DNA from: Candidatus Kaiserbacteria bacterium
GTDB lineage: Bacteria; Patescibacteriota; Minisyncoccia; Phycocordibacterales; UBA2100
Length of the DNA: 64,000 bases
NCBI GenBank assembly: GCA_016217925.1
Contig: JACRFK010000003.1
Span: 271,656 to 335,655, forward strand
Direction of reading: 5' to 3'
Shown here in pieces: positions 1 through 64,000 of the stretch. Made by a program: the position numbers and the translations under genes. The notes below the pieces were generated by a model, which saw only the letters and a program-made list of their open reading frames with translations, made no database searches and had not been told where the DNA came from. How positions within the stretch are numbered: the stretch's first letter is position 1; each line of letters opens with the position of its first letter.

Positions 1-515
1 TGCATCTTCCCTATCCCGGCGGGCCACATATCAGTCGTTTGGCTGAAGAAGCAAGAAGCGAGAAGCAAGAGTCCGAAATAAAACTTCCGCGACCGATGTT
101 AAACGAAGACAATATCGACTTTTCTTTTTCCGGACTGAAAACCGCCGTGCTGCGTATCCTTGCGGGTAGTGTGCCCGTTTCCGATACTCTAAAAAAGCGG
201 CTCGCCCGCGAATTCGAAGAGGCTGTCGCCGACGTGCTCGTCGGGAAGACCCTCCGCGCCGCCGAAAGGTACGGCGCGGGCACAGTAGTAACCGGTGGCG
301 GCGTCTCAGCCAATCTGTACATCCGCCGGCGCCTTGCTGACTCCCTCGCGGAAGCGGGCGCGAAATTGCTCGTCTGCCAGCCGGAATTCGCGACAGACAA
401 CGCCGTGATGATAGCGCTCGCAGGCTACTTCCATGCGCAGAAGCGTGAGTATGCGAATCCCGATATTCTGAAGGCGACCGGCAACCTGCGGCTCGGAAAC
501 GCCAACGCCTCCTAG
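1..515 (+). CDS. tsaD: tRNA N6-adenosine threonylcarbamoyltransferase TsaD (Kae1/Gcp family), C-terminal part; 5' end lies outside the window
   Basis: The frame is open from nt 1. It carries GGGVSANLYIRRRL...CQPEFATDNAVMIALAGYF, matching the C-terminal TsaD motifs (GGVAAN, CTDNAAMIA). Stop codon TAG at 513-515. Confidence 0.7.
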   Translation, partial: HLPYPGGPHISRLAEEARSEKQESEIKLPRPMLNEDNIDFSFSGLKTAVLRILAGSVPVSDTLKKRLAREFEEAVADVLVGKTLRAAERYGAGTVVTGGGVSANLYIRRRLADSLAEAGAKLLVCQPEFATDNAVMIALAGYFHAQKREYANPDILKATGNLRLGNANAS

Positions 516-865
516 AACAAACCGTCCCCGTACATTAGTGCCCCGATGAAGACGAGCGAGTTCACGGTCAGCCACAGCGAGTAGGCAACGATGATAGGCC
601 GCTCGCGATGCACAAGCCCGTACGCAATCCACGGAATATCGAGCAGTGCCCAAATGCCCCACGATATGCCCGAGAGGCCCGTTGCATCCTGCGTAAGGTA
701 GATTTTCAGGACCTGCGGTATCGAAGCAAGCGGGCCTATGACGCCGACGCCAAGAACGGCCTTGTCGAGTAATCGTTTCCACGGAGTGCGCGCCGGGAAC
801 GGCTCCAGTCCTCCGGATGCCCGCTTGCGGAGATGGAGATGATGAAGCCCTTTCATGTGCTCCAT
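512..865 (-). CDS. Small membrane protein with PQ-loop (SemiSWEET/MtN3-like); true start may be internal
   Basis: 117-aa ORF with three predicted TM helices and the motif LASIPQVLKI, typical of PQ-loop/SemiSWEET transporters. Confidence 0.45.
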   Translation of the reverse strand: MEHMKGLHHLHLRKRASGGLEPFPARTPWKRLLDKAVLGVGVIGPLASIPQVLKIYLTQDATGLSGISWGIWALLDIPWIAYGLVHRERPIIVAYSLWLTVNSLVFIGALMYGDGLF

Positions 866-915
866 TGTATCCTATGAAATAACGCCGAAACGGGGTCCTG
901 TGATATTATTTCGCG

Positions 916-3234
916 ATGGAACCCTCCAAAGCGCCTGAGCCGTTCCTCAAGCCCTATAACCCCACCGAGCAGGAGCCGCAGATGCTCGCCGCGTGGGAGA
1001 AGAGCGGCTATGCCAATCCGGACGTCTGTATCGAAAAAGGCGTGACCTTGCCCGATGCCGAGGCCTATTCAATAGTATTGCCGCCGCCCAATGTGACGGG
1101 CACGCTCCACATGGGTCACGCCGCGATGCTCGCTATCGAAGACATTCTCATCCGCTACCACCGCATGCGCGGCAAAAGAGCGCTCTGGGTACCGGGCACC
1201 GACAGCGCAGCCATCGCCACGCAGTCGAAGGTTGAAACAGATATTTATAAATCGGAAAAAAAGACGCGGCACGACCTCGGCCGCGAGGAGCTGATGCGCC
1301 GCATTGACGCGTTCGTCGAGGAGAGCAAAACGACGATAATCAATCAGACGAAGAAGATGGGCAGCTCGCTCGATTGGAGCCGCTACGCCTACACGATGGA
1401 TGAGAAGCGGTACGCGGCGGTCATGGAAGCATTTGCGCGTATGTATGATGCGGGGCTTATCTATCGCGGCGACCGCATCGTGAATTGGGACCCGAAGTTG
1501 CAAACGACAGTATCCGACGACGAGATAGAGTACGTCGAACAAAAAGACGCGTTCTATCATTTCAAATACGGACCCTTTGATATTGGTACTGTGCGCCCCG
1601 AGACCAAATTCGGCGATAAGTACGTGGTCATGCATCCTGATGACGAGCGGTACAAGGAGTACAAGCACGGGCAAAAAATCGACCTCGAATGGATAAACGG
1701 ACCGATAACGGCAACGATAATTAAAGACAAGGCGGCGGATATGTCATTCGGCTCGGGCGCGATGACCATCACACCCGCACACTCGGTAATGGACTTCGAA
1801 ATAGCGCAGCGGCACAAGCTGGACATCGAGCGCGTGATAGACGACCGCGGCATCCTTCTAGACATCGCAGGCGAATTCAAAGGGCAGCACATCAAAAAGG
1901 CGCGTGCGGCAATCGTCGAGAAACTGAAAGCAAAAGGGCTGGTTACAAAAGTGGACGAGGGCTACGTACACAATGTGGCGACCAACAGCCGCGGCGGCGG
2001 CATCATCGAGCCGCAGATAAAGCGCCAGTGGTTCATCGCGGTCAACAAAGAGGCAAAGTTTCCTAATGGGAAGACTATGACGCTTAAGCGGGCGATGCGC
2101 GATGCAGTAGAATCGAAAGACACGCAGATACTGCCCGAGCGATTCGAGAAAATTTACTACCACTGGATAGACAATCTGCGCGACTGGTGCATCTCGCGGC
2201 AGATATGGTTCGGGCACCGCATCCCCGTCTGGTACCACGAACCAAAGTGCGTCCCCATCCCCGGACGCGAGGCAGACGTCGAGAAGTGTGTCATGACCAT
2301 TGTTTCGGCAGATGAACCGAAGTGTCAATTTTGCGCAGCAAAATACACGCAAGACCCCGACACGCTCGATACGTGGTTCTCATCCGGTCTCTGGACATTC
2401 TCAACGCTCGGATGGCCCTACTTCGCGCAAAGCGCTACGAAGGACAAGCCCGGACCGGAAAACGACTTGGCGAATTATCATCCTACGGCGGTGCTCGAAA
2501 CAGGGTACGACATCCTTTTCTTCTGGGTGGCGCGCATGATACTCATGTCCACATTCTTGCGCGGCGAAGTCCCCTTCAAGAAAGTCTATCTACACGGCCT
2601 CGTACGCGACGAACAAGGTCGCAAGATGTCTAAATCGCTCGGCAACATTATCGACCCCTTAACGATGATAGAAAAGTACGGCGCCGATGCGACGCGCCTC
2701 TCGCTCGTGATCGGCGCCTCCCCGGGCAACGACCTCAAGCTTTCCGAAGACAAGGTGCGCGGGTACAAACATTTTGCAAATAAAATCTGGAACATCGCCC
2801 GCTTCGTTCTTGAAAATCAGGCCGACGAATCAACTTTACAAAGTAAAGTTGATAACGGTTTAACCGAAGAGGATAAGAAGCTCGTTGAGGAGGCGGAAGC
2901 TGTTGCGAAGGAAGTGTCGGGCAACATCGACGACTTCCGTCTCGACCTTGCAGCCGACTTGGTCTACCACTTCGTCTGGGACCGCTTCGCAGCCGAGATA
3001 CTTGAGGAGTCGAAAGCAATTCTGAAAGGCACCGACGAAAAAGCAGCTGCTTCCCGCCGCCATACGCTATACGCCATACTCAATACTTCCCTACGCCTCC
3101 TCCACCCCTTCATGCCCTTCGTTACCGAAGCCATCTGGCAACAACTCCCCAAATCCCCCTCCGCGCAAGGCTCCGGCGGGACGAGGAAAGAGAGCGACCT
3201 TCTTATGGTCGCCAAGTGGCCCCTACTTCGCTAA
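916..3234 (+). CDS. valS: Valyl-tRNA synthetase (772 aa, short form)
   Basis: HIGH motif (PPPNVTGTLHMGHA), KMSKS motif (KMSKSLGN) and the class I editing/anticodon-binding layout. The C-terminus is shorter than in typical ValRS and ends ...SPSAQGSGGTRKESDLLMVAKWPLLR. Confidence 0.9.
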   Translation: MEPSKAPEPFLKPYNPTEQEPQMLAAWEKSGYANPDVCIEKGVTLPDAEAYSIVLPPPNVTGTLHMGHAAMLAIEDILIRYHRMRGKRALWVPGTDSAAIATQSKVETDIYKSEKKTRHDLGREELMRRIDAFVEESKTTIINQTKKMGSSLDWSRYAYTMDEKRYAAVMEAFARMYDAGLIYRGDRIVNWDPKLQTTVSDDEIEYVEQKDAFYHFKYGPFDIGTVRPETKFGDKYVVMHPDDERYKEYKHGQKIDLEWINGPITATIIKDKAADMSFGSGAMTITPAHSVMDFEIAQRHKLDIERVIDDRGILLDIAGEFKGQHIKKARAAIVEKLKAKGLVTKVDEGYVHNVATNSRGGGIIEPQIKRQWFIAVNKEAKFPNGKTMTLKRAMRDAVESKDTQILPERFEKIYYHWIDNLRDWCISRQIWFGHRIPVWYHEPKCVPIPGREADVEKCVMTIVSADEPKCQFCAAKYTQDPDTLDTWFSSGLWTFSTLGWPYFAQSATKDKPGPENDLANYHPTAVLETGYDILFFWVARMILMSTFLRGEVPFKKVYLHGLVRDEQGRKMSKSLGNIIDPLTMIEKYGADATRLSLVIGASPGNDLKLSEDKVRGYKHFANKIWNIARFVLENQADESTLQSKVDNGLTEEDKKLVEEAEAVAKEVSGNIDDFRLDLAADLVYHFVWDRFAAEILEESKAILKGTDEKAAASRRHTLYAILNTSLRLLHPFMPFVTEAIWQQLPKSPSAQGSGGTRKESDLLMVAKWPLLR

Positions 3235-3276
3235 AGCTACGCAGGGCAAGCCTGTAAACGTCGTATAATGTGAACA

Positions 3277-4020
3277 ATGTCTGAACTTGAGCCGATTATC
3301 GCAGCGTTTGCAGGAGGGGTACTTCCCGCTCTCGCGTGGCTGTGGTTCTGGCGGCGCGAAGACAGCGTACACCCCGAGCCACGTCGGCTCATCGCGCTCG
3401 CATTTCTCGCGGGTATGGTCGCGGTTGCCGTCGTCATCCCTATCGAGAAATATGCCGCCTTGTTCCTGAAATCACAGGAACTGTGGGTCCTCACCGCCGC
3501 AAGTACGACCACGCTCACCTTCATCATCTGGTCGGGCATGGAAGAGGTCATCAAATTTGTAATGGCGAAGCTTACCGTGCTGCGCCGCCGCGACGACGAT
3601 GAGCCCATCGACCCGGTCATTTACATGGTCACCGTCGCGCTCGGCTTCGCGGCGGCGGAAAACACGCTCTTCCTCCTCTCACCACTCTCGGGCGATTCGC
3701 TGCTGCAGACGGTACTCACCGGTAATTTGCGGTTCGTCGGCGCGACGCTTCTGCATGTGCTCTCATCGGCCGTCATCGGTGTCGCGCTCGGCATGTCCTT
3801 CTACAAGTCGCGCGCTTCCAAGCGCGTCTATGTGCTTGTCGGAGTTATCCTCGCTATCCTTTTGCACAGTACCTTCAACTTCCTTATACTGAATACACCC
3901 GAGGAACACCTGCTGCGTACCTTCGGGCTTGTCTGGCTGGGGCTCATTGTGCTCCTTGCCGTGCTAGAATACATAAAACGTATACATCCTCTAATAAAAA
4001 AATCAGTATGGCGCTCATGA
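3277..4020 (+). CDS. PrsW-family intramembrane protease-like membrane protein
   Basis: Multi-TM protein with EEVIKF (EExxK), FAAAENTLF (FxxxE) and HVLSSAVIGV motifs typical of the PrsW family. A TATAAT box lies 7 nt upstream of the ATG. Confidence 0.55.
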   Translation: MSELEPIIAAFAGGVLPALAWLWFWRREDSVHPEPRRLIALAFLAGMVAVAVVIPIEKYAALFLKSQELWVLTAASTTTLTFIIWSGMEEVIKFVMAKLTVLRRRDDDEPIDPVIYMVTVALGFAAAENTLFLLSPLSGDSLLQTVLTGNLRFVGATLLHVLSSAVIGVALGMSFYKSRASKRVYVLVGVILAILLHSTFNFLILNTPEEHLLRTFGLVWLGLIVLLAVLEYIKRIHPLIKKSVWRS

Positions 4021-4514
4021 AAAAATCCGGCTTTTTCTCCCGACTCACCGGAAAGACCGACGACGATTACGGTGATTTCTTCGACGGCACCGGCTCCCAC
4101 CCTGCAGTATTCGAGGGCGAGGGCGAAGAGCGGCATGCACACATCAATACCCGCGACGAGGGCTGGGCGGGGGGTGATGAGCCCAAAGGCGAGCTTGCGG
4201 TAGACATCTATCAGACACCTGACGCGATTGTGGTCAAAGCGCTCGTGGCAGGCGTGCAGCCCACATCAATAGATATTTCTCTCACCCGCGAAATGCTCAC
4301 TATCTCCGGCATGCGCGAAGACGAGCGCGAAGTGGAGGAGGACAACTACTTCCAGCGCGAACTCTACTGGGGTTCCTTCTCCCGCACCATTCTTTTGCCT
4401 GAAGAAGTGGATGTGGATATCGCAGAGGCCTCCGAAAAGCACGGCATCCTTATGATTAGGCTCCCGAAAATCAATAAAAAACGACAAACTAAGTTAAAAG
4501 TGCGTAGCAGATAA
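4008..4514 (+). CDS. Hsp20/alpha-crystallin family small heat-shock protein
   Basis: Alpha-crystallin domain: GELAVDIYQTPDAIVVKALVAGV...ELYWGSFSRTILLPEEVDVDIAEASEKHGILMIRLPK. Confidence 0.75.
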   Translation: MALMKKSGFFSRLTGKTDDDYGDFFDGTGSHPAVFEGEGEERHAHINTRDEGWAGGDEPKGELAVDIYQTPDAIVVKALVAGVQPTSIDISLTREMLTISGMREDEREVEEDNYFQRELYWGSFSRTILLPEEVDVDIAEASEKHGILMIRLPKINKKRQTKLKVRSR

Positions 4515-4520
4515 TACCGA

Positions 4521-4549
4521 CGCCGGAGACTCTTTCGAGACCTCCGGCG
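4521..4549 (+). terminator. GC-rich hairpin after hsp20 (CGCCGGAG..CTCCGGCG); contains the CCTCCGGCG core shared with the mini-element
   Basis: Inverted repeat cgccggagactc/gagacctccggcg immediately 3' of the hsp20 stop. No clear T-tract follows. Confidence 0.35.
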
Positions 4550-4562
4550 TGACTGTTGTGGG

Positions 4563-4742
4563 TCATCGCAACAGGACGATGATTGCGATTGCGGCGGCGA
4601 CGGCCAACGCCCCCGTTTCGGCCATCAGCCTCGGTCTTTGGGTCCAGTCCCAAAGCGGGTAACCGTAAGCCCGATCCAGCCGCGTCAGCAGGGCCGCCAT
4701 CAGTACGATGCTGGCTAGAACAATTAACGAATTCGTGAGCAT
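4563..4742 (-). CDS. Possible small membrane protein (59 aa, below the ORF-track cutoff)
   Basis: ATG..TGA ORF encoding MLTNSLIVLASIVLMAALLTRLDRAYGYPLWDWTQRPRLMAETGALAVAAAIAIIVLLR, with two hydrophobic helices. Confidence 0.25.
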   Translation of the reverse strand: MLTNSLIVLASIVLMAALLTRLDRAYGYPLWDWTQRPRLMAETGALAVAAAIAIIVLLR

Positions 4743-4893
4743 GTGCGCCTCCGATTCAGCGATGAGCGTGAATTTTGATAGCCACGATATTCATACATCC
4801 GATAGGTGTGATTTGCAACTACTCATCCACGAGGCCGAGGCGGTAGTCCCGACGTTTCAGTCGGGACCCCGACCGCTTCGCGCGTCGGGGATG

Positions 4894-5775
4894 TCAATCG
4901 TCAAGGAGACCTAGACGATAAATATCAAAAGAATTCTCGCCCTCGAACATGTCGGAAGGATTCGGGAGGTAGATGCGGCGGCGGGATATCTCGGTGGTTG
5001 CGTCGTTGATGAGCCGGTGAAAGATCTCGAATTCCTCCGAGACGGTTGTGTAGTCGATGATGTAGCGGCGCATTTGCGACGAGCCGTCGGCGTTCTTCCT
5101 TTTCTTGCATTCTTGCACGATAAACCTGCGCACCTCTTTGCCGTACTTTTGTTTGACCGTGTAGTAATTGAATATAGCTTGCATGACGAACAGGGTCTTC
5201 TGCCCGCGGCCCTTGCTGAAGGTGTCCACGAACTTGTGGTCCACGATGTCGAGCGCCCCCGGCTGCAGGCGTGATTCGACGACGAGGTCCGAAACTGCCT
5301 TGATGGGAAGCGGCAGGCCCTCGACATGCGCGAGGGCGACCACCTCGACGCCGAGCACTTTGTGCTTGGGCGCTCGCGCGAGGTAGAACTGAATCGCCTG
5401 CAGATAGTCACGCTCCATGTGAGCACGCTTTTCTTTTTGTGCGCGACGCGACTTTGCTTTGCCGAAATTAATCTCAAAATCCGCAACGTTGCGTAGGTAT
5501 TCGAGCCCCAGCTCCACCGAGCCTTCTTTTCCTCCGGGGGAGGATCCACCTCCGGCGGACCCTATCCCGCCATAATAGTGCTGAAGCGCCACATGCGCTG
5601 CACGACCAACAAGAGAAGAGGGATTGGCGGGTGTATCGTAGACTTTTTCGACGTAGCGCTTGTACCACGCGAGCGGATTGCGCAAAAATGCCATGAGCGA
5701 AGAATGGCTCCAGTGCTGTATGGGCAATGCCGTCTTGAGGCGGGCTTTCTTCTTCATGTGATTTTGCGAAATCAT
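4894..5775 (-). CDS. PD-(D/E)xK nuclease family protein (Cas4/RecB-like fold) carrying the in-frame mini-element
   Basis: N-terminal HWSHSSLMAFLRNPLAWYKRY and a D..D.K block (GALDIVDHKF) typical of PD-(D/E)xK nucleases. Contains GSAGGGSSPGGKEGS, encoded by the element at 5527-5560. Confidence 0.5.
   Translation of the reverse strand: MISQNHMKKKARLKTALPIQHWSHSSLMAFLRNPLAWYKRYVEKVYDTPANPSSLVGRAAHVALQHYYGGIGSAGGGSSPGGKEGSVELGLEYLRNVADFEINFGKAKSRRAQKEKRAHMERDYLQAIQFYLARAPKHKVLGVEVVALAHVEGLPLPIKAVSDLVVESRLQPGALDIVDHKFVDTFSKGRGQKTLFVMQAIFNYYTVKQKYGKEVRRFIVQECKKRKNADGSSQMRRYIIDYTTVSEEFEIFHRLINDATTEISRRRIYLPNPSDMFEGENSFDIYRLGLLDD
5527..5560 (+). repeat. Palindromic mini-element, family A copy (variant with GGATCCACC)
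   Basis: ttttcctccgggggaggatccacctccggcggac; in-frame within the nuclease gene. Confidence 0.7.
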
Positions 5776-5824
5776 GCCGCGTAATCGTCTATTAAAACGC
5801 GGCCTTATAGTATATACTGGACCG

Positions 5825-5944
5825 ATGGCAAAACGAGCAAGTCAGGATATTAAGAACAAAAAGTCGCGTTCGCGAAAGACGAAGAAACGCCTCGCAGCCA
5901 AGCGGGCTATGCTCGCCGCCCGCAAGGCAAAGAAGCGCCGTTAA
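5825..5944 (+). CDS. Possible very basic small protein (39 aa), not in the ORF track
   Basis: ATG..TAA ORF encoding MAKRASQDIKNKKSRSRKTKKRLAAKRAMLAARKAKKRR. Preceded by TATAGT/TATACT -10-like sequence. Composition resembles ribosomal-type basic proteins, but it is not assignable. Confidence 0.3.
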   Translation: MAKRASQDIKNKKSRSRKTKKRLAAKRAMLAARKAKKRR

Positions 5945-5960
5945 CAGAGCGGCGTTTTTC

Positions 5961-5993
5961 TTTGGACAAACACGGGGCAAGAAGGTAGCATTC
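5961..5993 (+). promoter_or_regulatory. Promoter-like motif TTTGGACAAA-N13-GGTAGCAT, 6 nt before the ATG of the 5998 gene
   Basis: The same bipartite motif recurs at 7771-7803, 8261-8291 and 8810-8840, and partially at 6813 and 7660. Confidence 0.4.
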
Positions 5994-5997
5994 GGCG

Positions 5998-6840
5998 ATG
6001 AAAGGAGAGCCGTCCGTTTTACGAAATTCCGGGAAGGCGGAGCTCAGTGAACGGTGGGAGCGGAATTTAGAAGTGGTCAACGAATGCATGGCCGCCGCAT
6101 CTAGCGTATTTGAATCCACCATTCGTACAAAGGGCTTCGACGACACGGTCCGGGATAGGGGTTTTTTGACGGAGGTTTGGAGCCACGGTGAGAAGCGGGA
6201 AGCGCTCGCTGAAGTACTGTTCGGCCTGCGACCGGAAAAGAACATCGGGGCCCTGCAAGCGACAATCAATGGTAAAAGGATCCTCGTCGTCGGCGGTGGC
6301 GCCTCCATGGACGACCTCCTGTCCGATAACCGGTTCGCGCCCGCTCTTTTGCTAAACGTCGACCCCTTTTTGGTCGAAGAAAAACCGGCGCGGGGAGCGG
6401 CAGGCTATTACCGCTCTTTGCCGCTCGATGCCGCATCGGCCGACTTTTTACAGGCCCTTCAGGCCGGGGGGCATGATACATTCGATGAGATATGGGCGAC
6501 GTGGAGCGTCCCCCATTATTGCAAGACACCCGACGAAGTTGCCCGGTACTTTGCGAACATGTTCAAAGCACTGGAGCCGGGCGGCACTCTGCGTATTTGC
6601 CCGGTCACGTTCGTCGTAGACCCGATGCCGCCAATCGTTCGGACTGCGGTTGTCGCGGAGCTTGCATCAGCGCTGTCCGCGAGCTTGAGGACGCTCGCAC
6701 AAATGCCCAATGTGGAAATGTCGCGGCACGACAACACGCTTCCCGACGGTAGAATTCTGCCGGAACTTTCCACGCTTATCATTCACAAAACTGCCTTTGG
6801 AAACGATCGACATTTGGACAAAGCCGGAGCGGGGGTATGA
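5998..6840 (+). CDS. Hypothetical protein; possible class I SAM-dependent methyltransferase fold
   Basis: ILVVGGGASMDD (glycine-rich motif-I-like) and EPGGTLRI (post-I-like). Weak assignment. Confidence 0.35.
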   Translation: MKGEPSVLRNSGKAELSERWERNLEVVNECMAAASSVFESTIRTKGFDDTVRDRGFLTEVWSHGEKREALAEVLFGLRPEKNIGALQATINGKRILVVGGGASMDDLLSDNRFAPALLLNVDPFLVEEKPARGAAGYYRSLPLDAASADFLQALQAGGHDTFDEIWATWSVPHYCKTPDEVARYFANMFKALEPGGTLRICPVTFVVDPMPPIVRTAVVAELASALSASLRTLAQMPNVEMSRHDNTLPDGRILPELSTLIIHKTAFGNDRHLDKAGAGV

Positions 6841-6890
6841 AAGAAAGGCGCCCGTATTCCGTCCTCATGTAGGTAAGGCTTAAAAGCTAA

Positions 6891-7178
6891 TTGTGTAAAC
6901 ATATGACATTTACTCTCGTTTTGGGCGCGTTGCTCGGAGCCTTCGCGGTCGTCTTTGCGATGGACAACAGCGCACTCGTCACGGTGCATTTACTATCGTG
7001 GGAAGTAACCGCGCCGCTTGCAATTATACTTATGTCCGCAGTGGTGCTTGGTATTCTTGTGGTACTTATTGCAATGATCCCGCGGGCCATACAGCGCACG
7101 ATGGAGGAATACGCTGTTCGCCGCGAAAAGAGAAAGGTGGAGCTGGCCATGGTGAGAGAACAATCTCAGGCCGTCTGA
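6891..7178 (+). CDS. Small membrane protein, LapA/DUF1049-like
   Basis: Two TM helices followed by a basic tail (AIQRTMEEYAVRREKRKVELAMVREQSQAV). Confidence 0.4.
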   Translation: MCKHMTFTLVLGALLGAFAVVFAMDNSALVTVHLLSWEVTAPLAIILMSAVVLGILVVLIAMIPRAIQRTMEEYAVRREKRKVELAMVREQSQAV

Positions 7179-7207
7179 TTTGGCAAACCTGAGATGGGGG
7201 TATAGGA

Positions 7208-7585
7208 TTGCGTTCCGGTCACTCTTTCACGACCGAGCTACAGGGGAGAAAACTGAAGATGTCGATGGATTCAAGCCTGAGGCGGCAGAAGCCTCACGCA
7301 ATGTCGAAGGCCACACCCGGCCAGGCCCGCAGTGCTCCGCGTAAGCGGGCACGCCAACGCGAGAACGCCGCATGGTGGATTGCCGAAGCGGCAAAGGCCG
7401 GCGTGACCGTGCTGAAATTCCGCCAGATGTGCGCCGTCGCTACGGCCGGAATGGGCGTCCCGCATCACGTCGTGAAGATATCGCGGGGTTACTCCCAGTA
7501 CGAGCTGGAGCCGGTGGTCCATAGCACCCGGAGCAGCTACGCTGGCTCCGGCGGCTCGCGCTTCTTCGGCGGCAACTACCGCTGA
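7208..7585 (+). CDS. Hypothetical protein
   Basis: 125-aa ORF with no recognisable motif. Confidence 0.25.
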   Translation: MRSGHSFTTELQGRKLKMSMDSSLRRQKPHAMSKATPGQARSAPRKRARQRENAAWWIAEAAKAGVTVLKFRQMCAVATAGMGVPHHVVKISRGYSQYELEPVVHSTRSSYAGSGGSRFFGGNYR

Positions 7586-7770
7586 CGTCGCATTACCTCG
7601 CGTCGTTCAGTCAACAAGATCCGGCCGGGCCCAGTGCCCGGCCGCTCGTTTTTAATATATTTGGACAACTATTCGCTTATTCGCGCGAATTAGAGAATAG
7701 CGGAGTCCCTATTTCGACCCCAGTAGTAGAGCAAAGCTCTACGGGGCTAGGAAAACCTAGGGCGGGAGTA

Positions 7771-7803
7771 TTTCTAGACAAATATTCATGAGGGGGTAGC
7801 ATT
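7771..7803 (+). promoter_or_regulatory. Promoter-like motif (TTCTAGACAAA-N13-GGTAGCAT) before the HIT gene
   Basis: See 5961-5993. Confidence 0.35.
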
Positions 7804-7808
7804 TCGCT

Positions 7809-8258
7809 ATGGCTATCGTGTTCGAAACGAATAACTTCTTAATCGTCGCGCCCGAAAAACCCCATGTGTCTCGATCTGACGGAGGCCACCTTGTCGTTGT
7901 GCCGAAAGTCGAGGTCGAGGACAGAACAAAACTGACGGCTCCCCTGGCGATCGAGCTAATGAAACTAACCATGCTTAGCGGAGAAGCGTTGCGTACGGTC
8001 ATGACCACGCGCGGCATCGAAATTGGCCGAATCAACTACCAAGACAACGGCAACTGGACACCGCATCTTCATATTCATATCTACGGGCGCGCGAAAGGCG
8101 CTGTATTGCAGCCTTACGGTACCCCCCTTCACTCTCCCGCGACTCGCAAAGAATTTGAGGCTATGCCTACGCTTGAGCCTCTCAATGAGGATGATGTCGC
8201 CGAGATAAAGTCGGAGATTGGCAGACTCCTACAATCAGAAAAATATCGCAATTTCTAA
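7809..8258 (+). CDS. HIT (histidine triad) family hydrolase
   Basis: HLHIHIY (HxHxHxx) plus the N-terminal NNFLIVAPEKPHV...GHLVVVPK block. Confidence 0.65.
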   Translation: MAIVFETNNFLIVAPEKPHVSRSDGGHLVVVPKVEVEDRTKLTAPLAIELMKLTMLSGEALRTVMTTRGIEIGRINYQDNGNWTPHLHIHIYGRAKGAVLQPYGTPLHSPATRKEFEAMPTLEPLNEDDVAEIKSEIGRLLQSEKYRNF

Positions 8259-8260
8259 GT

Positions 8261-8291
8261 TTTGGACAAACCTTAGGCGAACAGGTAGCAT
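8261..8291 (+). promoter_or_regulatory. Promoter-like motif TTTGGACAAA-N13-GGTAGCAT before the GNAT gene
   Basis: See 5961-5993. Confidence 0.4.
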
Positions 8292-8297
8292 CTAAAA

Positions 8298-8831
8298 ATG
8301 GACATTAGAATACGCGACGCGGTGCCGGACGACGCTGAGGCGGTAGAACAAGTGCGCTACCAAGGTTGGCTTGCCACTTACCCGAACGAAGAATTCCGAA
8401 TCACAAGAGAAGACATCAAGGAACTATTCAGGCCCCAGCTCTCCCCTGAAGGTATCGAGAATCGGCGACATAAGATTTCGGAGGTTCAGAAAACAGGACG
8501 GTATGTCGTCGCCAAAGTGGACGGGAGGATTGTCGGCTTCTGTATCCTCATACGGTACGAAGAAAAGAACCAACTGCGCGGCATTTACGTACTCCCCGGC
8601 TACCAGGGTAAGGGCGTAGGAAAGGCGCTTTGGCAGGAGGTCCGCGCATCCATTGACCCGAAAATGGACACCTATGTCGAGCTGGCTGCCTACAACGCCG
8701 TCGCCATCGGTTTCTATTCAAAGTTCGGCTTCAAGGATACCGGCCGCAGATTCAGTAATGAGAGCCAAAAATTGAAAAACGGGGCGAAAATCCCCGAAAT
8801 GGAGATGCGTTTGGACAAAGCGGGACAGTAG
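8298..8831 (+). CDS. GNAT family N-acetyltransferase
   Basis: Motif A (acetyl-CoA binding): LRGIYVLPGYQGKGVGKALWQEV. Confidence 0.65.
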   Translation: MDIRIRDAVPDDAEAVEQVRYQGWLATYPNEEFRITREDIKELFRPQLSPEGIENRRHKISEVQKTGRYVVAKVDGRIVGFCILIRYEEKNQLRGIYVLPGYQGKGVGKALWQEVRASIDPKMDTYVELAAYNAVAIGFYSKFGFKDTGRRFSNESQKLKNGAKIPEMEMRLDKAGQ

Positions 8832-8840
8832 GTATACGCT
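8810..8840 (+). promoter_or_regulatory. Promoter-like motif TTTGGACAAA-N..-GGTATACG before the RT gene
   Basis: See 5961-5993; the -10-like part is a variant. Confidence 0.3.
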
Positions 8841-8848
8841 GCATTTAT

Positions 8849-10429
8849 ATGTCGTTTGGCTTACCGCAAGGTATAATCGATTTTTTTGATGTCGACAAAG
8901 CGATCGCACGAATAAAAAATGACCTCCAATCGGATTTCATTTACGCACCGCATTTGAATGCCATATACGCATTAGCGAAAACCGAACTACAGGCGGGACT
9001 CTTTGGAAAACTTGCAACTGGGACTTTTGACCCAAGTCTACCTGTTACTATTGAGGTGCCAAAAGCATCCGGGCTGGGAAGACCCGGATCCATACTCCTC
9101 CCCTACGAACGGTTAATCTATCAGCTTGTTGTCGATGATATCGCGGTAACTGCGGACCTTAATCTGGACAGGACTAGCGTGTTCAGTAATAAGCTGTTAA
9201 CGGCAGACCCCAATGGGTTTATGTTCGAACCCACGGGGGATTGTTATGCAGAATATAAGACCGCAATAGCAAGGCACGCCCAGAATCCGAGGTTTTCACA
9301 CGTGATACAGACCGACATAGTATCTCATTTTCAGAATTTAAATCAGCACAACTTAATTAACTTACTTACATCAGCTGGATGCAATGCTGACGAGGCAAAA
9401 TTTCTTGAAAGAATGCTTTCTCAACTTGCTGAAAAAAGTTCACGAGGGATTATTCAAGGTGTTATGCCCTCTGACTTCTTGGGGAACTTCTCTCTGTGCT
9501 CGATAGACGGTCAACTTGCCGTCAATGGTCTAACTTTTGCTCGGTACGTGGACGATATCTCCATCTTTCTAAACGGCGAACAGGAATGCCGATCGGTTAA
9601 ATTGAAGTTGTCGCACTGGCTGCGTAAAGAAGGCTTGGACTTGAGTGAAGCAAAAACAAAGGTGCTGCCGGTAGCCGCTTTCCTTCAAGAAGAGACGCGG
9701 GTCGAGCAGATGTTTGATGAAGCAAAGGACGAACTGTCCGGGTCGTTCGATAGAAATGATTTTTATCGATCAGCAATTTCGTGGGACTTTCCGCAGGACG
9801 ACGACGAGGAGGCGGATGACCAAGAGGTGATTTTGTTGGCCACACGAAATCTATTCGACATGAATGTTGATGTTTCAGTAAAGGATAAAATCGATAAGTT
9901 TTGTATTCCAACATTCATCGCATCGTTCGATGATTACGCGATTAATGCTCTCCTAACAAGATTCATTTCTCGACCTCACTTAGCACAGTTATATGCGAAA
10001 TATTTCCGAAGAATGATTACAGTTGGCCATTTGAATGCAGCTCGACTTGAACCATTACTAGCGGATCAAACTATTATTTCGGAATATCAATATATGTGGC
10101 TCTACGCTGCTCTCATGGTTGTAGAGCCAGGCCGAGTCGGCCGACCAAGTATTGCGTTTGCACTCCAACAATACAGAAATGCGAATATTTCCCCTTCGTT
10201 GAGGGCGGTATCTGCAATATTTGTCGCGAAATACGGTACCCCTGTAGAAAAAAGATTAATTAAGGACAGTTATGCCCAAGAACAGTCCGACTACGTGAGA
10301 GCTGCAATTTTATATTCGGCTCGATACTTCACGGCAGCGGAACGTGCAACGTGTTATCGCGCCTGGGGCGGGCATAGCGAACTTAACTCCCTCGTTGTGA
10401 GCGCGTCGAGAAATACTCCCGCCGCTTGA
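8849..10429 (+). CDS. Reverse transcriptase, unclassified (Abi/UG-like), with ~240-aa alpha-helical C-terminal extension
   Basis: RT motifs 1-2 (IEVPKASGLGRPGSILLPYERLIYQLVVDDI), 3 (HVIQTDIVSHFQNLN), 4 (GIIQGVMPSDFLGNF), C (YVDD in FARYVDDISIF) and 7 (KTKVLPV). No maturase, retron VTG or nitrilase/HEPN domain was seen. GC is lower than the surroundings. Confidence 0.75.
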   Translation: MSFGLPQGIIDFFDVDKAIARIKNDLQSDFIYAPHLNAIYALAKTELQAGLFGKLATGTFDPSLPVTIEVPKASGLGRPGSILLPYERLIYQLVVDDIAVTADLNLDRTSVFSNKLLTADPNGFMFEPTGDCYAEYKTAIARHAQNPRFSHVIQTDIVSHFQNLNQHNLINLLTSAGCNADEAKFLERMLSQLAEKSSRGIIQGVMPSDFLGNFSLCSIDGQLAVNGLTFARYVDDISIFLNGEQECRSVKLKLSHWLRKEGLDLSEAKTKVLPVAAFLQEETRVEQMFDEAKDELSGSFDRNDFYRSAISWDFPQDDDEEADDQEVILLATRNLFDMNVDVSVKDKIDKFCIPTFIASFDDYAINALLTRFISRPHLAQLYAKYFRRMITVGHLNAARLEPLLADQTIISEYQYMWLYAALMVVEPGRVGRPSIAFALQQYRNANISPSLRAVSAIFVAKYGTPVEKRLIKDSYAQEQSDYVRAAILYSARYFTAAERATCYRAWGGHSELNSLVVSASRNTPAA

Positions 10430-10438
10430 AGTTTGGTC

Positions 10439-11737
<1,299 letters not shown>

Positions 11738-11810
11738 CCTCCTCTTCTTCGAGGGTTACTCATGCACACAGAGTCTTACCACTCTCGAGCTTGCCTTACT
11801 CTTTTCCTCC

Positions 11811-11850
11811 GAAGGAGGACCCTCCTCTGGAGGGCAAAATAAGCCGCAGG
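11811..11850 (+). repeat. Family A mini-element, divergent intergenic copy between rpoD and dnaG
   Basis: ttttcctccgaaggaggaccctcctctggagggcaaaa. Confidence 0.55.
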
Positions 11851-11868
11851 AAGACCAAGCGCAGCAGT

Positions 11869-13665
11869 CTACACGTTCTCGTGCAGTTGCGCAATGCGAG
11901 TTGTCAACAGTTTACACACACCCATGAGCCGAGTCACCTCCTCCTCGTCCTTCCCGTTTTCAGCCTTCTTTAGAGCCATGGTAGCGTCATCGAGCTCGGC
12001 GGCGAGAAGTTCTTTGAGGATAACTACGAGCAGGGCTTTGGTCTCGCGTTCAGGGTTCGTACTTTTGCCGTGCAGTTTTTCGGCGGAAAATCGGAGCGCC
12101 TCCCGCTCGCTTTCGGTGAGCGTGGAGAGGCTTGCAAAGGCCTCCGGCCCTATCGCCGTCTCAAGTTCGGTCGCATATGCCGCGACATCTATCGAGGGCT
12201 TCTCCAGTGATTGCTGCCACAGGAGTATGGAGAAAGCCTGGCGGGCGCGGCTCGACGCACGGGTGCTTCGCCACGATGTTTTTGGATCAACTTTCGGCAC
12301 GGAGGCCGGAGCGACCGCACTTGCCGGGCCCGGTGAGGTTGGAAGCTTCCCAAGCGCTTCGCCGACCGCTGATTCGGAGACTCCGAGCCTTCGCGCTATC
12401 TCGTGCACATGCTGTTCGCGCGCTATCGGACTTTGCACATCGGACAGAAACGGCAGCACTATCGTTTCTACCGCGCGCCGGAAGCGATCCTTCTGGGGCA
12501 GATGCTCTTCAAGCACTTCGAGGAGGAATAGGATGATGTCTTTTGAATCTCGTATCGCTTTTTTCCACGCATCCGCGCCTTCTTTTCCTCCTGAGGAGGA
12601 TCCGCCTCCGGCGGACTGAATTAAATCCGCAGGGTCGAGCCCCGTCGGCAGCCGCGCGACTTTTACGTTGAGCCCACCTTGGAGCGCGGTGCGCGCAGCG
12701 CGTCCCGCCGCCTTGATACCCGCCTCATCAGCATCGAGCGCGAGCACGAGGTTGTCCGTCATGCGGCGAATGAGGGCTGCATGCTCAGGCGTAAACGCCG
12801 TGCCCGAGACGGCGACGGTATTCGCCCACCCGGCCTGGTGCGAGGCCAGCAGGTCCATCTGACCTTCCACCAGAACCGCGCAATTGAGCTTCCGGATGGC
12901 GACTTTTGCCCTATCAAAGCCATATAATACGCGGGATTTGTGGAAAAGCGGCGTCTCGGGGCTGTTGAGGTACTTGGGCGCATCGGGCGAGGCTGCCTCG
13001 CCGAAGATGCGGCCGGAAAAGCCGACGACGCGGCCCGCGGAGTCGGCAATGGGAAAGATGATGCGGTAGCGGAAGTTGTCGGTGAGAGAGCCCCGTTCGT
13101 TCTTCTTGGCGACACCCGCTTCGAGCATCTCCCGCTCGGTATATTTTCCTCCGGAGGAGGATCCGCCTCCGGCGGATTTCATTTTCAAATAATCGGAAAG
13201 TTCGGACCAACTATCCCCCGCGAGACCGAGACGGAATGATTGTATGGTCGCATCGGTCATGCCGCGCCCTTTCAGGTACTTCTTCGCCGCATCGTTGAGG
13301 CGTGAGGTATAAAAAATCGTTGCAGTCTCCAAAAGCTCGAACAGTCGCTCGCGTTCGTCTTTCTTCTCTTTGCCGCCGCGTTCGTAGACCAACTCTACTC
13401 CCGCCTTTTCCGCGAGCACTTTGAGCGCACCTTTGAAGTCGAGGCCCTCGATAGCTTCGACAAAAGAAAAAATATCCCCGCCGACGTTGCAGCCGAAACA
13501 GTGATACGTGCCCCGCTCCGGCGACACATGGAAAGAGGGCGTTCGCTCCGCGTGAAAAGGACACCGCGCGCGCAAGGAAGCGCCCGCGCGCTGCAGCTTC
13601 ACGTATTGCGACACCACGTCGACGATCGAGAGCCTATCTTTGATTTGTTGTACCGTATCCGCCAT
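11869..13665 (-). CDS. dnaG: DNA primase DnaG with two in-frame mini-element insertions
   Basis: Zinc finger CPFHAERTPSFHVSPERGTYHCFGCNVGGD; TOPRIM EGQMDLL...ALDADEAG. Insertions SAGGGSSSGGKYTE and SAGGGSSSGGKEGA. Confidence 0.85.
   Translation of the reverse strand: MADTVQQIKDRLSIVDVVSQYVKLQRAGASLRARCPFHAERTPSFHVSPERGTYHCFGCNVGGDIFSFVEAIEGLDFKGALKVLAEKAGVELVYERGGKEKKDERERLFELLETATIFYTSRLNDAAKKYLKGRGMTDATIQSFRLGLAGDSWSELSDYLKMKSAGGGSSSGGKYTEREMLEAGVAKKNERGSLTDNFRYRIIFPIADSAGRVVGFSGRIFGEAASPDAPKYLNSPETPLFHKSRVLYGFDRAKVAIRKLNCAVLVEGQMDLLASHQAGWANTVAVSGTAFTPEHAALIRRMTDNLVLALDADEAGIKAAGRAARTALQGGLNVKVARLPTGLDPADLIQSAGGGSSSGGKEGADAWKKAIRDSKDIILFLLEVLEEHLPQKDRFRRAVETIVLPFLSDVQSPIAREQHVHEIARRLGVSESAVGEALGKLPTSPGPASAVAPASVPKVDPKTSWRSTRASSRARQAFSILLWQQSLEKPSIDVAAYATELETAIGPEAFASLSTLTESEREALRFSAEKLHGKSTNPERETKALLVVILKELLAAELDDATMALKKAENGKDEEEVTRLMGVCKLLTTRIAQLHENV
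12581..12620 (+). repeat. Family A mini-element copy in dnaG
   Basis: tcttttcctcctgaggaggatccgcctccggcggactgaa. Confidence 0.75.
13141..13180 (+). repeat. Family A mini-element copy in dnaG
   Basis: atattttcctccggaggaggatccgcctccggcggatttc, the consensus copy. Confidence 0.75.
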
Positions 13666-14048
13666 GACTCCCCATTATGCGATGCTTCCGTCTGCATTGC
13701 ACGACAATCTCTAATGTGTTAGTTTTCCCGTGGCAAACCCGCCGCAGATTCTCTGGGGAAGAGAACAAATGCCCAAAACATCGTCTCTGCATCCAAGCGA
13801 GATTGGCCAACTGGCCGTAACGATTTCGAGAAACCCTGACGGGACCCTCTCGTACCGGGTTATAGCTGCTCGCCACCCCGTCGGCGCACCCGAGAACTAT
13901 TCAACAGGAGGCCCTGTGCGATCTTTCCAAGCTGCGCTTGCTGAAGTCCGTACGCAGCTCAACTCCTCGTGAACAGCTTGTCGCTGTTCACCGAGAATCA
14001 AAGCGCCGCCCTAACGGACGGCGCTTTGCTCTATTTACACTCCTAAAG

Positions 14049-14106
14049 GGCTACCGCTCAACTGACTCCTTGCGGCTCTGGCTTTCAGGCACTTCTTCGG
14101 GTGCGG
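14049..14106 (-). repeat. Displaced duplicate of the rpoC 3' end (57 bp), candidate att-type direct repeat
   Basis: About 90% identical to 16391-16448. On the minus strand it encodes [17 protein letters not shown]-stop. All differences from the rpoC copy fall at third codon positions. Confidence 0.6.
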
Positions 14107-14114
14107 TTAGGTCT

Positions 14115-14150
14115 ATTGTTTATCTCGTCCGGCCGGATAAATTAAACAAT
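14115..14150 (+). repeat. 36-nt hairpin element ATTGTTTATCTCGTCCGGCCGGATAAATTAAACAAT (direct repeat 1)
   Basis: 8-bp stem ATTGTTTA/TAAACAAT around an inner TCCGGCCGGA palindrome. 7 nt from the stop of the 14158..14745 gene. Confidence 0.5.
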
Positions 14151-14157
14151 AAGAGCT

Positions 14158-14745
14158 TCATTCGGGCAGGAGGCCAAATTCCTTTCGCAGAGGAGCATCG
14201 TACTCAATCGCATCTGCAATGATGTAAAGTAAGTCTTTACCGATGTGCAATTCCGCTTTGAGAAGAGCCACTGCCTCCTCGCAGTCGTACGGATACGCCC
14301 AAACACTGTCTTGTAGACGGACAAAGCCGAACCCTGCAACGATTCCCCGCGCCCGTGCACGAAGGACATGTTTCTTTTCAGGAATATCAAAGATGACCAA
14401 CCGCCATTTGCCATCCCATCGACTCGGCCTGGGCAACGGGCCGAAGGATACAAGAGATCCGAGTCTTTTCCTCCCCTTCTCAGTTATACGCAAGTAGACC
14501 CGGCCATGGTCACGCACGAATTCGACAAAACCTTTATTCTTGAGCCGGTAGGTCGCCTCGCGAACGCGTTGTTTAGGGTCACGCTTTGCGATCCAGTCGG
14601 GGTCAAGATGCTTGAGAAGCCGCAGTGCATTGGGCGCCGCCATCGCTACGAGACCGATGCCGGCAATCGCGAGTCCGGAGAGGATTGCCTGCTCAATCTG
14701 TCCGCGTCGTGTACCTTTCTTCGAGGTCCGCTCCATTCTTCCCAT
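14158..14745 (-). CDS. PaaX-like winged-helix regulator (PaaX_C/Cas2-like C-terminal motif)
   Basis: WDGKWRLVIFDIPEKKHVLRARARGIVAGFGFVRLQDSVWAYP matches the PaaX C-terminal signature. Precisely flanked by the 36-nt hairpin repeats. Confidence 0.5.
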   Translation of the reverse strand: MGRMERTSKKGTRRGQIEQAILSGLAIAGIGLVAMAAPNALRLLKHLDPDWIAKRDPKQRVREATYRLKNKGFVEFVRDHGRVYLRITEKGRKRLGSLVSFGPLPRPSRWDGKWRLVIFDIPEKKHVLRARARGIVAGFGFVRLQDSVWAYPYDCEEAVALLKAELHIGKDLLYIIADAIEYDAPLRKEFGLLPE

Positions 14746-14781
14746 ATTGTTTATCTTATCCGGTCGGATGCGTTAAACAAT
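14746..14781 (+). repeat. 36-nt hairpin element (direct repeat 2), abutting the start codon of the PaaX-like gene
   Basis: attgtttatcttatccggtcggatgcgttaaacaat. Confidence 0.5.
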
Positions 14782-14882
14782 GGAGGTTTTCCACACTAGA
14801 TATACACCCGCAGATGTTCATAAAACAAAGAAGGGCAGCCCGTGAGCCGCCCCTCCTTAACCTCTCAACGTTTTGCGGGTTT

Positions 14883-15350
14883 CTACCGCGTACACCGTGT
14901 CTTGACCCCGGCCGCGATATGCGTGAGGGCATCGACGATTGCTTTTCGCTTCACGTTGCCCTTCTTGAAGACCATCACGGTCTCGGGCGCGCCGCGGAAC
15001 CATCGGACAAGAACGGCGACTTTGCCGTTCTCCACCTCGACAACATGGCCCGATAGATCCGGCTGATGCCGGGGCTCGAAAGCGTGTTGGGACGACCCAA
15101 AGCCTGAACATGCGTGCTTGATGATGTCACGCTCCAGGTCGTCGCTCTTCACTTCTTGCAGCAAACGCAACAATGGGCTTGTCGACACACCAGGCTGTTG
15201 CCAGCCATGCATGCCCATCACACTTTCGGCACCTGTAGCCGAGTCGGGCGACAGTGTGCGCGGCCTGGGCTGCTGTCCTGCAGTCGTCATCTTGGTATTC
15301 CCCCTTTTTTCCGCTGGATAGGGTCTAATTCCCCTCCAGTCCGCAGGCAC
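14883..15350 (-). CDS. Hypothetical protein (islet cargo)
   Basis: ORF only; no motif recognised. Confidence 0.3.
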   Translation of the reverse strand: MPADWRGIRPYPAEKRGNTKMTTAGQQPRPRTLSPDSATGAESVMGMHGWQQPGVSTSPLLRLLQEVKSDDLERDIIKHACSGFGSSQHAFEPRHQPDLSGHVVEVENGKVAVLVRWFRGAPETVMVFKKGNVKRKAIVDALTHIAAGVKTRCTR

Positions 15351-15436
15351 TATGCCACTTAATTACGTATCAGGCAATTACCGCTCATTTGTTATGCTCT
15401 TTTGAGGGGCAATGGTAAATTTGTCGCACTTGAACT

Positions 15437-15793
15437 ATGCCGCCTAAGAATCCTTTAGGGTTTGGAGAAAGAATGTTGCGCCAACGGGCGAAAGAGGGCG
15501 GAAAATCCCGGGAGCAGATGACTGCGGAGCGGGACCAAAAGATGTATATCTCGAATTTATTGCGGGAAAACAAGACAAACATTGACGGGCAGTGGAAAGA
15601 GGCGCGGGACAGGAAAGTGGGCGCCTTTATTATCACAGCTGACCACCTCACAGCGAACGGGCTTCTTTCGGACATGGAAGTAGCCACCGTTATCCGCAGA
15701 TGGATGTTTGACACGTATGGCGACCAACTCGCCCTGGACAGATACGACGGCGCGACCGGGCATATACGATTTCTGGTTTCCGAGTCTGAATAG
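15437..15793 (+). CDS. Hypothetical protein (islet cargo)
   Basis: ORF only. Confidence 0.3.
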   Translation: MPPKNPLGFGERMLRQRAKEGGKSREQMTAERDQKMYISNLLRENKTNIDGQWKEARDRKVGAFIITADHLTANGLLSDMEVATVIRRWMFDTYGDQLALDRYDGATGHIRFLVSESE

Positions 15794-15889
15794 GAACTGA
15801 CCGCAGCCCCCTTTGCGGCAAGCATTAAAATACGCCGCCCCGGGCCTGCTCAGCGGCCCGGGGCGATGTCGAGGTCACATACTGCGAGA

Positions 15890-16312
15890 TTACTTGGCGT
15901 CCATCGCGTCGCACGCTTCATGTGCGAGGCCGCAGGTAAATGCGCGCAGGGCGACATGGACATTGCCGTGCGTGACGTCGCCTTGCATGCGCACCTCGAT
16001 GTTGTGATTGGGCCGATCGCGGTACGGGACGAGAATCATTATCCGCCCCCGCGTGGGGCCCATGCCCCAACCGCATACGACTGCATCGCGCCATGGACCA
16101 CCCGCGTCGGACTTGGGAACGACCGATTCGCGGGGAATATAGTTCTTGGCGTGGCCCATAGCCTTGCGTAGCATCCGGCCCGTGGCTTCGGGTCCGCGGC
16201 ACATCCGCAGTAGCATCGGCGGAATGTGGCCGTCGTACACCTTCCAGTCGGCCTCTGCCGGCGGAGGGTTCGCAGCGGCAGCTGCCGCTGCCGTGGGTTG
16301 CGTTTTGTGCAT
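15890..16312 (-). CDS. Hypothetical protein (islet cargo), Ala-rich N-terminus; possible peptidase-like His/Asp pattern
   Basis: ORF; weak H..D..H pattern (HGNVHVALRAF...LAHEACD). Confidence 0.3.
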   Translation of the reverse strand: MHKTQPTAAAAAAANPPPAEADWKVYDGHIPPMLLRMCRGPEATGRMLRKAMGHAKNYIPRESVVPKSDAGGPWRDAVVCGWGMGPTRGRIMILVPYRDRPNHNIEVRMQGDVTHGNVHVALRAFTCGLAHEACDAMDAK

Positions 16313-16390
16313 TGACGTGTCCTCGGTTCAAAAGCACACAGGGCTATCCCCTGTTGCTCGGGGCTTCTTATATCACATCCGGCGGGCAGA

Positions 16391-16448
16391 GGCTACCGCT
16401 CGACAGACTCCTTGCGACTCTGGCTTTCGGGCACTTCCACGGGTGCCG
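16391..16448 (-). repeat. rpoC 3'-terminal 57 bp, partner of the 14049-14106 direct repeat
   Basis: Encodes the rpoC C-terminal [20 protein letters not shown]. Confidence 0.6.
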
Positions 16449-19400
16449 CAGCGGCGAACTCAGCTTCCATTTGTTCTATCATCGCGTGCTTCTTGCTTCC
16501 CTTGAATCCGGTACCGGCGGGAATAAGGCGGCCAATGATGACATTTTCCTTGAGACCCACGAGGCGGTCCACGGCGCCCGAAACGGCGGCCTCGGCGAGT
16601 TTGCGCGGAGTGTTCTGGAAGGAGATGGCCGAAAGGAAGGACGCACGTGTGAGGGATACTTCGGTAATACCGAGCAGGAGCTGTTTGCCTTTAGCCGGCT
16701 CGCCTTCCACTTCTTTCTGCACTTTGTTGATACGTTCGAATTCGAAGTCGGCGACGATTTCCCCTGCGGAGACCCCCGTGTCGCCGGAAGTCGTGACGGA
16801 TACGCGCGAGAACATCTGTTTGACGATAACCTCCAAATGCTTGCGGCCGGTGGATACTCCCTGGAGCTCGTAGATGCGCGTGATTTCGTTGATGATGTAT
16901 TGCTGTGCACGCTCCTTGCCCGCGAGCAGGAAAAGCTCTTCGAGGTCGGCGGAGCCGTCGGTGAGGAAGTCGCCCTTTTCTACCTTGGCGCCCTTCTTCA
17001 CCAAGATGGTGCGGAGCGGATGCACGCGGTATTCGGTCTCTTTCTTTTGGGCTTTTGCGGTCTTGGCAAGTGAAGCGACATCCGGGACGATGGTGATGAC
17101 CGTCTCAGCTCCGTCCTTCTCGATATCGGCAATGATGCCCGTAACGCGCGAGATGGTGGCGGGGAGCTTGGGTGCGCGCGTCTCGAAGACTTCCTCGACG
17201 CGCGGCAGACCCATGGTGATGTCTCCGCCTGCGGTGGCGACGCCTCCCGTGTGGAAGGTACGCATCGTGAGCTGAGTTCCCGGCTCGCCGATGGCTTGCG
17301 CGGCGATGACGCCTATTGCTTCACCCACGTCCACAATCTCGCCGGTCGTGAGGTCCATGCCGTAGCACTTCTGGCAGACGCCGCGTGCGACTTTGCATGT
17401 CATAGGCGAGCGCACAGTAACTTCTGTCGCCTTGCTTTCTTCGACAGCTTTAGCATCGTCGCGATTCAAGAGGTGGTTGCGCTTTCCGCCGAAGGCGGAT
17501 CCGCCTCTGGCGGAGAAGCCCTCAATATCTGCGGCAAGTACGCGGCCGTTCACGCGGTCGGCAAAAGAGCCGCCGATGTTCTCTTTGCCGGGACGATTGA
17601 TGACGACCCCCTCTTTGGTGCCGCAGTCATTTTCGAGAACGACGACGTCGTGCGCGACGTCGAAGAGACGGCGTGTGAGATACCCGGCGCGTGCCGTGTT
17701 GAGCGCGGTGTCGGCAAGACCTTTGCGCGCACCGTGCGTCGAGATGAAGTATTCGATTGGGGTGAGACCTTCTTTCAAGCTAGAGGTGATGGGGAATTCG
17801 ATGATCTCTCCGCGCGGGTTGGTGATGAGGCCTTTCATACCCACCATTTGGTGAAGCTGGACGACGGAACCGCGGGCACCGGAAGTGATCATGTCGTGCA
17901 CGGGACCGGTGCGGTCGAGCGCGTCAACAACGTGCTTGCGCAATTCGCCGGAGACCTTGCCCCAGATCTCAACCGTCATGCGGCGGCGTTCGTCTTCAGT
18001 GAGAAGCCCTTGATTAAAGTTCTCGAGCTCTTTCGCCGCTTGTTCACGTCCCGTTTTTACCATCTCCTCCTTCACGCTTGGAATGACGATGTCCGAGATT
18101 GCCCAGGTGATACCGGCGTAGGTCGCATAGCGGAAGCCGAATGCTTTTATTTTGTCCAAAATGGCGGGGATGCCGTCGAGACTGTAATGCGTAACGAGAT
18201 TTTGCACCAAGGCGCCCATGCGCTTGTTGGTTATTTCTTCGTTCAAGTACGGGAAGTCGTTGGGAAGGACGGAGTTGAAGAGGAGGCGACCGACGGTCGT
18301 CTCGAAAACTTTGCCTTCGTATTGCCCGTATTTCTTATTTTCGGTCGGGAGCACCTTTATCTTGGCGCGCAAGTCCACCGCGCCAAAATCGTGCGCGGTA
18401 ATAGCGGCGTTAGTCGAAGGAAATGCGCTTCCCTCACCTTTCAGACCATCAACGGACTTCGTCATCCAGTAGCATCCCAAGACGATGTCGAGGAGCTTGG
18501 ATGCGACAACGACGTCGCCGCTTCCTGGCTTCAAGATGTTCTTATTGGCGGACATCATCATGCGCGCCTCCATCTGAGCGGCTTCGGAGAGCGGCACGTG
18601 GACGGCCATCGCGTCGCCGTCGAAGTCAGCGTTGTAGGCCGGACAGACGAGCGGGTGTACCTGGATTGCGTTGCCTTCGATTAAGACCGGGCGGAACGCC
18701 TGGATGGACTGGCGGTGCAGCGTCGGCGCGCGGTTCAAGAGTACGTACTTGTCTTTAATCGCTTCTTCGAGAATCGGCCACACTTCAGGAGCTTCGTCTT
18801 CGATAAGACGGCCCGCGCCGCGGATGTTGTAGGCGAGTTCGCGCGCAAGCAAGCCCTGAATGACGAATGGACGGAAAAGTTCGAGCACCATGTGCTTCGG
18901 AAGACCGCATTCGTCGAGTGCCAAGTCCGGACCGACGACGATGACGGAACGGCCCGAGTAGTCCACGCGTTTACCGAGCAGGTTCTGACGGAGATAGCCG
19001 TGCTTACCTTTGAGGTAATCGGCGAGCGATTTCAGCGCGCGGCGGCGGCCTCCGAGGATGCCCAAGACACCTGCGCCGCGGCGCATGGAATTGTCGAGGA
19101 GCGCGTCCACAGCTTCCTGCAGAATGCGCTTTTCGTTGCGGAGGATGACTTCCGGCGCGTGGATGGCGAGCAATCGCTTGAGGCGATTGTTACGGTTGAT
19201 GACGCGGCGGTAGAGGTCGTTGAGGTCCGACGATGCGTGACGGCCGCCTTCGAGGGCGACCATGGGGCGCAGCGCCGGCGGCACGACTGGAAGACGCGTC
19301 ATGAACATCCACTCCGGGCGCACACCCGCGCGCTGCAAGCTCTCGGCGAGGCCGAGGCGTTTGCGGAGTTTGTCGCGGTCCGCGGCACCCGAGTTTTCGT

Positions 19401-20130
19401 ACTCTTCCTTCACCTTCTTGATGAAGACGTTGATGTCGATATTTTTCAAAATACTGTAGAGGGCCTCGGCGCCGATAGCAGCGCGGAACATCGCGCCGTA
19501 TTTGACGGCAAAGAGGTGATACGCAGCCTCGTCGAGGACCACGCCCTGACGGATAGATTCGATCTCCTTCTTCGCTTTCGTCGCGCGCTCTTTGAGGTCG
19601 GTCTTTATTTCAGCAGTCGCGGCGGCTTTGTTCTTGGTCGCAAATTCATGCTCCAATTCCTTGAGAAGGCGCTCGCGTTCTTTCTCATCGACATGCGTGA
19701 CGATGTAGCCCGCGAAGTAGACGACCTTTTCCACTTCTGCAGCCGAAAGGCCGAGCATAAGCGCGATGCGCGAAGGAATACCGCGCAGGAACCAGATGTG
19801 CGAGACAGGGGTCGCCAAGTCGATGTGGCCCATGCGCTCGCGCCGGACGATGGCGCGGGTAATTTCGACACCGCATTTTTCACAGACGATGCCGCGGAAA
19901 CGGATGCCCCGGTATTTCCCGCAGTAACATTCGTAGTCTTTTTCAGGTCCGAAGACACGCTCGTCGAAGAGACCGTTCTTCTCGGGTCGCTGCGTGCGGT
20001 AGTTGATGGTCTCCGGCTTGGTTATCTCACCAAAACTCCACTCATGTACGCGGTCGGGAGAGGCGAGGCGCATTGCGACCGCTTCGAAGTCCTGTGGGAT
20101 GACGTCTTTTTTACGTTGCATAATTTTCAA
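16393..20130 (-). CDS. rpoC: DNA-directed RNA polymerase beta' subunit with in-frame mini-element
   Basis: [12 protein letters not shown] catalytic motif; zinc finger [20 protein letters not shown]. Insertion [13 protein letters not shown] at 17481-17520. Confidence 0.95.
17481..17520 (+). repeat. Family A mini-element copy in rpoC (variant)
   Basis: gctttccgccgaaggcggatccgcctctggcggagaagcc. Confidence 0.65.
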
Positions 20131-20204
20131 TTTTTAATTTTGCAATTTTCAAATTGGAACATTGAAAATTGATTGATAATTGTAAATTGGTAATTGAAAA
20201 TTCA

Positions 20205-23200
20205 TTACATGGAGCCACCCTTGAACTCAATATCGATTCCCAACCCCCGAAGGTGCCGTACAAGCACGTTAAAGGTTGCGGGTGTGTTCGATTCTTCTAT
20301 CCGCTTGCCTGAGACTATCGCATCGAAGGCGGCGGAGCGGCCGAGGATGTCGTCGGATTTGATGGTGAGTATTTCGCGTAAGCTGTATGCGGCGCCGTAG
20401 CCCAAGAATGCCCAGACTTCCATTTCCCCCACGCGCTGACCGCCGTTCTGCGCTTTGCCGCCGAGCGGCTGTTGTGTCGTAAGCGAGTACGGACCGATGG
20501 AGCGCATGTGTATCTTGTCTTCCACCATATGGTGGAGCTTGAGCATGTACATGACGCCGACGGATACCGGCTGTGCGAAGGCCTCGCCCGTGCGACCGTC
20601 GAAGAGGACGCGCTTGCCAGTCTCCGAAACGCCCGCTTTCGCAAGCTCGCCGCGGATCTCTTCTTCGGTCGCGCCCGCAAACGACGGCACCACGGCCTGA
20701 TAGCCGAGCATGTCCGCCGCGAGCCCGAGATGGAGCTCAAGGATCTGGCCCAAGTTCATACGCGAAGGCACGCCGAGCGGGGTCAAGATGATGTCAACGG
20801 GATTTCCTTGCTCATCGAACGGCATATCTTCTTCCGGCAAGATGCGGGAAATAACGCCCTTGTTGCCGTGACGGCCTGCGAGCTTGTCGCCGACCGATAT
20901 GGTCCGCAATTGTGCGACTTCGATGTGGACTCTTTTTATAACACCTGATTCCAATTGATCGCCCGTCTCGCGCGAAAATACTTTGACGCCGATGACGCGA
21001 CCGCGCTTGCCGCCTTCCATTCGGAGCGAGGTGTCTTTCACGTCCTTCGCTTTCTCGCCGAATATCGCGTGCAGGAGGCGCTCTTCCGGAGTGAGCTGTG
21101 TCTCGCCTTTCGGAGTGACTTTGCCGACCAGGATATCGCCCGAGCGCACTTCGGCGCCGATGCGGATAACACCGTCCTCATCGAGGTTACGGAGCTTGAA
21201 TTCGCTGACGTTGGGGATGTCGTGGGTCGTGACTTCCGCACCAAGCTTCGTATCGCGGACGACACAGATGAATTCCTCCATATGAATAGAGGTGAAGCGC
21301 GCTTCCTTCGCGAGCTTCTCGGAAATAACGATGGCGTCTTCGAAGTTAGCACCGAACCACGGCAAGAACGCCACACGGACATTCTGTCCGATGGCGAGCT
21401 GACCGCCGACCGACGTCGAGGTGTCAGCAAGTACCGTACCCTTCTTCACCGAATCTCCGACGGAAACGAGGGGGCGCTGGTGGAACGTCGTAAAGCCGTT
21501 GGTGCGGGAAAAATTGACGAGCGGATGTTCTTTGGTCTTGCCCTCACTGTTCTTGACCTTGATCATAGACGCATCAGCGTATGTCACTTCGCCCGCTTCT
21601 TCTGCGATGACGAGGCGGCCGGAATCGCGTGCGGCGGCAGCTTCAACGCCGGTCGCGACGACCGGAGCCTCAGGCACCACGAGCGGCACCGCCTGTTTTT
21701 GCATGTTCGAACCCATGAGCGCACGGTTGGCGTCGTCGTTCTCGACGAACGGAATGAGCGAGGTGGCGACGGAGAACGGCTGGTTGGTCGCGACTTCCAT
21801 GAACTCCACCTGCTCGCGTTTTACGAGCGTCGGATTCCCTTCGCGGCGCACTTCCACCATTTTGGGTGTGAGGTGGCCCGATCCATCGCGCGGGATGCCG
21901 GCGTGAGCGATAGCGTATTGTTCTTCTTCAAGCGCGTTCAGATATTTGATCTCTTTGGTGACGACCCCCTTCTCGACTTTGGCATACGGAGTCTCGATGA
22001 TGCCGAATTCGTTGGGGCGCGCGTAGAGCGACATGTGGAGCACGAGTCCGATGTTCTTACCTTCCGGTGTGTGAATGGGGCAGACGCGGCCGTAGTGCGA
22101 GGAGTGGACGTCGCGCACCTCGAGGCCTGCGCGCTCCGATGTGAGGCCGCCGCGGCCGAGTGTCGAGAGCGTGCGGAGATGTTCTATTTCGTCGAGCGTA
22201 TTGTATTGCTGCATGAGCTGCGAAAGTTGGTCGGTCGTGAAGAATTCGCGGATAGCGGCCTGGAACGGTCGCGGATTGACGAACGAGACTGGATTGGTCG
22301 TCTCGGCATCCACCATCGCCATGCGGTCCTGAATATTGCGCTTCATGCGGGAGAGGCCCACGCGCATGCGACCCTCCAAGAGCTCGCCTGCGAATCGGAC
22401 GCGGCGGAAGCCCAGGTGATCGATGTCGTCGGAGACCGCCGCAGGGTCCGCGTTCAACTCCGAGATGTGCGTGATGATGCGGACGACGTCGGCGAGCGAA
22501 AGGGTGGCGTGGGCAAGGTCTTTCTCAGAGGTACCGAGCCCGAAGCGGCGGTTGAAATGGAAGCGTCCGACGCGCGAGAAATCGTAGCGATCGGGCGAAA
22601 GAATAGAGGCGACGTGATCGCGCGCGCTTTCGGGTGTGGCGATATCCCCGTCGCGCAAACGGCGGTAAATCTCGACAAAAGCCTCCTCAGGCGTGTGCGC
22701 GTGGTCGTGGCCGAGGGTCGCTGCTATCGCATCGCGGGCAAGCGGCGATTTCTCGAATTGGGCGAGAATCTCCTTTTCGCTCCCGAGGCCCAAGACGCGC
22801 AAGAGCGACGTTACGGGAAATCGGCGTTTGCGGTCAACTTTGACGTAAATGCCGCCGTCGGCATCGGATTCTATCTCTATCCATACGCCGCGTGCGGGGA
22901 TGATCTTCGCAGCAAAATAATTCTTGCCTTTGTAGGGTATTGATTCAAAGAAAACACCGTACGAGCGCGCGAGCTGCGGTACGACGATGCGTTCGACGCC
23001 GTTGATGACAAAAGTGCCGTGCGGAGTCATCCACGGGAAATCGGCGAGGAATATCTCTTGCTCTTTTTCTTCTCCGGTCGTTTTGTTCTTGAGGCGTACC
23101 ACCATGGAAAGCGGCGATTCGTAGGTCTTCATCGCGCGCTTCGCGTACTGCTCGTCCCAGCGCAATTCGCCGAACGAGAATTTGACGAGCTTGAGCTCGA

Positions 23201-23378
23201 ATTTCTTGCCGGAGTGGTCGGAGATGGGGGAAAATTCCTTGAACACACGCTCGGCGCCTCCCGCGACGAAGTCGTGGAACGACTTTATCTGTGCCTCGAC
23301 GAGGCTCGGAAATTTCACCAGCGGCTCCTGAAATTTCCCGAAGTACTTCTGCGGTCGCACGAGCTTAGATTTTGCCAT
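20205..23378 (-). CDS. rpoB: DNA-directed RNA polymerase beta subunit
   Basis: Conserved RpoB blocks, e.g. GDKLAGRHGNKGVISRILP and NMQKQAVPL. Confidence 0.95.
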   Translation of the reverse strand: MAKSKLVRPQKYFGKFQEPLVKFPSLVEAQIKSFHDFVAGGAERVFKEFSPISDHSGKKFELKLVKFSFGELRWDEQYAKRAMKTYESPLSMVVRLKNKTTGEEKEQEIFLADFPWMTPHGTFVINGVERIVVPQLARSYGVFFESIPYKGKNYFAAKIIPARGVWIEIESDADGGIYVKVDRKRRFPVTSLLRVLGLGSEKEILAQFEKSPLARDAIAATLGHDHAHTPEEAFVEIYRRLRDGDIATPESARDHVASILSPDRYDFSRVGRFHFNRRFGLGTSEKDLAHATLSLADVVRIITHISELNADPAAVSDDIDHLGFRRVRFAGELLEGRMRVGLSRMKRNIQDRMAMVDAETTNPVSFVNPRPFQAAIREFFTTDQLSQLMQQYNTLDEIEHLRTLSTLGRGGLTSERAGLEVRDVHSSHYGRVCPIHTPEGKNIGLVLHMSLYARPNEFGIIETPYAKVEKGVVTKEIKYLNALEEEQYAIAHAGIPRDGSGHLTPKMVEVRREGNPTLVKREQVEFMEVATNQPFSVATSLIPFVENDDANRALMGSNMQKQAVPLVVPEAPVVATGVEAAAARDSGRLVIAEEAGEVTYADASMIKVKNSEGKTKEHPLVNFSRTNGFTTFHQRPLVSVGDSVKKGTVLADTSTSVGGQLAIGQNVRVAFLPWFGANFEDAIVISEKLAKEARFTSIHMEEFICVVRDTKLGAEVTTHDIPNVSEFKLRNLDEDGVIRIGAEVRSGDILVGKVTPKGETQLTPEERLLHAIFGEKAKDVKDTSLRMEGGKRGRVIGVKVFSRETGDQLESGVIKRVHIEVAQLRTISVGDKLAGRHGNKGVISRILPEEDMPFDEQGNPVDIILTPLGVPSRMNLGQILELHLGLAADMLGYQAVVPSFAGATEEEIRGELAKAGVSETGKRVLFDGRTGEAFAQPVSVGVMYMLKLHHMVEDKIHMRSIGPYSLTTQQPLGGKAQNGGQRVGEMEVWAFLGYGAAYSLREILTIKSDDILGRSAAFDAIVSGKRIEESNTPATFNVLVRHLRGLGIDIEFKGGSM

Positions 23379-23582
23379 GTTGCAACAAGATAACCTGGCG
23401 ACGCTTTCGCGTCGTAGGTAAAAATCTTTATTAGCTTTATAAAAAGGCTTCCCCGAACCAAACCCTTTTACTAAAAGCGCAACCGCAACTCAATCAGCTA
23501 GTAGCAAATGTCCGCGGAGTGTACCACATGACGGTCAACCCTCAACCTTGACAGACGCCATCGAGTATTGTATATCCCTAAT

Positions 23583-23605
23583 CTCCGAGGGTTTAACCTC
23601 CCAAG
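23583..23605 (+). repeat. REP-like hairpin (degenerate) CTCCGAGGGTTTAACCTCCCAAG
   Basis: Shares the GGTTTAACCTCC core with the RAYT-flanking REPs. Confidence 0.45.
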
Positions 23606-23625
23606 TAGAATAATGATGTGCGCCT

Positions 23626-24030
23626 TCAAAGCGCGAGCCACACAGCAAGAAGTAGGAAAATTAGAGCGATGCCGACCATTAGTCCCGTTCCGATGTTCGT
23701 ACTCGACTCGATTATTTTCGAAGATCTCCACCAACTTGATTTGAAGAAATATACAGATAAGAGTCCATAGAGTAGTGCTCCTCCGATGACAACATATAGT
23801 CTAGTTACCGCCGAATCGTACTGTATTTGGTAGTATAAGGTAAACAAAAGTGCTGCGAATCCGACCACAGATAGCAATATCCATTGCGTGTTACTGTATA
23901 CAATGGGCGTCACTTTCTGCCCAGACGCTTTCGGCACAAGCCACTTGCCCAGCCTCCTTTGGTAATATGCAACTAATAAGAGAAGCAGCGCCATCGGCAC
24001 CAAAATTCCAGGTAGATCCCAGTCCCACAT
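23626..24030 (-). CDS. Hypothetical membrane protein
   Basis: Four predicted TM helices. Lies in the lower-GC REPtron neighbourhood. Confidence 0.4.
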   Translation of the reverse strand: MWDWDLPGILVPMALLLLLVAYYQRRLGKWLVPKASGQKVTPIVYSNTQWILLSVVGFAALLFTLYYQIQYDSAVTRLYVVIGGALLYGLLSVYFFKSSWWRSSKIIESSTNIGTGLMVGIALIFLLLAVWLAL

Positions 24031-24113
24031 GCGTGGATTCTACAGGACAAACTCATTTTACGGGAGGCGTCACGAGTAAAGTGGGGATATTGTACTAAGT
24101 ACTCATTAAGTCT

Positions 24114-24851
24114 CGTTAATATTGGGAGGTTAAACCTCCGGAGATTCGTGGTAATCTTTCAGGATGGCAACACGTGCACCATGCGTGACGGAAGAATGGT
24201 ACCACTGTTACAACAGAGGCGTTGATAAACGGAAGGTTTTCGAGTCAAAAGCTGACTACGAACGCTTTATGGGGCTTTTATATGTTTCAAATGGAGATAG
24301 GACTGAGGCAATCTCGGACAGATATCGGAGAGATTTCCCCTCCCTCCTTGCAGAGGACCCGAAGGATCGGGGTGAGCCTCTCGTGGATATTGCCGCTTTT
24401 TCGCTGATGCCGACCCATGTGCACTTCGTGCTGCAACAACTTCAAGACGGAGGGATAGCACGATTCATGCAGAAAATATTTACCGCCTACACGATGCACT
24501 TCAATGCGAGGCGCGAGCGGACAGGAGCCTTGTTCGCGGGTACGTACAAAACGAAACATATCGACGATGACCGGTACCTCAAGAAAGTGATTCCGTACGT
24601 TATTTTGAACCCTGCGGAGTTGTTTGAACCGAAATGGAAACAAGGAAAATGCGATATCGGAAAGATGCGCACACAATTATTGGAATATCCGTACTCAAGT
24701 GTGAAAGAGTTCTTCAACAAAGATGCAACGGCCCAGAAAATTACCGGCGCAGGTATACGGGAATACTTTGACCGAATGCCCAATCTGACGGAAATGCTTG
24801 AAGACGCCCGCGACTACTACCGCGAGTATTCTCCGGAGGTTTAACCTCCGG
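24114..24851 (+). mobile_element. REPtron: REP hairpin + RAYT/IS200-like Y1 transposase gene + REP hairpin
   Basis: GGGAGGTTAAACCTCCGGAG at 24114-24133. Perfect 10-bp-stem hairpin CTCCGGAGGTTTAACCTCCGGAG at 24829-24851, which supplies the TAA stops of both convergent genes (RAYT and trmD). Confidence 0.65.
24164..24844 (+). CDS. REP-associated tyrosine transposase / IS200-like HuH Y1 transposase
   Basis: HuH motif LMPTHVHFVLQQ; catalytic Tyr block TGALFAGTYKTKHI; N-terminal WYHCYNRGVDKRKVF; C-terminal YVILNP. No TnpB partner. Confidence 0.75.
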   Translation: MATRAPCVTEEWYHCYNRGVDKRKVFESKADYERFMGLLYVSNGDRTEAISDRYRRDFPSLLAEDPKDRGEPLVDIAAFSLMPTHVHFVLQQLQDGGIARFMQKIFTAYTMHFNARRERTGALFAGTYKTKHIDDDRYLKKVIPYVILNPAELFEPKWKQGKCDIGKMRTQLLEYPYSSVKEFFNKDATAQKITGAGIREYFDRMPNLTEMLEDARDYYREYSPEV

Positions 24852-25548
24852 AGTTTTTGCGCCCTTTCTTCCACTTCTCTATTTCAGCGTGATTACCCGA
24901 GAGTAGGACCTTGGGAACGCGGTGTTTTCTTCCCTTCCATTCAAGCACTTCGGGGCGCGTATAGACTTCCGGGCTGGATACGCGACTCGCTTCCAGAGAT
25001 TCGGCTTTGCCCAAGACTCCTGGGACGTGCCGGGAAATGGCGTCTATCAGTGTTGTTGCAGGAAGCTCGCCGCCCGTAAGCACGTACGGGCCGACTGAGA
25101 CCTTCTTGGCCTTTCCTCCGAAGGAGGATCCGCCTCCGGCGGACAATACTTTAAAGACCCGCGCATCCACACCCTCATAGTGTCCGCAGATAAATAGAAC
25201 GTCTTTTTTCTTCGAAAGTTTCTTCGCCATCGCTTCATCGAATAATGCGCCGTCAGTCGCGAAGAATATCTTCTCCACTCCCTTCTTATTCCCTATCGCT
25301 TTCTTTACCGCGTTCAACATCGGCTCGGGCCGCAAAACCATACCTGGCCCTCCCCCGTACGGCCGACGATCCACGCGCATATCTTGCGTGCGGGAACTCT
25401 TGCCAATGAATCTTTTGGGGTCGTAGTAGGAAATCTTTATTTTCTTCGCGGCGATAGCACGACCAATGATAGAAGCCTTGAGATACGGCTCGATTGATTC
25501 CGGAAACAAAGTGATGATGTGAAAGTGAATCATAGTCCGCATTTCCAA
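24841..25548 (-). CDS. trmD: tRNA (guanine37-N1)-methyltransferase with in-frame mini-element
   Basis: SPOUT/TrmD motifs (IIGRAI..., ICGHYEGVD, GPYVLTGGELPA). Insertion SAGGGSSFGGKAKK at 25111-25148. C-terminal NSGG-stop is encoded by the REP hairpin. Confidence 0.85.
   Translation of the reverse strand: MEMRTMIHFHIITLFPESIEPYLKASIIGRAIAAKKIKISYYDPKRFIGKSSRTQDMRVDRRPYGGGPGMVLRPEPMLNAVKKAIGNKKGVEKIFFATDGALFDEAMAKKLSKKKDVLFICGHYEGVDARVFKVLSAGGGSSFGGKAKKVSVGPYVLTGGELPATTLIDAISRHVPGVLGKAESLEASRVSSPEVYTRPEVLEWKGRKHRVPKVLLSGNHAEIEKWKKGRKNSGG
25111..25148 (+). repeat. Family A mini-element copy in trmD
   Basis: ctttcctccgaaggaggatccgcctccggcggacaatac. Confidence 0.75.
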
Positions 25549-25575
25549 CTACTCTCCTCCCTAGCGCGAGGCGAC

Positions 25576-25657
25576 GGCGTTTTTTGCAGACCCCGCAGCC
25601 GACGGGCGAGGACAGAGCGATTTTTTAGCAAAAAAATCGCGTTCTGCAAAAAACGCC
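25576..25657. promoter_or_regulatory. Nested palindromic spacer between the KH-domain gene and trmD
   Basis: Outer inverted repeat GGCGTTTTTTGCAG/CTGCAAAAAACGCC encloses a CGATTTTTTAGCAAAAAAATCG hairpin. Confidence 0.3.
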
Positions 25658-25670
25658 GCCGCCGAGCGCC

Positions 25671-26048
25671 CTACTCCCCCTTCAAATCCTTGATGACATC
25701 ATCAACGGTCGTGTCGCGAACGTACGGCTCCGACGGCGCGCTCGGAGCCGAAGAAGGTCGCTCGCCGCTGCGGTCCGGGGCCATGCCCTGTCCGCGTTCA
25801 CTTCCCTCCGGTTCTTCGATCTTCAAATTCACTCGCGCATCGTTCTTCATGCCGACGACGCGCAAAACGGTGCGGATGGCCTTGGCAGTCGCGCCCGAGC
25901 GGCCGATGACCTTGCCCATGTCGTCCTTGTGCACCGAGAGCGTGAGAAGCACGCCCATCTCATCAACAGTGCGTGTTATCTTTACGTCCTCCGGGTGATC
26001 TGCTAAAGCCTTTACTACGTACTCTAGAAACTGCTGATCTTGTTCCAT
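25671..26048 (-). CDS. KH-domain RNA-binding protein (YlqC/UPF0109-like) with acidic C-terminal tail
   Basis: KDDMGKVIGRSGATAKAIRTVLRVVG; conserved position after rpsP. Confidence 0.7.
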   Translation of the reverse strand: MEQDQQFLEYVVKALADHPEDVKITRTVDEMGVLLTLSVHKDDMGKVIGRSGATAKAIRTVLRVVGMKNDARVNLKIEEPEGSERGQGMAPDRSGERPSSAPSAPSEPYVRDTTVDDVIKDLKGE

Positions 26049-26137
26049 ATCTGTCTTGCTATCTTCTAATAGAGACCGTCAGTATACCCCGCCTGCGCAG
26101 GCAGGCAAAACTACACCTGCTTCGCCCGTCCGTAGCT

Positions 26138-26539
26138 TTATGCGGAGGAGGGGGCTGGAGCTTCTGCGGCTGCTTCCTCCTTTTTTGGCTCTTCTGCGGC
26201 CTCCTCGGCAGGAGCTTCAGCGGCCGGAGCTACAGGGGCGGCTTCAGCTGCCACTTCTTCTTTAGCAGGCTCTTTGTATTTAGGAAGAACGTTTATCTTC
26301 TTTGCGTCGATGACTTTCAGCGATACGAGCATGTTGTGGACGGTGGCGGACGGCTGTGCGCCGACTGATATCCAGTACTTGATGCGCTCCGTGTTGAGTA
26401 CCCGCTTCTTGCTCTTGGGGTCGTAGGTGCCCACTTTGTCGACAAATTTTCCGGCCTTCGGGCTCGCGGTGTGTTCTACCACGACAATGCGGTAAGAAGG
26501 CGTATTGATGCGCCCGGTGCGTTGCATTCGTATCTTCAA
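26138..26539 (-). CDS. rpsP: 30S ribosomal protein S16 with Ala/Glu-rich C-terminal extension
   Basis: MLKIRMQRTGRINTPSYRIVVVEHTASPKAGKFVDKVGTYDP. Start taken at the internal Met of the ORF-track frame. Confidence 0.8.
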   Translation of the reverse strand: MKIRMQRTGRINTPSYRIVVVEHTASPKAGKFVDKVGTYDPKSKKRVLNTERIKYWISVGAQPSATVHNMLVSLKVIDAKKINVLPKYKEPAKEEVAAEAAPVAPAAEAPAEEAAEEPKKEEAAAEAPAPSSA

Positions 26540-26925
26540 CATAACTTGCCCCGTTAGATAATCAGATAATATTTGGCTAAGAGTCCAAAACTTGCACACC
26601 CCGAATAGTTTTCCCAGCAGCGTTAGATAGTCCGTATCTAACTGGGGTGTCGCGACACTCTAACAAACATTGACCCTCGACGCAATCTCTGTTTGACTGC
26701 TGTGGGAACCGGAGGGAGGTGAACCCAAATGAGTCCATTGACCTTGGCTCTGCTGCTGACGCCCATCCCGGCGGCCTTGCAGGCTTTCGGCTGGCTGTGA
26801 GCCAACGCGGCTGTCCGTACCAATTGCGGACAGCCGTCGTCTTTCATTTTGCAACCCGCTCCGCCTCTTCGAGTTTGACCCCGATGGAAAGCTTCGCTTC
26901 CAACGGGGCAGGCCGACAACAACGA

Positions 26926-29142
26926 CTACTTAGCGACCATTTCAGCTTCTTCTAACTTAACGGAGAGAAGTTTGGAAACCCCGTCCTGCCCCATGGTGAC
27001 ACCGTAGAGTTCACCGGCGGCACTCATCGTGGCCCTGTTGTGCGTAATGACGATGAGCTGCGACTTCACTCCCAACTCCTTTATCATGTCGGCGTAGCGG
27101 CGCGAGTTGGCCTCGTCGAGCGCGGCGTCCGTCTCGTCCAAAATAAGGAACGGCGGGGGATTCACTTGGCTCATAGAAAAGATGAGCGCGATGGAGGTGA
27201 GCGCGCGCTCTCCGCCGGAGAGCACGTCAAGTCCGCGGATTTTCTTGCGGGGGAGTGCGACGTCGATGGAAAGGCCGGCATACAACTCTTCCTCCTCGTC
27301 CAGAAATCCTTCCTCGTCGCCCTCGTCGATATCTTCGCCTCTGCCGCGTTTGATGCGACGAGGCTCTTCGACTTCGAGCTTGGCGTGGCCGCCGCCGAAA
27401 AGCTTCGCGAAGAAATTCTGCAACGCGACGTTGATGTGCTTGATGCCTTCGGTAAACCGCGCGTCGATCGTTTTTTCGAGGTCGGCGATGATGTCGTGAA
27501 GTTTCTCCGCCGATGCTTCGAGGTCGGCAAGCTCGCGCGCGAGGAATTCTTCGCGCTCTTTGGTCTGGTTGAATTCCCTCACGACCGCATCCCCGCCCCC
27601 TATCCCCGATTCCTCAATCTTTATTTTGAGGCGTTCTATCTCGCGCCGGCGCTTTTCCTGACGCTGCCGGTCCTCTTCGAGCAACGAACCCTCCGGTATC
27701 TCCGATTTTTCCCAACCGTGCACGGCGGCTCCGATGAGCGCGATGCCCTCGCGCACCTCCTCCTCAAATCTGCTACGAAGCGTGGCGATGTTGGCACGGG
27801 CGGCTTGCACTCCTCCAAGCTTGCTTTGCGCCTCGCGAACACCTGATTCCAATTCCATGAGGTCGCGCTCGGCGGTAAATCCCGCCTCGCGCGCTTCCGC
27901 TATCTTTTTTCGCAAAGTCTCCAACTCGCCCGCCAATGCCGATTCTTGGGTGCGCACGCGCTCAAGCGATTTCGCGAGAGCCTCTACCTGCTGGCGCACC
28001 TCTTCATTGGTCTCGGGTGCTGCGCCGGAGAGGCCTTCGACAAAGGCTTTGATGCGCTCGCGTATCTGTGCGAGTCTGCTTTTGATGGCGGCAATATCAT
28101 TCTCGCGCTCTGTCTCGGCAATAGTTTCCGAGAGCTCGCGCGTGAAGCTCCGCACGTGCGGCACGGGGACTATCTGCTCGACTGTCACCGTGTTGGCCTC
28201 CAAGGCACCCTCGGCGCGACCGAGCTCACGGGTAAGCTGTTCGCTTTCGCGCCGCGCCTCGGAGAGCTTTGCCTCACGCTCAGAGACTTTCCCCTGGAGT
28301 TCGGCAATCACGTGCTCGGCCGAGCCGGAGCGTTTGCCGCGCGCTTCGGCGACGCGGCCGCCCAATTGCTTCAATTCCGATTCTTGCGCCCGCACTTCGT
28401 GGAGCAGCCGCGCGTCCTCCTGCGTTATCCACGCATTTTCACGCGCGAGATATTCATTCAATTTCACCGCGAGCTCATCTTTCATCTCGCGCGCTTTCTC
28501 TATCTTTTCCACCTGCGTACGCAGGAAATTCAGGTGCGGCGCAAGTTCTCTGCGAAGCGACTTGGTCTTATCGATATTCACTCCCGTCTCTGCGAGCTTG
28601 CGTTCGCTTTCAGCTTTTTTGTGCTGGTAGAGTTTGAGGCCGAGCGCGTCTTCCACCATCTCCCGGCGCTCACGGGGAGTGGCATTCAATATGCGGTCCG
28701 CTTCGCCCTGCGAAATTATCTGGTAGCCCGAACCGCCGATATTGGCACCCGCAAGCAGGCGTATCACGTCTTTGAGCCGCACCACCGTCCCATTAAGCAA
28801 GTACTCATTTTGGCCGTCGCGATACACCACGCGCTCCACGGTGACCTCCTTGAAATCGAGGTCCAAAAGGCGTTTGGAATTATCAAAAACGACCTTCGCC
28901 CCCGCGCGATTCATACGCGGCAGTGAAGGCGAGCCGCCCCAGATAAGGTCTTCGCCGCGCTTGGAGCGCATGGATTTCATGGACTGTTCGCCCAAGACGA
29001 AGCGGAATGCCTCGGCGACGTTACTCTTGCCGGAGCCGTTGGGCCCGACGACCGCGGTAATGGGCGAACCGAAAAGCAGTTCGGTCTTTTTGCCGAAGGA
29101 TTTGAATCCCGAAAGCTCGATGGATGTAAGACTGAGGAACAT
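26926..29142 (-). CDS. smc: SMC-like chromosome segregation ATPase (short, ~738 aa)
   Basis: Walker A (GPNGSGKSN), coiled-coil, signature LSGGERALTSIAL, Walker B (FLILDETDAALD). Start at MFLSLTSIELSGFKSF. Confidence 0.75.
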   Translation of the reverse strand: MFLSLTSIELSGFKSFGKKTELLFGSPITAVVGPNGSGKSNVAEAFRFVLGEQSMKSMRSKRGEDLIWGGSPSLPRMNRAGAKVVFDNSKRLLDLDFKEVTVERVVYRDGQNEYLLNGTVVRLKDVIRLLAGANIGGSGYQIISQGEADRILNATPRERREMVEDALGLKLYQHKKAESERKLAETGVNIDKTKSLRRELAPHLNFLRTQVEKIEKAREMKDELAVKLNEYLARENAWITQEDARLLHEVRAQESELKQLGGRVAEARGKRSGSAEHVIAELQGKVSEREAKLSEARRESEQLTRELGRAEGALEANTVTVEQIVPVPHVRSFTRELSETIAETERENDIAAIKSRLAQIRERIKAFVEGLSGAAPETNEEVRQQVEALAKSLERVRTQESALAGELETLRKKIAEAREAGFTAERDLMELESGVREAQSKLGGVQAARANIATLRSRFEEEVREGIALIGAAVHGWEKSEIPEGSLLEEDRQRQEKRRREIERLKIKIEESGIGGGDAVVREFNQTKEREEFLARELADLEASAEKLHDIIADLEKTIDARFTEGIKHINVALQNFFAKLFGGGHAKLEVEEPRRIKRGRGEDIDEGDEEGFLDEEEELYAGLSIDVALPRKKIRGLDVLSGGERALTSIALIFSMSQVNPPPFLILDETDAALDEANSRRYADMIKELGVKSQLIVITHNRATMSAAGELYGVTMGQDGVSKLLSVKLEEAEMVAK

Positions 29143-29261
29143 CCCGTTAGAAGTAGGAAGCTTGCGCTTCCGACTCGTTAGCTGGCGTTGGTAATAACTC
29201 GACCAGTGTAAAGCATACCGCGGATAAACCACGTTTCGAACTTCCGCGACTTCTAACGGGA
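29142..29261. repeat. ~120-bp unit bounded by perfect 13-nt inverted repeats TCCCGTTAGAAGT / ACTTCTAACGGGA at the smc 5' end
   Basis: The left arm overlaps the smc start codon. Related to the CCCCGTTAGAGGC hairpin family. Confidence 0.45.
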
Positions 29262-29582
29262 AACATTGACTTCTATTGTATCAAAATATTGGAGCCCGGA
29301 TGTCTGCCCGGGCTCCACGCGTAGCACACGCTGCTACTTCAGAATGCGTCGATGCGGCTGTGCACGAACATCGCCACCAACGTGGGGATCGCGACGCAAA
29401 GTGATTGAACAACCTCAACGGGGTCGGGACCGACTCGGGGGGTCCCCAGAAACCCAAGATTGGCGGGTTTTGGATACCCCGCTGTTGCATCCGGAACATC
29501 GGCATAGTCGCGTTGATGTCGCATCATTTCCTCCGAAGAGACTTTAAGGGATGCGGTGTGCAATCCCGCTTTTAGAATATGC

Positions 29583-30272
29583 CTACCACCCCTTTGCTGT
29601 CAAAGCTTTCTGCGCTGCGTCTTGTTCCGCTTCTTGTTTCGAACGACCTTCGCCGGTCGCGACTTTCTCTTGCCCGATGAAGGCACCGACGACAAATGTG
29701 CGGTCGTGGTCGGGACCACTCTGGCTCATTACCTGGTACGTCGGGGTGATGCCGTTTTTTTCCTGCGCAAGTTCCTGCAACCTACTCTTGGCGTCTTGCC
29801 AAAGCCGCTTCTCGACGACCTCTTCCGTCTTGTGGAAAAGTTGGTCCGCGATGAATTTCTTTGCCGTCTCGTAGCCGGAATCGAGATACAGAGCGCCAAT
29901 GAGCGCTTCGAAGGCATTCGCGAGGATTATCATCCGCGCACGACCGGTATCTTTTGACTCTCCGCGGGACAGCAACAAATAGTCGTTCATGCTCAATTTC
30001 GTCGCGGCGTCGGCGATAGAAACAGTATTCACGAGCGCCGCGCGAAATGAGGTCAAATCCCCTTCCGGTTTATCCGGATACTTGGCATACAAAAATTCCG
30101 TAACCACGAGCTCCAGCACGGCGTCGCCCAAAAATTCGAGACGCTCGTTGTGCTCGCGTCCCGCGGCCTTGTTCTCGTTCAGGTACGAGCGGTGCGTGAA
30201 AGCCGTCTCAAGCAAGCGTTTGTCCTGGAATGAGTATCCGAGCTTGGCCTCAAAGGCTGCGAGATCCGCCAT
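29583..30272 (-). CDS. rnc: Ribonuclease III
   Basis: Signature ERLEFLGDAVLELVVTEFLY; C-terminal dsRBD. Confidence 0.85.
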   Translation of the reverse strand: MADLAAFEAKLGYSFQDKRLLETAFTHRSYLNENKAAGREHNERLEFLGDAVLELVVTEFLYAKYPDKPEGDLTSFRAALVNTVSIADAATKLSMNDYLLLSRGESKDTGRARMIILANAFEALIGALYLDSGYETAKKFIADQLFHKTEEVVEKRLWQDAKSRLQELAQEKNGITPTYQVMSQSGPDHDRTFVVGAFIGQEKVATGEGRSKQEAEQDAAQKALTAKGW

Positions 30273-30274
30273 AG

Positions 30275-31228
30275 CTATTTTTTTCTGCGCGGGCGCGGGG
30301 AAGTGGCGGGCGCGGACGGCTTGTCTTTTTGCGCAAGCACATTGATAGCGGGAACGATTATCTTCAGCGTATCGTCATAAAAGTTGAGGTCGCCGACCGC
30401 AGAGAGCGGGAACCACTGCGCATCGTCCAAGCCACCACTCGAGCCGAGCCGCAGCTCGGAAAAGGGCGATTCCGCGAGGAAGTAGCTCACACGCTTGCGC
30501 TTCTTGCCGCCTTCCACCTTGGAATCATTCGCTACGTATTCATTCACGCCGAGCTCTTGGACTATCTTGATATCGAGTCCCATCTCCTCTTTTATTTCGC
30601 GGACAGCGCCCGCCTGTATATCTTCACCCTCTTCAATCTTCCCCTTCGAGAGTGTCCAATGGCCAAAAATGTCGTGGACAAACGCGAGGTACGTTTCACC
30701 TTCCGCTCGCGCATAGACGACCGCGCCAGCCAAATGCTCGGTCGGCATTTTTGCGGGCTTTTGCCCGACCTCTTTGCGCGCGCCGCCTTCGTTTTTACCC
30801 GGTTCGCCGAGCTCAACATAGACAGCACCCAAGACGCCGTTGACGAACCGTCCCGATGAGGCACTGCCGAAGGCTTTTGCAAGCTCAATGGCCTCGTTAA
30901 TGGCGACTTTGGCGGGTACCTGGGTCCGGTCGGCAAAAAGGAGTTCAGTGAGACCGAGCCGCAATACGTTGCGGTCAATCGCCGCGATACGGTCTATCGG
31001 CCACTCGGGCGCGGCGCGTACGATGACCTCGTCTATTTCTTTTTGCTTCCCGACGGCGGTCTGGAGGAGGTTTTTCATGAACGGCATATCGCTGTCGCGT
31101 GCGCCGAATTCCTTGCCGTAATCGGCAAGCCGCGAGAGGGCCTCGTCATTCGTCATGGTGCCTCCCGAAGAATCGCGCTCGAAGAGCACTTGGAGAACGA
31201 CTGAACGAGCAAGGTGTCTATTTGCCAT
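30275..31228 (-). CDS. nusB: NusB antitermination factor fused to a C-terminal Nudix hydrolase domain
   Basis: NusB fold in residues ~1-150 (AAIDRNVLRLGLTELLF). Nudix box GKIEEGEDIQAGAVREIKEEMGL in the C-terminal half. Confidence 0.7.
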   Translation of the reverse strand: MANRHLARSVVLQVLFERDSSGGTMTNDEALSRLADYGKEFGARDSDMPFMKNLLQTAVGKQKEIDEVIVRAAPEWPIDRIAAIDRNVLRLGLTELLFADRTQVPAKVAINEAIELAKAFGSASSGRFVNGVLGAVYVELGEPGKNEGGARKEVGQKPAKMPTEHLAGAVVYARAEGETYLAFVHDIFGHWTLSKGKIEEGEDIQAGAVREIKEEMGLDIKIVQELGVNEYVANDSKVEGGKKRKRVSYFLAESPFSELRLGSSGGLDDAQWFPLSAVGDLNFYDDTLKIIVPAINVLAQKDKPSAPATSPRPRRKK

Positions 31229-31376
31229 ACAAGAGCTACTTCACGAAGCAGTATACCCCATGAGATAACGTTTCCAATTGTATAAGGTGTTGATGAGTAT
31301 TGATTGAAGATTCGCGTGAGTTGTGGAAATCAAAAAAAGATATCTCACGGGGCAGGCACAACAAAAACCGCGGAGT

Positions 31377-31652
31377 TTACGCCGTTTTGGTTGTTTCTTT
31401 TTCTTTCGTTTCTTCGCTCTGGCCGGCGGCCCGCAATTCAGTCTGCTTGCGCTTTGCGCGGCGCGCGGTGCGCGAGGACTGTGCGACTATGTCGATGATG
31501 ATTTTGCCGTTGTATTTTCCGCACTGTGGGCATGCGCGGTGAGAGATGCGGGAGGCGCCGCATTCACACGTGGCGAGGCGCTGCCCCGCGATAGCGTGAT
31601 GGCTCCGGCGTTTACCGGTCTTTGAGCGATTGACGCGCATTCGTACTACCAT
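31377..31652 (-). CDS. rpmF: 50S ribosomal protein L32 with C-terminal extension
   Basis: MVVRMRVNRSKTGKRRSHHAI...CECGASRISHRACPQCG, with the zinc-ribbon Cys pattern. Confidence 0.75.
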   Translation of the reverse strand: MVVRMRVNRSKTGKRRSHHAIAGQRLATCECGASRISHRACPQCGKYNGKIIIDIVAQSSRTARRAKRKQTELRAAGQSEETKEKETTKTA

Positions 31653-31722
31653 AGTGGGAAGACTATACCGTAAAACAGGGACTTTGCAAATCATCGGGGC
31701 CGCGATTGGTATCGCGGCCCGC

Positions 31723-32310
31723 TCATTTGACCCTCCCTTTGCGGATATCGTCGGCCGCTTGCCTCCCGACGAAATTGACGACTTGTACCCATTCGTCAAC
31801 TTCCCCGCCCCACTCGCGCAAAGCTTTCTTAAGCGCGGGCGGGCAACGTCTCACGCGAGCCGCTTGTATGGCAACCTCGGCTTGTTTCTTGACCGCATTG
31901 GTGGCCGTCTCGACACCTTCTCCGTCGAGCACGCTCCGGAAGAACAGCGAAAATACTTTTTCCGTGTTGTCGAATATTCTCGACTCTTCGGAAAATCCGA
32001 ACCTTCTCATCCGGTCCGCGAGAAGCGCACCCCTGAAGACGAGCGTCCGGATTCTGCCTTCACATCCGTCAAGTATGTCTCTCGGCGGAGGGATGCGCCC
32101 GTTGTCCGGAGCGTACCCCGCCCATGCCCACGCCGCTCTTTGCATGCGGTCACTTCGGAGAACCGACGGGACAAGCAGCACCATCGCGGCGATGACCATC
32201 GCCACGACGAGTTTCCAGAAGGTGACGAACCCGGTATCGACAACTGCTACGGTAAGTTCCCAGACGAACGCTGCCGCAAGGAAACCCAACGTTGGAACAA
32301 ACTGCTCCAT
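31723..32310 (-). CDS. Hypothetical membrane protein
   Basis: N-terminal TM helices. Co-oriented between rnhB and rpmF. The competing + strand ORF 31630..32448 was judged less likely. Confidence 0.3.
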   Translation of the reverse strand: MEQFVPTLGFLAAAFVWELTVAVVDTGFVTFWKLVVAMVIAAMVLLVPSVLRSDRMQRAAWAWAGYAPDNGRIPPPRDILDGCEGRIRTLVFRGALLADRMRRFGFSEESRIFDNTEKVFSLFFRSVLDGEGVETATNAVKKQAEVAIQAARVRRCPPALKKALREWGGEVDEWVQVVNFVGRQAADDIRKGRVK

Positions 32311-32368
32311 CTTTGCCTCCTTTCGGCAAGATTGCTGTTTTCCCGCTCAAAGACGGGCTTTTCACATC

Positions 32369-32971
32369 TTATACGCAATCCCGCGCATGAAGCAACCGCG
32401 AACAAAAACTCGTCCGGTGAATGTCCGACAAGCCACATCGTTGAATGACTGAGATATGTGACGCGGTCCCGTACCCTTTATGAGCATGGAAATCGTAGGC
32501 GGGGTACTTGGATGAGAGGCGTTTCATCAGCCGGTCGCGCGTGACTTTTGCCATGACGGACGCGAGCGAGATTACGGGCTCGGTGTCGTCTCCGCGGATG
32601 ATTGTCTCCTGACGGATGTACTCCGCGGGCGCTTTGAGGCTTCCATCTAGCAGTACGCGGCAGTCTTTTGCCTCAACTTCCAATCGGGAAAGGGCCTCGG
32701 CGAGCGCGCGCTTGATGGCGGGCACGATTCCATATCTATCGATGTACGCCGCAGATGATGTGGAGACGGCAAAGCGTAACGAATGTGACCTTTCCAGCTC
32801 ACCCGCGCGTGTAAAAATCTCCTCGCGCTTTTTTTCCGAGAGTTTTTTGGAATCCCGCACGCCCTCTACGAGTCCCCAATCAAAATCCGTTGGCACCAAG
32901 ACCGCCCCCACCGCAACGGGCCCCGCCAGTGGCCCCCGCCCCGCTTCGTCTACTCCAACGACGTATTTCAT
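32369..32971 (-). CDS. rnhB: Ribonuclease HII
   Basis: MKYVVGVDEAGRGPLAGPVAVGAVLV. Start taken at the internal Met. Confidence 0.8.
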   Translation of the reverse strand: MKYVVGVDEAGRGPLAGPVAVGAVLVPTDFDWGLVEGVRDSKKLSEKKREEIFTRAGELERSHSLRFAVSTSSAAYIDRYGIVPAIKRALAEALSRLEVEAKDCRVLLDGSLKAPAEYIRQETIIRGDDTEPVISLASVMAKVTRDRLMKRLSSKYPAYDFHAHKGYGTASHISVIQRCGLSDIHRTSFCSRLLHARDCV

Positions 32972-33102
32972 CCTGTTAATAATATCAGTTGAAAAAGGGC
33001 CGGCTTTTGCTAGGCTGCAGTCTGCCATTGGTCTTGATGTACAGCAGGTCCACTGGCAGGCGCAACGGGCAGAAATGCCCATTTTATGAAATGAGGAATG
33101 CC

Positions 33103-33378
33103 ATGGCTAAGACGGGCTTCGACGTAGAAGGCACGATGGTTAAGCTGCGGGCAGGACAGACCGCCCTGACCGACAAACTCATCAAGGGCCTGCACAAGGG
33201 GGGCGCAAGCGATTTCTTGCGCGAATTCTACGCCGCCCCATACACAAAGTGGCTGAAGAGACAGCCGCCCGAACATGTGGAAGACGTGGGCGACCGGTCC
33301 CTAGCAAAGGAGGGCCAGGTACCGGGTCACCCTGACTTCGTGGAAGTCGACCGGCGAATCGCAGCCGACACGCGGTGA
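33103..33378 (+). CDS. Hypothetical small protein
   Basis: ORF MAKTGFDVEGTMVKLRAGQTALTDKLIKGL...; no motif. Confidence 0.25.
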   Translation: MAKTGFDVEGTMVKLRAGQTALTDKLIKGLHKGGASDFLREFYAAPYTKWLKRQPPEHVEDVGDRSLAKEGQVPGHPDFVEVDRRIAADTR

Positions 33379-33457
33379 ACCGCGGAAACGAAATGCGAAA
33401 GGGCGGCCTGCGGACCGCCCTTTTCGATGCAAAAAATGAGAGTGATATACTGCCCCT

Positions 33458-36400
33458 ATGAGTGCGCGCGAATTCGTCCATTTGCATACTCACTCGCACT
33501 ATTCGCTCCTCGAAGCACTGCCCAAAATCCCCGAGCTTGTCGCTGCGGCTGCCAAAGATGGCCAGACAGCGCTTGCGCTCACCGACAACGGCAACCTCTA
33601 CGGCGCGATAGATTTCTACAAAGAGTGTAAGGACAATAGCGTGAAGCCGATTATCGGCGTCGATTTCTATGTCGCCCCGCGTACCCGCGCGCAAAAGGAG
33701 CATCGCATCGATGAACACACCTCGCGACTCGTGCTTTTGGCGAAGAACGAAACGGGGTATCGCAACCTGATGCAGCTTGTCTCGCGCTCGCACCTCGAAG
33801 GCTTTTATTACCGCCCGCGCATAGACCGCGAACTCATCGAAGCGCACCGCGAAGGACTCGTCGCGATACTTCCCTCTTTTGGCGGCGAACACGCCAAGCA
33901 CCTTCGCGAACACAATGCCGGGAAAGCGCGGGAGTGCGTGGATTGGCACAAAAAAATATATGGCGATGACTTGTTCCTGGAAATAACCCGTCACCCGGAG
34001 ATAGACGGACACGAGGGTCAGATGCAGGAGATTATTTCGCTCGCGCGCGGGGCCGGTGTCCCGCTTGTGGCAGCGCACGACACGTACTATCTGAAGAAGG
34101 AAGACGCGCTCGCGCGCGAGCTGGTGCGCAAAATCCGGAGCGCCGGCGTACTGAATCGCGACTTTGAGCAGGGCGCCCCCGATTTCTCATTCATGCCGCG
34201 CGCGCAGATGGAAGAGTCTTTCAAGGATATTCCGGAGGCACTTGAAAATAGCGCGCGCATTGCCGAGAGATGCGAGCTGGAGCTGAAGCTAGGGCTCTGG
34301 GTCTTCCCCGATTTTCCCATTCCCGCCGGAAGTAGCGCAAATGACGAGTTGCGAGCGCTCGCGCAGGCAGGATTCAAGGAGCGCGGCGTCGCCGAGACCT
34401 CCGAGAACAAAGAGCGCGTTGGCTATGAGCTTTCCATAATCGGAAGCAAGGGGTACTCGCCGTATTTTCTCGTCGTTGCGGACCTCTTGCGCCACGCACG
34501 CGAGAAGGGAATTCTCACCAATACTAGAGGCAGCGCGGCGGGCTCTCTCGTCTCGTACCTCTCCGGCATCACGACGGTAAACCCCATCGAATATCAACTC
34601 CCCTTCGAGCGATTTTTGAATCCCGAGCGACCGAGCCCGCCCGATATCGACATGGACCTCGCCGACAACCGCCGCGACGAGCTCATCGCGTATGTGAGGG
34701 AAAAATACGGGGAAGAAAAAGTGGCGCAGATAGGCACTTTCGGCACCATGATGGCGCGCGCGGCCGTGCGCGACGTTTCGCGCGCGCTCGGACATCCCTA
34801 CAGCCTCGGCGACACGATTGCCAAGCTCATTCCATTCGGCAAGCAGGGATTCCCCGTGACTATTGCGGGAGCTTTGGAGGAAGTGCCCGAGCTCGCGCAG
34901 CTGTATAAGAAAGACGCGGATGCGCGCGAAGTTCTCGATCTCGCGCAAAAAGTCGAAGGCAATGCGCGCCACGTCGGCGTCCACGCCGCGGGAGTCGTTA
35001 TTGCGCCGACCGCCGTCACCGACTACTCGCCTATTCAAATAGACCCCAAGGGCAATCACATCATCACGCAGTACGACATGTACGCGATTGAAGAAGCGGG
35101 GCTTCTGAAATTCGATTTCCTCGGACTTACCAACCTCTCGGTCCTTGCCGACGCGGTCGCGCGCGTGCGCGAGCGCTTGCACGTAGACATTGATCTCGAC
35201 AAGCTCCCGCTCGATGACACAAAGACTTTCGAAATGCTCTCACGCGGCGAGACGCTCGGAGTATTTCAACTCGCAGGCGGCGGCATGACGGCCTACCTCG
35301 TCGACCTAAAGCCGACCGCCATCCACGACATCAACGCGATGGTCGCGCTCTACCGCCCGGGCCCGATGGCTTTCATCCCCGCATACATCGAACGCAAAAA
35401 AGATCCGAAGCTCGTGAAATACCTCGACCCGCGTATGGAGATTATTCTCAAGAATTCCTACGGCGTCATTACCTATCAGGACGACGTGCTGGAGATTGCT
35501 ATCAAGATAGCCGGATACTCGTGGCTCGAGGCCGATAAATTCAGGAAAGCGATGGGGAAGAAGATACCGGCGGAAATGAAAGCGCAGAAAGAAAAGTTCA
35601 CCAAAGGCTGTGTGGCGGGCGGCATGAAGAAAGAGGCCGTACAGCAGTTGTGGGAACAGATAGAAACATTTGCCGCATACGGCTTCAACAAAGCGCACGC
35701 CGCTTCTTACGGCAACTTGGCGTATAAAACGGCTTACATGAAGGCTAATTTCCCTGTCGACTATATGGCGGCGGTGCTCACTGCGGACGCCGGCGACGTC
35801 GAAAAGATTTCGGAGGTCGTCGCCGAGTGCAAACGCATGGGTATCAATGTATTGCCGCCGTCGGTCAGTGAGAGTTACGGCAATTTTACCGTCGTAGATG
35901 AAAAAAATATTCGCTTTGGTCTGTATTCGATAAAGAACTTCGGCACGGGTGTCGGAGATTCCATCATCGCCGCAAGGAAAGAAGGAGGACCATTTAAGGA
36001 CATCGCCGATTTTCTCTCCCGCATCCTGGACCCCGTTAGAGGCGACGCCTCTAACGGGGCGGGCAAGAATCTCAACAAAAAATCCCTGGAATCTCTCATC
36101 CAGTGCGGCGCGTTTGACGACATGAGGCTCTCCCGCGGCGAGCTCATGGAGAACATCGAGACTCTTCTCACCTTCCACCGCGAGCATCTTAGTTCACCGA
36201 AAGACCAAAGCTCACTCTTCGGTACGATGAGCGCCCCGCGTCTGTCGCTCTCACTGCAACGCGCAAAGCCCGTCGCGCTCGAGACGCTCTTGGGATGGGA
36301 AAAAGAATTGCTCGGCCTCTATATTTCCGGACATCCGCTCGACAAACACAAAGCGAAATTCGCCGATACAAAAAAGAGCATCAAATACGCAAAAGAACAT

Positions 36401-36652
36401 CTGAAGGGCGTGGAGACCGTCATCGCGGGGTTTGTCGAGAGCGCCCGCATCAACCAGACGAAGAACGGAGAAAAGATGGGGTTCCTCAAGCTCGCTGATT
36501 TTTCTGACTCCATCGAGGCCGTAGTCTTCCCACGGACCTTCAAAGAATGCGAATCTATCATCACCCCCGGCTCCTGTGTCGCGTTCAAAGGCAAAATCTC
36601 GGACAGGAACGGGGAATCTAGTTTTGTTGTAGAGCGTGCTAAAGCACTGTGA
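33458..36652 (+). CDS. dnaE: DNA polymerase III alpha subunit carrying an in-frame perfect hairpin
   Basis: PHP domain HLHTHSHYSLLEA, polymerase core, OB-fold. Hairpin-encoded DPVRGDASNGAG at 36031-36059. Confidence 0.9.
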   Translation: MSAREFVHLHTHSHYSLLEALPKIPELVAAAAKDGQTALALTDNGNLYGAIDFYKECKDNSVKPIIGVDFYVAPRTRAQKEHRIDEHTSRLVLLAKNETGYRNLMQLVSRSHLEGFYYRPRIDRELIEAHREGLVAILPSFGGEHAKHLREHNAGKARECVDWHKKIYGDDLFLEITRHPEIDGHEGQMQEIISLARGAGVPLVAAHDTYYLKKEDALARELVRKIRSAGVLNRDFEQGAPDFSFMPRAQMEESFKDIPEALENSARIAERCELELKLGLWVFPDFPIPAGSSANDELRALAQAGFKERGVAETSENKERVGYELSIIGSKGYSPYFLVVADLLRHAREKGILTNTRGSAAGSLVSYLSGITTVNPIEYQLPFERFLNPERPSPPDIDMDLADNRRDELIAYVREKYGEEKVAQIGTFGTMMARAAVRDVSRALGHPYSLGDTIAKLIPFGKQGFPVTIAGALEEVPELAQLYKKDADAREVLDLAQKVEGNARHVGVHAAGVVIAPTAVTDYSPIQIDPKGNHIITQYDMYAIEEAGLLKFDFLGLTNLSVLADAVARVRERLHVDIDLDKLPLDDTKTFEMLSRGETLGVFQLAGGGMTAYLVDLKPTAIHDINAMVALYRPGPMAFIPAYIERKKDPKLVKYLDPRMEIILKNSYGVITYQDDVLEIAIKIAGYSWLEADKFRKAMGKKIPAEMKAQKEKFTKGCVAGGMKKEAVQQLWEQIETFAAYGFNKAHAASYGNLAYKTAYMKANFPVDYMAAVLTADAGDVEKISEVVAECKRMGINVLPPSVSESYGNFTVVDEKNIRFGLYSIKNFGTGVGDSIIAARKEGGPFKDIADFLSRILDPVRGDASNGAGKNLNKKSLESLIQCGAFDDMRLSRGELMENIETLLTFHREHLSSPKDQSSLFGTMSAPRLSLSLQRAKPVALETLLGWEKELLGLYISGHPLDKHKAKFADTKKSIKYAKEHLKGVETVIAGFVESARINQTKNGEKMGFLKLADFSDSIEAVVFPRTFKECESIITPGSCVAFKGKISDRNGESSFVVERAKAL
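36031..36059. repeat. Perfect hairpin CCCCGTTAGAGGC-GAC-GCCTCTAACGGGG (family B) inside dnaE
   Basis: 13-bp stem, 3-nt loop. Same arms as the 61637/61742 pair. Confidence 0.7.
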
Positions 36653-36659
36653 GTGGATT

Positions 36660-36890
36660 GACACCGGAGGGCTGGAGCGCTAAGATTAGCCGTGTGAGGG
36701 ATTGCTCTGGCCACCAACCGGAGTCCCGCCCTTTCTTTAGAAAGAGCGGGAGCGATAGCCTAACCTGACAGAAAGAGTGTCCCGCCCTTTCCGGAGAAAG
36801 AGCGGGAAAACTAGGTGGAACCGCGGTTTAGTGAGATCGCCCTAGTGAGTGTACGAGATTCTCGTGCGTTCACTCGGGCGCTTTTTATTA
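36660..36890 (+). promoter_or_regulatory. T-box riboswitch-like leader of thrS
   Basis: AAACTAGGTGGAACCGCGG at 36808-36826 matches the T-box consensus AATTAGGGTGGNACCGCGG. Downstream terminator-like helix CGCCCTAGTG..CACTCGGGCG + TTTTTATT (36838-36888). Two near-identical upstream hairpins CCCGCCCTTTC..GAAAGAGCGGG. Candidate specifier ACC/ACA at 36764-36770. Confidence 0.5.
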
Positions 36891-36910
36891 TCCGGCGTAT
36901 TTGTATCTCT

Positions 36911-38155
36911 ATGGCAGACGAACAACACAATTCGAACGAACGAGATCATAAGAAACTCGGCCGCGAGCTCGACCTCTTCACCTTTTCAGACACGGTGGGC
37001 AAAGGACTCCCCCTGTGGACTCCCAAGGGTTCTGTCATTCGCCGCGAACTCGAACGCTTCATCGTTGACGAAGAGATCCGCCGCGGCTACTTGCACGTCT
37101 ACACGCCGGATATTGCCAAGCTCGATCTATACCGCAAATCCGGCCACTACCCGCACTACAAGGATTCAATGTACGCGCCCATCGTCATCGACGACGAAGA
37201 ATACATGCTTCGCCCGATGACATGCCCGCACCACTTCGAGCTCTACCTCGATAAGCCGCATAGCTACCGCGAATTGCCGATACGCATCGCCGAGCTCGCC
37301 AGGCTTTATCGCTATGAGCAATCGGGCGAATTGATGGGCCTTCAGCGTGTACGGACGTTCTGCCTCGCAGACGCGCACATCATCTGCGTCAGTGAGGAGC
37401 AGGCGATTGAAGAGGTGTCGAAAGCGCTCGATCTCATCGTCGATGTCGCCCGTGTCCTCGGCCTCAAACAGGGAGAGCACTATCGTTTTCTTCTCTCACT
37501 CGGTGACCGCACGAACACCGAGAAATACTATAAAAATGACGCGGCGTGGGAGAAGGGCGAGTCGCTTCTGCGAGGGCTCATGCAAAAGCGCGGAGAGGAA
37601 TTCGAAGAGGCGAAGGGCGAGGCCGCCTTTTACGGACCCAAGATTGACGTCCAGATGAAGAATGTGAACGGCAAAGAAGACACGGCCTTCACAGTACAAT
37701 ACGACTTCTGCATGCCGGACAAATTTGACCTTACCTATGTCGGAGAGGACGGCAAACCTCATCGCGCATTCGTGGTGCACCGCTCTTCTATCGGCGCCAT
37801 TGAGCGTATCGTCGCCTTTCTTATCGAACACTACTCCGGCAACTTCCCGCTCTGGCTTTCGCCGGTGCAGGCAAAGATATTGCCTATTTCGGAGAAGCAC
37901 GCGGCATATGCCCAAGAGATCGCAGAACAATTCCGTGCAGCCGATATCCGTATCGAGATAAGCGCCGATGATTCGCTCGGCAAACGTATCCGCTCCGCAA
38001 AGATGGAGAAAGTCCCGTACGTCCTCGTCGTCGGGGATGCGGAAGTGGAAGCAAAGACGGCGACCCTCGAAGGTCGAGCGGGGAAGATCGGCGCACTTCC
38101 GGTCGCCGACATCATCGCAAAATTGAAAGAAGAGATACGAACTCGCGCTCTCTAA
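36911..38155 (+). CDS. thrS: Threonyl-tRNA synthetase, catalytic + anticodon-binding domains only (no N-terminal TGS/editing domains)
   Basis: Class II motifs (YMLRPMTCPHH, FCLADAHIIC, GPKIDVQM...HRSSIGAIERI). Starts at MADEQHNSNERDHKKLGRELDLF. 414 aa. Confidence 0.85.
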   Translation: MADEQHNSNERDHKKLGRELDLFTFSDTVGKGLPLWTPKGSVIRRELERFIVDEEIRRGYLHVYTPDIAKLDLYRKSGHYPHYKDSMYAPIVIDDEEYMLRPMTCPHHFELYLDKPHSYRELPIRIAELARLYRYEQSGELMGLQRVRTFCLADAHIICVSEEQAIEEVSKALDLIVDVARVLGLKQGEHYRFLLSLGDRTNTEKYYKNDAAWEKGESLLRGLMQKRGEEFEEAKGEAAFYGPKIDVQMKNVNGKEDTAFTVQYDFCMPDKFDLTYVGEDGKPHRAFVVHRSSIGAIERIVAFLIEHYSGNFPLWLSPVQAKILPISEKHAAYAQEIAEQFRAADIRIEISADDSLGKRIRSAKMEKVPYVLVVGDAEVEAKTATLEGRAGKIGALPVADIIAKLKEEIRTRAL

Positions 38156-38222
38156 CAAAAACCCCCGCGAATCGCGGGGGTTTTTGTTTTCACCTTGGAG
38201 CTTTTGCGGGGCGGCGGCGAAA

Positions 38223-39635
38223 TTAGGTGCGAGTGATAATGATGCGCGGTGCCTCACCCTCTTTCGAGTGCATGACCACCATCGAGTCCATCGTTGATTT
38301 GGCCGTCGGCGCGACCGGAAGATTCTCCAGCGCGTCTATCTGGATTGGGCTCGGCGTCATCGTTTCGAGAGGAGCCTCCTCAACTTTCGTTTCGACAGGC
38401 GCCGGCACCGTGGCTTCGTGCATCGTCACTTTGCGTGAACCGAGCATCGAACCTACGAGGGTCATTGCACCTCCCTTGTAGTAGACGACGAGGTAGGCAC
38501 CGGCTATCGCGAAGGAGATGAGCGAGAGCCAGTAGATAGCGTTGCCGAAGGGTCCTGCATCGAAGCCCGTGTACGGGATCTGCGAGAGCGAGACGTAGGA
38601 GCCCTGGACCGTGACATACGTGCTGCAGGTATTCGTGCCGCCGTAGCCCGAGACCGTGAGTGTGTAGGTCTTGGAGACATTCGGGCGCACCGCGAGCGAG
38701 CCGTTGGTGGATACCACGCCGATGCCATCAGAGAGCCAAGCGCTCGTGGCACCGCTTGAAGACCACGTGAGGTACGCAGCCTGTCCATTCACTATCGAGC
38801 TCGGAGAAGCCGTGATGGTGCAGTACGCGTTGCTGTAGGTCGGGTACGTCGGATAAATCGGATACGTGGGGTACGTCGGGTACACAGGGTAGGTCGGGTA
38901 GACCGGCTGTTGCTGGTAGACGTACTGTATCGGGTACGTGACGCCTGTGTACACGACAGGAGTGACCGGAGCCGAGTTTACGTTCGTGTTGACGTTGTTG
39001 TTATTGTTCGTGTTCACGATGTTAATCGGACCTCCACCCTGTTGCTGTTGCTGCTGTTGCTGTTGCTGAACCGGGCGCTGTTGCTGAGGAGCAGGATAGC
39101 TCGGGTACGAGGGAGCGTAAGAGGTCGACGGAGCGCGGAAGGAGAACGGCATACTCGGAGTAGGTTTGTAGTTCGGCTGCGAGTAGCTCTGAGTGTCGTA
39201 CGAGCGTTCGGAATACGCTACACCATCTTCGTAGATGTAGTCACAATCGCACTCGTTGTCCCACGTAGTACCTTCGTAGTTCCACGTTGGGTTTTCATCC
39301 CACGTAGTACCTTCGTAGTTCCACGTTGGGTTTTCATCCCACGTAGTTCCTTCGTAGTTCCATGTCGGATTTTGATCCCAAGTAGTACCTTCGTAGTTCC
39401 ACGTCGGAGAATCCGCATAACCAAGGTACCCACCGTTGGTGTCACCACCGGCGTCCCAAGTAGTGCCGTCGTAGCTCCATGTCGGCGTGTCACCACCGGA
39501 GTCCCACGTAGTGCCTTCGTAGTTCCACTCCTGTGCGAAGGCAGACGTAGGGATTGCGGCAAATGCGCCAAAAGCGAGCACCGCCACAGCCAGAAAAAAG
39601 ACAGAAACTGAACTTACTTTTGATGCATTTGTCAT
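38223..39635 (-). CDS. Secreted/surface repetitive protein (signal peptide; PTWNYEGTTWD repeats; polyQ/polyN; YPTYP repeats; Ig-like domain; C-terminal TM)
   Basis: Signal peptide MTNASKVSSVSVFFLAVAVLAFGAFAAIPTSAFA. 39-nt DNA tandem repeats at 39240-39480. IPYTG (LPXTG-like) precedes the C-terminal TM helix. Confidence 0.6.
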   Translation of the reverse strand: MTNASKVSSVSVFFLAVAVLAFGAFAAIPTSAFAQEWNYEGTTWDSGGDTPTWSYDGTTWDAGGDTNGGYLGYADSPTWNYEGTTWDQNPTWNYEGTTWDENPTWNYEGTTWDENPTWNYEGTTWDNECDCDYIYEDGVAYSERSYDTQSYSQPNYKPTPSMPFSFRAPSTSYAPSYPSYPAPQQQRPVQQQQQQQQQQGGGPINIVNTNNNNNVNTNVNSAPVTPVVYTGVTYPIQYVYQQQPVYPTYPVYPTYPTYPIYPTYPTYSNAYCTITASPSSIVNGQAAYLTWSSSGATSAWLSDGIGVVSTNGSLAVRPNVSKTYTLTVSGYGGTNTCSTYVTVQGSYVSLSQIPYTGFDAGPFGNAIYWLSLISFAIAGAYLVVYYKGGAMTLVGSMLGSRKVTMHEATVPAPVETKVEEAPLETMTPSPIQIDALENLPVAPTAKSTMDSMVVMHSKEGEAPRIIITRT

Positions 39636-39881
39636 AATTTTATGATTTCCTAAAAACCCTGATTTATAAAGCTATTAAACCGATAATTTGTTAAGCTGGG
39701 GTATTATATCAGGTGTATCAGCATTGTCAAGTCCCCTCTTAGAGGCAGCTGTCGGGTGCGGACGGCGGCAAAAAAGCCGAACGTCCGCACCCCTTGTTCC
39801 CTCGCGGCAGGTCATCGAGACCGGCTCGCAGCCTTTCTCGGAAGCGGTACGACGCTGCCATCGAGACGCCTCATGGGGACG

Positions 39882-40214
39882 TCACAGTTGAAGTGCACAG
39901 GCGTGACGCCCGGGGGCCATGGCGCTTCGCGACGACGTGGCTTGTGCGGTTCCACCCAGCCCGTCCGCTCGGACCCATTTACCGACGGACAATGCATCGT
40001 CTTGAACAGCCGGTTGACGGGGCACCAGTTTGCCGGGAGGAAAGCCCCGCACCGTCAAGACGTTCCCAAAGGCGCCGCATACTTTGACGACACCCTGAGC
40101 GTCCGTGACAGGCACAGCGTCCCCAAGCGGGCAACGTCCTGCTGCTGAGGCAGGAGTCTGAAAGATCATCATTCCCGCCATCAGCGACGGCAGGACTAGG
40201 AAACGAATACGCAT
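39882..40214 (-). CDS. Small secreted hypothetical protein
   Basis: N-terminal signal-like MRIRFLVLPSLMAGMMIFQTPASA. Confidence 0.3.
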   Translation of the reverse strand: MRIRFLVLPSLMAGMMIFQTPASAAGRCPLGDAVPVTDAQGVVKVCGAFGNVLTVRGFPPGKLVPRQPAVQDDALSVGKWVRADGLGGTAQATSSRSAMAPGRHACALQL

Positions 40215-40420
40215 GATTCAGCTCCTTGCGCAGTTCCTCGGCGGTCTCTTTAGACCTTGACCGACTTGCTATATAGCATAAACCATGGTGAAAGTATAGT
40301 GAATGTTTATAAAAAGAAAAGAGGGCGCCCGGGGGCACCCTCTCTTTTAGTTCGACAGCCATTGAGCCATCGGTTTGAAGCGTTAAGCTACGCTTCGGAG
40401 CAACCCAACCGCCAGGAAAG

Positions 40421-41074
40421 TCAGGTCTTCTTCGGCGGGCAGGTGTACCAGTCCCAGCCTTTGAGACCAGGCACCGTCGGGTGACTGACGCGCACCTTGA
40501 CCCGCTTGCCTTCGTTCCCGCGGCATTCCTGAGCATGCAGGACGTGGGCGTGGGTGTCCTCTTTCTTTGCCGAAAGCGGAATGACCTCGACCTGGATGGC
40601 CTGGGCCTTGGCGGGAGCCGCCGGCTGATCGGTAGCCGCCGGAGTCTTCGCCACATCCTTGATTGCGGCGATCATGCGATCGTTCTCGGCCTTGGCTGAT
40701 TTCTGCGCCTCGGCCATGATGCGGTTGTTCTCGGCCTGCACCACAGTCATGTCGATGGTCGGCTGGCGTGTCACCACGATTGCCGTAATCAAGACTATTG
40801 CGGCAACGGCGGCACCCGCCCACATCGGCCACGTGCGAGTCTTCGCCGGCGGAGCTGGCCTCGCCATGACCACCGGGCGACGGAGAGCCGCCGCGGTAGG
40901 CGCAGCCGCTGTGGCACCCAAGGTCCCAGTGGCTGGGTCGTAGACGTGCCAGGCACCGGTTGTGGCTTGCGCCACGATTTGGCCCCTCGCGTTTCTGTAC
41001 GTATTGATCATCGTGTCCTCCTCTCGAGGATTTGACTCGGTTGAAGTGAAAGAGCGCGTCCCACCATGAGACAA
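40421..41074 (-). CDS. Membrane-anchored hypothetical protein; start probably internal (MINTYRNARG)
   Basis: Single TM helix (WPMWAGAAVAAIVLITAIVV) followed by a coiled-coil-like region. Confidence 0.35.
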   Translation of the reverse strand: MSHGGTRSFTSTESNPREEDTMINTYRNARGQIVAQATTGAWHVYDPATGTLGATAAAPTAAALRRPVVMARPAPPAKTRTWPMWAGAAVAAIVLITAIVVTRQPTIDMTVVQAENNRIMAEAQKSAKAENDRMIAAIKDVAKTPAATDQPAAPAKAQAIQVEVIPLSAKKEDTHAHVLHAQECRGNEGKRVKVRVSHPTVPGLKGWDWYTCPPKKT

Positions 41075-41151
41075 CGCTCAGGTAGCTGACTTATCGATAT
41101 TATATCACCTGTTGCATGATTGTCAAGCCTATTATACGGCTTAACAAAAGG

Positions 41152-41709
41152 TTATTTTGCGAATGAGATGGCGCGGCCTACCTCGACGGCATGGCCGACT
41201 TCTACCGCGTGCCCGACGTTGACGGCATGGCCGACGCTCTTAGCGCGCCCCACGGATACCGCGTGACCAACGGATACGGCGTGGCCGACATTTACCGCAT
41301 GCCCTACCGAGACCGCATGGCCGGTGGGAACGAGCGCAAAGAGTTTACCGGGTCCAAAGAGGTCTACGGCGTGTGCGATGTCTACGATGTGCCCGACTTC
41401 TACGGGATGCGCGACGTTAACGGGGTGCGCGACGTTAACTCCATAACCGACGCCGATGGGATAACCGACATTCACACCATGACCAACGTTTACCCCATGC
41501 CCTACATTCACACCATAGCCGACACCTATGGGATAGCCGGTAGACGCACCGTATCCGGGCGACGTGGGATATCCAGCATCCGTCGGGTATCCCAAGGGAA
41601 CCGCCACGCCATACGTTTCTATTTCAGGCGGATCGGTGATGGCGGCGTATGAAAGCGGCGCCAAGCCGACGCAAATAATTATGGCGAGTGTTACAAGCCC
41701 TTTTTTCAT
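41152..41709 (-). CDS. Secreted histidine-rich hexapeptide-repeat protein
   Basis: Signal peptide, then (V/A)GHAVN-type repeats ~20 times (VGHAVNVGHAVSVGHAV...), i.e. 18-nt DNA tandem repeats. Confidence 0.55.
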   Translation of the reverse strand: MKKGLVTLAIIICVGLAPLSYAAITDPPEIETYGVAVPLGYPTDAGYPTSPGYGASTGYPIGVGYGVNVGHGVNVGHGVNVGYPIGVGYGVNVAHPVNVAHPVEVGHIVDIAHAVDLFGPGKLFALVPTGHAVSVGHAVNVGHAVSVGHAVSVGRAKSVGHAVNVGHAVEVGHAVEVGRAISFAK

Positions 41710-42389
41710 AGAATATTTGTGCTCGCGATGCCGACGTACTCGGCCTCGACGATGAAGCGCGCGCTCTTGCCGGTGAGTATGTCGCAGGTCGTGAGCGTGA
41801 GCTTCGTACCCTGTGCTGCCGAGAGGTCAATGACGGTCTCATTCACATCTACCGAGCGCACGGAAGTGACCGAGTAGAGATACTCAACGCCACCGCCTTC
41901 GACCGAAATTGAATCGCCCGGCTTCAACTCCGAAATGCGGTTGAACACCTTGTACATCGGATTGCGGACGACCTTGTAGGTGGACGAGTGCCCGAATATA
42001 AGCATGTTGCCCGGCACTCCGAGCTTTGCCGAATCCACGTAGCGTGTGGGACTTTTGAGTATGGCGGCGGCGAGGCTGTCGAGGTCACGCGTACCAGGGT
42101 TTTGGATAACCGCATCGAGACCTATCGCGGCACTCTTGATGCGCTCCGGAAGAATGCCTTGCGGTGCCGCGGGGGATTCTCCTGTCGTTTTGTATAGTTC
42201 ACTCAGTTGCGGAAGGTCCGAGAGCGCGACCGTCTCGCTCGTCGACTTTTTCTCTGGAGGCATGCCATCGATATAGGACGGAACGAAGCCGATCGAATCA
42301 GCGGCGCTCACGGTGGAGAAGAAAATCACAACAACCGCGGCAAAAAAGACGCGTTTGGGTGGCTTGTTACTCTGAACTTGTGTATTCAT
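41706..42389 (-). CDS. Sortase family transpeptidase
   Basis: TLxTC catalytic motif (LTLTTCD), conserved His (LIFGHSS), N-terminal membrane anchor. Confidence 0.6.
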   Translation of the reverse strand: MNTQVQSNKPPKRVFFAAVVVIFFSTVSAADSIGFVPSYIDGMPPEKKSTSETVALSDLPQLSELYKTTGESPAAPQGILPERIKSAAIGLDAVIQNPGTRDLDSLAAAILKSPTRYVDSAKLGVPGNMLIFGHSSTYKVVRNPMYKVFNRISELKPGDSISVEGGGVEYLYSVTSVRSVDVNETVIDLSAAQGTKLTLTTCDILTGKSARFIVEAEYVGIASTNIL

Positions 42390-42495
42390 AGGGATTCCTG
42401 ACGGTCGGCATAGTACACTATAAACGCCCCTTTGTCAAATGCCTCGTCTTCACCGCCTCTTGACAAATCGCGCGATATATGTAAAGATATCGCCC

Positions 42496-43197
42496 ATGAC
42501 GGATGTAAAGACCACAAAAACAACCGAAACGGAGCACGTCACCACGACGCATACCCACGGGGAGCCGAAGGAAAGTTTGATATCAAATACGCTTGGCATC
42601 GTTGGTTTTATTATTGTCGTTGCGATCGTCTTGTGGGGGCTTCTCCACATCGCGTCCTTGGGCCAGCCGTGGCTCTCTTCCCTTTTTGACACTGTCTCGA
42701 GCAAAGTAAATGCACCCGCCAAGGTCGAATCCCGCCCTTTGGGTACCCTGGTGATGAAGCCACTTGCCACGACGACTCCTGTAGCGCCGGCAAGGTCGCC
42801 AGTCGTCGGCCCGACCGACCTCAGCGTGCAAATACTCTCCGTTGAACCCGATGGCGCAGGCGGCGGCGTTGCGACGTTCGACATCGGCAACGAGGGACAA
42901 AGCTCGACCGGTGCGTACTCGTTCACCGCGCAATTGCCGACCGCCGATGGATATCTCTACAATTCGCCCGTACAAAGTTCCCTTGCTCCGGGAGACCACA
43001 TAGTCAACACCCTGCGCTTCTCCTCGGCGATCTCCGGTGTCTTCAGTGTCGTCGTCGACACTTCGAAAAACGAGTCGAATACGAGCAACAACTACGCATC
43101 CCGCCAAGTCTCGATGCCGTACGTCAACTACAACTATAATTACAATCCGCAGCCGTATCCGCAGTATCAGTACGGTCAGTATCAGTACGGCTTCTAA
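42496..43197 (+). CDS. Membrane-anchored protein with CARDB-like beta domain and Tyr/Gln-rich C-terminus
   Basis: TM helix LGIVGFIIVVAIVLWGLL; VQILSVEPDGAGGGVATFDIGNEG...; tail NYNYNYNPQPYPQYQYGQYQYGF. Confidence 0.45.
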   Translation: MTDVKTTKTTETEHVTTTHTHGEPKESLISNTLGIVGFIIVVAIVLWGLLHIASLGQPWLSSLFDTVSSKVNAPAKVESRPLGTLVMKPLATTTPVAPARSPVVGPTDLSVQILSVEPDGAGGGVATFDIGNEGQSSTGAYSFTAQLPTADGYLYNSPVQSSLAPGDHIVNTLRFSSAISGVFSVVVDTSKNESNTSNNYASRQVSMPYVNYNYNYNPQPYPQYQYGQYQYGF

Positions 43198-43241
43198 CGC
43201 GAACGAAGAAAACCGCCGCGTTTGACGCGGCGGTTTTGGTT

Positions 43242-45350
43242 TTAAATGTCCAACGTTGCCTCTTTGGCGTGACTCTGGATGAACGATTTGCGCGCGGGGA
43301 CGTCGGTACCCATGAGCATGTCGAATACCATGTCGGCCTCTTGCGCGTCTTCGATGCTCACCTGCAAAAGGATGCGCCGAGCCGGGTCCATCGTGGTCTC
43401 CCACAATTCTTCGGAGTTCATTTCCCCCAGACCTTTGTAGCGTTGCACGGATACTTTCGCGACCTTCCCGACGCTCCGACCTTCGTCGGAGGTCGGGACC
43501 CCGGCATCGACTTCGTCGAGCGTCGGGGCTTCGAGCGGCACATCCTTACCGACGAGCTTTATGCGTTCATCGTCGGAGTAGGCGTAATGTATCTCCTTGC
43601 CCTTGCGTACCTTGAAAAGCGGTGGCTGCGCGATGTAGAGGAATCCGCCGTCCACAACGGGCCGGAAGTGGCGGAAAAAGAGCGTCAGCAAGAGCGTGCG
43701 GATGTGTGCGCCATCCACGTCGGCATCGGTCGCGATGATTATTTTGTGATAGCGCAACTTGGTGACGTCGAAGATGTCGCCTATCGCGGTGCCAAGTGCG
43801 ACCACGAGATTACGTATCTGCTCTGATGCGAGCATTTTGTCTATGCGGGCGCGTTCGATGTTGAGAATCTTCCCGCGTAATGGAAGCACCGCTTGGATGC
43901 GGCGGTCGCGACCCATTTTGGCGGTACCGCCAGCTGAATCCCCCTCGACGATGAAAAGCTCGGACTCTGAAGCGTCTTTGGTCTGGCAATCGGCGAGCTT
44001 GCCCGGGAGCGTCATGCCGTCCAAGGCACCTTTGCGCATGATGCTGTCTTTGGCGGCTTTTGCGGCTTTACGCGCTTTCATCGCGAGCGTGATCTTCCCG
44101 AATATCGCACGTGCCTCCTCCGGATGCTCTTCGAGGAATGTACTGAATGCTTCTCCGAAAACAGTCTCGACAGCGCCGCGCGCCTCAACGCTCCCTAGCT
44201 TGCCCTTGGTCTGGCCTTCGAACTGGATCTCGCGTAATTTCACCGATACTACGGCGGTCAAGCCTTCGAGCGCATCGTCACCGGTAAAGCTGTCGCTTTC
44301 TTTTCCTCCGGAAGAGGATCCGCCTTTGGCGGAGCCGTTTCCATTATGAGAGTTCAGCGTGCGCGTGAGCGCGGTCTTGAATCCGGTGATGTGCGTGCCA
44401 CCTTCGGCGTTGTAAATATTGTTTGCAAATGCGGAGATGCGCGAGGTTATGTCGTCCACGTACTGTAATGCGACTTCAACGTGCACGCCGTCTTGCTCTT
44501 TCTCTACATAAAAGACGGTCTTGTGGATGGTCTCGAGGTGATGATTTTGGAACGAGACGAGACTACGCAAACCGCCCTCGAAGTAAAACGTAACGGACGG
44601 CGCATCTAGCCCCTTTGTGCCGGAGGCACCGACCGGTAAGTCGCGCAGATAAAATACTTCTTCGTCGTCTACTTTCTCCACTTTGCGCAGATCGAGTATC
44701 GAGATGCGGAGTCCTTTGACCAAGTACGCCTGTTGGCGCATGTGGGAAACGATGGTATCCCAGTTCAATTCTCTGTCCGGAAATATGGAAGGGTCTGATT
44801 CGAAGGTAATGATGGTGCCGTGCAGTTTTGAAGTACCTATTTTTTTGGTCTTGCCGACCGGTTTTCCGCCATTTTTATACTCTTGAATATACTGACCGCC
44901 GTCGCGATGCACTTCCGCGCGAAGGCGCGTTGATAGAGCGTTGACCACAGAGACTCCCACGCCGTGCAAACCGCCAGAGACTTTGTACCCCTCGCCGCCG
45001 AATTTTCCTCCGGCGTGAAGCATCGTCATCACTGTCTCGAGCGTCGAAACCTTAGTCTTCGGATGTATCTCTACCGGAATGCCGCGGCCGTTGTCGGCGA
45101 CGCGTATGCGATTGTCCGGAAGAAGTGCGACCTCCACATCATTGGCGAAGTCGCCCATCGCTTCGTCGCGTGAGTTGTCGAACACTTCCCAGACGAGGTG
45201 ATGGAGGCCTGCGGTACCCGTGGTACCGATGTACATGCCCGGACGGCGGCGCACGGCTTCCAACCCCTCAAGAACGGTAATGTCAGAGGCTCCATAGGAG
45301 CCTGTTTTTGCCGCCTTTTCCGGGGCCTTTTTTGCCTTCTTTTCAGCCAT
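43242..45350 (-). CDS. gyrB: DNA gyrase subunit B with in-frame mini-element
   Basis: GHKL ATPase (LHHLVWEVFDNSRDEAM, GGLHGVGVSVVNALS), TOPRIM (IVEGDSAGG). Insertion SAKGGSSSGGKESD at 44300-44337. Confidence 0.9.
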   Translation of the reverse strand: MAEKKAKKAPEKAAKTGSYGASDITVLEGLEAVRRRPGMYIGTTGTAGLHHLVWEVFDNSRDEAMGDFANDVEVALLPDNRIRVADNGRGIPVEIHPKTKVSTLETVMTMLHAGGKFGGEGYKVSGGLHGVGVSVVNALSTRLRAEVHRDGGQYIQEYKNGGKPVGKTKKIGTSKLHGTIITFESDPSIFPDRELNWDTIVSHMRQQAYLVKGLRISILDLRKVEKVDDEEVFYLRDLPVGASGTKGLDAPSVTFYFEGGLRSLVSFQNHHLETIHKTVFYVEKEQDGVHVEVALQYVDDITSRISAFANNIYNAEGGTHITGFKTALTRTLNSHNGNGSAKGGSSSGGKESDSFTGDDALEGLTAVVSVKLREIQFEGQTKGKLGSVEARGAVETVFGEAFSTFLEEHPEEARAIFGKITLAMKARKAAKAAKDSIMRKGALDGMTLPGKLADCQTKDASESELFIVEGDSAGGTAKMGRDRRIQAVLPLRGKILNIERARIDKMLASEQIRNLVVALGTAIGDIFDVTKLRYHKIIIATDADVDGAHIRTLLLTLFFRHFRPVVDGGFLYIAQPPLFKVRKGKEIHYAYSDDERIKLVGKDVPLEAPTLDEVDAGVPTSDEGRSVGKVAKVSVQRYKGLGEMNSEELWETTMDPARRILLQVSIEDAQEADMVFDMLMGTDVPARKSFIQSHAKEATLDI
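44300..44337 (+). repeat. Family A mini-element copy in gyrB (variant)
   Basis: cttttcctccggaagaggatccgcctttggcggagccg. Confidence 0.7.
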
Positions 45351-45436
45351 ATTTAGTCCTTCCAGTGTATCAAAAAACAGCCCCTTTGCATAGCCCCAAA
45401 AGGTGGGTATAGTGTGCCGCGGGACACAGCACCGAG

Positions 45437-45808
45437 TTGCTGCAAAAGGAGCCGAAAATGGGGCGTATCATCTTCGCCTTGCTATTCGCGACCTTTGCAG
45501 CTTGTGCTGTTTTGGTCGCTAAAAACACTGAGCACGGGCGCGGACTCGACGAGATATTCGAGGTTTTCTCGATACTTCCCCCGGAAAAGGGGGGTTATGC
45601 GCTTAGCCTCTACGACCACGACCGGCGGATTACGCACGTCTTGTCGGTCGAAGACCTTGGTATCAGCGTTGACGACCTGAGAAAGATCAGCGTCGGTTCC
45701 AAAATCCCCTGTTGGCACGCGTGGGAAAGGAATCTGCTGACGTTGTTCAAGGTCCGGACATTCCTGCAATGCCGCGTGCCGCCGCAAAAGAGAAAAGACG
45801 CCGGGTGA
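45437..45808 (+). CDS. Hypothetical protein with N-terminal signal/TM
   Basis: ORF; MGRIIFALLFATFAACAVLVA. Confidence 0.3.
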   Translation: MLQKEPKMGRIIFALLFATFAACAVLVAKNTEHGRGLDEIFEVFSILPPEKGGYALSLYDHDRRITHVLSVEDLGISVDDLRKISVGSKIPCWHAWERNLLTLFKVRTFLQCRVPPQKRKDAG

Positions 45809-45831
45809 AGTAGCTCGGCGTTTTCTAATTG

Positions 45832-47631
45832 TTATCGCACCTCCCACCCCTTACCTTTCACCGCAGCGTACACTTTTTCCATCACCACATTCACTTCCGT
45901 ATCGGTAAGTGTCTTTTCGAAAGACTGAAATACGAGACGGAATGCGAGCGATAACTTGCCGCCCTTTTTAAACTCATCGAATTTCTCGCTTCGCGTCAAT
46001 AACTCCCCTGCTTCCGCACGAATGACCGAGAGAACATCTTTAGGTTTGGTTTCTGCAGGAACCCACATCGCGATATCGCGGACGATGAACGGATATTTCG
46101 AGAACGGCTGGTAGCGTTCGGTGGTCGAAAGAGGCAAGTCGTCGTAGGCGGAAGCGGCGGCGGCTTCAAGCGGTTCTTCCGAGACCGTACCTCCCTCCTC
46201 TACCGTACCGACCATCGTCATTTCTTTTTTATTATTCCACACACTGCCAATCTCGAACAACTTTACTTTGTAAAGTTGTAGCAGGTCTTTGTTGCGGATA
46301 TTTTTCTCAAGCGCACTTCCTAGACCATCGGTCAGATTGGCGCGAAGGTACGGGCGCACGCCATCTACTTTGTTGGCGACAAGACGTTCGCCCTTGTCCG
46401 CAAAGACCGACGTAAAGACCTCTGAGTATCCTTTCGAAGTGAGTTCGGCGCGTGCACGCTCACTCGCGTAGAAATTGGCGTTCACCTCGGGCTTTTGGGG
46501 AAATGCGGAAAGTTCCGTGGCCGGTATTTTGTCGTATCCTACGATGCGCGCTACTTCTTCTATCAAATCTTCGGGAATTACGAGGTCGAGCCGTTCAAAT
46601 GGCGGAGTGACGGTAAACATACAATGAGATGACATCTCATTGTATTGGTATGGCAGGTCGAGGCGCTTGAATGCATCCGCGACATCCGATTCCGCAAGCT
46701 TCGTACCGAGCACAGTGTTGATTTTCTTGAGCGAAACGGAAACCGTCCATTTTTTCTGCGGAGCCGGGTATTCGTCGACATACCCCGCGACTTCCCCGCC
46801 CGCAAGCTTCACAATCAGGTCGGCAGCCGCTTTCAGGCCGTACACGGTAAGCTCGGGCGAGATGACTTGCTGGAAGCGGTCTGAGGCGTCGGTGCGTAAT
46901 TTCAGGGCTTGCGATGTCTTTCGGATAGTGACACCGTCCCAGTTCGCGGCTTCGAGCACGATAGCAGTGGTAACTTCATCTATGCCGGTCGGCTTCCCTC
47001 CTTTGATGCCAGCGATACTTACAGCCTCACCCGTATTGCCGTCGGCAATGACAAGCATTGAGGACGCGAGCGCGTACTCCTTGTCATCAAGCCCAAGCAT
47101 CTTTTCCTCATTTTTTGCCATGCGCACATCAAGTGCACGTACCCCCTCTTTCTCGGTGAGCTTTGCCGCATCGAACGCGTGCAGCGGCTGGCCGATGTTG
47201 AACATCACATAATTTGTCGCATCCACGATGTTGTTGATACTTTTCTGACCGATACTTTCGAGCGCGGTGCGCAGCCACTCGGGCGAGTCCCCGACTTTGA
47301 CTCCCGTAATGTATGCGGCGGTAAAACGCGGGCAAAGCTGCGGATTCTCTATCATGACTTTCAACGAGTCGGTTTTTGGCTCAAGGGAGACATCAGTAAT
47401 GCCATACGGATGCGGTACAAGTGGAAGGTTCAAAATCGCCGACAACTCTTTTGCTATCCCCCGGTATGAGAGGCAATCATGTCCGCGATTCGGCGTAACC
47501 TTCACGTCGAGAACTTCGCCCTCGACGATTTCTATCTCGAATGCATGAAATGTAAGCGCATCAGCCAGCTCCTGCGCTGCCGGTAGAGGTTTCTCAAAAT
47601 ATGCCTGAAGCCATTCGCGGGAGATTTTCAT
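45832..47631 (-). CDS. pheT: Phenylalanyl-tRNA synthetase beta subunit (short form)
   Basis: B3/B4 and B5 domains, C-terminal anticodon-binding-like domain. Operon with pheS. Confidence 0.85.
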   Translation of the reverse strand: MKISREWLQAYFEKPLPAAQELADALTFHAFEIEIVEGEVLDVKVTPNRGHDCLSYRGIAKELSAILNLPLVPHPYGITDVSLEPKTDSLKVMIENPQLCPRFTAAYITGVKVGDSPEWLRTALESIGQKSINNIVDATNYVMFNIGQPLHAFDAAKLTEKEGVRALDVRMAKNEEKMLGLDDKEYALASSMLVIADGNTGEAVSIAGIKGGKPTGIDEVTTAIVLEAANWDGVTIRKTSQALKLRTDASDRFQQVISPELTVYGLKAAADLIVKLAGGEVAGYVDEYPAPQKKWTVSVSLKKINTVLGTKLAESDVADAFKRLDLPYQYNEMSSHCMFTVTPPFERLDLVIPEDLIEEVARIVGYDKIPATELSAFPQKPEVNANFYASERARAELTSKGYSEVFTSVFADKGERLVANKVDGVRPYLRANLTDGLGSALEKNIRNKDLLQLYKVKLFEIGSVWNNKKEMTMVGTVEEGGTVSEEPLEAAAASAYDDLPLSTTERYQPFSKYPFIVRDIAMWVPAETKPKDVLSVIRAEAGELLTRSEKFDEFKKGGKLSLAFRLVFQSFEKTLTDTEVNVVMEKVYAAVKGKGWEVR

Positions 47632-47634
47632 ACA

Positions 47635-48380
<746 letters not shown>

Positions 48381-48381
<1 letters not shown>

Positions 48382-49244
48382 TAGAGCTCCGTTATCTCGT
48401 AGAGCGCGGTGCCGTCTTTCACGATAAGGTGCCCCGCCACAATGCGGAAATCCGCTCCGCGCACCGGATAGAGCGGCACGGTGAGCGGTTCGGGGCGGAC
48501 GTCGATCTCGGCGAGAAATACGCCGCCCTCTTTGGTCGTGTAGACGACGCCGCCCGCGAAGAATTCCGCACGGGTCGCGTGTTGTTTACCATCCTCGACC
48601 GGGATTACTGCACTACAGAAAGACGGCCGGCTGCAGTAGCGGCTCGGCGGCATCGTCCCCGCGTCCGTCCAGAGTACGAGGACATCGCCGTCCTCGACCG
48701 TGAGCACCTCACTCGACGGGTTATGCGGTACTACGTTTTGGGTAGATGTGGCCTTCGAGGGTAGAAATGCGGTACGGTAGGATTCGTACGTCGCGTGCGT
48801 GATGGTCGTGGTGGAGAGCGGAGCTTTTGCACTATCCACGAGCAGCACCGACGTTATCTCTTTCGGCACCAAGAACGACTGCGCATCCGTCACGAGTTCT
48901 TGTTCGACGACGAGCGTCCTGTGCCACGGAAGATCTCCTTCCCGCGTCACCAATATCTGGTATTTACCCGGCGTGAGATCATCGACGTAAAAATTGTGAC
49001 GTAGAAAACCGGAAGTACCGACGTCCTTACCGTTGACAGAGACCGTGCCTCCGCTCTCTGAGACCGAGATAATGAGGCCCCCGGTGCGCACGAACCCCGC
49101 CCCGCTCTTGAATCGGTATCCATTGGCATACAGCATCACCAAGGGGAGACATAGGACGAACACTGCTATAAGCCCGTAAAGATAAAAGCGGCGCTTCGTT
49201 TTCGAGAGTGGCTGCATTTGAACTAGGGTATAGCCATTAGCCAT
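48381..49244 (-). CDS. Membrane-anchored hypothetical protein (PEGA-like beta domain)
   Basis: N-terminal TM; GKYQILVTREGDLPWHRTLVV. Confidence 0.35.
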
Positions 49245-49310
49245 TAGTGTCTAGGGGAGAATCAAAGAAACTGAAAAATTCTTATTTCTCTATTGGCTAC
49301 TTCCTAGTGG

Positions 49311-50846
49311 CTATTTCCTATGCTTCGGCGTCACCCAAAAGCCAAGATAACGTCCCAGCATGAGCCGAATCTGCGCATCGAGCCCCGGGATGGCGCTGAA
49401 GACGACCATGGTGAGCGGAACAAGCATCCACTGCAGAAAATGCATGAGGCTGTGAAAGCGGGACTTTTCGCGCGGACGCTCCGGCACTAATTGCATCGCT
49501 ATCGCGGCGGATACGATGAGCCCAAACAGCGACGCGGTCAAAAACCCTTTCGCAACAAGAGGAAGATTGTACGAGAGTACGGTCGCGTTGAACGCGCGTC
49601 CGCCGACGATGAGCGGCATCCAGCCTACCGCAAAAAGCACGAGCGGATTGGTCGTGAGCGACCAGAAGCCTTCGATCTGGACGAATGCCGCACGGATTTT
49701 CTTCCCGAGAGGTATGCGCGAGTTTTTGAGGAACGCAAAAAGGATATAGGGGATATTTTCAGCACCATACGTCCACCGGCGATGCTGGAGATAAATATTC
49801 TTTACAGTACCCAACAAATTCGGCGCGACGTTGGCATCCATAGAAACGGGGTACGCCATAGGGACAACATCGTAATCACCGTCGTAGCGCACAAAAAGAT
49901 TCCAGAAGATGCGAGAATCTTCCGAGACGACATTTTTTTGCCAGTACCCCACCTCGCGAAGCGGCTTAAAAGGCACCGCGTGCGATGAGAAAGTCGCGAG
50001 CCGCTCCGGTCTCTCTTGCTGTATCATTTGCCAAAACGAGCTCGAATACGCGATGACGCGGGAGAGCATGGGGGCATCCCAGATGTTGTTGTTGTAGAGC
50101 GGTATCGGCTGGAAGGACGTGCGCTCGGGTCTCTCCGAGGTGAGAAAATGCCAGGTGAGGCAACTGAAGTACTGCGGGTAGACGACCGTATCAATATCAA
50201 ACGCGGAAACAAGGGTTTTTTCATACGGAATATTTTGTGCATCGAGTATCCGGATACGTGCCTCCTCGGCCGCATACGAAATATTGGAACCTTTCCCCGG
50301 TATCTCCCCTTCTCTACCCGCCGGATGCTCGGTCACAATGAAGGCGCCGAATTTGCCTTCAAAATCCGCCGCGATACGATCGGCGATCGCGCGCTGTGCT
50401 TTCCCCGCCCTCTCTTCTGCCGCAATGACGACCGCAATGCGCTTATGATCCCAACTGGACCGTAAAAGGCCCCGCACGCTCTCGGCGACGACATCGTATC
50501 CTTCCGTATAAAAAGGAAAGATGACGAGATGGAGAATATCTTTGTGGGAAAGATTTTGTAGGCGTTCATTCCAGTCAAGGCTCATGTTGTGCCGGACCCG
50601 CTTGAAGTTGTGTCGCAAATGTACCGACAGATAGACGGTCTTCAAGAGCCAATAGACCGAAAATATTATCGTGAGATATGCCGCCCATACAGGCTTGTAG
50701 AACGAAAGCACCACGAAAAGAAGGAGCGTCCCGATAGAAAGAAACCCCGGAAGCATCTCGAAGAATCGGTAAATGATGCGGTCACGGCCCGCGAGTTCGT
50801 TCGCGCGGCCGATATGCAAATACCAGTATGTGTCCTTGGTGTCCAT
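49311..50846 (-). CDS. Integral-membrane family 2 glycosyltransferase (processive, cellulose/chitin-synthase-like)
   Basis: DxD-like FDIDTV; QxxRW (LQHRRW); multiple TM helices. Start taken at MDTKDTYWY, just downstream of the tRNA. Confidence 0.55.
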   Translation of the reverse strand: MDTKDTYWYLHIGRANELAGRDRIIYRFFEMLPGFLSIGTLLLFVVLSFYKPVWAAYLTIIFSVYWLLKTVYLSVHLRHNFKRVRHNMSLDWNERLQNLSHKDILHLVIFPFYTEGYDVVAESVRGLLRSSWDHKRIAVVIAAEERAGKAQRAIADRIAADFEGKFGAFIVTEHPAGREGEIPGKGSNISYAAEEARIRILDAQNIPYEKTLVSAFDIDTVVYPQYFSCLTWHFLTSERPERTSFQPIPLYNNNIWDAPMLSRVIAYSSSFWQMIQQERPERLATFSSHAVPFKPLREVGYWQKNVVSEDSRIFWNLFVRYDGDYDVVPMAYPVSMDANVAPNLLGTVKNIYLQHRRWTYGAENIPYILFAFLKNSRIPLGKKIRAAFVQIEGFWSLTTNPLVLFAVGWMPLIVGGRAFNATVLSYNLPLVAKGFLTASLFGLIVSAAIAMQLVPERPREKSRFHSLMHFLQWMLVPLTMVVFSAIPGLDAQIRLMLGRYLGFWVTPKHRK

Positions 50847-50871
50847 ATGAATGTGTGACGAAGGTGATCTT

Positions 50872-50944
50872 GAGCCGCTTCCCAGACTCGAACTGGGGAC
50901 CTTCTCTTTACAAAAGAGTTGCTCTACCAACTGAGCTAAAGCGG
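50872..50944 (-). tRNA. tRNA-Thr (anticodon UGU), no encoded CCA, discriminator U73
   Basis: Manual fold: acceptor GCCGCTT/AAGCGGC; D-arm GCTC-AGTTGGTA-GAGC; anticodon stem CTCT/AGAG with loop TTTGTAA; variable loop AGGTC; T-arm CCCAG-TTCGAGT-CTGGG. Confidence 0.6.
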
Positions 50945-50947
50945 CGC

Positions 50948-51358
50948 TTAGGTATTGTGCCCGTTGTCACCCGTAGTATCAAGTCCGTTACCATTTTTGT
51001 GTTCCGCGACCTTTTTCAAGAATTCAGAGCTCGTATCCCGTTTCTCAAAACGATGCTTGTAGGACACAAGGTCGGCAAGTTGATGTGCATAACTTTCTGC
51101 CGTGCGCGCGAACGCCGCGAATCCAAGAGCAAGCTGATGAATGCCGATGCGGGACAAGCGCAACGCCCACGGCGGGAGCTTGGCGAGGTCCAAGCGGGCA
51201 GCGTCCATAAGTTCTTTGAGCTGTTGCGCGCGCACATCGGCCTTTTGGCGCAATGCAGAAAGCACTACCCGCTCCGAACGGATCTCCCAGTACTTCAGAG
51301 AGAACAAAGCAATAACGCCCAATAAAGAGAGGAGGAACATCAAAGTGGCGAAGGTCAT
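50948..51358 (-). CDS. Membrane-anchored hypothetical protein
   Basis: N-terminal TM MTFATLMFLLSLLGVIALF, then a helical region. Confidence 0.35.
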   Translation of the reverse strand: MTFATLMFLLSLLGVIALFSLKYWEIRSERVVLSALRQKADVRAQQLKELMDAARLDLAKLPPWALRLSRIGIHQLALGFAAFARTAESYAHQLADLVSYKHRFEKRDTSSEFLKKVAEHKNGNGLDTTGDNGHNT

Positions 51359-51361
51359 ACG

Positions 51362-51943
51362 CTATTTTACGGAGAGTCGCTCGAAGCGCACGACCTCGAT
51401 CTTCTCGCCGAATTTCTGCACCGCTGATTCAATAAGCTGACGGACCGTGATGCTCGGATCTTTCACAAATGGCTGCTCGAGAAGTACGCGGTCGCGCAGA
51501 TAGCTGTCGACCTTACCCTCGATCGCTTTTGCGCGCGCCGCCTCGGGGACCTTGGCCGCTTCTTCCGCGAATACCTCTCGTGCTGCTTTCAGATCAGCCT
51601 CCTTCACGTCATCGCGTGACTTAAATTGTGGACTCATGGCGGCGATGTGCATCGCGATATTGTAGGCAAGCTTGGAAAACTCTTCGTTCTTTGAGACGAA
51701 ATCGGTCTCGCAGGCGAGCACCAGGGCGGCCACGACCGATCCTCCTGCATGAGTATAGGCCGCAGCGATCCCAGCGCCGAGCGCGCGGTCGGACTTCTTC
51801 GAGGCGATGGCGGAACTTACCTTACGCAAGATAACCTTCGCCTTCTCGATGTCGCCGCCGGCTTCTTCAAGCGCTTTCTTGCACTGCATGATAGAAACGC
51901 CGGTCTGGTCGCGGAGCGCTTTAATCTCTTCGGTGCTTGCCAT
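51362..51943 (-). CDS. tsf: Elongation factor Ts (short form)
   Basis: N-terminal UBA-like block IKALRDQTGVSIMQCKKALEEAGGDIEKA. Confidence 0.8.
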   Translation of the reverse strand: MASTEEIKALRDQTGVSIMQCKKALEEAGGDIEKAKVILRKVSSAIASKKSDRALGAGIAAAYTHAGGSVVAALVLACETDFVSKNEEFSKLAYNIAMHIAAMSPQFKSRDDVKEADLKAAREVFAEEAAKVPEAARAKAIEGKVDSYLRDRVLLEQPFVKDPSITVRQLIESAVQKFGEKIEVVRFERLSVK

Positions 51944-51989
51944 ATGAAAAACTTCTTCGTGATTATACCGTATAAACTCCGCCGAAGAG

Positions 51990-52727
51990 TTATTTCCCTT
52001 CGGTCGTCTTCCCGCTGACAGCGTTCTTGGCCGCCGCCGTCGCAGCCGCCGACTTCCCCTCCATACAGGCATCGCCTATTGCATTCGTTACGAGCGCTAT
52101 CGAGCGCACGGATGTATCATTCCCCGGAATCGGATACTGCACGAGCGAGAAATCACAATCAGAGCTGGAGAGTCCTATGACGGGGATCTTGAGCTGATTT
52201 GCCTCGAGAACTGCGGTGTTCTCGTGGCGCGTATCCACAATGAAAAGCGCCGCGGGAAGATCGGTCATTTTGACGAGACCACCGAAGCGGCCGAGTAGCT
52301 CGGTTATCTCGCGGTCTATCATAAGGCGCTCGCGCTTCGTGTACTTCTCGAGGGCACCACTCGCACGCTCGCTCATGAGCTGTTCGAGGCGGTCAATGCG
52401 TTTGCGAATGTTCTTGAAATTGGTGAGTGTGCCTCCGATCCAGCGGCCCGCGACATAGGGAGCTCCTACCCGCTCGGCGGCATCTTTCACGATGCCTGTT
52501 GCTTCATGCTTACCGCCGACGAAAAGGACCTGGCGTCCGCTTGCCGCGACAGATGTGGCAAACGCGATAGCCGCATCGAGGCGCAGGGTCGTCACCTCAA
52601 GATCAAATATGTCGGTCCGGTCTTTCGTCCCGAAAAGGTACGCCGCCGCGGTGGGATGCCGGCGGGCGCGGACATAGCCGAAATGCGCACCTGCGTCAAA
52701 AAGGGTCTTGATATCGGTCGTAGACAT
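51990..52727 (-). CDS. rpsB: 30S ribosomal protein S2
   Basis: LFDAGAHFGYVRARRHP...LFIVDTRHENTAVLEANQLKIPVIGL. Confidence 0.9.
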   Translation of the reverse strand: MSTTDIKTLFDAGAHFGYVRARRHPTAAAYLFGTKDRTDIFDLEVTTLRLDAAIAFATSVAASGRQVLFVGGKHEATGIVKDAAERVGAPYVAGRWIGGTLTNFKNIRKRIDRLEQLMSERASGALEKYTKRERLMIDREITELLGRFGGLVKMTDLPAALFIVDTRHENTAVLEANQLKIPVIGLSSSDCDFSLVQYPIPGNDTSVRSIALVTNAIGDACMEGKSAAATAAAKNAVSGKTTEGK

Positions 52728-52774
52728 GTGCGGAAGATACTAACAAAGTTAGGCCTCTGTCGCAACCTCCCACG

Positions 52775-53779
52775 TTAGCCTTTTACGATACCCAAATGAC
52801 GTAACCATTTTTCGGTGTATCTGTCCGGATCCAAAAGCTTGTATTTTGCATCGAACCGGGCAAGGTCCCGCACTGGTGTCGTTCTACCCATCTTGGAGTA
52901 TTCAGCCAGAAAATCTTTGCCGAACGTCTCCTCAAACAACTCGGCTGTTTCTTCATGGAATAACTCAGGCTTCTCGAAGTAACCCCGCTTGAAACTCTTC
53001 CAAACCTCTTCCGCGGGTACACCGGTATATTCGGCAATAGAATCGCACATTGAACCGACTTGGTTGCTGTAGAGGAAATAACTCCAATAACTCTTCGATT
53101 GTTCCCGCGTGAATGTACCGAGCTTGCAATCTGCCTCTCCCGACTTGCCGGCTCTTCGGTGGTATTCCAAAAATATCTCTTCCGCGATTCGTTGGGTAAC
53201 GCCTTCGTTGAAAGCTTCGAACGACGAGGATATCAACCTTGTAGATTCGTGTTCACCGTACGTGTAGTTTGCCATCCGATATCCGGAGTCCTGATGCAGT
53301 CTACTTTGAGGTGCATTGACATCAGTGGAATAAATTCTCTCGCGCGAGAAAACATGGCATGCCTCATGAATAAAGAATAGCTGCATTTTCATCAACAACT
53401 CTTGGGGAATTGTCCGTTGCTCAGTTTTGTGAAGTTTTGCTTCCAAAAAATGCTTATCGCTCGTCGAGAAAGACATAACGTTCTCGAATGACTGATACTC
53501 GGCAATGTTACTCTCCATCGGATAAACAAATATCCTATCAAGGACTGCTTCGTTTGAATTTTCTAGCGGAACCCCTGACTTCAGTAAGTGCTCTCGAAAA
53601 ATCGCCTTGAGCACCTTCATGTCCAAGGAGCCAAGAATTTCTTTTGCAAGTTCAACGTTTTCTGGGTGGAAATCAGCCTGGCCGCTTTCGTATCCTTCGT
53701 AATAAGCGATGTTTTCATCGCGCATTTGGCGAGTTCGTGGAGTCAGCTTCGCATCGTATCCACCAATCTTCTCATCCAT
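52775..53779 (-). CDS. Hypothetical HExxH zinc-metallopeptidase-like protein in a lower-GC islet
   Basis: FFIHEACHVF (HExxH). No other recognisable domain. AT-richer than the flanking genes. Confidence 0.45.
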   Translation of the reverse strand: MDEKIGGYDAKLTPRTRQMRDENIAYYEGYESGQADFHPENVELAKEILGSLDMKVLKAIFREHLLKSGVPLENSNEAVLDRIFVYPMESNIAEYQSFENVMSFSTSDKHFLEAKLHKTEQRTIPQELLMKMQLFFIHEACHVFSRERIYSTDVNAPQSRLHQDSGYRMANYTYGEHESTRLISSSFEAFNEGVTQRIAEEIFLEYHRRAGKSGEADCKLGTFTREQSKSYWSYFLYSNQVGSMCDSIAEYTGVPAEEVWKSFKRGYFEKPELFHEETAELFEETFGKDFLAEYSKMGRTTPVRDLARFDAKYKLLDPDRYTEKWLRHLGIVKG

Positions 53780-53791
53780 ATGACCATTCTA

Positions 53792-54760
53792 TCAAGCTTC
53801 TGCAGCTTCGGCCTTCTTGAGAGCCTCGAGTATGGGCTCGATGGCGCCGCCCATTATTTTTGGCACGTTGGACCATGATTCCTTGATGCGGTGGTCAGTT
53901 ACGCGGTCCTGGGGAAAATTGTACGTGCGTATTTTTTCGGAGCGGTCACCCGTGCCCACTTGTGCTTTGCGGTCGGCGGCGCGCTCACGCTCGGCGGCCT
54001 CATCTTGCATTTGCTGGAGCCTGCTGATGAGCAGCGTCATCGCCTTCTCTTTGTTCTGCGCCTGCGAGCGCTCGGATGTGCACTTCACATCGAGGCCGGT
54101 CGGCTTGTGTACGATGCGCACCGCCGTTTCCACCTTGTTCACATTCTGACCGCCCGCGCCGCCCGAGCGGCTGGTCTCAATCTCGAGGTCAGACGGGTTT
54201 ATTTCTATTTTCGTGCGTTTGTATATAGGGAGTATTGCGACGGACGCGGTCGAGGTGTGCGTGCGGCCAGCTTTTTCGGTCATGGGTACGCGCTGTACGC
54301 GATGCACTCCGGTCTCATATCGAAGTTTGCGGTAACAATCGGTGCCCTTTATTTCGAATTGCGCTTCTTTGTACCCACCGAGTGAGCTTCTCGATTCGTC
54401 GAGTGCTTTGGATTTCCAGCCTTGTGTCTCGGCGTATTTGAGATACATGGCCGCGAGCTCTTCGGCAAAAAGCGCGGCCTCATCCCCCCCGACGCCCGCA
54501 CGTACTTCAACGACGATCTCATTGGGCCATTCGCGTTCGTTGTCACCCCCGACGATGGACTCAATCTGTTTCATCAGCACGTCTTTTTGACTCTCGATGT
54601 CGTGCAACTCTTTTTCGGCCAACTCTTTCATCGCAGGATCGACTTCGATGAGCTCGATCGCATCTTTCTCCGCCTGCGAGAGGCGATTCCACTCGGCAAC
54701 AAGGTAGGCCACACGGTGGTCGTTCGCGTACTCTTCGAGATGTATTGTGTGCTCTGCCAT
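53792..54760 (-). CDS. prfA: Peptide chain release factor 1
   Basis: GGQ motif ([11 protein letters not shown]); PxT-type tripeptide (RVPMTE), not the SPF of RF2. Confidence 0.75.
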
Positions 54761-54813
54761 AGCGTAAGTATAGCGCCGAGCCGTGCATGGCACGGCTCGG
54801 CGCAACAATGTCG

Positions 54814-55095
54814 TTACTTTTTGGAGGTCTTCGGCTTCGAGGTAATCTTCGTGGATGCGGCGCGCTTCTTGAACTTGTCTACACGTCCCGCAGTATCAAT
54901 GGTTTTGGCCGTGCCTGTATAAAAAGGGTGCGACGCACTCGAAATTTCCACCTGAAAGATAGGGTATTCTTTGCCGTCGTCCCACTTGTCCTTTTTCGTT
55001 GTCTCTATCGTTGAACCAATAAGATACCGCTTCCCCGAAGTGGAGTCTTCGAAGATGACCTGTCGGTATGTATCCGGATGAATGTCTTTTTTCAT
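54814..55095 (-). CDS. rpmE: 50S ribosomal protein L31 (type B) with C-terminal basic extension
   Basis: [29 protein letters not shown]...HPFYTG. Confidence 0.8.
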
Positions 55096-55142
55096 GACTG
55101 GCAGAGAATACACGAAAAATCGAAAAAAGACAATGCTTGGCG

Positions 55143-56480
55143 TCACTGGTTCAAAATATCTATCTCGGCCTGTATCTTATCCACCAGCTCCATGACGCTG
55201 TCCCCGTAGAACGCGTTGGCGCGGCTATTCCAATTGCTACCTGCAAAATACTTCAACGCCGCACGACGTTCCGCCGTGCGTGTGCCTTCGGCGGCACCGT
55301 TGTCTTTCATGAGAAGTCCGGTCGCTAAGATGGCCGTTTGTGCATTCCATGGATCCGGGAAGTCGACACCGGTCTGCGAAGAGAGCCGCGCCTTATAGAG
55401 CATCCAGGTAGAAGGGATGAATTGCGAAGGGCCCATTGCGCCGCCATATCCGATCGACTGCGGACACGATACCTGCGTTGTCGTCCAGTCCAAGCCAAGC
55501 GCTTGCGTAATGGTAACGAACGGCTCTGTATCTCGCGGCGCTTTCATGACCTTCGCGAACGCTTTGCCCGTGTTTTTCCCCACACCGCTGCCCGTCGCGA
55601 GATCGCGCACATAGCACGAACCGGTATTTTCCCCCAAGTTGGATTCTTGTGTAAGAATCGCAAGAATGAGTGCGGGGCGTACGCCTGTGTTGCTCGATGC
55701 CTTTTTTGCGTAGTCGTAGGCGGTGCCAAAGGGGATGGCTCCGCTGTCCCTCAGACCGAAGAGTGCGGCCCGTATGGCGGCGGCCTGCTTTTTCTTGTTG
55801 GCGATTATCTGTTGATATGTTTTCTCTTGACCCTTGGTCGCCGAGAGGATGGCTTGCTTCTCTTTTTCGTCTTTCAGCACTGCCTGCTTCGCAAGCACTT
55901 GTACCTGTCGCACCTTTTGTGCCTCGTCTTCTTTATCTTCGAGTGCCGCCTTGTGGCCTGAAAGTTCTTCGCGCAAAGCAGCCATCTCGATAAAAGATTC
56001 GCCGAGCGATTTTTGAATGGATTGGAAATCGTCTATATCCTGGAAAAATTGCTCCAGGCTCTCGCCGAGCGCGAGTTGTGTGAGTGACACGTCGTCTATC
56101 TCGCGCGTGCGCCGCAGAAGTTGGGCGAGCGACGCTTCGCTTCGCGCTACTTTGGCATCCACCTGAACAATGGATTGCTGCTTCTCGATGATATTCCCTT
56201 TGAGCTGCGTGAGTGTGGTATCGCTCTTCTTGATCTGGAGCTGGGCGATGCGTATTTTGTTGTCGAGTATTTTGATGTCGCGTTCAAGCGTCGTACGCTC
56301 TGCCTGCAGGGTACTCAGAGTCCCCTGATTGTTGGCAATATCTTTCTCTATCTGGTCGAGCTGAGCCTGGAGCGCGGCGCGCTGCTCCAGAGACGTCTGG
56401 GCATAGGTGTACACGGGCAGCACAAAGCAGCCCGTCAATAACAGGGAAACTACAAAAAAAGCGGCGCCTGGGGTGCGCAT
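55143..56480 (-). CDS. Membrane-anchored coiled-coil protein with C-terminal SLT/lytic transglycosylase-like domain
   Basis: [13 protein letters not shown] and [13 protein letters not shown]. Start taken at [11 protein letters not shown] to avoid overlap with rplY. Confidence 0.5.
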
Positions 56481-56508
56481 ATACCCAATACTAGCATTTT
56501 CCACGGGT

Positions 56509-57186
56509 CTACTTCTCCGGTTTTTCCCCTTTTCCGCCGGAGGCGGACCCGCCTTCGGCGGGTGCAGCTCCGCCCTCTCCCTCTGCAGGAGCTTTTTCGG
56601 TCGTAATGATGGTCTCCGGCGCCGGCGTGATCTCTTCCTTCTCTTCTTTGAACTCCGTGACGGACGCGACGATCTCTTCGCCGTGTGTGATGAGCGAGGC
56701 GCTTCCCGGCAGAGCAATCTGGGCGGCCGTTATGTGGTCGCCGACGTTCTCGAGCTTCACGAGGTCCACGGAAAGATGGTGCGGTAATTCTGCCGGCGCG
56801 ACCTCTATTTCAATCTCGTGGAGTGCTTTCACGACGATGTGGCCCGCCTTTTCCGCGGGAGCGACTCCCTCGAATTCAAGTGGTACTTTTATCTTGATCT
56901 TCTTTCCTTTCTCGAGCACATAAAAATCCGCATGCAGAAGCGCACCGGTAACGGGGTTGAACTGGGCATCGTGAATGAGCGTGTCCTTGTCTTCACCCAG
57001 CCCTTTTAGCGTGACGATGGTCGTTTCCCCCGCCTCGCGCCAGACGTGGGCAAGCTTGCGCGCATCCACCGAGATCGGCGTCGCCGCTTCTTTGGGACCG
57101 TAGAAAACGGCCGGTACGGCACCGAGCTTACGCAGCGTATCTGCGGATTCATTCTCCACTCGCGGTTTGACTTCAAGCGCTAACAT
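56509..57186 (-). CDS. rplY: 50S ribosomal protein L25 / general stress protein Ctc with mini-element in the C-terminal tail
   Basis: L25 N-terminal fold (RKLGAVPAVFYG...) and beta-barrel. Tail [16 protein letters not shown] encoded at 56529-56568. Confidence 0.8.
   Translation of the reverse strand: MLALEVKPRVENESADTLRKLGAVPAVFYGPKEAATPISVDARKLAHVWREAGETTIVTLKGLGEDKDTLIHDAQFNPVTGALLHADFYVLEKGKKIKIKVPLEFEGVAPAEKAGHIVVKALHEIEIEVAPAELPHHLSVDLVKLENVGDHITAAQIALPGSASLITHGEEIVASVTEFKEEKEEITPAPETIITTEKAPAEGEGGAAPAEGGSASGGKGEKPEK
56529..56568 (+). repeat. Family A mini-element copy (divergent) in rplY
   Basis: cttttccgccggaggcggacccgccttcggcgggtgcagc. Confidence 0.55.
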
Positions 57187-57272
57187 GGGCAGCAGTATAC
57201 GGATTTACGCTGAATTTGCAAATAATTCCTATGCTACAATTAAGCGTCGCGTTTCAAAGGACGTGACGCGAC

Positions 57273-58274
57273 ATGATTTCGCAAAATCACATGCAATACG
57301 ACTTCGTCGCAATCGGCGACATTACGACCGACGCTTTTATCAAGCTCAAAGACGCTGAGGAGTTGATGAATCACGGCACGCGCGAGCTTTGCGTGCGTTT
57401 CGCTGACAAGGTTCCGTACGAAGAAGTCATCGAAGTCCGCGCGGTAGGCAACGCCGCAAATGCGGCAGTGTCCGCGGCCCGCATAGGCCTCAAATCCGCC
57501 CTTATAGCGCGCGTGGGAGACGATGAAAACGGCAGAAATTGCCGCGAGACCTTGAAGGGCAACGGCGTCGCCGACGAGTACGTCGAAACGCAGGCGGGAT
57601 TGCCGACCAACTACCACTACGTGCTTTGGTTCGGCGCCGAGCGCACGATACTCGTCAAGCAGACCAAATTTACCTATTCGATGCCGAACTTCGATACTCC
57701 TCCGAAATACATCTATCTCACCTCGCTCGGCGAGAGCGCGAAGGATTTTCATCACGAGGTCGCTGCCTACGTCGCTGCACATCCCGAAACCAAACTCGCC
57801 TTCCAGCCCGGCACATTCCAAATAAAGCTCGGCGCCGGAGAATTGAAGGACGTCTACGCCGTTACCGAGATATTTTTCTGCAACAAAGAAGAGGCGCAGA
57901 TTATTCTCAAAACGAAAGAGGGGGATGTGAAAAAATTAATGGAGGGCATCCGCGCGCTCGGGCCTAAGGTAGTCGTTGTGACCGACGGCCCCAACGGCTC
58001 GAATATCATCGACGAAAATGGCGCATGGCATGTGCCCATGTATCCAGACCCTGCTCCCCCGGTCTCGCGCACCGGCGCGGGCGATGCGACCGCATCAACG
58101 ACCGTATCCTTCATTCATTTGGGATTGACGGTAGGCGAGGCTCTCTTGCGGGGCATGATAAACGCCGCATCCGTCGTCCAGGGAGTGGGTGCCCAGACCA
58201 AGCTCCTCACCCGCGCAGAAATTGAAGATTGGTACGCGAAAAAACCCGCCGACTTCAAAGCGACCGCGCTATGA
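57273..58274 (+). CDS. PfkB-family carbohydrate kinase (ribokinase-like)
   Basis: Anion-hole motif VSRTGAGDATAS; N-terminal FVAIGDITTDAF. Confidence 0.7.
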   Translation: MISQNHMQYDFVAIGDITTDAFIKLKDAEELMNHGTRELCVRFADKVPYEEVIEVRAVGNAANAAVSAARIGLKSALIARVGDDENGRNCRETLKGNGVADEYVETQAGLPTNYHYVLWFGAERTILVKQTKFTYSMPNFDTPPKYIYLTSLGESAKDFHHEVAAYVAAHPETKLAFQPGTFQIKLGAGELKDVYAVTEIFFCNKEEAQIILKTKEGDVKKLMEGIRALGPKVVVVTDGPNGSNIIDENGAWHVPMYPDPAPPVSRTGAGDATASTTVSFIHLGLTVGEALLRGMINAASVVQGVGAQTKLLTRAEIEDWYAKKPADFKATAL

Positions 58275-58336
58275 GTCATACCCTTAGGGGGATTGACTTT
58301 CCATAGAAAAATGATACAGTTTCCACGCCCTTAACG

Positions 58337-58540
58337 GTGATGGAGGCCGATATGCGCAAGCTCTTCGTCGTTCTCGCCTGGATTTTGTTTTTTCTAGGCG
58401 CGGCTGCAATGATTGGTCCACAAGTGTTTGGTGCGGAGCTTTTCGCATACCAGACGCTTATCGGACTTTTAGCGGTCATCGTGGCCGTCATAATTGGTGC
58501 GTCTTCCGAGGGTCATGGCGTTAGACGCAGAGTTCGATAG
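58337..58540 (+). CDS. Small hypothetical membrane protein
   Basis: Two TM helices. Confidence 0.3.
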   Translation: MMEADMRKLFVVLAWILFFLGAAAMIGPQVFGAELFAYQTLIGLLAVIVAVIIGASSEGHGVRRRVR

Positions 58541-58595
58541 TTACAGACTGACATCTCAACGATGTCATTCGAGAGCCCGGCGCTTGCGCCGGGCT

Positions 58596-59585
58596 TCAGT
58601 TTTTTCTTGAAATTACTTTCTTCACCGCAGCGACGATATGCGAAGTGCCCATCCCGTAGTGTTCCACCAACTCCGTCGGCTCGCCGCTCTGGCCGAATTT
58701 GTCGTGCACGCCGATGAATTCTACCGGGAGCGGGCATTCTTGCGCGAGAAGCTCGGCTATGGCACTGCCAAAACCGCCCGCTATTTGGTGCTCTTCGACA
58801 GTGACAACGGCGCCAGCGGCACGTGCCTCCCGAAGAATGGTTTCTCTATCGAGTGGCTTTACCGTATGCACATTGGTGACGGTGACGGAAATATTTTCTC
58901 CTTCAAGTTGTCGTGCGGCAAGGAGCGCCTGGTAGACGAGGTGGCCTGTCGCAAAAATGGCAACTGCCGGCTTGTCAGACTTCCACAGGACATTCGCCTT
59001 CCCTATTTCGAAAGGCGTCTCCGCGGTCGTCATGACGGGTGTCTTGTCGCGCCCCCACCGCATATAAACGGGGCTGCCGAGCTTGGCCGCAGCTATCGTC
59101 GCCTTGCGGCCCTCTTCCGAGTCGCACGCGGATATCACGGTGAAATGTGGAATGGCCCGCATGAGCGCCATGTCTTCGAGCGCTTGGTGCGTCGCCCCGT
59201 CGGGACCGACCGAAACGCCCGCGTGCATGCCACAGACTATCGCGGGGACGTTGTTGATGCCGATAGTCGTGCGTATCTGCTCCCAATTTCTCCCTGGTGA
59301 GAAGGTCGCGTAAGAAGTGAAAAAAGGAATTTTTCCGTAGAGCGCCATGCCCGCGGCGACGGTCGCCATGTTCTGCTCGGCGACGCCGCACTGCACGAAG
59401 CGGTCCGGAAACGCTTTCTGAAAATGATGCGCTTGTGTGGACTCAGCCAAGTCAGCCGTGAGGACGACGACGCGCTCATCCGCCGTGCCCGCCTCGACAA
59501 CACCCTTGCCAAATCCCTCGCGCGTGCTAGCCAAAGCAGGCTTGTCGAAAATATTCGCTGCAAGTTTTGCGTCGGGGCTTATCAT
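58596..59585 (-). CDS. tkt: Transketolase, C-terminal half (pyrimidine-binding + C-terminal domain)
   Basis: Split-type transketolase subunit B signatures (GPDGATHQALEDMALMRAIP). Confidence 0.8.
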   Translation of the reverse strand: MISPDAKLAANIFDKPALASTREGFGKGVVEAGTADERVVVLTADLAESTQAHHFQKAFPDRFVQCGVAEQNMATVAAGMALYGKIPFFTSYATFSPGRNWEQIRTTIGINNVPAIVCGMHAGVSVGPDGATHQALEDMALMRAIPHFTVISACDSEEGRKATIAAAKLGSPVYMRWGRDKTPVMTTAETPFEIGKANVLWKSDKPAVAIFATGHLVYQALLAARQLEGENISVTVTNVHTVKPLDRETILREARAAGAVVTVEEHQIAGGFGSAIAELLAQECPLPVEFIGVHDKFGQSGEPTELVEHYGMGTSHIVAAVKKVISRKN

Positions 59586-60010
59586 AATTGGATCAGATTG
59601 AGGCCGATGTCGTCATCGTACACGCGAGTGAGAGGCTGTGAGACGAGCCAGAGGATCATCTCGAGTGTAACCGCCACACGCGCACTCTTCACGTGCCCGC
59701 CGATGGTCTCGAGCGTGTCATCACAACGCGACAAGACCGCATGCGCGTGCACGAGCACTCCCTCGTTGTCCACCTCGGCAAGATTTCCTTTGAGCGAAGC
59801 AACCTCGAAGACACCCTTTTCCTTACGGAAGAAGTACTGCTTGGCATCGCGATCGTAATAACCGATCTGCACATCCTCGACAGCTCCGATAGCTTCAAAC
59901 GCGCCCCAGTGCACCCCTTCCTGCTCACCAAAACGGGTCAGTGTGGAAATTACTTCTTCCCCTTTATCGAAGACGATGAAAAACCCATTATGTATTTGGA
60001 CCGATTTCAT
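59582..60010 (-). CDS. PPC/DUF296 domain protein between the two transketolase halves
   Basis: GAFEAIGAVEDVQIGYYD...GNLAEVDNEGVLVHAHAVLS...GGHVKSARVAVTLE. Confidence 0.5.
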   Translation of the reverse strand: MKSVQIHNGFFIVFDKGEEVISTLTRFGEQEGVHWGAFEAIGAVEDVQIGYYDRDAKQYFFRKEKGVFEVASLKGNLAEVDNEGVLVHAHAVLSRCDDTLETIGGHVKSARVAVTLEMILWLVSQPLTRVYDDDIGLNLIQL

Positions 60011-60011
60011 A

Positions 60012-60929
60012 TTATTGACGTTGATTTGTCGCCCGGAGTTCATTCAAAAATACCTCCGCCTGCTTATCTGCCGGGATTTTGTCGGTCGGACCTTTTCCAG
60101 GCGGGTTGCCGTGCCAACGATAGTCACCCTCTATCTCTCGGATACCCTTGCCGGGAATCGTGTGTGCCAAGATGAGCGTCGGTTTCTCACGAATTGCTTT
60201 CGCTTCGTCGCATGCCGCGATGAATTGCGGGATGTTGTGGCCATCCACCTCGATGACATGCCAATTGAATGCCTCGTATTTATCGCGCAAGGGCTCCAGC
60301 GGCATGATGTTTTCCGTGTCGCCGTCTATTTGGATGTTGTTGCGGTCCATGATGCCGACGAGATTTGCGAGCCGGTACTTGCCCGCGAACAGTATCGCCT
60401 CCCACGTATTTCCCTCCTCGTGTTCGCCGTCGGACATGACGCAATACACACGAAAGTCTCCCGAACGTTTGCCGCCTGCCCCGTTAGAGGCCGAAGGCTC
60501 TCTAATGAGGTCCATGCGCGCGGCGTAGGCGTAGCCGGATGACTGTGAAAGCCCTGAGCCAAGCGGCCCCGATGTCGTCTCCATGCCGGGCAACATATCG
60601 CGCTCGGGGTGTCCCTGGAGCCGCGAGCCGAATTTGCGCAGCGTCAGGCATTCCTCTACAGGAAAATATCCCGCGTGCGCCATCGCCGCGTAGCGCACGG
60701 GGACGATGTGGCCGTTCGAAAGGATGAGGCGATCACGCTCCGCCCAATCGGGATTTTTCGGGTCATGCTTCAAGACGTTAAAATAGAGCGCGGTAAAAAT
60801 ATCCGCCATGCCCAAGGGCCCCGCGGTGTGCCCCGAACCCGCAGCGGTGAGCATTTCGACTATCGTCTGTCGTATCGCGTTGGCTTTTGTCGAAAGCTCT
60901 CGTACTTCTTCGTCCGTCAGCGGCACCAT
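60012..60929 (-). CDS. tkt: Transketolase, N-terminal half (TPP-binding) with degenerate family-B hairpin insertion
   Basis: GHTAGPLGMADI, GHIVPVRYA, GSLGQ-like GPLGSGLSQSSG. Inserted PSASNGAGGKRSGD at 60479-60510. Confidence 0.8.
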   Translation of the reverse strand: MVPLTDEEVRELSTKANAIRQTIVEMLTAAGSGHTAGPLGMADIFTALYFNVLKHDPKNPDWAERDRLILSNGHIVPVRYAAMAHAGYFPVEECLTLRKFGSRLQGHPERDMLPGMETTSGPLGSGLSQSSGYAYAARMDLIREPSASNGAGGKRSGDFRVYCVMSDGEHEEGNTWEAILFAGKYRLANLVGIMDRNNIQIDGDTENIMPLEPLRDKYEAFNWHVIEVDGHNIPQFIAACDEAKAIREKPTLILAHTIPGKGIREIEGDYRWHGNPPGKGPTDKIPADKQAEVFLNELRATNQRQ

Positions 60930-60933
60930 TGCC

Positions 60934-61671
60934 CTATTCTAGCGCACTTTCTGCGAGGGATTTGAGCTGTTCGTAGGCAACTTTCGGATTTTCCGCCTTG
61001 GTAATGGCGGAACCGACTCCGAACCTACGGGCTCCGGCACGCGTGAGTTCCGCGATATTTTTCATCGAGACTCCGCCGTCCACGCTGATGGTGAGCGTGG
61101 GATACTTTGAATGTAATTCTCCAATGCGTGCAATCGCCCGTATATCGTACGGGGCGCCCTGTTTGCCGAGTGTTGCGATAGACATCACCTGCACGACGTC
61201 GCACGCGGGTATCATGGGTTCGAGGACCGGGAGCGGCGTATCGAGAAGGATGGCAAGCCCGACCTCTCGTGCCCCCGCACTGCGCCACGCGCCGAGCGCT
61301 TCGAGTATTTCTTTTTCATCCGCAAAGGCCTCGACGTGTCCGATGATGCGCTGTATTCCGGCCTGCGCGAGCCGTAAACCCAGCTCGCCCGGTTCTTCCA
61401 CCATCATGTGCGTTTCGTAATTGATATCCCGGACAAACGGAGGTTGGAGCGAACCGTCGGCAAGGCTCTCCAGCTCGGCCCACTGCCCTTCACCGTACGG
61501 CCACGAGCGCTCCTGCGTGAAAAGTCCGTCGCTAATATCAAGCTGCACCCACTCTGAAAAATCTGCGAAAAATGCTGAACGCCGAGAAAGCTCCGCCAAA
61601 TCAGGCGGACAGGTGTTCGTGGGGACGATCTCTATCACCCCGTTAGAGGCAGGTCGCGGTCGTTTAGACAT
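60934..61671 (-). CDS. rpe: Ribulose-phosphate 3-epimerase; N-terminus overlaps a family-B inverted-repeat arm
   Basis: TISVDGGVSMKNI, GSAITKA and MSIATLGKQG blocks of the RPE barrel. Start uncertain. Confidence 0.7.
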   Translation of the reverse strand: MSKRPRPASNGVIEIVPTNTCPPDLAELSRRSAFFADFSEWVQLDISDGLFTQERSWPYGEGQWAELESLADGSLQPPFVRDINYETHMMVEEPGELGLRLAQAGIQRIIGHVEAFADEKEILEALGAWRSAGAREVGLAILLDTPLPVLEPMIPACDVVQVMSIATLGKQGAPYDIRAIARIGELHSKYPTLTISVDGGVSMKNIAELTRAGARRFGVGSAITKAENPKVAYEQLKSLAESALE

Positions 61672-61754
61672 ACCGGTTATGGGATGTAACTTCTAATGTC
61701 GCAAAATTCGCGATAAAGCGCAGCATGCTCACGCGACCGCGGCCTCTAACGGGG
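61637..61754. repeat. ~118-bp unit bounded by inverted repeats CCCCGTTAGAGGC / GCCTCTAACGGGG at the rpe 5' end
   Basis: Terminal arms are identical to the dnaE hairpin arms. The inner part carries a further imperfect inverted repeat (AGGTCGCGGTCG / CGCGACCGCGG). Confidence 0.5.
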
Positions 61755-61769
61755 ATCATGGAAAACCGC

Positions 61770-62195
61770 TTACGGCCCGACGACGTAATTACCCGCAGGC
61801 GCGGCGGCGTTGAGTCCTGTCGCTCCTGTATTGCACGATGATATGGGAAGGGGCGTCGTTTCGAGTGTGGCACCTACGCAGTAGAACGAAGTGCCATTGA
61901 CCGCAATTGAATACGATGCGTTCGTCCCCGGATCTTTTGGCTCGCTTGGGATCACTCCCGCCGTGACGAGGCCCGCAATCGTGGCAGAGTACGCCGGCAC
62001 CGTCTGCTGGCCATAGTAGAGTTCTTGCGCTACCTGGATCTGTTTGAGGTCTGCCATACGGCGTGCGTCACGCCCTTTCTTGCGGGCGCCGTTGAGAGAC
62101 GAGAGGACGACGGAAGAAAGGAGCCCGATAATCGCGATGACGACGAGAAGCTCGATCAAGGTAAAACCGTGGGATTTCTGTGCAGAGGGATGCAT
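61770..62195 (-). CDS. Type IV pilin / pseudopilin with N-terminal prepilin cleavage-methylation motif
   Basis: G-FTLIELLVVIAIIGLLSSVVL. Confidence 0.7.
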   Translation of the reverse strand: MHPSAQKSHGFTLIELLVVIAIIGLLSSVVLSSLNGARKKGRDARRMADLKQIQVAQELYYGQQTVPAYSATIAGLVTAGVIPSEPKDPGTNASYSIAVNGTSFYCVGATLETTPLPISSCNTGATGLNAAAPAGNYVVGP

Positions 62196-62214
62196 AAGTT
62201 CTTTACTATCTTTA

Positions 62215-62457
62215 CTAATTGGTGGCGGTCCCCCAGTTCGGCGTAGTCGGGACATCCGACGCCCCTGAGCCGCTGAAATATACAAAAACCGCGATCGCGA
62301 TGATAACGACGGTAACGCCGATGAGAACGTACTCGGCTTGCTGCCGCGAAGAGGCAATGCCCCACTTGATAAGCATGCCGCTCAAATCGAACCCTCCGGA
62401 AGCAACCGGTGGCCTGCCGAACTCATCTGTCTGGTCCTGAAACTGCATCTCGCTCAT
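62215..62457 (-). CDS. Small hypothetical membrane protein upstream of the pilin
   Basis: One TM helix (YVLIGVTVVIIAIAVFVYF). Confidence 0.3.
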   Translation of the reverse strand: MSEMQFQDQTDEFGRPPVASGGFDLSGMLIKWGIASSRQQAEYVLIGVTVVIIAIAVFVYFSGSGASDVPTTPNWGTATN

Positions 62458-62512
62458 GCGTCAATTGTATACGTTAGAATTACCTTGTACAACCTGGTTG
62501 GGGATACCTGAT

Positions 62513-62995
62513 TTAGGCTAATTCGTCGAGCATTCGGTGGCGTTTTGTATGGCGTTCTGCCCCGTCATGCAAAGCTGCGAGCCAGCGTTGCACGGCATCT
62601 TTCGCCTCGTCTTCCGTAAGAAAACGACCGGCAAGCGAAAGAACATTCGAATCGTTGTGCTCGCGCGTCGATGTAATCATATCGAGCTCTCTGCCGTCAG
62701 CATCTATCTGTTTACGGGCCGGTTCACCATAGTAGACAACGGCACGAACTTTCTTGATTCGGTTCGCGGCAAACGCTTCGCCCTGTCCGGATCCGCCGAT
62801 GACGATTCCCCGTCTATTTTGCGGATCTTCAGCGACCTTTCGCGCCGCCGCCATGACGAACACGGGATAGTCGTCTTTCATGTCGAGGGAGAACGCTCCG
62901 CAGTCTTCCACCTCATGCCCCAAAGACTGCACGAACGGCTTCAATTTCTCTTTCAATTGATACCCGCCGTGATCAGCACCAAAATATACTTTCAT
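62513..62995 (-). CDS. rpiB: Ribose-5-phosphate isomerase B
   Basis: MKVYFGADHGGYQLKE...GIVIGGSGQGEAFAANR. Confidence 0.85.
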   Translation of the reverse strand: MKVYFGADHGGYQLKEKLKPFVQSLGHEVEDCGAFSLDMKDDYPVFVMAAARKVAEDPQNRRGIVIGGSGQGEAFAANRIKKVRAVVYYGEPARKQIDADGRELDMITSTREHNDSNVLSLAGRFLTEDEAKDAVQRWLAALHDGAERHTKRHRMLDELA

Positions 62996-62997
62996 GG

Positions 62998-64000
62998 TCA
63001 GAGTTTCTTCGCGACTTCCGCGACGTGTTCGATGAGCGTGTGCACATATCCCATTTCGTTGTCATACCACGCCAAGACCTTGACGAGTGTGCCGTCCACG
63101 ACGCGTGTCATTGCGAGATCGGCAATCGCGCCATAGGGAAGTCCCAAAATATCCGACGAGACGAGCGGTTCATCGGAAACGGCAAAGACGCGCTTCCACC
63201 TGTCGCTCGCGGCACCCTTGCGGAGCGCGTCGTTCACTTCCTCCACGGTCGTCGGCCGCTTGGATACGAAAGTGACATCAACGAGCGAGCCGGAGGGAAC
63301 AGGCACGCGCACCGAAACACCGTCGAACTTGCCTTTGAGTTGCGGGTACACAAGCCCCGTCGCCTTGGCGGCGCCCGTCGAGGTCGGCACCATATTTTGT
63401 GCCGCGGCTCTCTGCTCGCGCAGGTCTTTTGCCTTGCCGCCGTCTACGAGACTCTGGCTCGCGGTATATGCATGAGTCGTGTTGAGTATCGCCCGTTCGA
63501 TACCGACGGCTTCGTCGAGAATCCCGACGAGCGGATTTGCGGCATTCGTGGTGCAGGAGGCATTGGAGGTAATGGGGCCGCAGGTGGCAAATTTGTCGTC
63601 ATTCGCGCCGATGAGAATGGTCTCGACGCCCTCGCCTTTGCCCGGCGCCGAGATGACGACCCGCTTCGCTCCCGCCTCCAGATGCACCTTCGCCTTCTCG
63701 CCGTCGGTGAAGAGCCCGCTGGATTCTATAACAATATCAATTTTCTGTTCTTTCCACGGCAACTTAACGGGCTCGCGTTCGGCAGAGAGCGTTATTTTCT
63801 TGCCATCTACGAGTAATCCGCCTCCGGCAACAGCGACCGAAAACGCCGCACGTCCGTAGACCGTGTCGTACTTTAATAGGTACGCAAGATTCTCCGCCGA
63901 TGCTAGGTCATTAATGGCGACCACTTCAAATTCTTTCCGCGTATGTGCCGCTCGTAAAAAACCTCTGCCAATTCTCCCAAACCCATTTATTGCTATTCGT
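62998..64000 (-). CDS. gap: Glyceraldehyde-3-phosphate dehydrogenase; 5' end beyond the window
   Basis: ASCTTN active-site motif. Frame stays open to the window edge, reading ...IAINGFGRIGRGFLRAAH upstream of the ORF-track Met. Confidence 0.85.
   Translation of the reverse strand, partial: RIAINGFGRIGRGFLRAAHTRKEFEVVAINDLASAENLAYLLKYDTVYGRAAFSVAVAGGGLLVDGKKITLSAEREPVKLPWKEQKIDIVIESSGLFTDGEKAKVHLEAGAKRVVISAPGKGEGVETILIGANDDKFATCGPITSNASCTTNAANPLVGILDEAVGIERAILNTTHAYTASQSLVDGGKAKDLREQRAAAQNMVPTSTGAAKATGLVYPQLKGKFDGVSVRVPVPSGSLVDVTFVSKRPTTVEEVNDALRKGAASDRWKRVFAVSDEPLVSSDILGLPYGAIADLAMTRVVDGTLVKVLAWYDNEMGYVHTLIEHVAEVAKKL

What the first reader, a model, noticed from the sequence alone, without database searches (positions are those of the whole stretch)
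24114..24851. REPtron: IS200-like/RAYT tyrosine transposase flanked by REP hairpins that end both convergent genes and share their core with the in-frame mini-element
ORF 24164..24844 has HuH (HVHFVL) and catalytic-Tyr blocks of Y1 transposases of the REP-associated (RAYT) type, and has no TnpB. It is flanked by GGGAGGTTAAACCTCCGGAG (24114-24133) and by the perfect hairpin CTCCGGAGGTTTAACCTCCGGAG (24829-24851). A degenerate third copy lies at 23583-23605.

The 3' hairpin overlaps the last codons of both the transposase (SPEV-stop) and the convergent trmD (NSGG-stop). Its TTTAA loop gives a TAA stop on each strand.

The hairpin core CCTCCGGAGG is the same word that forms the first half of the dispersed 33-nt mini-element. 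I infer, but cannot show, that this Y1 transposase mobilises or generated the in-frame repeats. The neighbourhood 23.4-24.9 kb is AT-richer than the flanks.
Basis: partly seen in the sequence, partly recalled or inferred. Interest (0 to 1): 0.7.

Follow-up and report, generated by a model that had tools for sequence, protein, structure and literature searches.

The report
RAYT-like gene with matched flanking hairpins
A conserved DNA-cutting enzyme gene of the RAYT/IS200 kind sits between two copies of its own DNA hairpin in a tiny-genome (Patescibacteria) bacterium. It is a new lineage-specific variant of a known arrangement, and it has no demonstrable link to the separate 30-base in-frame repeat nearby.

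Summary
ORF 24164-24844 encodes a HuH/Y1 enzyme: Pfam Y1_Tnp is just above its cut-off, and the best fold match is E. coli RAYT (4ER8). It has the class-2 signature (PTHVH, YVILNP) and dN/dS of about 0.05.

It is flanked by GGAGG-TTWAA-CCTCC hairpins. True coordinates are 24124-24143 (eroded) and 24831-24853 (perfect). A degenerate third copy lies at 23583-23605. The TTTAA loop supplies the TAA stop of both the Y1 gene and trmD.

Across about 80 Patescibacteria loci, homologues carry matched hairpin pairs whose stems co-vary. The upstream hairpin abuts an extended -10 box 6-7 nt before the ATG, which suggests a leaderless mRNA. Genomes hold 2-4 diverged paralogues, each with its own hairpin. 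Filled and empty sites occur within one conserved gene cluster.

Orphan copies of this hairpin occur in metagenome contigs, often in frame inside genes. Other hairpin types sit inside dnaE and a pheT-like ORF in the window.

So this is a REPtron-like unit, but it lacks the GTAG foot and shows no high-copy REPs.

The proposed link to the mini-element fails. That element is a 30-nt insertion that does not track this Y1 or its hairpin, and its stem polarity is opposite.

The parts
24164..24844 (+). Y1 (HuH) tyrosine endonuclease/transposase-like gene, 226 aa, class 2 (RAYT-like). HuH is at H85/H87, the catalytic Tyr at Y145 (YVILNP), and the 'YPYSS' tail motif follows.
   Evidence: ORF. Pfam Y1_Tnp above cut-off. 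NCBIfam REP_Tyr_transpos 32 bits, below the 80-bit cut-off. Invariant residues. AF2 model pLDDT 87.7. Best fold match is 4ER8 RAYT, E 5.9e-5. dN/dS 0.04-0.055 against syntenic orthologues.
24124..24143 (.). Left (upstream) hairpin copy GGGAGG-TTAAA-CCTCCGGAG. Its 5' arm is eroded in this genome. The core is at 24125-24139, and the loop is inverted relative to the right copy.
   Evidence: Orthologous copies are intact in L011 (AATCTCCGGAGG-TTAAA-CCTCCGGAGATT) and L009.
24149..24157 (+). Extended -10-like box TGGTAATCT. It ends 6 nt before the ATG and no Shine-Dalgarno motif is present. This is an inferred promoter of a leaderless Y1 mRNA, with the left hairpin occupying the -35 region.
   Evidence: Sequence. 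The same layout occurs in 74 of 78 homologous loci: 51 with 6-7 nt spacing, 43 with TG, and only 5 with an SD-like motif.
24831..24853 (.). Right (downstream) perfect hairpin CTCCGGAGG-TTTAA-CCTCCGGAG, followed by TTTTT. It encodes the last codons and the stop of both the Y1 gene and convergent trmD. It is terminator-like on the + strand.
   Evidence: Terminator scan. DNA fold -11.7 kcal/mol, z -5.96. The sequence is identical in L010 (L009 and L011 each differ slightly) although window-versus-orthologue dS is about 1-2.
23583..23605 (.). Third, degenerate hairpin copy CTCCGAGGG-TTTAA-CCTCCCAAG. It marks the outer left edge of the DNA that is extra relative to genomes with an empty rpoB-trmD site.
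   Evidence: no stable fold.
23626..24030 (-). 134-aa predicted membrane ORF between the third and the left hairpin. This slot holds different, unrelated genes in the orthologous loci, so it may be passenger DNA.
   Evidence: No Pfam or NCBIfam family. Unrelated ORFs of 297-407 aa occupy the slot in L001/L010 and L011.
24841..25548 (-). trmD. Its last five codons (KNSGG) and its stop come from the right hairpin. It also carries one 30-nt mini-element at 25112-25141.
   Evidence: In L001 the trmD reading frame runs through the hairpin, so the shared stop is not conserved. Mini-element insertion.
36032..36064 (+). Orphan Y1-type hairpin inside dnaE. It is a clean 33-nt (11-aa, PVRGDASNGAG) in-frame insertion containing CCCCGTTAGAGGC-GAC-GCCTCTAACGGGG (36031-36059). 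This hairpin type flanks a Y1 paralogue in another genome (L075).
   Evidence: absent from 7 DnaE homologues; DNA-level boundaries. Fold -16.1 kcal/mol, z -5.4.
46619..46645 (.). Orphan Y1-type hairpin ATACAATGAGAT-GAC-ATCTCATTGTAT inside a pheT-like ORF (45832-47634, minus strand). The arms match the hairpin type of L074.
   Evidence: +4 aa against homologues, boundaries unclear. Fold z -5.2.

Best explanation
This is a REPtron-like unit of a Patescibacteria-specific clade of class-2 Y1 (HuH) enzymes, the RAYT/TnpA-REP kind.

Shown:
- The gene encodes an intact, strongly constrained Y1 enzyme.
- Two copies of one palindrome bracket it.
- In relatives the two copies change together while remaining hairpins.
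- The upstream copy sits where a -35 element would be, directly before an extended -10 box and a leaderless ATG.
- The downstream copy carries the stop codon and looks like an intrinsic terminator.
- Each paralogue has its own hairpin type.
- Units occupy different intergenic sites of one conserved gene cluster in genomes of similar relatedness. Within a lineage they are inherited vertically.
- Solitary copies of the same hairpins occur elsewhere, often in frame inside housekeeping genes.

Inferred:
- The enzyme binds its cognate hairpin on single-stranded or extruded DNA. It cuts and rejoins next to it, as E. coli RAYT and IS608 TnpA do.
- This activity keeps the two flanking copies alike, occasionally moves the hairpin-bounded unit, and seeds short solitary hairpins.
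- Those hairpins survive in a gene-dense genome mainly where they are in frame.
- Binding at the upstream hairpin would also repress the enzyme's own promoter.
- In this particular genome the left hairpin is eroded, so the unit itself is probably immobile now.
For: Protein identity:
- Pfam Y1_Tnp is above its cut-off.
- The fold is closest to 4ER8 RAYT, then IS608/ISDra2 TnpA.
- HuH and YxxxNP are invariant.
- Class-2 motifs follow the scheme of PMC6006769.
- dN/dS is 0.04-0.055, with window-versus-orthologue dS of about 1-2.

Hairpins as cognate DNA elements:
- Matched pairs occur at both gene ends in 58 of about 79 loci.
- Stem positions 6-9 are 83-95% Watson-Crick against 27-39% in shuffles, with all four pair types.
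- 5' arms of the two copies at one locus are 8.4/10 identical, against 5.1/10 between loci.
- Density of strong hairpins is 4.7/kb at gene ends against 0.33/kb elsewhere.
- At stem position 9, the one position where both classes are listed, CA (7) is as frequent as TG (6). There is therefore no strand-specific G-U signal, and the upstream copy lies ahead of the inferred transcription start.

Promoter layout. Terminator.

Paralogues with their own hairpins.

Filled and empty sites: window, L009, L010 and L011 have the unit between rpoB and trmD. L048, L052 and L053 have an empty rpoB-trmD site and a 44-50%-identical Y1 between SMC and fam4 instead. RpoB is about 93% identical throughout.

Orphans:
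- The scan found 72 exact sites of CCGGAGGTTWAACCTCCGG on 69 metagenome contigs. Only 3 are next to a Y1 gene, and 32 lie inside ORFs of at least 150 aa, including DsbD-like and GluRS genes.
- A clean 33-nt hairpin insertion lies in the window's dnaE.
Against: - No biochemical evidence exists. Cleavage sites are unknown, and no conserved foot motif was found.
- Inside the 64-kb window this hairpin type occurs only at this locus. Orphan copies in long metagenome contigs are rare, at 1-2 per 100-600 kb, so there is no REP-like abundance.
- I could not show that orphan copies and a cognate Y1 gene share a genome.
- The left and third copies in the window are eroded, so selection on them is not strict here.
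- The two loops are in direct orientation in 26 loci and inverted in 25. This fits neither the IS200 rule (direct) nor the REPtron rule (inverted). It may simply reflect frequent loop flipping.
- NCBIfam's RAYT model is far below its cut-off.
- Several intragenic hairpins show no length difference from homologues, so not all are demonstrable insertions.
Confidence: 0.6

Rival explanations
1. It is an autonomous IS200-type insertion sequence. The hairpins are its left and right ends, and the whole roughly 730-bp unit (24124-24853) transposes by single-strand 'peel and paste'.
For: - Unit size and layout (one Y1 gene plus subterminal hairpins) resemble IS200.
- Units lie at different sites of a conserved gene cluster, with reciprocal empty sites.
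- GC is lower than in the flanks.
- Fold matches to IS608/ISDra2/IS200 TnpA reach E of about 1e-3.
Against: - The Y motif is YxxxNP (class 2), not YxxxQ.
- The protein is 226 aa, not about 150.
- Paralogues within a genome are only about 40-50% identical to the query, and no near-identical copies were seen.
- Orthologues stay syntenic across window-versus-orthologue dS of about 1-2, with dN/dS of 0.05.
- All 13 pairs at 80% identity or more are syntenic.
- No tnpB is present, and no relatives were found on viral contigs.
- The left end is eroded here.
Confidence: 0.15
2. The hairpins are only expression signals of a domesticated gene. The upstream palindrome is an operator or insulator and the downstream one is a bidirectional terminator. 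The protein does not move DNA any more.
For: - The upstream hairpin has a fixed position at the -35 region of a leaderless promoter.
- The downstream hairpin followed by a T-run scores as a terminator.
- Inheritance is vertical and purifying selection is housekeeping-like.
Against: - An operator and a terminator have no reason to share one sequence, nor to change together between species.
- The catalytic HuH and Tyr are invariant.
- The same hairpins occur as solitary in-frame insertions in unrelated genes. Extra tandem copies sit next to many loci.
Confidence: 0.15
3. One reading: this Y1 enzyme generates or mobilises the dispersed in-frame mini-element (TCCKCC-NNN-GGMGGA x2), because both share CCTCCGGAGG.
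For: - Both are GGAGG/CCTCC-rich palindromes with 3-nt loops.
- The element is a true, polymorphic, precise 30-nt insertion, so something moves it.
- The window holds 8 copies and one Y1 gene.
- Y1-type hairpins do end up in frame inside genes.
Against: - L009, L010 and L011 carry the same Y1 and hairpin, yet lack the element at all three insertion sites that can be compared (trmD, rpoC, dnaG). Their copy counts are 0, 0 and 1.
- L048 has the identical trmD insertion with a different Y1 and hairpin.
- The element consensus is constant in genomes whose Y1 hairpins differ.
- The exact 10-mer is absent from the hairpins, and only 1 of 8 copies shares a 9-mer.
- The polarity of the arms is opposite, so the two hairpins are different structures on either strand.
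Confidence: 0.07

Closest known systems
REPtrons: RAYT / TnpA-REP genes flanked by their own REPs (E. coli YafM, PDB 4ER8; class 2 of the TnpA-Y1 classification, PMC6006769; Bertels et al., PMC5581495)
   Same: - HuH plus YxxxNP catalytic core. 4ER8 is the best fold match.
- The gene is bracketed by cognate palindromes, often with extra copies alongside.
- Genomes hold a few diverged paralogues, each with its own repeat type.
- Inheritance is mostly vertical under purifying selection.
- Solitary repeat copies can lie in frame inside genes (reported for REPs in PMC3733652).
   Different: - There is no GT[AG]G/CGTC foot.
- Stems are long and mostly perfect, with a 3-nt loop rather than bulged REPs.
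- No high-copy dispersed family was seen. Copies cluster at the gene, and orphans are rare.
- Loops of the two flanking copies are direct or inverted about equally often.
- The protein is 226 aa with a helical C-terminal extension and scores far below NCBIfam's RAYT cut-off.
- The host is Patescibacteria.
Subclass 2.1 TnpA-Y1 / TIRYT 'TIRtrons' (Di Nocera et al. 2013, PMC3733652; Quentin et al. 2018)
   Same: - The length class is similar (median 238 aa).
- Motifs agree: NH[VYF]H-type HuH, Y[IV]xLNP, an 'SS' tail motif and GxLFxGxFKS.
- Subclass 2.1 has about 2 copies per genome at about 49% identity.
- Flanking repeats in some TIRtrons are self-complementary.
   Different: - No Bac_DnaA_C or HTH domain was detected.
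- The TIR consensus GGGGWSAS is not enriched: 4 of 79 loci, about what chance gives.
- Subclass 2.1 was reported to have no REP-like hairpins, whereas here nearly every gene has a matched pair.
- Subclass assignment rests on motif inspection only. The published HMMs were not available.
IS200 (IS200/IS605 family, class 1 TnpA)
   Same: - It is a single Y1 gene in a roughly 0.7-kb unit with hairpins near both ends.
- The upstream hairpin could shield the gene from outside transcription, as in IS200 (my own knowledge).
- The enzyme fold is related.
   Different: - The Tyr motif is YxxxNP, not YxxxQ.
- The protein is 226 aa, not about 150.
- There are no near-identical multiple copies.
- Orthologues stay syntenic for a long time.
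Rickettsia palindromic elements and intragenic REPs (in-frame palindromic insertions in protein genes)
   Same: Short palindromes are inserted in frame into housekeeping genes, including replication genes. In the window this is the 33-nt insertion in dnaE.
   Different: The insertions here are much shorter (27-33 nt, one hairpin). Their sequence type matches hairpins that flank Y1 genes.

Membership tests
HuH Y1 transposase superfamily (TnpA-Y1) | HuH metal-binding motif and a single catalytic tyrosine on a C-terminal helix | tested here: met
   PTHVHF (H85, H87) and Y145 are invariant in 41 homologues.
HuH Y1 transposase superfamily (TnpA-Y1) | Match to the family profile above the curated threshold, and the family fold | tested here: met
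   Pfam PF01797 scores 24.5 bits against a cut-off of 23, which is marginal. For the AF2 model (pLDDT 87.7), the top 7 PDB fold matches and most of the top 40 are Y1 transposases (the rest are mainly Thg1 tRNA-His guanylyltransferases); the best is 4ER8, E 5.9e-5.
Class 2 TnpA-Y1 (RAYT / TnpA-REP) | Tyr motif Y---NP (class 1 has Y---Q) | tested here: met
   YVILNP; Y145 and N149 are invariant. The criterion comes from PMC6006769.
Class 2 TnpA-Y1 (RAYT / TnpA-REP) | Score above the NCBIfam REP_Tyr_transpos (NF047646) equivalog cut-off | tested here: not met
   32.3 bits against a cut-off of 80.
REPtron | Gene flanked on both sides by copies of its own palindromic repeat | tested here: met
   In the window. 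In 58 of about 79 related loci, with covariation.
REPtron | The same repeat is dispersed in many copies through the host genome | tested here: inconclusive
   There are no further copies in the 64-kb window. Cognate copies in related loci lie within 3 kb of the gene. Yet 69 of 72 exact sites in metagenome contigs are not next to a Y1 gene. Density is low, and co-residence with a cognate gene is untested.
REPtron | Canonical REP anatomy: GT[AG]G (or CGTC) tetranucleotide at the foot of an imperfect hairpin | tested here: not met
   GT[AG]G occurs near 5 of 121 hairpin feet and its complement near 7, with about 6.6 expected by chance. Stems are perfect.
REPtron | Low copy number, diverged paralogues, vertical inheritance | tested here: met
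   There are 2-4 paralogues per genome, each only 40-55% identical to the query. All 13 pairs at 80% identity or more are syntenic. dN/dS is about 0.05.
IS200/IS605 insertion sequences | Class 1 TnpA (about 150 aa, Y---Q) in several near-identical copies, often with tnpB | tested here: not met
   226 aa with YxxxNP. No near-identical copies among 139 relatives. No tnpB neighbour.
TIRYT / subclass 2.1 | Subclass motifs: NH[VYF]H, Y[IV]xLNP, SS tail motif, about 238 aa | tested here: inconclusive
   Consensus PNHxH, YVLLNP and YPYSS at 226 aa fit by eye. The subclass HMMs were not available.
TIRYT / subclass 2.1 | C-terminal HTH / Bac_DnaA_C domain, and flanking TIRs with GGGGWSAS | tested here: not met
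   No such Pfam hit. The motif occurs in 4 of 79 loci, as expected by chance.
Any Y1 enzyme | Hairpin-specific single-strand DNA cleavage and joining | not testable with these tools
   Needs purified protein and oligonucleotide substrates.

The most novel reading that the evidence does not exclude
In Patescibacteria, a radiation of RAYT-like Y1 enzymes each maintains a private population of perfect hairpins. Because these genomes have almost no intergenic space, the hairpins live mainly as in-frame 27-33-nt insertions inside essential genes such as dnaE, alaS, gltX and pheT. The enzymes would then be writers, and possibly erasers, of short peptide insertions in core proteins. The 30-nt SAGGG-SSFGG element could be the substrate of a paralogue or another enzyme that lies outside this window.
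Probability: 0.25. Interest if true: 0.7.

Novelty: new variant of a known kind. Interest (0 to 1): 0.5.

Why it matters
RAYT/REP systems have been studied almost only in Proteobacteria and Cyanobacteria. There, the REPs are abundant and the link between enzyme and repeat is hard to separate from the other roles of REPs.

This case offers a simpler form. There is one enzyme gene, two matched perfect hairpins, a readable promoter and terminator layout, and many natural variants in which protein and hairpin have changed together. That gives dozens of ready-made cognate pairs for testing how a Y1 enzyme reads a hairpin.

It also extends REPtron-like units to the ultra-small genomes of Patescibacteria. 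It suggests that short palindromic insertions in their core proteins have a mobile-DNA origin.

For annotation, it warns that the C-terminal residues of the Y1 protein, and of neighbours such as TrmD, are dictated by a DNA hairpin.

Tried and rejected
- Rfam scan of 23300-25100 at E up to 1 found nothing, so no known RNA family explains the hairpins.
- A PDB sequence-profile search gave only a weak hit to ISDra2 TnpA (E 0.08). A fold search was needed.
- I considered an RNA-level structure. I rejected it for the upstream copy, which lies ahead of the inferred transcription start. At stem position 9, the one position where both classes are listed, CA mismatches are as common as TG, so there is no strand bias.
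- I considered IS200 membership and rejected it on motif, length and copy pattern.
- I considered TIRYT membership, but the HTH domain and the TIR consensus are absent.
- I looked for a GTAG-type foot or any conserved 4-mer next to the hairpins and found none.
- I looked for this Y1 family on viral contigs and found none.
- I looked for a remnant hairpin at the window's empty SMC-fam4 site. There is none, only an unrelated GC-rich terminator-like hairpin.
- The co-variation test between the mini-element and the Y1 hairpin was negative.
- Several intragenic family-type hairpins show no indel against homologues (SMC in L031 and L046; also L062, L068, L076, L065). I do not count them as insertions.
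- Literature searches for a description of RAYT-like units or in-frame palindromes in CPR/Parcubacteria found nothing relevant.
Full report
**1. What is in the sequence**

ORF 24164-24844 (+) encodes 226 aa. It scores just above Pfam's cut-off for Y1_Tnp (24.5 bits against 23). It scores far below NCBIfam's RAYT equivalog cut-off (32 bits against 80).

In an alignment of 41 full-length homologues, H85 and H87 (PTHVH), Y145 and N149 (YVILNP) are invariant. An N-terminal EWYHCxxRG block is almost completely conserved as well.

An AlphaFold model built on that alignment is confident (pLDDT 87.7, pTM 0.87). Its best PDB match is E. coli RAYT bound to a REP hairpin (4ER8, E 5.9e-5). IS608, ISDra2 and IS200 transposases follow.

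The neighbours are a 134-aa membrane ORF and trmD. There is no tnpB.

**2. The hairpins in the window**

- *Right hairpin.* CTCCGGAGG-TTTAA-CCTCCGGAG lies at 24831-24853. It is perfect, is followed by TTTTT, folds strongly as DNA (-11.7 kcal/mol, z -6), and scores as an intrinsic terminator.
- *Shared stops.* Its loop holds the TAA of the Y1 gene (24842-24844). On the other strand it holds the TAA of trmD (24841-24843).
Its 5' arm is eroded, leaving a 6-bp stem (z -2.1).
- *Third copy.* It lies at 23583-23605 and no longer folds. It is genuine, because the syntenic copy in L009 is intact.
- *Uniqueness.* No other TTWAA-loop hairpin with at least 5 bp of stem exists in the 64 kb.
- *Composition.* The 23.4-24.9 kb stretch is about 10 GC points below its flanks.

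**3. Relatives**

The protein has 664 database relatives. The named ones are Kaiserbacteria, Parcubacteria or Patescibacteria, and some are annotated RayT or transposase. A scan of one genome per species found 139 relatives, all in Patescibacteria. Several genomes carry 2-4 copies that are each only 40-55% identical to the query. None was found on viral contigs.

Almost every copy has the same anatomy. There is a hairpin upstream, a gene, and a hairpin of the same sequence overlapping or just after the stop. In 22 of 60 loci the stop codon lies inside the hairpin.

The arms differ widely between loci, for example CTCCGGAGG, CCGCAGG, CGATGAGG, TGCAGTGAGG and GTCAAGGC. They still pair and still match between the two ends:

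- Stem positions 6-9 are 83-95% Watson-Crick against 27-39% in shuffles, with all four pair types.
- 5' arms of the two copies at one locus are 8.4/10 identical, against 5.1/10 between loci.
- Strong hairpins are 14 times denser at the gene ends than elsewhere in 1.35 Mb of related DNA.
- A conserved core AGG[T/C]-NNN-[A/G]CCT remains.
- There is no GT[AG]G foot and no TIRYT-type GGGGWSAS motif.
- The two loops are in direct orientation in 26 loci and inverted in 25. I read this as frequent loop flipping, so orientation carries little information.

**4. Expression layout**

In 74 of 78 loci a -10-like hexamer lies just upstream of the ATG. In 51 of them it ends 6-7 nt before the ATG. Forty-three have the TG extension, and only 5 have an SD-like motif.

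In the window this is TGGTAATCT at 24149-24157. That fits a leaderless mRNA whose promoter has the upstream hairpin in place of a -35 element.

The upstream hairpin is therefore a DNA element, not part of the transcript. At stem position 9, the one position where both classes are listed, CA mismatches (7) are as common as TG (6). This also argues against a strand-specific RNA fold.

**5. Mobility and inheritance**

The four orthologues at 85-91% identity (window, L009, L010/L001, L011) are syntenic. Their dN/dS is 0.04-0.055, and dS between the window and its orthologues is about 1-2. The gene has therefore been kept in place, under constraint, for a long time.

The gene order rpoB-trmD-KH-S16-SMC-fam4...dnaE is conserved in a set of genomes whose RpoB is about 93% identical to the window's. 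Within that set:

- The window group has the unit between rpoB and trmD, and nothing between SMC and fam4.
- L048, L052, L053 and others have a 44-50%-identical Y1 unit between SMC and fam4, and an empty rpoB-trmD site of 145-196 nt.

Relative to the empty site, the extra DNA in the window runs from about 23550 to 24853. It is bounded by the third hairpin and the right hairpin. It includes a slot (23626-24030) that holds unrelated genes in L010 and L011.

Units thus come and go at different intergenic sites, usually abutting the 3' end of a convergent gene. Within a lineage they behave like resident genes. This matches what is described for RAYTs and for subclass 2.1 (PMC5581495; PMC6006769).

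**6. Are the hairpins dispersed?**

They are not dispersed within the window. In the related loci, exact cognate copies away from the gene are few and lie within 3 kb of it.

A scan of metagenome contigs for CCGGAGGTTWAACCTCCGG gave a different picture. It found 72 sites on 69 contigs, whereas my rough estimate of the chance expectation is only a few. Most sites extend to the full CTCCGGAGG stem. Only 3 lie next to a Y1 gene, and 32 lie inside ORFs of at least 150 aa. Two of these were verified as real genes: a DsbD-like thioredoxin protein, hit in an interdomain linker, and GluRS.

The window itself carries orphan hairpins of other types:

- A clean 33-nt in-frame insertion lies in dnaE (36032-36064). 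It is absent from seven homologues. Its core equals the hairpin flanking the Y1 gene of L075.
- A second orphan lies in a pheT-like ORF at 46619-46645.

In-frame REPs in replication and repair genes have been reported before (PMC3733652).

**7. The mini-element**

The element is an exact 30-nt insertion, made of two 15-nt palindromes TCCKCC-NNN-GGMGGA. Each reads S-[AS]-x-G-G in either orientation. It is inserted cleanly in trmD, rpoC and dnaG.

- It is absent from those sites in L009, L010 and L011, which share this Y1 gene and hairpin.
- It is present, identical, in trmD of L048, which has a different Y1 and hairpin.
- Its consensus is unchanged in genomes with quite different Y1 hairpins.
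- The word CCTCCGGAGG is not present exactly in the hairpins, and only one element copy shares a 9-mer.
- The arm polarity is opposite.

Something does move the element, but nothing ties it to this gene.

**8. Verdict**

This is a REPtron-like unit built around a class-2, subclass-2.1-like Y1 enzyme in a Patescibacteria clade. Its non-canonical features are perfect hairpins with no foot motif, a leaderless promoter abutting the upstream hairpin, and only low-copy orphan hairpins, many of them intragenic.

The enzyme's identity and the co-evolving hairpin pair are shown. Hairpin-directed cutting, homogenisation of the two copies, seeding of orphans and autoregulation are inferred.

I found no published description of this arrangement in CPR bacteria in the searchable library.

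Noticed in passing
window 5528-5559, 11803-11834, 12584-12615, 13145-13176, 17483-17514, 25112-25143, 44302-44333, 56531-56562: Eight copies of a 30-nt in-frame mini-element, made of two tandem 15-nt palindromes TCCKCC-NNN-GGMGGA. It encodes S-A-G-G-G-S-S-x-G-G in either orientation. It is a precise insertion in trmD, rpoC and dnaG relative to about 80%-identical relatives, and an identical insertion sits at the same trmD site in the more distant L048. Either it reinserts site-specifically or it is lost precisely. The mobilising enzyme is unknown.
   Followed up: partly
window 36032-36064 (dnaE ORF 33446-36652): A clean 33-nt, 11-aa (PVRGDASNGAG) insertion consisting of a 13-bp perfect hairpin. 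It is absent from seven DnaE homologues. The hairpin type matches the one flanking a Y1 paralogue in an Adlerbacteria genome (L075).
   Followed up: yes
window 46619-46645 (ORF 45832-47634, minus strand, pheT-like): A 12-bp perfect hairpin of the GAGAT-GAC-ATCTC type lies inside the coding sequence. The protein is 4 aa longer than its homologues at that position, and the boundaries of the event are unclear.
   Followed up: partly
window 23545-24120; L010 8990-9990; L011 7900-9950; L031, L040, L042, L046 rpoB-trmD spacers: The spacer between the rpoB promoter and the end of trmD is a variable slot. It is empty (145-196 nt) in some genomes. In others it is filled with unrelated small ORFs (427-717 nt), or with unrelated ORFs plus the Y1 unit.
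   Followed up: partly
window 38836-38898, 39220-39527, 41170-41524: Dense short-period direct repeats with periods of 9, 39 and 18 nt. They presumably lie inside one or more repetitive protein-coding genes. They appeared in the repeat list only.
   Followed up: no
window 14049-14104 / 16391-16446, and 14114-14150 / 14745-14781: Two two-copy direct repeats (56 nt at 89% identity, 37 nt at 84%) near the rpoC/primase region. The 37-mer is itself palindromic (TATTGTTTA...TAAACAAT).
   Followed up: no
L141 1932-2306 (metagenome contig Ga0209211_10000465): One 387-aa ORF with no Pfam match carries three Y1-type hairpins of two different types within 375 nt. The gene appears to have been decorated repeatedly.
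   Followed up: no
L046, L065, L079, L082, L019 (second Y1 ORFs): A second, more distant Y1 family (28-42% identity) lies within a few kb of the first in several genomes. It has its own matched hairpins, for example TGACCGACTT-CGT-AAGTCGGTCA. The paired-hairpin layout is therefore general for Y1 genes in these bacteria.
   Followed up: partly
L031 7830-7850 and L046 6390-6414 (SMC linker): Different family-type perfect hairpins lie at the same position of the SMC linker in two genomes, with no length difference from homologues. This could be replacement of one hairpin by another at an old insertion site.
   Followed up: no

What the first reader, a model, noticed from the sequence alone, without database searches (positions are those of the whole stretch)
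36031..36059. Second hairpin family (CCCCGTTAGAGGC..GCCTCTAACGGGG): in-frame in dnaE and tkt, and as ~120-bp inverted-repeat-bounded units at the 5' ends of smc and rpe
dnaE contains a perfect 13-bp-stem, 3-nt-loop hairpin at 36031-36059 that encodes DPVRGDASNGAG. The N-terminal transketolase half contains the same left arm followed by a degraded right arm (60479-60510), encoding SASNGAGGK.

The identical arms also bound a ~118-bp unit at 61637/61742 that overlaps the rpe start region (...RPASNGV...). A sister pair, TCCCGTTAGAAGT / ACTTCTAACGGGA, bounds a ~120-bp unit at 29142-29261; its left arm overlaps the smc start codon (..TSNG-M). A mini-version, GTTAGATA-gtccg-TATCTAAC, sits at 26597-26617 upstream of rpsP.

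The shared arms suggest a MITE-like family. Some members are solo hairpins, as if inner sequence was lost or excised. These solo hairpins are tolerated inside essential proteins and add an ASNG(A)G motif.
Basis: seen in the sequence. Interest (0 to 1): 0.6.

Follow-up and report, generated by a model that had tools for sequence, protein, structure and literature searches.

The report
Tiny frame-preserving palindromic transposon (mini-MITE)
The hairpin in dnaE is a 29-bp mobile palindrome, two transposon ends back to back, that leaves a 4-bp target duplication, occurs in several bacterial phyla, and adds 33 bp per insertion, so it can sit in-frame in essential genes and even split a start codon.

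Summary
CCCGTTAGA occurs 8 times in the window against 0.36 expected by chance, at the stated places apart from one wrong coordinate.

It is a non-autonomous transposable element (MITE). Its ends are 5'-CCCCGTTAGA...TCTAACGGGG-3', and it makes a 4-bp target-site duplication.
- Public genomes gave more than 120 loci in Patescibacteria, Omnitrophota, Planctomycetota, Nitrospirota, Desulfobacterota and others.
- 68 of 133 copies have a perfect 4-bp direct repeat, mostly TTTA/TAAA.
- The commonest size is 29 bp, so 29+4 = 33 bp, or 11 codons.

Ortholog alignments show the DnaE and Tkt segments are insertions, missing from the closest relatives. The 117-bp (rpe) and 120-bp (smc) units landed inside the start codons (duplications TGAT and TGTT). 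The element's last base plus the duplicated TG rebuilds a GTG or ATG.

The solo hairpins are the basic mobile unit, not decayed long units. No transposase was found. Tests for an IS1380-type or a Y1/RAYT partner were negative or inconclusive. The two contigs labelled archaeal look like mis-binned bacterial DNA. I found no description of this family in the searchable literature.

The parts
36031..36059 (.). 29-bp solo element (13-bp arm, 3 nt, 13-bp arm) in-frame in dnaE. With 4 bp of decayed target duplication it makes the 33-bp, 11-codon insert PVRGDASNGAG (DnaE residues about 859-869, inside the HHH_6 domain).
   Evidence: The insert is absent from the 94%-identical ortholog, where the empty site reads ATCCCCGAC|AAAAAT.
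36027..36030 (.). Left flank TGGA. This is CGGA in relative L004 and is the presumed left copy of the target duplication.
36060..36063 (.). Right flank CGGG, the presumed right copy of the target duplication, now decayed (3 of 4 match L004's CGGA).
   Evidence: All filled alleles share SNG-A-[G/S].
60479..60510 (.). Degraded solo element in the N-terminal transketolase half. It is part of a 15-codon insert, LIREPSASNGAGGKRSG against GK in the closest orthologs.
   Evidence: A more intact copy sits at the same site in L153: CCCCGTTAGAGGGCGAAGCCTCTCTAACGGGG. The AlphaFold model places residues 141-155 in a low-confidence loop.
61638..61754 (.). 117-bp unit with perfect 13-bp inverted-repeat ends, inserted into the rpe start codon.
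   Evidence: Orthologs start directly with ATGATCGAAATC or ATGATAGAAATA.
61634..61637 (.). Target-site duplication, proximal copy: ATCA on the + strand, TGAT in gene sense. Its TG plus the element's terminal G (61638) makes a new GTG at 61638-61636.
61755..61758 (.). Target-site duplication, distal copy. Together with 61759 it holds the original rpe ATG (61759-61757, - strand). That ATG now opens a 31-codon upstream ORF.
61669..61671 (-). ATG inside the unit, in frame with rpe. It gives MSKRPRPASNG-VIEIV... and overlaps the stop of the upstream ORF (ATGTCTAA).
   Evidence: A gene caller used this start on an independent contig (L235, 245 aa).
29142..29261 (.). 120-bp unit (ends TCCCGTTAGAAGT / ACTTCTAACGGGA) inserted into the smc start codon.
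   Evidence: Empty sites in three relatives read ...tacaat(n7)caATGTTCCTCAG.
29138..29141 (.). Target-site duplication, proximal copy: AACA on the + strand, TGTT in gene sense. The element's terminal A (29142) plus TG makes the present smc ATG (29142-29140).
29262..29265 (.). Target-site duplication, distal copy. With 29266 it holds the original smc ATG (29266-29264, - strand). That ATG now opens a 39-codon upstream ORF, which ends at TAA 29149-29147, 4 nt before the new ATG.
26549..26647 (.). Decayed 99-bp composite unit in front of rpsP (whose ATG is at 26533, - strand). It includes the inner mini-hairpin at about 26620-26647.
   Evidence: The empty site in relatives reads gtgtcgcgacatATGTTG; the window reads gtgtcgcgaca|unit|caagttATGTTG.

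Best explanation
The hairpins are copies of a very small non-autonomous DNA transposon (a mini-MITE).

Anatomy
- A copy is little more than two inverted transposon ends of about 13 bp, 5'-CCCCGTTAGA(nnn), joined by a 3-nt spacer. The commonest size is 29 bp.
- Longer members (40, 50 and 75-136 bp) have the same ends.

How it moves (inferred)
- A transposase supplied in trans, not yet identified, recognises the ends.
- It cuts the target with a 4-nt stagger and joins the element in.
- Repair of the gaps leaves a 4-bp direct repeat, with a preference for TTTA/TAAA and more generally YNNR.

Effect in coding sequence
- 29+4 = 33 bp, so an insertion keeps the reading frame.
- Two of the three phases are free of stop codons. 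They read PVR..SNG or PLE..LTG.
- Copies survive in surface loops of essential proteins such as DnaE and Tkt.

This window
- Two long members landed in the start codons of smc and rpe. They survived because the element's last base plus the duplicated TG rebuilt an ATG or GTG.
- The original ATG now heads a short upstream ORF that runs through the element. It ends 4 nt before the new smc start, or overlaps an in-frame ATG for rpe.
- I infer, without proof, that this upstream ORF helps keep translation going by opening the strong hairpin and coupling termination to re-initiation.

Shown: the ends, the target duplications, the filled and empty sites, the distribution and the size bias. Inferred: the type of enzyme and the translational coupling.
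For: 1. Non-random repeats at the stated sites.
2. Genome-collection scan. My own estimate for equiprobable bases is about 17 chance hits. The hits are in many bacterial phyla. There are also 21 viral contigs.
3. Target duplication. 68 of 133 non-redundant copies have a perfect 4-bp flanking direct repeat, and 21 more match at 3 of 4. With a 5-bp window only 1 of 133 matches, so the duplication is exactly 4 bp. The tetranucleotide differs from copy to copy.
4. Longer units. Units of 75-136 bp with the same ends and perfect duplications occur in many loci. The window's rpe unit has ATCA/ATCA and its smc unit has AACA/AACA.
5. Small units move as such. Identical 29-, 40- and 50-mers occur at different sites with different duplications in different genomes.
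6. Filled versus empty sites among close Kaiserbacteria:
   - dnaE
   - tkt
   - smc and rpsP
   - rpe
7. Frame bias. Length+4 is divisible by 3 in 89 of 149 copies (p = 4e-11). The same holds for 60 of 119 copies outside long ORFs.
8. In-frame copies. 29 of 151 copies lie in-frame in long ORFs, using only the two stop-free phases.
9. The Tkt insert lies in a low-confidence loop between a helix and a strand.
10. Upstream ORFs and rebuilt start codons are read directly from the sequence.
11. No Rfam family matches.
Against: - No autonomous copy was found. I looked for the same ends around a transposase gene in about 1.1 Mb of fetched loci and in the window. The mobilising enzyme and the cut-and-paste mechanism are therefore inferred.
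- The dnaE and tkt copies lack a perfect duplication (TGGA/CGGG and TGGA/CAGG). For them, transposition is argued from insert size (29+4 = 33) and from one relative that has CGGA/CGGG.
- The dnaE insert is scattered on the DnaE tree, needing at least 5-7 changes of state. This requires repeated precise loss, recombination between lineages or re-insertion, and I could not tell which.
- The search pattern fixed the 10 terminal bases, so their apparent invariance is partly built in by the search.
- Some labelled hosts are doubtful. The contigs labelled archaeal look bacterial.
Confidence: 0.82

Rival explanations
1. REP/REPIN-like elements moved by a Y1 (HUH) tyrosine transposase of the RAYT / IS200 type, acting on single-stranded hairpins.
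For: The genome encodes a Y1_Tnp protein at window 24164-24844. A relative carries a Y1_Tnp element exactly between the pilin-like gene and rpe, where the window has the 117-bp unit (L152). An Omnitrophota locus has one 750 bp from a copy (L026). The elements are short palindromes, as REPs are.
Against: The three Y1 genes are flanked by other hairpins, not by CCCCGTTAGA arms. The window gene has GGAGGTTTAACCTCC. L152 has GGGGACATGTCCCC. L026 has GGGGACACATCCC. Y1 transposition inserts next to one fixed tetra- or pentanucleotide and makes no duplication (established knowledge of IS200/IS605). Here the 4-bp flanks differ from copy to copy yet match on both sides. No GTAG or CGTC tag is present.
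Confidence: 0.07
2. A selected cis-acting structure, such as an RNA leader, a terminator or a protein-binding palindrome, conserved for its function rather than spread by mobility.
For: The three long units all lie just upstream of genes in the same orientation and fold strongly (-55 and -47 kcal/mol, z = -6.5 and -4.3).
Against: The closest relatives lack them at the same genes. The interiors are unrelated. Copies occur inside coding sequence and on either strand. They carry target duplications. No Rfam match was found even at E<=1. The position at the gene start is explained by insertion into the start codon.
Confidence: 0.04
3. A conserved protein motif (ASNGAG), or convergent low-complexity coding, with the palindrome as a by-product.
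For: The peptide PVRG.ASNGAG recurs in DnaE, Tkt and proteins of other phyla.
Against: The same DNA occurs in non-coding positions and in a second reading frame (PLE..LTG). Most orthologs lack the segment. The Tkt segment is predicted to be a disordered loop.
Confidence: 0.02
4. An assembly or sequencing artefact that creates palindromes.
For: All the data come from metagenome assemblies.
Against: The same insertion at the same site appears in independent assemblies from JGI, ENA, NCBI and Logan (L001/L002, L004, L153, L235). It also appears in a closed genome (L029). Copies keep reading frames open.
Confidence: 0.01

Closest known systems
Rickettsia palindromic elements (RPEs)
   Same: Selfish palindromic DNA in small, gene-dense genomes. 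It is often inserted in-frame in essential protein-coding genes, adds a peptide compatible with the fold, and is patchy among relatives (review PMC10969869).
   Different: RPEs are about 100-150 bp and are confined to Rickettsia and its relatives. Here the basic unit is 29 bp, has clear inverted-repeat ends and a 4-bp target duplication, and occurs in several bacterial phyla.
Classical bacterial MITEs, e.g. Correia/NEMIS elements of Neisseria
   Same: Non-autonomous, with inverted-repeat ends plus a target duplication, many copies, often co-transcribed with the downstream gene. For Correia elements no cognate transposase is known either (my own knowledge).
   Different: Those are 100-155 bp with a TA duplication and are limited to one genus. 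Prokaryotic MITEs are usually given as 50-800 bp (PMC11602168), and most copies here are below that range. That may explain why MITE finders miss them.
REP / REPIN elements with RAYT transposases
   Same: Short (20-40 bp), high-copy palindromes. RAYT-like Y1 genes are present in this genome and in relatives.
   Different: REPs are extragenic, carry a GTAG or CGTC tag (PMC3733652), flank their RAYT gene and have no target duplication. None of these holds here.
IS1380 family / piggyBac superfamily (as a possible source of the transposase)
   Same: Ends of the form 5'-CC(C)...GG(G)-3' and short 4-5-bp A/T-rich duplications. I confirmed CC..GG ends and 5-bp duplications on two IS1380 members (TTTAT and GATAG). 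The IS1380-piggyBac link is in the literature.
   Different: The ends of ISEcp1, IS1678 and a Lactiplantibacillus member (CCTAGATTC, CCTGAATWATTC) do not resemble CCCCGTTAGA. No IS1380-like gene lies near any copy.

Membership tests
MITE (non-autonomous DNA transposon) | Terminal inverted repeats | tested here: met
   Perfect 13-bp arms at dnaE and rpe, and 13 bp with T/A ends at smc. The same ends occur in more than 120 loci.
MITE (non-autonomous DNA transposon) | Target-site duplication of fixed length | tested here: met
   68 of 133 copies have a perfect 4-bp repeat, against 1 of 133 for 5 bp. The window has ATCA/ATCA and AACA/AACA.
MITE (non-autonomous DNA transposon) | Small size with no coding capacity of its own | tested here: met
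   24-136 bp, with a mode of 29 bp.
MITE (non-autonomous DNA transposon) | Insertion polymorphism (filled and empty sites) | tested here: met
   Empty sites were found in close relatives for dnaE, tkt, smc, rpsP and rpe.
MITE (non-autonomous DNA transposon) | A cognate autonomous element with the same ends | tested here: inconclusive
   None was found in about 1.1 Mb of loci or in the window. Whole genomes could not be searched.
REP/REPIN-RAYT | RAYT (Y1) gene flanked by the same repeat | tested here: not met
   Three Y1 genes were found, and all are flanked by other hairpins.
REP/REPIN-RAYT | No target duplication; fixed tetranucleotide tag | tested here: not met
   Variable, matched 4-bp flanks and no GTAG or CGTC tag.
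Rickettsia palindromic elements | In-frame insertion in protein-coding genes | tested here: met
   DnaE, Tkt and 29 of 151 copies overall.
Rickettsia palindromic elements | Size of about 100-150 bp and sequence similarity to RPE families | tested here: not met
   The size feature is not met, because the in-frame copies are 27-50 bp. Sequence comparison with RPE consensus sequences was not run.
IS1380-derived MITE | CC...GG ends and a 4-5-bp duplication | tested here: met
IS1380-derived MITE | Ends similar to those of an IS1380-family member, or such a transposase nearby | tested here: inconclusive
   Four family members and 80 metagenome loci were examined, and none had the arm. The metagenome scan returned only close relatives of ISKpn23 (62% identity or more), so most of the family went unsampled.

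The most novel reading that the evidence does not exclude
An undescribed superfamily of 'ends-only' transposons, widespread in uncultivated bacteria of groundwater and sediment: Patescibacteria, Omnitrophota, Planctomycetota, Nitrospirota and Desulfobacterota. The unit of transposition is a 29-bp palindrome. Its length (3n-4) has been shaped so that insertion plus the 4-bp duplication keeps reading frames. It would then be a steady source of 11-residue loops in essential proteins of gene-dense genomes, moved by a transposase of a type not yet linked to it.
Probability: 0.4. Interest if true: 0.75.

Novelty: new variant of a known kind. Interest (0 to 1): 0.64.

Why it matters
- **Smaller transposable units.** If a 29-bp palindrome is itself a transposable unit, the lower size limit for bacterial transposons is about half what MITE surveys assume (50 bp). 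Such elements would be missed systematically.
- **A source of protein insertions.** The family offers a concrete mechanism for many short lineage-specific insertions in essential proteins of reduced genomes such as the CPR. It also gives a marker (PVR..SNG or PLE..LTG) for spotting them.
- **Gene starts.** The start-codon insertions at smc and rpe show how a gene can survive disruption of its start, by rebuilding the start codon from the duplication. Each also gains a translated upstream ORF. This can be tested with transcript and translation reporters.
- **Horizontal spread.** Identical 29-mers in MAGs of different phyla and in viral contigs point to recent horizontal spread. If binning errors are excluded, these copies could serve as a tracer of DNA exchange in subsurface communities.

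Tried and rejected
1. **Known RNA families.** Rfam gave nothing at gathering level for the whole window, and nothing at E<=1 for 26400-29400. The only tRNA is unrelated.
2. **A shared structured RNA.** Aligning the three long units showed homology only at the ends, so no covariance model was built.
3. **Autonomous copies.**
   - I searched all loci for arm pairs 60-3500 bp apart, with and without matching flanks.
   - Candidate intervals held pilin-like, outer-membrane, metabolic or glycoside-hydrolase-like ORFs, not transposases.
   - Orphan arms gave nothing.
   - Clustering ORFs of 220 aa or more across the loci gave no shared transposase.
   - The ten large window ORFs I scanned with Pfam include no transposase; the window's one transposase-like gene is the Y1_Tnp at 24164-24844.
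4. **The IS481-type element in L004.** Its ends are unrelated.
5. **IS1380 hypothesis.**
   - I fetched ISEcp1 and three distant family members.
   - tblastn against all loci found nothing.
   - The one metagenome scan, run with an IS1380 alignment, returned only ISKpn23-like elements without the arm.
6. **Y1/RAYT hypothesis.** Rejected on the flanks and on the variable duplications.
7. **Archaeal occurrence.** The two contigs labelled archaeal carry a che operon or a TonB-domain protein and are probably mis-binned, so I dropped the claim.
8. **Literature.** Searches for the arm sequence and for in-frame or CPR palindromic elements found nothing relevant. The P. gingivalis 77-bp inverted repeat that contains CCCCGTTAGA was not pursued.
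9. **Extending the window.** Exact-protein look-ups to reach beyond the window ends failed, or returned only a 3.6-kb contig.
Full report
**1. The observation**

The window is a Candidatus Kaiserbacteria (Patescibacteria/CPR) contig. Its DnaE is 100% identical to an NCBI Kaiserbacteria protein from a 376-kb contig.

The hairpin at 36031-36059 is exactly as described: CCCCGTTAGAGGC-GAC-GCCTCTAACGGGG, in-frame in dnaE. The core CCCGTTAGA occurs 8 times in 64 kb against 0.36 expected, and no shuffle reached 8.

The other sites were also found:
- a degraded copy in the N-terminal transketolase half, 60479-60510;
- a 117-bp unit, 61638-61754, at rpe;
- a 120-bp unit, 29142-29261, at smc.

The 'mini-version' is at 26622-26642, not 26597-26617. 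It is one end of a decayed 99-bp unit, 26549-26647, upstream of rpsP.

**2. The elements are mobile**

Both perfect long units are flanked by 4-bp direct repeats: ATCA/ATCA at rpe and AACA/AACA at smc.

A scan of one genome per species for CCCCGTTAGA-N(1-31)-TCTAACGGGG stopped at its 120-locus limit. I estimate about 17 chance hits for equiprobable bases.

The flanks of the hits behave like target-site duplications:
- 68 of 133 non-redundant copies have a perfect 4-bp flanking direct repeat.
- 21 more match at 3 of 4 positions.
- A 5-bp window matches in only 1 of 133.
- The tetranucleotide varies from copy to copy. TTTA and TAAA dominate, followed by TCAA/TTGA, TTCA/TGAA, CTAA and CGAG/CTCG.

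This pattern is the mark of a staggered-cut transposition. It does not fit insertion next to one fixed sequence.

Units of 75-136 bp with the same ends and perfect duplications occur in many loci.

The size distribution peaks sharply at 29 bp (49 of 150 copies). Identical 29-, 40- and 50-mers occur at different sites with different duplications in different genomes. The small hairpin is therefore a transposing unit in its own right.

**3. Filled and empty sites in close relatives**

*DnaE.* The 11-residue insert is absent from the 94%-identical ortholog and from most of 120 homologs. It is present in seven. At the DNA level:
- empty site: ATCCCCGAC|AAAAAT
- filled site: ATCCTGGAC|CCCGTT...GGGGCGGGC|AAGAAT

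The insert is 33 bp, that is 29 bp plus 4. One relative keeps flanks CGGA/CGGG, so the duplication has decayed by one base.

*Tkt.* The closest orthologs read ARMD-GK-DFRV. The window has 15 extra residues. Six other homologs carry the insert, one of them with a nearly intact hairpin. An AlphaFold model puts residues 141-155 in a low-confidence loop between a helix and a strand.

*smc.* Three relatives read ...TGATACAAT(n7-8)ATGTTCCTCAG. The window reads caATGTT|120 bp|TGTTCCTCAG.

*rpe.* Relatives start ATGATCGAAATC or ATGATAGAAATA. The window reads ccATGAT|117 bp|TGATAGAGATC.

*rpsP.* Relatives read gtgtcgcgacatATG. The window has the 99-bp unit at that point.

**4. Insertions into start codons**

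In smc and rpe the 4-bp target included the TG of the ATG. After insertion, the copy of the duplication next to the gene is preceded by the element's last base:
- A+TG gives the present smc ATG (29142-29140);
- G+TG gives a GTG for rpe (61638-61636).

The protein N-termini are unchanged (MFLSL..., [M/V]IEIV...).

The old ATGs now open upstream ORFs that run through the elements:
- At smc the upstream ORF has 39 codons and ends at the TAA of the right arm, 4 nt before the new ATG.
- At rpe it has 31 codons, and its stop overlaps an in-frame ATG at 61671.

In the relatives, a conserved extended -10-like box (TGnTACAAT) lies 7-8 nt before the smc ATG. This suggests a leaderless mRNA, although the simple promoter scan found no full sigma-70 match.

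I infer that the leaderless upstream ORF is still translated. Translation would open the strong hairpin (-47 to -55 kcal/mol) and couple to the rebuilt start. This step is not shown.

**5. Frame preservation**

Length+4 is divisible by 3 in 89 of 149 copies (p = 4e-11). The same is true of 60 of 119 copies outside long ORFs.

29 of 151 copies lie in-frame in long ORFs. They use only the two stop-free phases, PVR..SNG or PLE/PLD..LTG. The third phase reads TAG or TAA.

The family therefore behaves like the Rickettsia palindromic elements, but at one fifth of their size.

**6. Distribution**

The labelled hosts are mainly Patescibacteria, Omnitrophota (including a closed genome), Planctomycetota, Nitrospirota, Desulfobacterota and Elusimicrobia. 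There are also 21 viral contigs.

Some labels are independently plausible. For example, L041 encodes Planctomycetes-type prepilin-like proteins.

The two contigs labelled archaeal encode a che operon or a TonB-domain protein. I treat them as mis-binned and make no claim about archaea.

Subfamilies tend to be lineage-specific. There is a 50-mer in CPR and a 40-mer in Desulfobacterota. One 29-mer is identical in contigs with different phylum labels and in viral contigs.

**7. The enzyme is unknown**

No pair of arms around a transposase gene was seen.

*IS1380/piggyBac-like transposases.* The ends (CCCC...GGGG) and the short A/T-rich duplication recall this group. I confirmed CC..GG ends and 5-bp duplications on two IS1380 members. 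Their end sequences differ from CCCCGTTAGA, however. The metagenome scan returned only close relatives of ISKpn23, none with the arm. This test is inconclusive.

*Y1 (RAYT-like) transposases.* Such genes exist in the window (24164-24844), in a relative at the rpe site (L152) and in L026. Each is flanked by a different hairpin. Variable matched duplications also do not fit the Y1 mechanism.

**8. What remains unexplained**

The dnaE insert is scattered over the DnaE tree, although all filled alleles share the same altered right flank (SNG-A-[G/S]). That points to one origin followed by repeated precise loss or recombination.

A different 8-residue insert (P-S-T-x-L-x-x-G) occupies the same DnaE site in nine other lineages. 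A similar peptide sits in the Tkt loop of one homolog. Its DNA is not palindromic.

**9. Verdict**

This is a real, mobile, very small MITE family with a 4-bp duplication and frame-preserving length. I found no description of it in the searchable literature.

The direction of descent is probably the reverse of what was proposed: the solo hairpin is the basic unit.

Noticed in passing
window 24164-24844 (+), flanks 24121-24150 and 24832-24860: A Y1_Tnp (IS200/RAYT-like) gene of 226 aa. It is flanked on both sides by GGAGGTT(T)AAACCTCCGGAG hairpins. These resemble the core CCTCCGGAGG of the window's other hairpin family, so this may be a REP-RAYT pair.
   Followed up: partly
window 5522, 11797, 12578, 13139, 17477, 25106, 44296, 56525 (about 41 nt each): The 'first' hairpin family: eight copies of a double hairpin, TTTCCTCCGGAGGAGGATCCGCCTCCGGCGGA. 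Their flanks and coding context were not analysed.
   Followed up: no
window 8849-10429 (+): A 526-aa ORF with a reverse-transcriptase domain (RVT_1). It lies in the lowest-GC stretch of the window (47% against about 56%). No group II intron RNA was reported by Rfam at gathering level.
   Followed up: no
DnaE homologs P0005, P0026, P0027, P0031, P0034, P0036, P0044, P0095, P0109, P0118; DNA at L146 and L147; Tkt homolog P0164: A second, non-palindromic 8-residue insert (P-S-T-x-L-[GR]-[AT]-G) occupies exactly the DnaE site that holds the hairpin. It is scattered over the tree (about 9 changes of state). A similar peptide occurs in the Tkt loop. The site looks like an insertion hot spot. The origin of this insert is unknown.
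   Followed up: partly
L152:1639-2503: In a relative, a Y1_Tnp element sits between the pilin-like gene and rpe. It is bounded by a perfect 47-bp direct repeat and by inverted GTAACGGGGACAGGCAC arms. The repeat contains ACCTGCCTCTAA...TAACGGGG, which resembles an interrupted arm of the hairpin family.
   Followed up: partly
window 29262-29290; L001, L003 and L004 upstream of smc; window and L003 upstream of rpsP: The smc gene, and probably rpsP, appear to be leaderless or nearly so. A conserved TGnTACAAT or TACAGT box lies 7-10 nt before the ATG, with no Shine-Dalgarno sequence.
   Followed up: partly
L055 and L064: Contigs binned as Aenigmatarchaeota and Methanosarcinales encode a CheB/CheY/CheD/CheR/MCP operon and a TonB-domain protein, respectively. 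They are probably mis-binned bacterial contigs.
   Followed up: yes
window 41170-41524 and 39220-39527 (ORFs 41152-41709 and 38223-39635, - strand): Two coding repeat arrays, one with an 18-nt period and one with a 39-nt period. The 470-aa ORF has no Pfam match.
   Followed up: no
window 14049-14104 and 16391-16446: A 56-nt direct repeat, 89% identical, with the copies 2.3 kb apart. One copy lies at the 3' end of the large ORF 16393-20130.
   Followed up: no
window 26899-26915, 31343-31360; L003:5449: The motif TC[CT][AC]ACGGGGCAGG recurs, and the tkt copy is followed by the same GGGGCAGG. These may be old decayed arms or a preferred target context.
   Followed up: no
L125, L127, L130, L132, L140 (viral contigs): A 29-bp copy with inverted rather than direct flanks (AAGC/GCTT). 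It lies in-frame (PPLDN[GD]NLTG) near the N-terminus of ORFs that reach about 2400 aa in two of these phage contigs.
   Followed up: no

What the first reader, a model, noticed from the sequence alone, without database searches (positions are those of the whole stretch)
36660..36910. T-box-like leader upstream of thrS whose UGGA bulge matches the U73 discriminator of the tRNA-Thr(UGU) encoded at 50872-50944
36808-36826 reads AAACTAGGTGGAACCGCGG against the T-box consensus AATTAGGGTGGNACCGCGG. It is followed by a long terminator-like helix (CGCCCTAGTG...CACTCGGGCG) and TTTTTATT, 25 nt before the thrS ATG. Part of the T-box (CTAGG) can alternatively pair with the CCTAG in the terminator's 5' arm, as expected for an antiterminator/terminator switch.

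The variable bulge base (UGG-A) would pair with a U discriminator. The tRNA-Thr I folded at 50872-50944 has U73 and anticodon UGU. ACA and ACC triplets lie in the candidate stem-I region (36764-36770).

Two nearly identical upstream hairpins (36725-36750, 36781-36806) are not standard T-box elements and may be yet another small repeat. T-box regulation is classic for Firmicutes; its presence here, in front of an editing-domain-less ThrRS, is noteworthy.
Basis: partly seen in the sequence, partly recalled or inferred. Interest (0 to 1): 0.6.

Follow-up and report, generated by a model that had tools for sequence, protein, structure and literature searches.

The report
Divergent threonine T-box leader in CPR bacteria
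The RNA leader in front of the threonyl-tRNA synthetase gene of this Candidatus Kaiserbacteria genome is very probably a tRNA-sensing T-box switch; its tRNA-end-sensing half is standard, but its codon-presenting half is a compact, differently built domain that standard databases miss, and the same design recurs in many related uncultured bacteria.

Summary

**T-box half:** Rfam's T-box model finds nothing at its threshold. Given only the 3' half, it matches the discriminator (Stem III, bulge UGGAACC, helices A1/A2) at 28.8 bits.

**Unusual 5' half:**
- There is no long Stem I, tRNA-elbow platform, K-turn or S-turn Stem II.
- A long-range helix P1 encloses a 6-bp hairpin whose 7-nt loop CCACCAA presents the Thr codon ACC (36713-15).
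- P1 also encloses a variable Stem II and a small hairpin.

**Relatives:**
- Twelve relatives among 80 genome loci, 4 closely related contigs and 120 metagenomic contigs share this design.
- With the loop triplet left free, all 120 metagenomic hits had ACC or ACG. The downstream gene is thrS wherever it could be read.
- P1, Stem I and A1 covary strongly, and 104 of 110 leaders have strong terminators.
- Every named member is a Parcubacteria-group lineage.

**Verdict:** a transcriptional T-box with an ultrashort Stem I, an architecture described so far only for translational Actinobacterial ileS T-boxes. It is a new variant of a known kind. Function has not been tested experimentally.

The parts
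36658..36686 (+). Sigma-70-like promoter TTGACA-17 nt-TAAGAT. The inferred transcription start is about 36692-36695, right at the start of P1.
   Evidence: 10 of 12 matches, and the only promoter-like site in 36300-37200. The same arrangement is visible in relatives. The start site itself is inferred.
36693..36699 (+). P1 5' strand (UGUGAGG). It pairs with 36764-36770, with one G-G mismatch at 36696/36767.
   Evidence: Fixed-register alignment A2: the core pairs (alignment columns 4-8 with 48-52) show CG/UA/UG/AU and AU/UA/GC types. The helix is 89.8% paired, and 5 of 6 pairs have changes on both sides. The MFE fold of the isolated domain contains it.
36700..36704 (+). Junction GAUUG. G-A-U-U is invariant in 110 of 110 leaders. 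G36704 can pair with C36760.
   Evidence: invariant columns; the G13-C44 column pair is GC in 107 leaders, GU in 2 and CG in 1. A tertiary role is inferred.
36705..36723 (+). Ultrashort Stem I: a 6-bp stem (36705-10 with 36718-23) and a 7-nt apical loop CCACCAA (36711-17).
   Evidence: 97.9% of cells are paired, and all 6 pairs show compensatory changes., 80 MFE folds contain it.
36713..36716 (+). Specifier codon ACC (Thr) plus the invariant following A.
   Evidence: The triplet was left free in the database pattern. It was ACC in 119 and ACG in 1 of 120 metagenomic hits. It is ACG in L001, L006 and L181. The downstream gene is thrS. Only the ACN reading frame stays synonymous across the variants.
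36724..36751 (+). Stem II slot, holding twin hairpin 1 (UCCCGCCCUUUC-UUUA-GAAAGAGCGGGA).
   Evidence: Relatives have an unrelated hairpin here, variable in length and sometimes absent.
36752..36763 (+). Small Stem IIA-like hairpin GC-GAUA-GC (36752-59) followed by the conserved C-UAA (36760-63).
   Evidence: relatives show SC-(GNRA or other 4 nt)-GS followed by C-UAAUC. C is near-invariant and UAA is invariant. Fixed-register pairing is only 61%, because the register varies between members. The resemblance to Stem IIA plus the F-box is an inference.
36764..36770 (+). P1 3' strand (CCUGACA).
36771..36779 (+). Purine-rich linker ending in GAGUG (36775-79), which fits the RRRxG motif 5' of Stem III.
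   Evidence: sequence. The motif is defined in PMC7583486. RF00230 aligns AGuG here. 56 of the 63 relatives that have a Stem III carry the motif.
36780..36807 (+). Stem III, holding twin hairpin 2, followed by AAA (36808-10).
   Evidence: RF00230 aligns its Stem III and the following AA here. Also.
36808..36826 (+). T-box sequence: A1 5' strand 36810/11-36815, 7-nt bulge UGGAACC 36816-22 (UGGA would pair with the tRNA 3' UCCA), and A2 5' strand 36823-26.
36837..36846 (+). Antiterminator 3' strands: A2 3' at 36837/38-40 and A1 3' at 36841-45/46. The same bases form the start of the terminator's 5' arm.
   Evidence: covariation; the overlap is seen in 90 of 110 leaders. A1 forms in the nascent RNA up to 36858.
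36838..36889 (+). Intrinsic terminator: hairpin 36838-36880 (about -28 kcal/mol) and U-run 36882-86 within TTTTTATT.
   Evidence: One search detects only the inner part.
36911..38155 (+). thrS, the regulated gene. It encodes a 414-aa ThrRS without TGS or editing domains.
   Evidence: 100% identical to a Candidatus Kaiserbacteria ThrRS.
50872..50945 (-). tRNA-Thr(UGU) with U73 and no encoded CCA. It shows the U73 discriminator of Thr tRNAs in this lineage, but is probably not the isoacceptor that reads ACC.
   Evidence: tRNA-Thr(UGU) genes in relatives L118 and L191 also have U73.

Best explanation
The thrS leader (about 36693-36889) is a threonine-specific transcriptional T-box riboswitch of a divergent architectural class.

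1. Transcription starts at a sigma-70-like promoter just after dnaE.
2. The first ~78 nt fold into a compact decoding domain. A long-range helix P1 encloses (i) an anticodon-arm-like hairpin whose 7-nt loop displays the Thr codon ACC followed by A, (ii) a variable Stem II hairpin and (iii) a small hairpin followed by C-UAA.
3. The anticodon of tRNA-Thr (GGU expected) pairs with ACC.
4. A purine-rich linker and Stem III lead into a canonical discriminator.
5. If the bound tRNA is uncharged, its 3' UCCA pairs with the bulge UGGA and stabilises antiterminator helices A1/A2, so RNA polymerase reads through into thrS.
6. Otherwise the more stable terminator (36838-36880 plus U-run) forms and transcription stops 25 nt before the start codon.

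**Shown here:** the helices (by covariation), the codon-gene correspondence, the terminator/antiterminator overlap, and the match of the discriminator to the curated T-box model.

**Inferred:** tRNA binding, charge sensing, the transcription start, and any tertiary role of the invariant GAUU/UAA junction.
For: **Discriminator**
- RF00230 aligns Stem III, AA, A1, the bulge and A2 to 36765-36847 at 28.8 bits, E = 3.4e-5.
- It also hits all 12 genome relatives at the same position.
- A1 is 94.5% paired with 4 of 4 variable pairs compensatory, against 28-47% for slid registers.

**Switch**
- 104 of 110 leaders have a terminator with dG <= -10 (median -30.6) plus a U-run. In 90 the 5' arm starts in the antiterminator 3' strand.
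- In the window the terminator conformer is -53.0 and the antiterminator-constrained one -46.9 kcal/mol.

**Specifier**
- With the triplet free, all 120 metagenomic hits carry Thr codons: ACC 119, ACG 1.
- The downstream gene is ThrRS in at least 84. Of the 10 remaining first-ORF calls re-examined, 7 were ThrRS fragments and 3 were small upstream ORFs, one of them shown to be followed by thrS. The rest are at contig ends or were not re-examined.
- The bulge N is A in 117 and G in 3, and both can pair with U73. All three tRNA-Thr genes seen have U73.

**Decoding domain**
- Fixed-register alignment of 110 distinct leaders: Stem I 97.9% paired with 6 of 6 pairs compensatory; P1 89.8% paired with 5 of 6.
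- Covariation score 0.635 against 0.212 +/- 0.010 for shuffles (0 of 500 as high), and 0.055-0.130 for slid registers.
- The window scores 40.1 bits, E = 7.5e-9, with a model built without it.
- The isolated domain's MFE equals its centroid and gives the same four helices.

**Promoter:** a promoter sits immediately upstream.
Against: - There is no experimental evidence of any kind.
- The full Rfam T-box model finds nothing in the window at its gathering score or at E <= 10 over 500 nt. Relatives reach only 20-33 bits against a gathering score of 93.
- Features considered important for transcriptional T-boxes are absent: the long Stem I with its elbow-binding platform, the K-turn, and the S-turn Stem II (review PMC7583486).
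- The window's P1 has a G-G mismatch.
- The first A2 pair is G-C in the window, rather than the G-U wobble described as the steric sensor of aminoacylation. Across the class it is GC in 33 and GU in 17 distinct sequences.
- No tRNA-Thr(GGU) gene was seen in the window or the fetched loci.
- The leader is dispensable. Relatives with 88-90% identical ThrRS have a dnaE-thrS gap of only 11 nt, and 67 of 80 related genomes lack it.
- The twin hairpins allow a swapped long-range fold of equal predicted stability.
Confidence: 0.85

Rival explanations
1. It is an ordinary, canonical (class I, Firmicutes-type) T-box that merely scores poorly. A long Stem I with specifier internal loop, K-turn and distal platform would be hidden in 36690-36780.
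For: The discriminator half is canonical. The AGRGA-like sequence at the 5' end recalls conserved purine-rich boxes of Stem I (from my own knowledge, not tested).
Against: - Only about 78 nt precede the linker, and covariation assigns them to P1, a 19-nt Stem I hairpin, Stem II and a small hairpin.
- RF00230 positions 1-145 find no counterpart. In L078 they were forced onto promoter DNA at low posterior probability.
- All 12 genome relatives score 20-33 bits against a gathering score of 93.
- No tandem G-A K-turn sequence follows the GAU.
Confidence: 0.03
2. It is a protein-binding operator, as in E. coli thrS autoregulation. ThrRS would bind the hairpins as mimics of the tRNA-Thr anticodon arm and control expression. 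The T-box-like 3' part would then be vestigial.
For: The gene is thrS. Stem I looks like an anticodon arm, with a 7-nt loop on a 6-bp stem. The window has two identical hairpins, which could suit a dimeric protein.
Against: - The loop carries the codon ACC/ACG, complementary to the Thr anticodon. It does not carry an anticodon-like GGU/UGU/CGU.
- The twin hairpins have 4-nt loops and are private to this genome.
- The T-box bulge, A1 and the terminator are conserved and covary across at least 110 leaders, which a vestige would not explain.
- There is no Shine-Dalgarno-occluding structure.
Confidence: 0.03
3. The class is a real T-box, but this particular copy is decaying or non-functional. Two variable stems have been overwritten by one repeated hairpin, P1 is weakened, and close relatives have deleted the leader altogether.
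For: - G-G mismatch in P1.
- The twin hairpins allow an isoenergetic mis-fold.
- Presence/absence varies among relatives with 87-90% identical ThrRS.
- The window scores lower with R1 (40 bits) than most members (52-66 bits).
Against: - Every invariant position of the class is intact: GAUU, the ACC-A loop, C-UAA, RRRxG, AA, UGGAACC and the A1/A2 complementarity.
- The promoter and the terminator are strong.
- The modular fold is the MFE for 36690-36895.
- The nearest relative, L206, shares the same GGGAAUUG/CCUAACC variant. This argues for a maintained lineage variant rather than decay.
Confidence: 0.08

Closest known systems
Canonical transcriptional T-box riboswitch (Rfam RF00230; e.g. Bacillus subtilis tyrS, thrS, glyQS leaders)
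   Same: - Same discriminator: RRRxG-Stem III-AA, helix A1, 7-nt bulge UGGNACC, helix A2.
- The antiterminator is mutually exclusive with an intrinsic terminator.
- The codon matches the amino acid of the regulated aaRS gene.
- The bulge N matches the tRNA discriminator base.
- Thr T-boxes with ACC specifiers are common, in line with the 'C rule'.
   Different: - No long Stem I, distal interdigitated T-loop platform for the tRNA elbow, specifier internal loop, K-turn or S-turn Stem II.
- The codon sits in a 7-nt apical loop.
- The decoding domain is closed by a long-range P1 helix.
- It scores 20-33 bits against a gathering score of 93.
- It is found in Parcubacteria/CPR, not in Firmicutes.
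Actinobacterial ileS T-boxes with 'ultrashort' Stem I (Mycobacterium tuberculosis, Nocardia farcinica; TBDB 'class II')
   Same: - The short Stem I lacks the elbow-binding platform.
- The specifier lies at or near the apical loop of a small hairpin.
- The decoding module is compact, about 80-100 nt, and is followed by a linker and a canonical discriminator.
   Different: - Those are translational, using a sequestrator of the ribosome-binding site. This class uses intrinsic terminators.
- In those, Stem I closes on itself through a K-turn, and they depend on a long Stem II with an S-turn and on a IIA/B pseudoknot.
- Here there is no K-turn sequence. Stem II is short, unconserved and sometimes absent. 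The 3' flank of the small hairpin pairs with the extreme 5' end (P1) rather than forming a local pseudoknot.
- The amino acid (Thr, not Ile) and the phylum also differ.
Glycine (glyQS) T-boxes
   Same: They are transcriptional and work without a Stem II/S-turn domain. The review attributes this to a G+C-rich codon-anticodon duplex. ACC:GGU also has two G-C pairs.
   Different: glyQS T-boxes retain the long Stem I with K-turn and elbow platform. The review describes that platform as essential for transcriptional T-boxes.
E. coli thrS translational operator (ThrRS autoregulation by tRNA mimicry)
   Same: It also lies upstream of thrS and contains anticodon-arm-like hairpins.
   Different: That system binds protein, carries anticodon-like loops and blocks the ribosome. 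Here the loop is codon-like, and a T-box bulge plus a terminator are present.

Membership tests
T-box riboswitch (general) | T-box sequence forming the 5' side of an antiterminator, with a 7-nt bulge UGGNACC between helices A1 and A2 | tested here: met
   36808-36826 reads AAACUAGGUGGAACCGCGG. RF00230 aligns to it. A1 covaries: 94.5% paired, 4 of 4 variable pairs compensatory.
T-box riboswitch (general) | Stem III flanked by the purine motif 5'-RRRxG ... AA-3' (discriminator domain) | tested here: met
   GAGUG 36775-79, hairpin 36780-36807, AAA 36808-10. The motif definition comes from PMC7583486. 56 of the 63 relatives that have a Stem III fit it.
T-box riboswitch (general) | Specifier codon that matches the amino acid of the regulated gene | tested here: met
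   ACC at 36713-15. All 120 codon-free database hits carry ACC or ACG, and thrS lies downstream.
T-box riboswitch (general) | The variable bulge base (UGGN) is complementary to the discriminator base of the cognate tRNA | tested here: inconclusive
   N = A, or G in 3 of 120, fits the U73 of the three tRNA-Thr(UGU) genes seen. The tRNA-Thr(GGU) that would read ACC was not on any sequence available.
T-box riboswitch (general) | Binds uncharged cognate tRNA and switches expression | not testable with these tools
   This needs in vitro transcription or binding assays.
Canonical transcriptional T-box (Rfam RF00230, class I) | Reaches the curated gathering score of the family model (93 bits) | tested here: not met
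   No hit in the window at the gathering score or at E <= 10 over 500 nt. 28.8 bits for the discriminator half only. Relatives score 20-33 bits.
Canonical transcriptional T-box (Rfam RF00230, class I) | Long Stem I with a specifier internal loop and a distal platform (AG bulge plus distal loop) that binds the tRNA elbow | tested here: not met
   Stem I is a 19-nt hairpin, 36705-23. Model positions 1-145 are unmatched. [quoted passage not shown]
Canonical transcriptional T-box (Rfam RF00230, class I) | K-turn (GA motif) at the base of Stem I | tested here: not met
   After P1 the sequence is GAU-UG, opposite C-UAA, and is invariant. There are no tandem G-A/A-G pairs. This is judged from sequence only; no 3D test was possible.
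Canonical transcriptional T-box (Rfam RF00230, class I) | Intrinsic terminator that competes with the antiterminator | tested here: met
   36838-36880 plus U-run. 104 of 110 leaders have one.
Actinobacterial ultrashort-Stem-I (class II, translational) T-box | Short Stem I lacking the elbow platform, with the specifier at the apical loop | tested here: met
   7-nt loop CCACCAA on a 6-bp stem. Compared with the description.
Actinobacterial ultrashort-Stem-I (class II, translational) T-box | Sequestrator/antisequestrator of the ribosome-binding site (translational control) | tested here: not met
   The alternative helix is a terminator followed by a U-run and ends more than 20 nt before the ATG.
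Actinobacterial ultrashort-Stem-I (class II, translational) T-box | Long Stem II with a conserved S-turn, followed by a Stem IIA/B pseudoknot with an F-box | tested here: inconclusive
   The Stem II slot is unconserved and sometimes empty. In the window it is a near-perfect hairpin with no S-turn-type internal loop. A small IIA-like hairpin plus C-UAA is conserved, but its 3' flank pairs with the 5' end (P1) rather than forming an evident local pseudoknot. Tertiary contacts could not be tested.

The most novel reading that the evidence does not exclude
This is a third architectural class of T-box riboswitch, ancestral and widespread in Parcubacteria (CPR).

- tRNA decoding is done by an anticodon-arm-like hairpin held in a P1-closed multi-helix junction.
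- It has no tRNA-elbow platform, no K-turn and no S-turn Stem II.
- It nevertheless acts co-transcriptionally through a terminator.

If true, this contradicts the current view that transcriptional T-boxes need the Stem I distal platform for fast tRNA capture. It implies that the invariant GAUU/UAA junction, or another element, supplies a new way of stabilising a 3-bp codon-anticodon helix.
Probability: 0.55. Interest if true: 0.75.

Novelty: new variant of a known kind. Interest (0 to 1): 0.66.

Why it matters
**Structure and mechanism.** T-boxes are the textbook case of an mRNA that reads a tRNA. Structural work has led to the view that transcriptional T-boxes need a long Stem I that grips the tRNA elbow, and that short Stem I's belong to slower translational switches, which compensate with an S-turn Stem II and a pseudoknot. 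This leader class combines an ultrashort Stem I with a terminator and has neither compensating element in recognisable form. It therefore offers a natural minimal decoding module of about 78 nt. It can be used to test how little RNA suffices to recognise a tRNA during transcription.

**Distribution and annotation.**
- It extends T-box regulation to the Candidate Phyla Radiation. I found no literature report of T-boxes there, and almost no gene regulation in that group has been characterised.
- Rfam-based annotation systematically misses these elements.
- A discriminator-only model, or the 5'-domain model built here, could recover them, and possibly analogous leaders for other amino acids.

**Evolution.** The presence/absence polymorphism between near-identical dnaE-thrS loci gives a handle on how such leaders are lost.

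Tried and rejected
- **Rfam on the window.** The whole window at the gathering score, and 36500-37000 at E <= 10, gave no T-box hit. I first read this as evidence against a T-box. I rejected that reading after relatives gave sub-threshold hits and the discriminator-only scan hit.
- **Second T-box core at 39945-39956 on the minus strand, 11 of 12 matches.** It lies upstream of that gene's own promoter and has no terminator context. About 2 such matches are expected by chance, so I rejected it.
- **Twin hairpins as a dispersed repeat.** There are only two copies in 64 kb and none in relatives, so I rejected this.
- **Pairing of the loop-flanking GGCU with AGCC, and of GCU with AGC.** I checked these by eye as a possible pseudoknot or P1 extension. 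They are not conserved in AT-rich members, so I dropped them.
- **K-turn or k-junction reading of P1-GAU-UG / C-UAA-P1'.** The tandem G-A pairs are missing, so I did not adopt it.
- **Fixed-register Stem IIA pairs.** Only 61% are paired because the register shifts between members. I kept this as 'IIA-like' only.
- **First terminator detector.** It was fooled by T-runs inside AT-rich stems. I replaced it.
- **tRNA search on 60 loci for a tRNA-Thr(GGU).** None was found. Only two tRNA-Thr(UGU) genes turned up.
- **Literature.** Searches for T-box together with CPR, Patescibacteria or Parcubacteria found nothing. Three key papers were not held, so my comparison with them rests on reviews and later papers: Battaglia et al. 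2019, Sherwood et al. 2015, and the older comparative-genomics paper I recalled as Vitreschak et al. 2008.
- **R1 weak hit at 26659-26695 on the minus strand (E = 1.9).** This is chance.
Full report
**1. What is there**

The region lies between dnaE (33458-36652) and thrS (ATG 36911, stop 38155). Pfam finds only the class II catalytic core and the anticodon-binding domain in the 414-aa ThrRS. That protein is 100% identical to a database ThrRS from Candidatus Kaiserbacteria, so the window comes from a CPR/Patescibacteria genome.

- AAACTAGGTGGAACCGCGG at 36808-36826.
- A long hairpin at 36838-36880 followed by TTTTT.
- The CTAGG/CCTAG alternative pairing.
- Two hairpins at 36725-50 and 36781-806 that are identical in all stem positions. 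They are unique to this spot in the 64 kb.

A near-consensus promoter, TTGACA-17-TAAGAT, sits at 36658-86. This puts the likely 5' end of the RNA near 36693. The only tRNA in the window is tRNA-Thr(UGU) at 50872-50945 on the minus strand. It has U73 and no encoded CCA.

**2. Is it a T-box by the curated model?**

- Rfam 15 finds no T-box at the gathering threshold in the window.
- It finds nothing at E <= 10 in 36500-37000.
- Given only 36765-36895, RF00230 matches 36765-36847 at 28.8 bits, E = 3.4e-5, over model positions 146-219. The aligned parts are the AGUG before Stem III, Stem III, the AA, A1, GGUGGNACC, A2 and the A1 3' strand.
- In 12 related genomes the same model hits the same place upstream of thrS at 20-33 bits, against a gathering score of 93.
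- In the best case, L078, only the discriminator half aligns credibly. The first 145 positions are forced onto promoter DNA.

So the 3' half is canonical and the 5' half is not.

**3. Relatives**

*Genome loci.* Using ThrRS I fetched 80 thrS loci from related genomes. Twelve carry GGTGGNACC[AG]CG upstream of thrS. Their leaders share a compact 5' domain:

UCRGA-GAUUG-[6-bp stem, loop YUACCAA]-[variable hairpin]-[small hairpin]-C-UAA-UCYGA

*Metagenomes.* I searched with the pattern GAGATTG-N6-YY-NNN-A-N{20,50}-TAATC-N{20,50}-GGTGGNACCRCG, which leaves the loop triplet free.
- The free triplet was ACC in 119 and ACG in 1.
- The bulge N was A in 117 and G in 3.
- The first downstream gene aligned to ThrRS in 84. 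Ten further contigs ended before any ORF could be called.
- I re-examined 10 of the other 26 first-ORF calls. Seven were ThrRS genes or fragments, and three were small ORFs upstream of thrS, one of them shown to be followed by thrS.
- Most of these ThrRS are 580-610 aa and start with the editing domain, so the leader is not tied to the truncated enzyme.

*Reading frame.* Among the loop variants (CCACCAA, CUACGAA, CCACGAA, UUACCAC, CUACCAU, UCACCAA), only the ACN frame stays synonymous.

*Taxonomy.* Every member that carries an organism name is a Parcubacteria-group lineage: Kaiserbacteria, Adlerbacteria, Taylorbacteria, 'Paceibacterota', and a record labelled Nomurabacteria.

**4. Secondary structure of the 5' domain**

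I built a 55-column alignment of 110 distinct leaders, including the window. It is cut at fixed offsets from invariant motifs, so it is not fitted to any structure.

| Helix | Cells paired | Pairs with compensatory change |
|---|---|---|
| Stem I | 97.9% | 6 of 6 |
| P1 | 89.8% | 5 of 6 |

- Overall 89.2% of cells are paired, against 29-41% in slid registers.
- The covariation score is 0.635, against 0.212 +/- 0.010 in shuffles, with 0 of 500 as high.
- G36704-C36760 can pair in 110 of 110 leaders: GC 107, GU 2, CG 1.
- G-A-U-U and U-A-A in the junction are invariant.
- A covariance model of this domain, built from 109 relatives without the window, scores window 36692-36772 at 40.1 bits, E = 7.5e-9. 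This is the only significant hit in 64 kb.
- Among the 80 genome loci, the model hits only the T-box-bearing ones.
- The isolated window domain folds, with MFE equal to centroid at -31.9 kcal/mol and z = -3.05, into exactly P1, Stem I, Stem II and the small hairpin.

Window coordinates:
- P1: 36693-99 with 36764-70, one G-G mismatch.
- Stem I: 36705-10 with 36718-23.
- Loop: 36711-17.
- Specifier ACC: 36713-15, followed by A36716.
- Stem II: 36724-51.
- Small hairpin: 36752-59.
- C-UAA: 36760-63.

**5. The switch**

*A1.* I anchored only on the invariant GGUGGNACCRCG and on the first CG[CU]CC downstream. The four variable A1 pairs all covary. A1 is 94.5% paired, against 28-47% in slid registers, with 0 of 500 shuffles as high.

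*Terminators.* 104 of 110 leaders have a terminator hairpin with dG <= -10 kcal/mol (median -30.6) ending at a U-run. In 90 of them the 5' arm begins in the antiterminator's 3' strand.

*Energetics in the window.*
- A1 forms in the nascent RNA up to 36858.
- The terminator conformer is -53.0 kcal/mol and the antiterminator-constrained conformer is -46.9.
- The default state is therefore OFF, and the ON state needs extra stabilisation, as in T-boxes.

*Mode of control.* There is no leader peptide, because no ATG precedes 36911. There is no structure that occludes a ribosome-binding site. Control is therefore transcriptional.

*Bulge and discriminator.* UGGA would pair with a 3' UCCA. The three tRNA-Thr genes I could see all have U73: the window's, L118's and L191's. 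All three are UGU isoacceptors. The tRNA-Thr(GGU) that would read ACC was not on any sequence available to me.

**6. Comparison with what is known**

*Discriminator definition.* According to the review PMC7583486, the discriminator is defined by RRRxG-Stem III-AA plus A1, the bulge and A2. This is met here.

[quoted passage not shown] It says ultrashort Stem I's characterise translational T-boxes of Actinobacteria.

*The ultrashort ileS type.* Stem I contains a K-turn, a long Stem II carries an S-turn that clamps the codon-anticodon helix, and a IIA/B pseudoknot organises the domain.

*This class.*
- It has the ultrashort, apical-loop specifier.
- It has terminators.
- It has no K-turn sequence: GAU-UG opposite C-UAA, with no tandem G-A pairs.
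- Its Stem II slot is unconserved and sometimes empty.
- The 3' flank of the small hairpin pairs with the 5' end of the RNA instead of forming a local pseudoknot.

*What databases and literature cover.*
- TBDB's short-Stem-I model was applied to Actinobacteria and to T-boxes already detected by the class I (RF00230) model with a truncated Stem I.
- A 2008 survey lists T-boxes in Firmicutes, Actinobacteria, Chloroflexi, Deinococcus-Thermus and a few Proteobacteria.
- Four full-text searches that combined T-box with CPR, Patescibacteria or Parcubacteria returned nothing.
- No Rfam family matches the 5' domain.

I therefore file this as a T-box in mechanism and in its discriminator domain. It is not a member of RF00230 as curated, nor of the Actinobacterial class II. 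It is a new variant of a known kind.

My literature access was incomplete. Sherwood et al. 2015, Battaglia et al. 2019 and an older comparative-genomics paper I recalled as Vitreschak et al. 2008 were not held. A prior description therefore cannot be excluded.

**7. Peculiarities of this copy**

*Twin hairpins.* They occupy the Stem II and Stem III slots. In the nearest leader, L206/L207 (ThrRS 87% identical, same GGGAAUUG/CCUAACC variant), the two slots hold unrelated hairpins. The twin is therefore private to this lineage, perhaps from a conversion between the two slots. It creates a swapped long-range fold predicted at -85.0 kcal/mol. That equals the sum of the two modular domains. Co-transcriptional folding should favour the local hairpins.

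*Loss of the leader.* It is dispensable in evolution.
- Relatives with 88-90% identical ThrRS and the same dnaE-thrS synteny have an 11-nt gap and no leader.
- 67 of 80 related genomes lack it.

*Stem III.* 47 of 110 members, an AT-rich clade, lack a Stem III hairpin and keep only a purine-rich linker.

**8. Verdict**

It is a Thr-specific T-box antitermination leader. The specifier, the cognate isoacceptor and the role of the hairpins were mis-assigned, and the architecture is not the classic one.

Confidence that it is, or recently was, a tRNA-Thr-sensing transcriptional switch is about 0.85. All functional steps remain inferred from sequence, covariation and homology.

Noticed in passing
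window 36725-36750 and 36781-36806: The two hairpins, identical in all 22 stem bases, fill the Stem II and Stem III slots of the T-box. In all relatives, including the nearest (L206), these slots hold unrelated sequences. The twin permits a swapped long-range fold predicted to be as stable as the modular fold (-85.0 kcal/mol). Its origin is unexplained; conversion between the two slots is one possibility.
   Followed up: partly
L201:660-703, L204:660-703 versus L202, L206 and window 36653-36910: Very close relatives (ThrRS 87-90% identical, same dnaE-thrS order) differ in having the ~235-260 nt T-box leader or only an 11-nt dnaE-thrS gap. The leader has therefore been lost, or gained, recently and repeatedly. 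67 of 80 related genomes lack it.
   Followed up: partly
e.g. L039:1342-1440, L076, L077, L098, L108 (47 of 110 leaders): An AT-rich clade of this T-box class has no Stem III hairpin. It has only a purine-rich linker (…AAAGAACAAAG-UUG-GGUGG). The literature describes Stem III as indispensable for the discriminator.
   Followed up: no
L147:567-670 and about L147:1490-1620: One metagenomic contig carries two copies of the Thr T-box about 1 kb apart, with a 167-aa ORF of unknown function between them.
   Followed up: no
L153 about 5660-6040; L177: In two contigs a 126-129 aa ORF (MDLKKYQK…ATWGLGVSGEAGD…) follows the T-box terminator. In L153 it sits between the terminator and thrS, which suggests a small T-box-controlled operon. 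L177 ends before any thrS could be seen.
   Followed up: no
window 39945-39956 (-): GGTGGAACCGCA matches the T-box core at 11 of 12 positions. It lies upstream of the promoter of the 38223-39635 (-) gene, has no terminator context, and about 2 such matches are expected by chance. I judge it to be chance.
   Followed up: yes
window 38223-39635 (-) and its upstream region 39700-39735: A 470-aa ORF convergent with thrS has no Pfam match. It is preceded by a consensus promoter (TTGACA-17-TATAAT) and an A/T-rich leader.
   Followed up: no
L104, L128, L097, L109 and other metagenomic thrS genes: The long-form ThrRS genes behind this T-box class (578-599 aa) begin directly at the editing-domain motif (…RHTLAHLLA…). 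They apparently lack the N-terminal TGS domain. Some close relatives of the window's short ThrRS (P0080, P0090, P0091) carry a tRNA_SAD domain.
   Followed up: no
L001/L202 leader (bulge UGGG, specifier ACG), L006, L181: A few leaders use the specifier ACG instead of ACC, and L001/L202 also has bulge UGGG. This suggests a switch to a different tRNA-Thr isoacceptor (CGU), with a G-U pair to U73.
   Followed up: no
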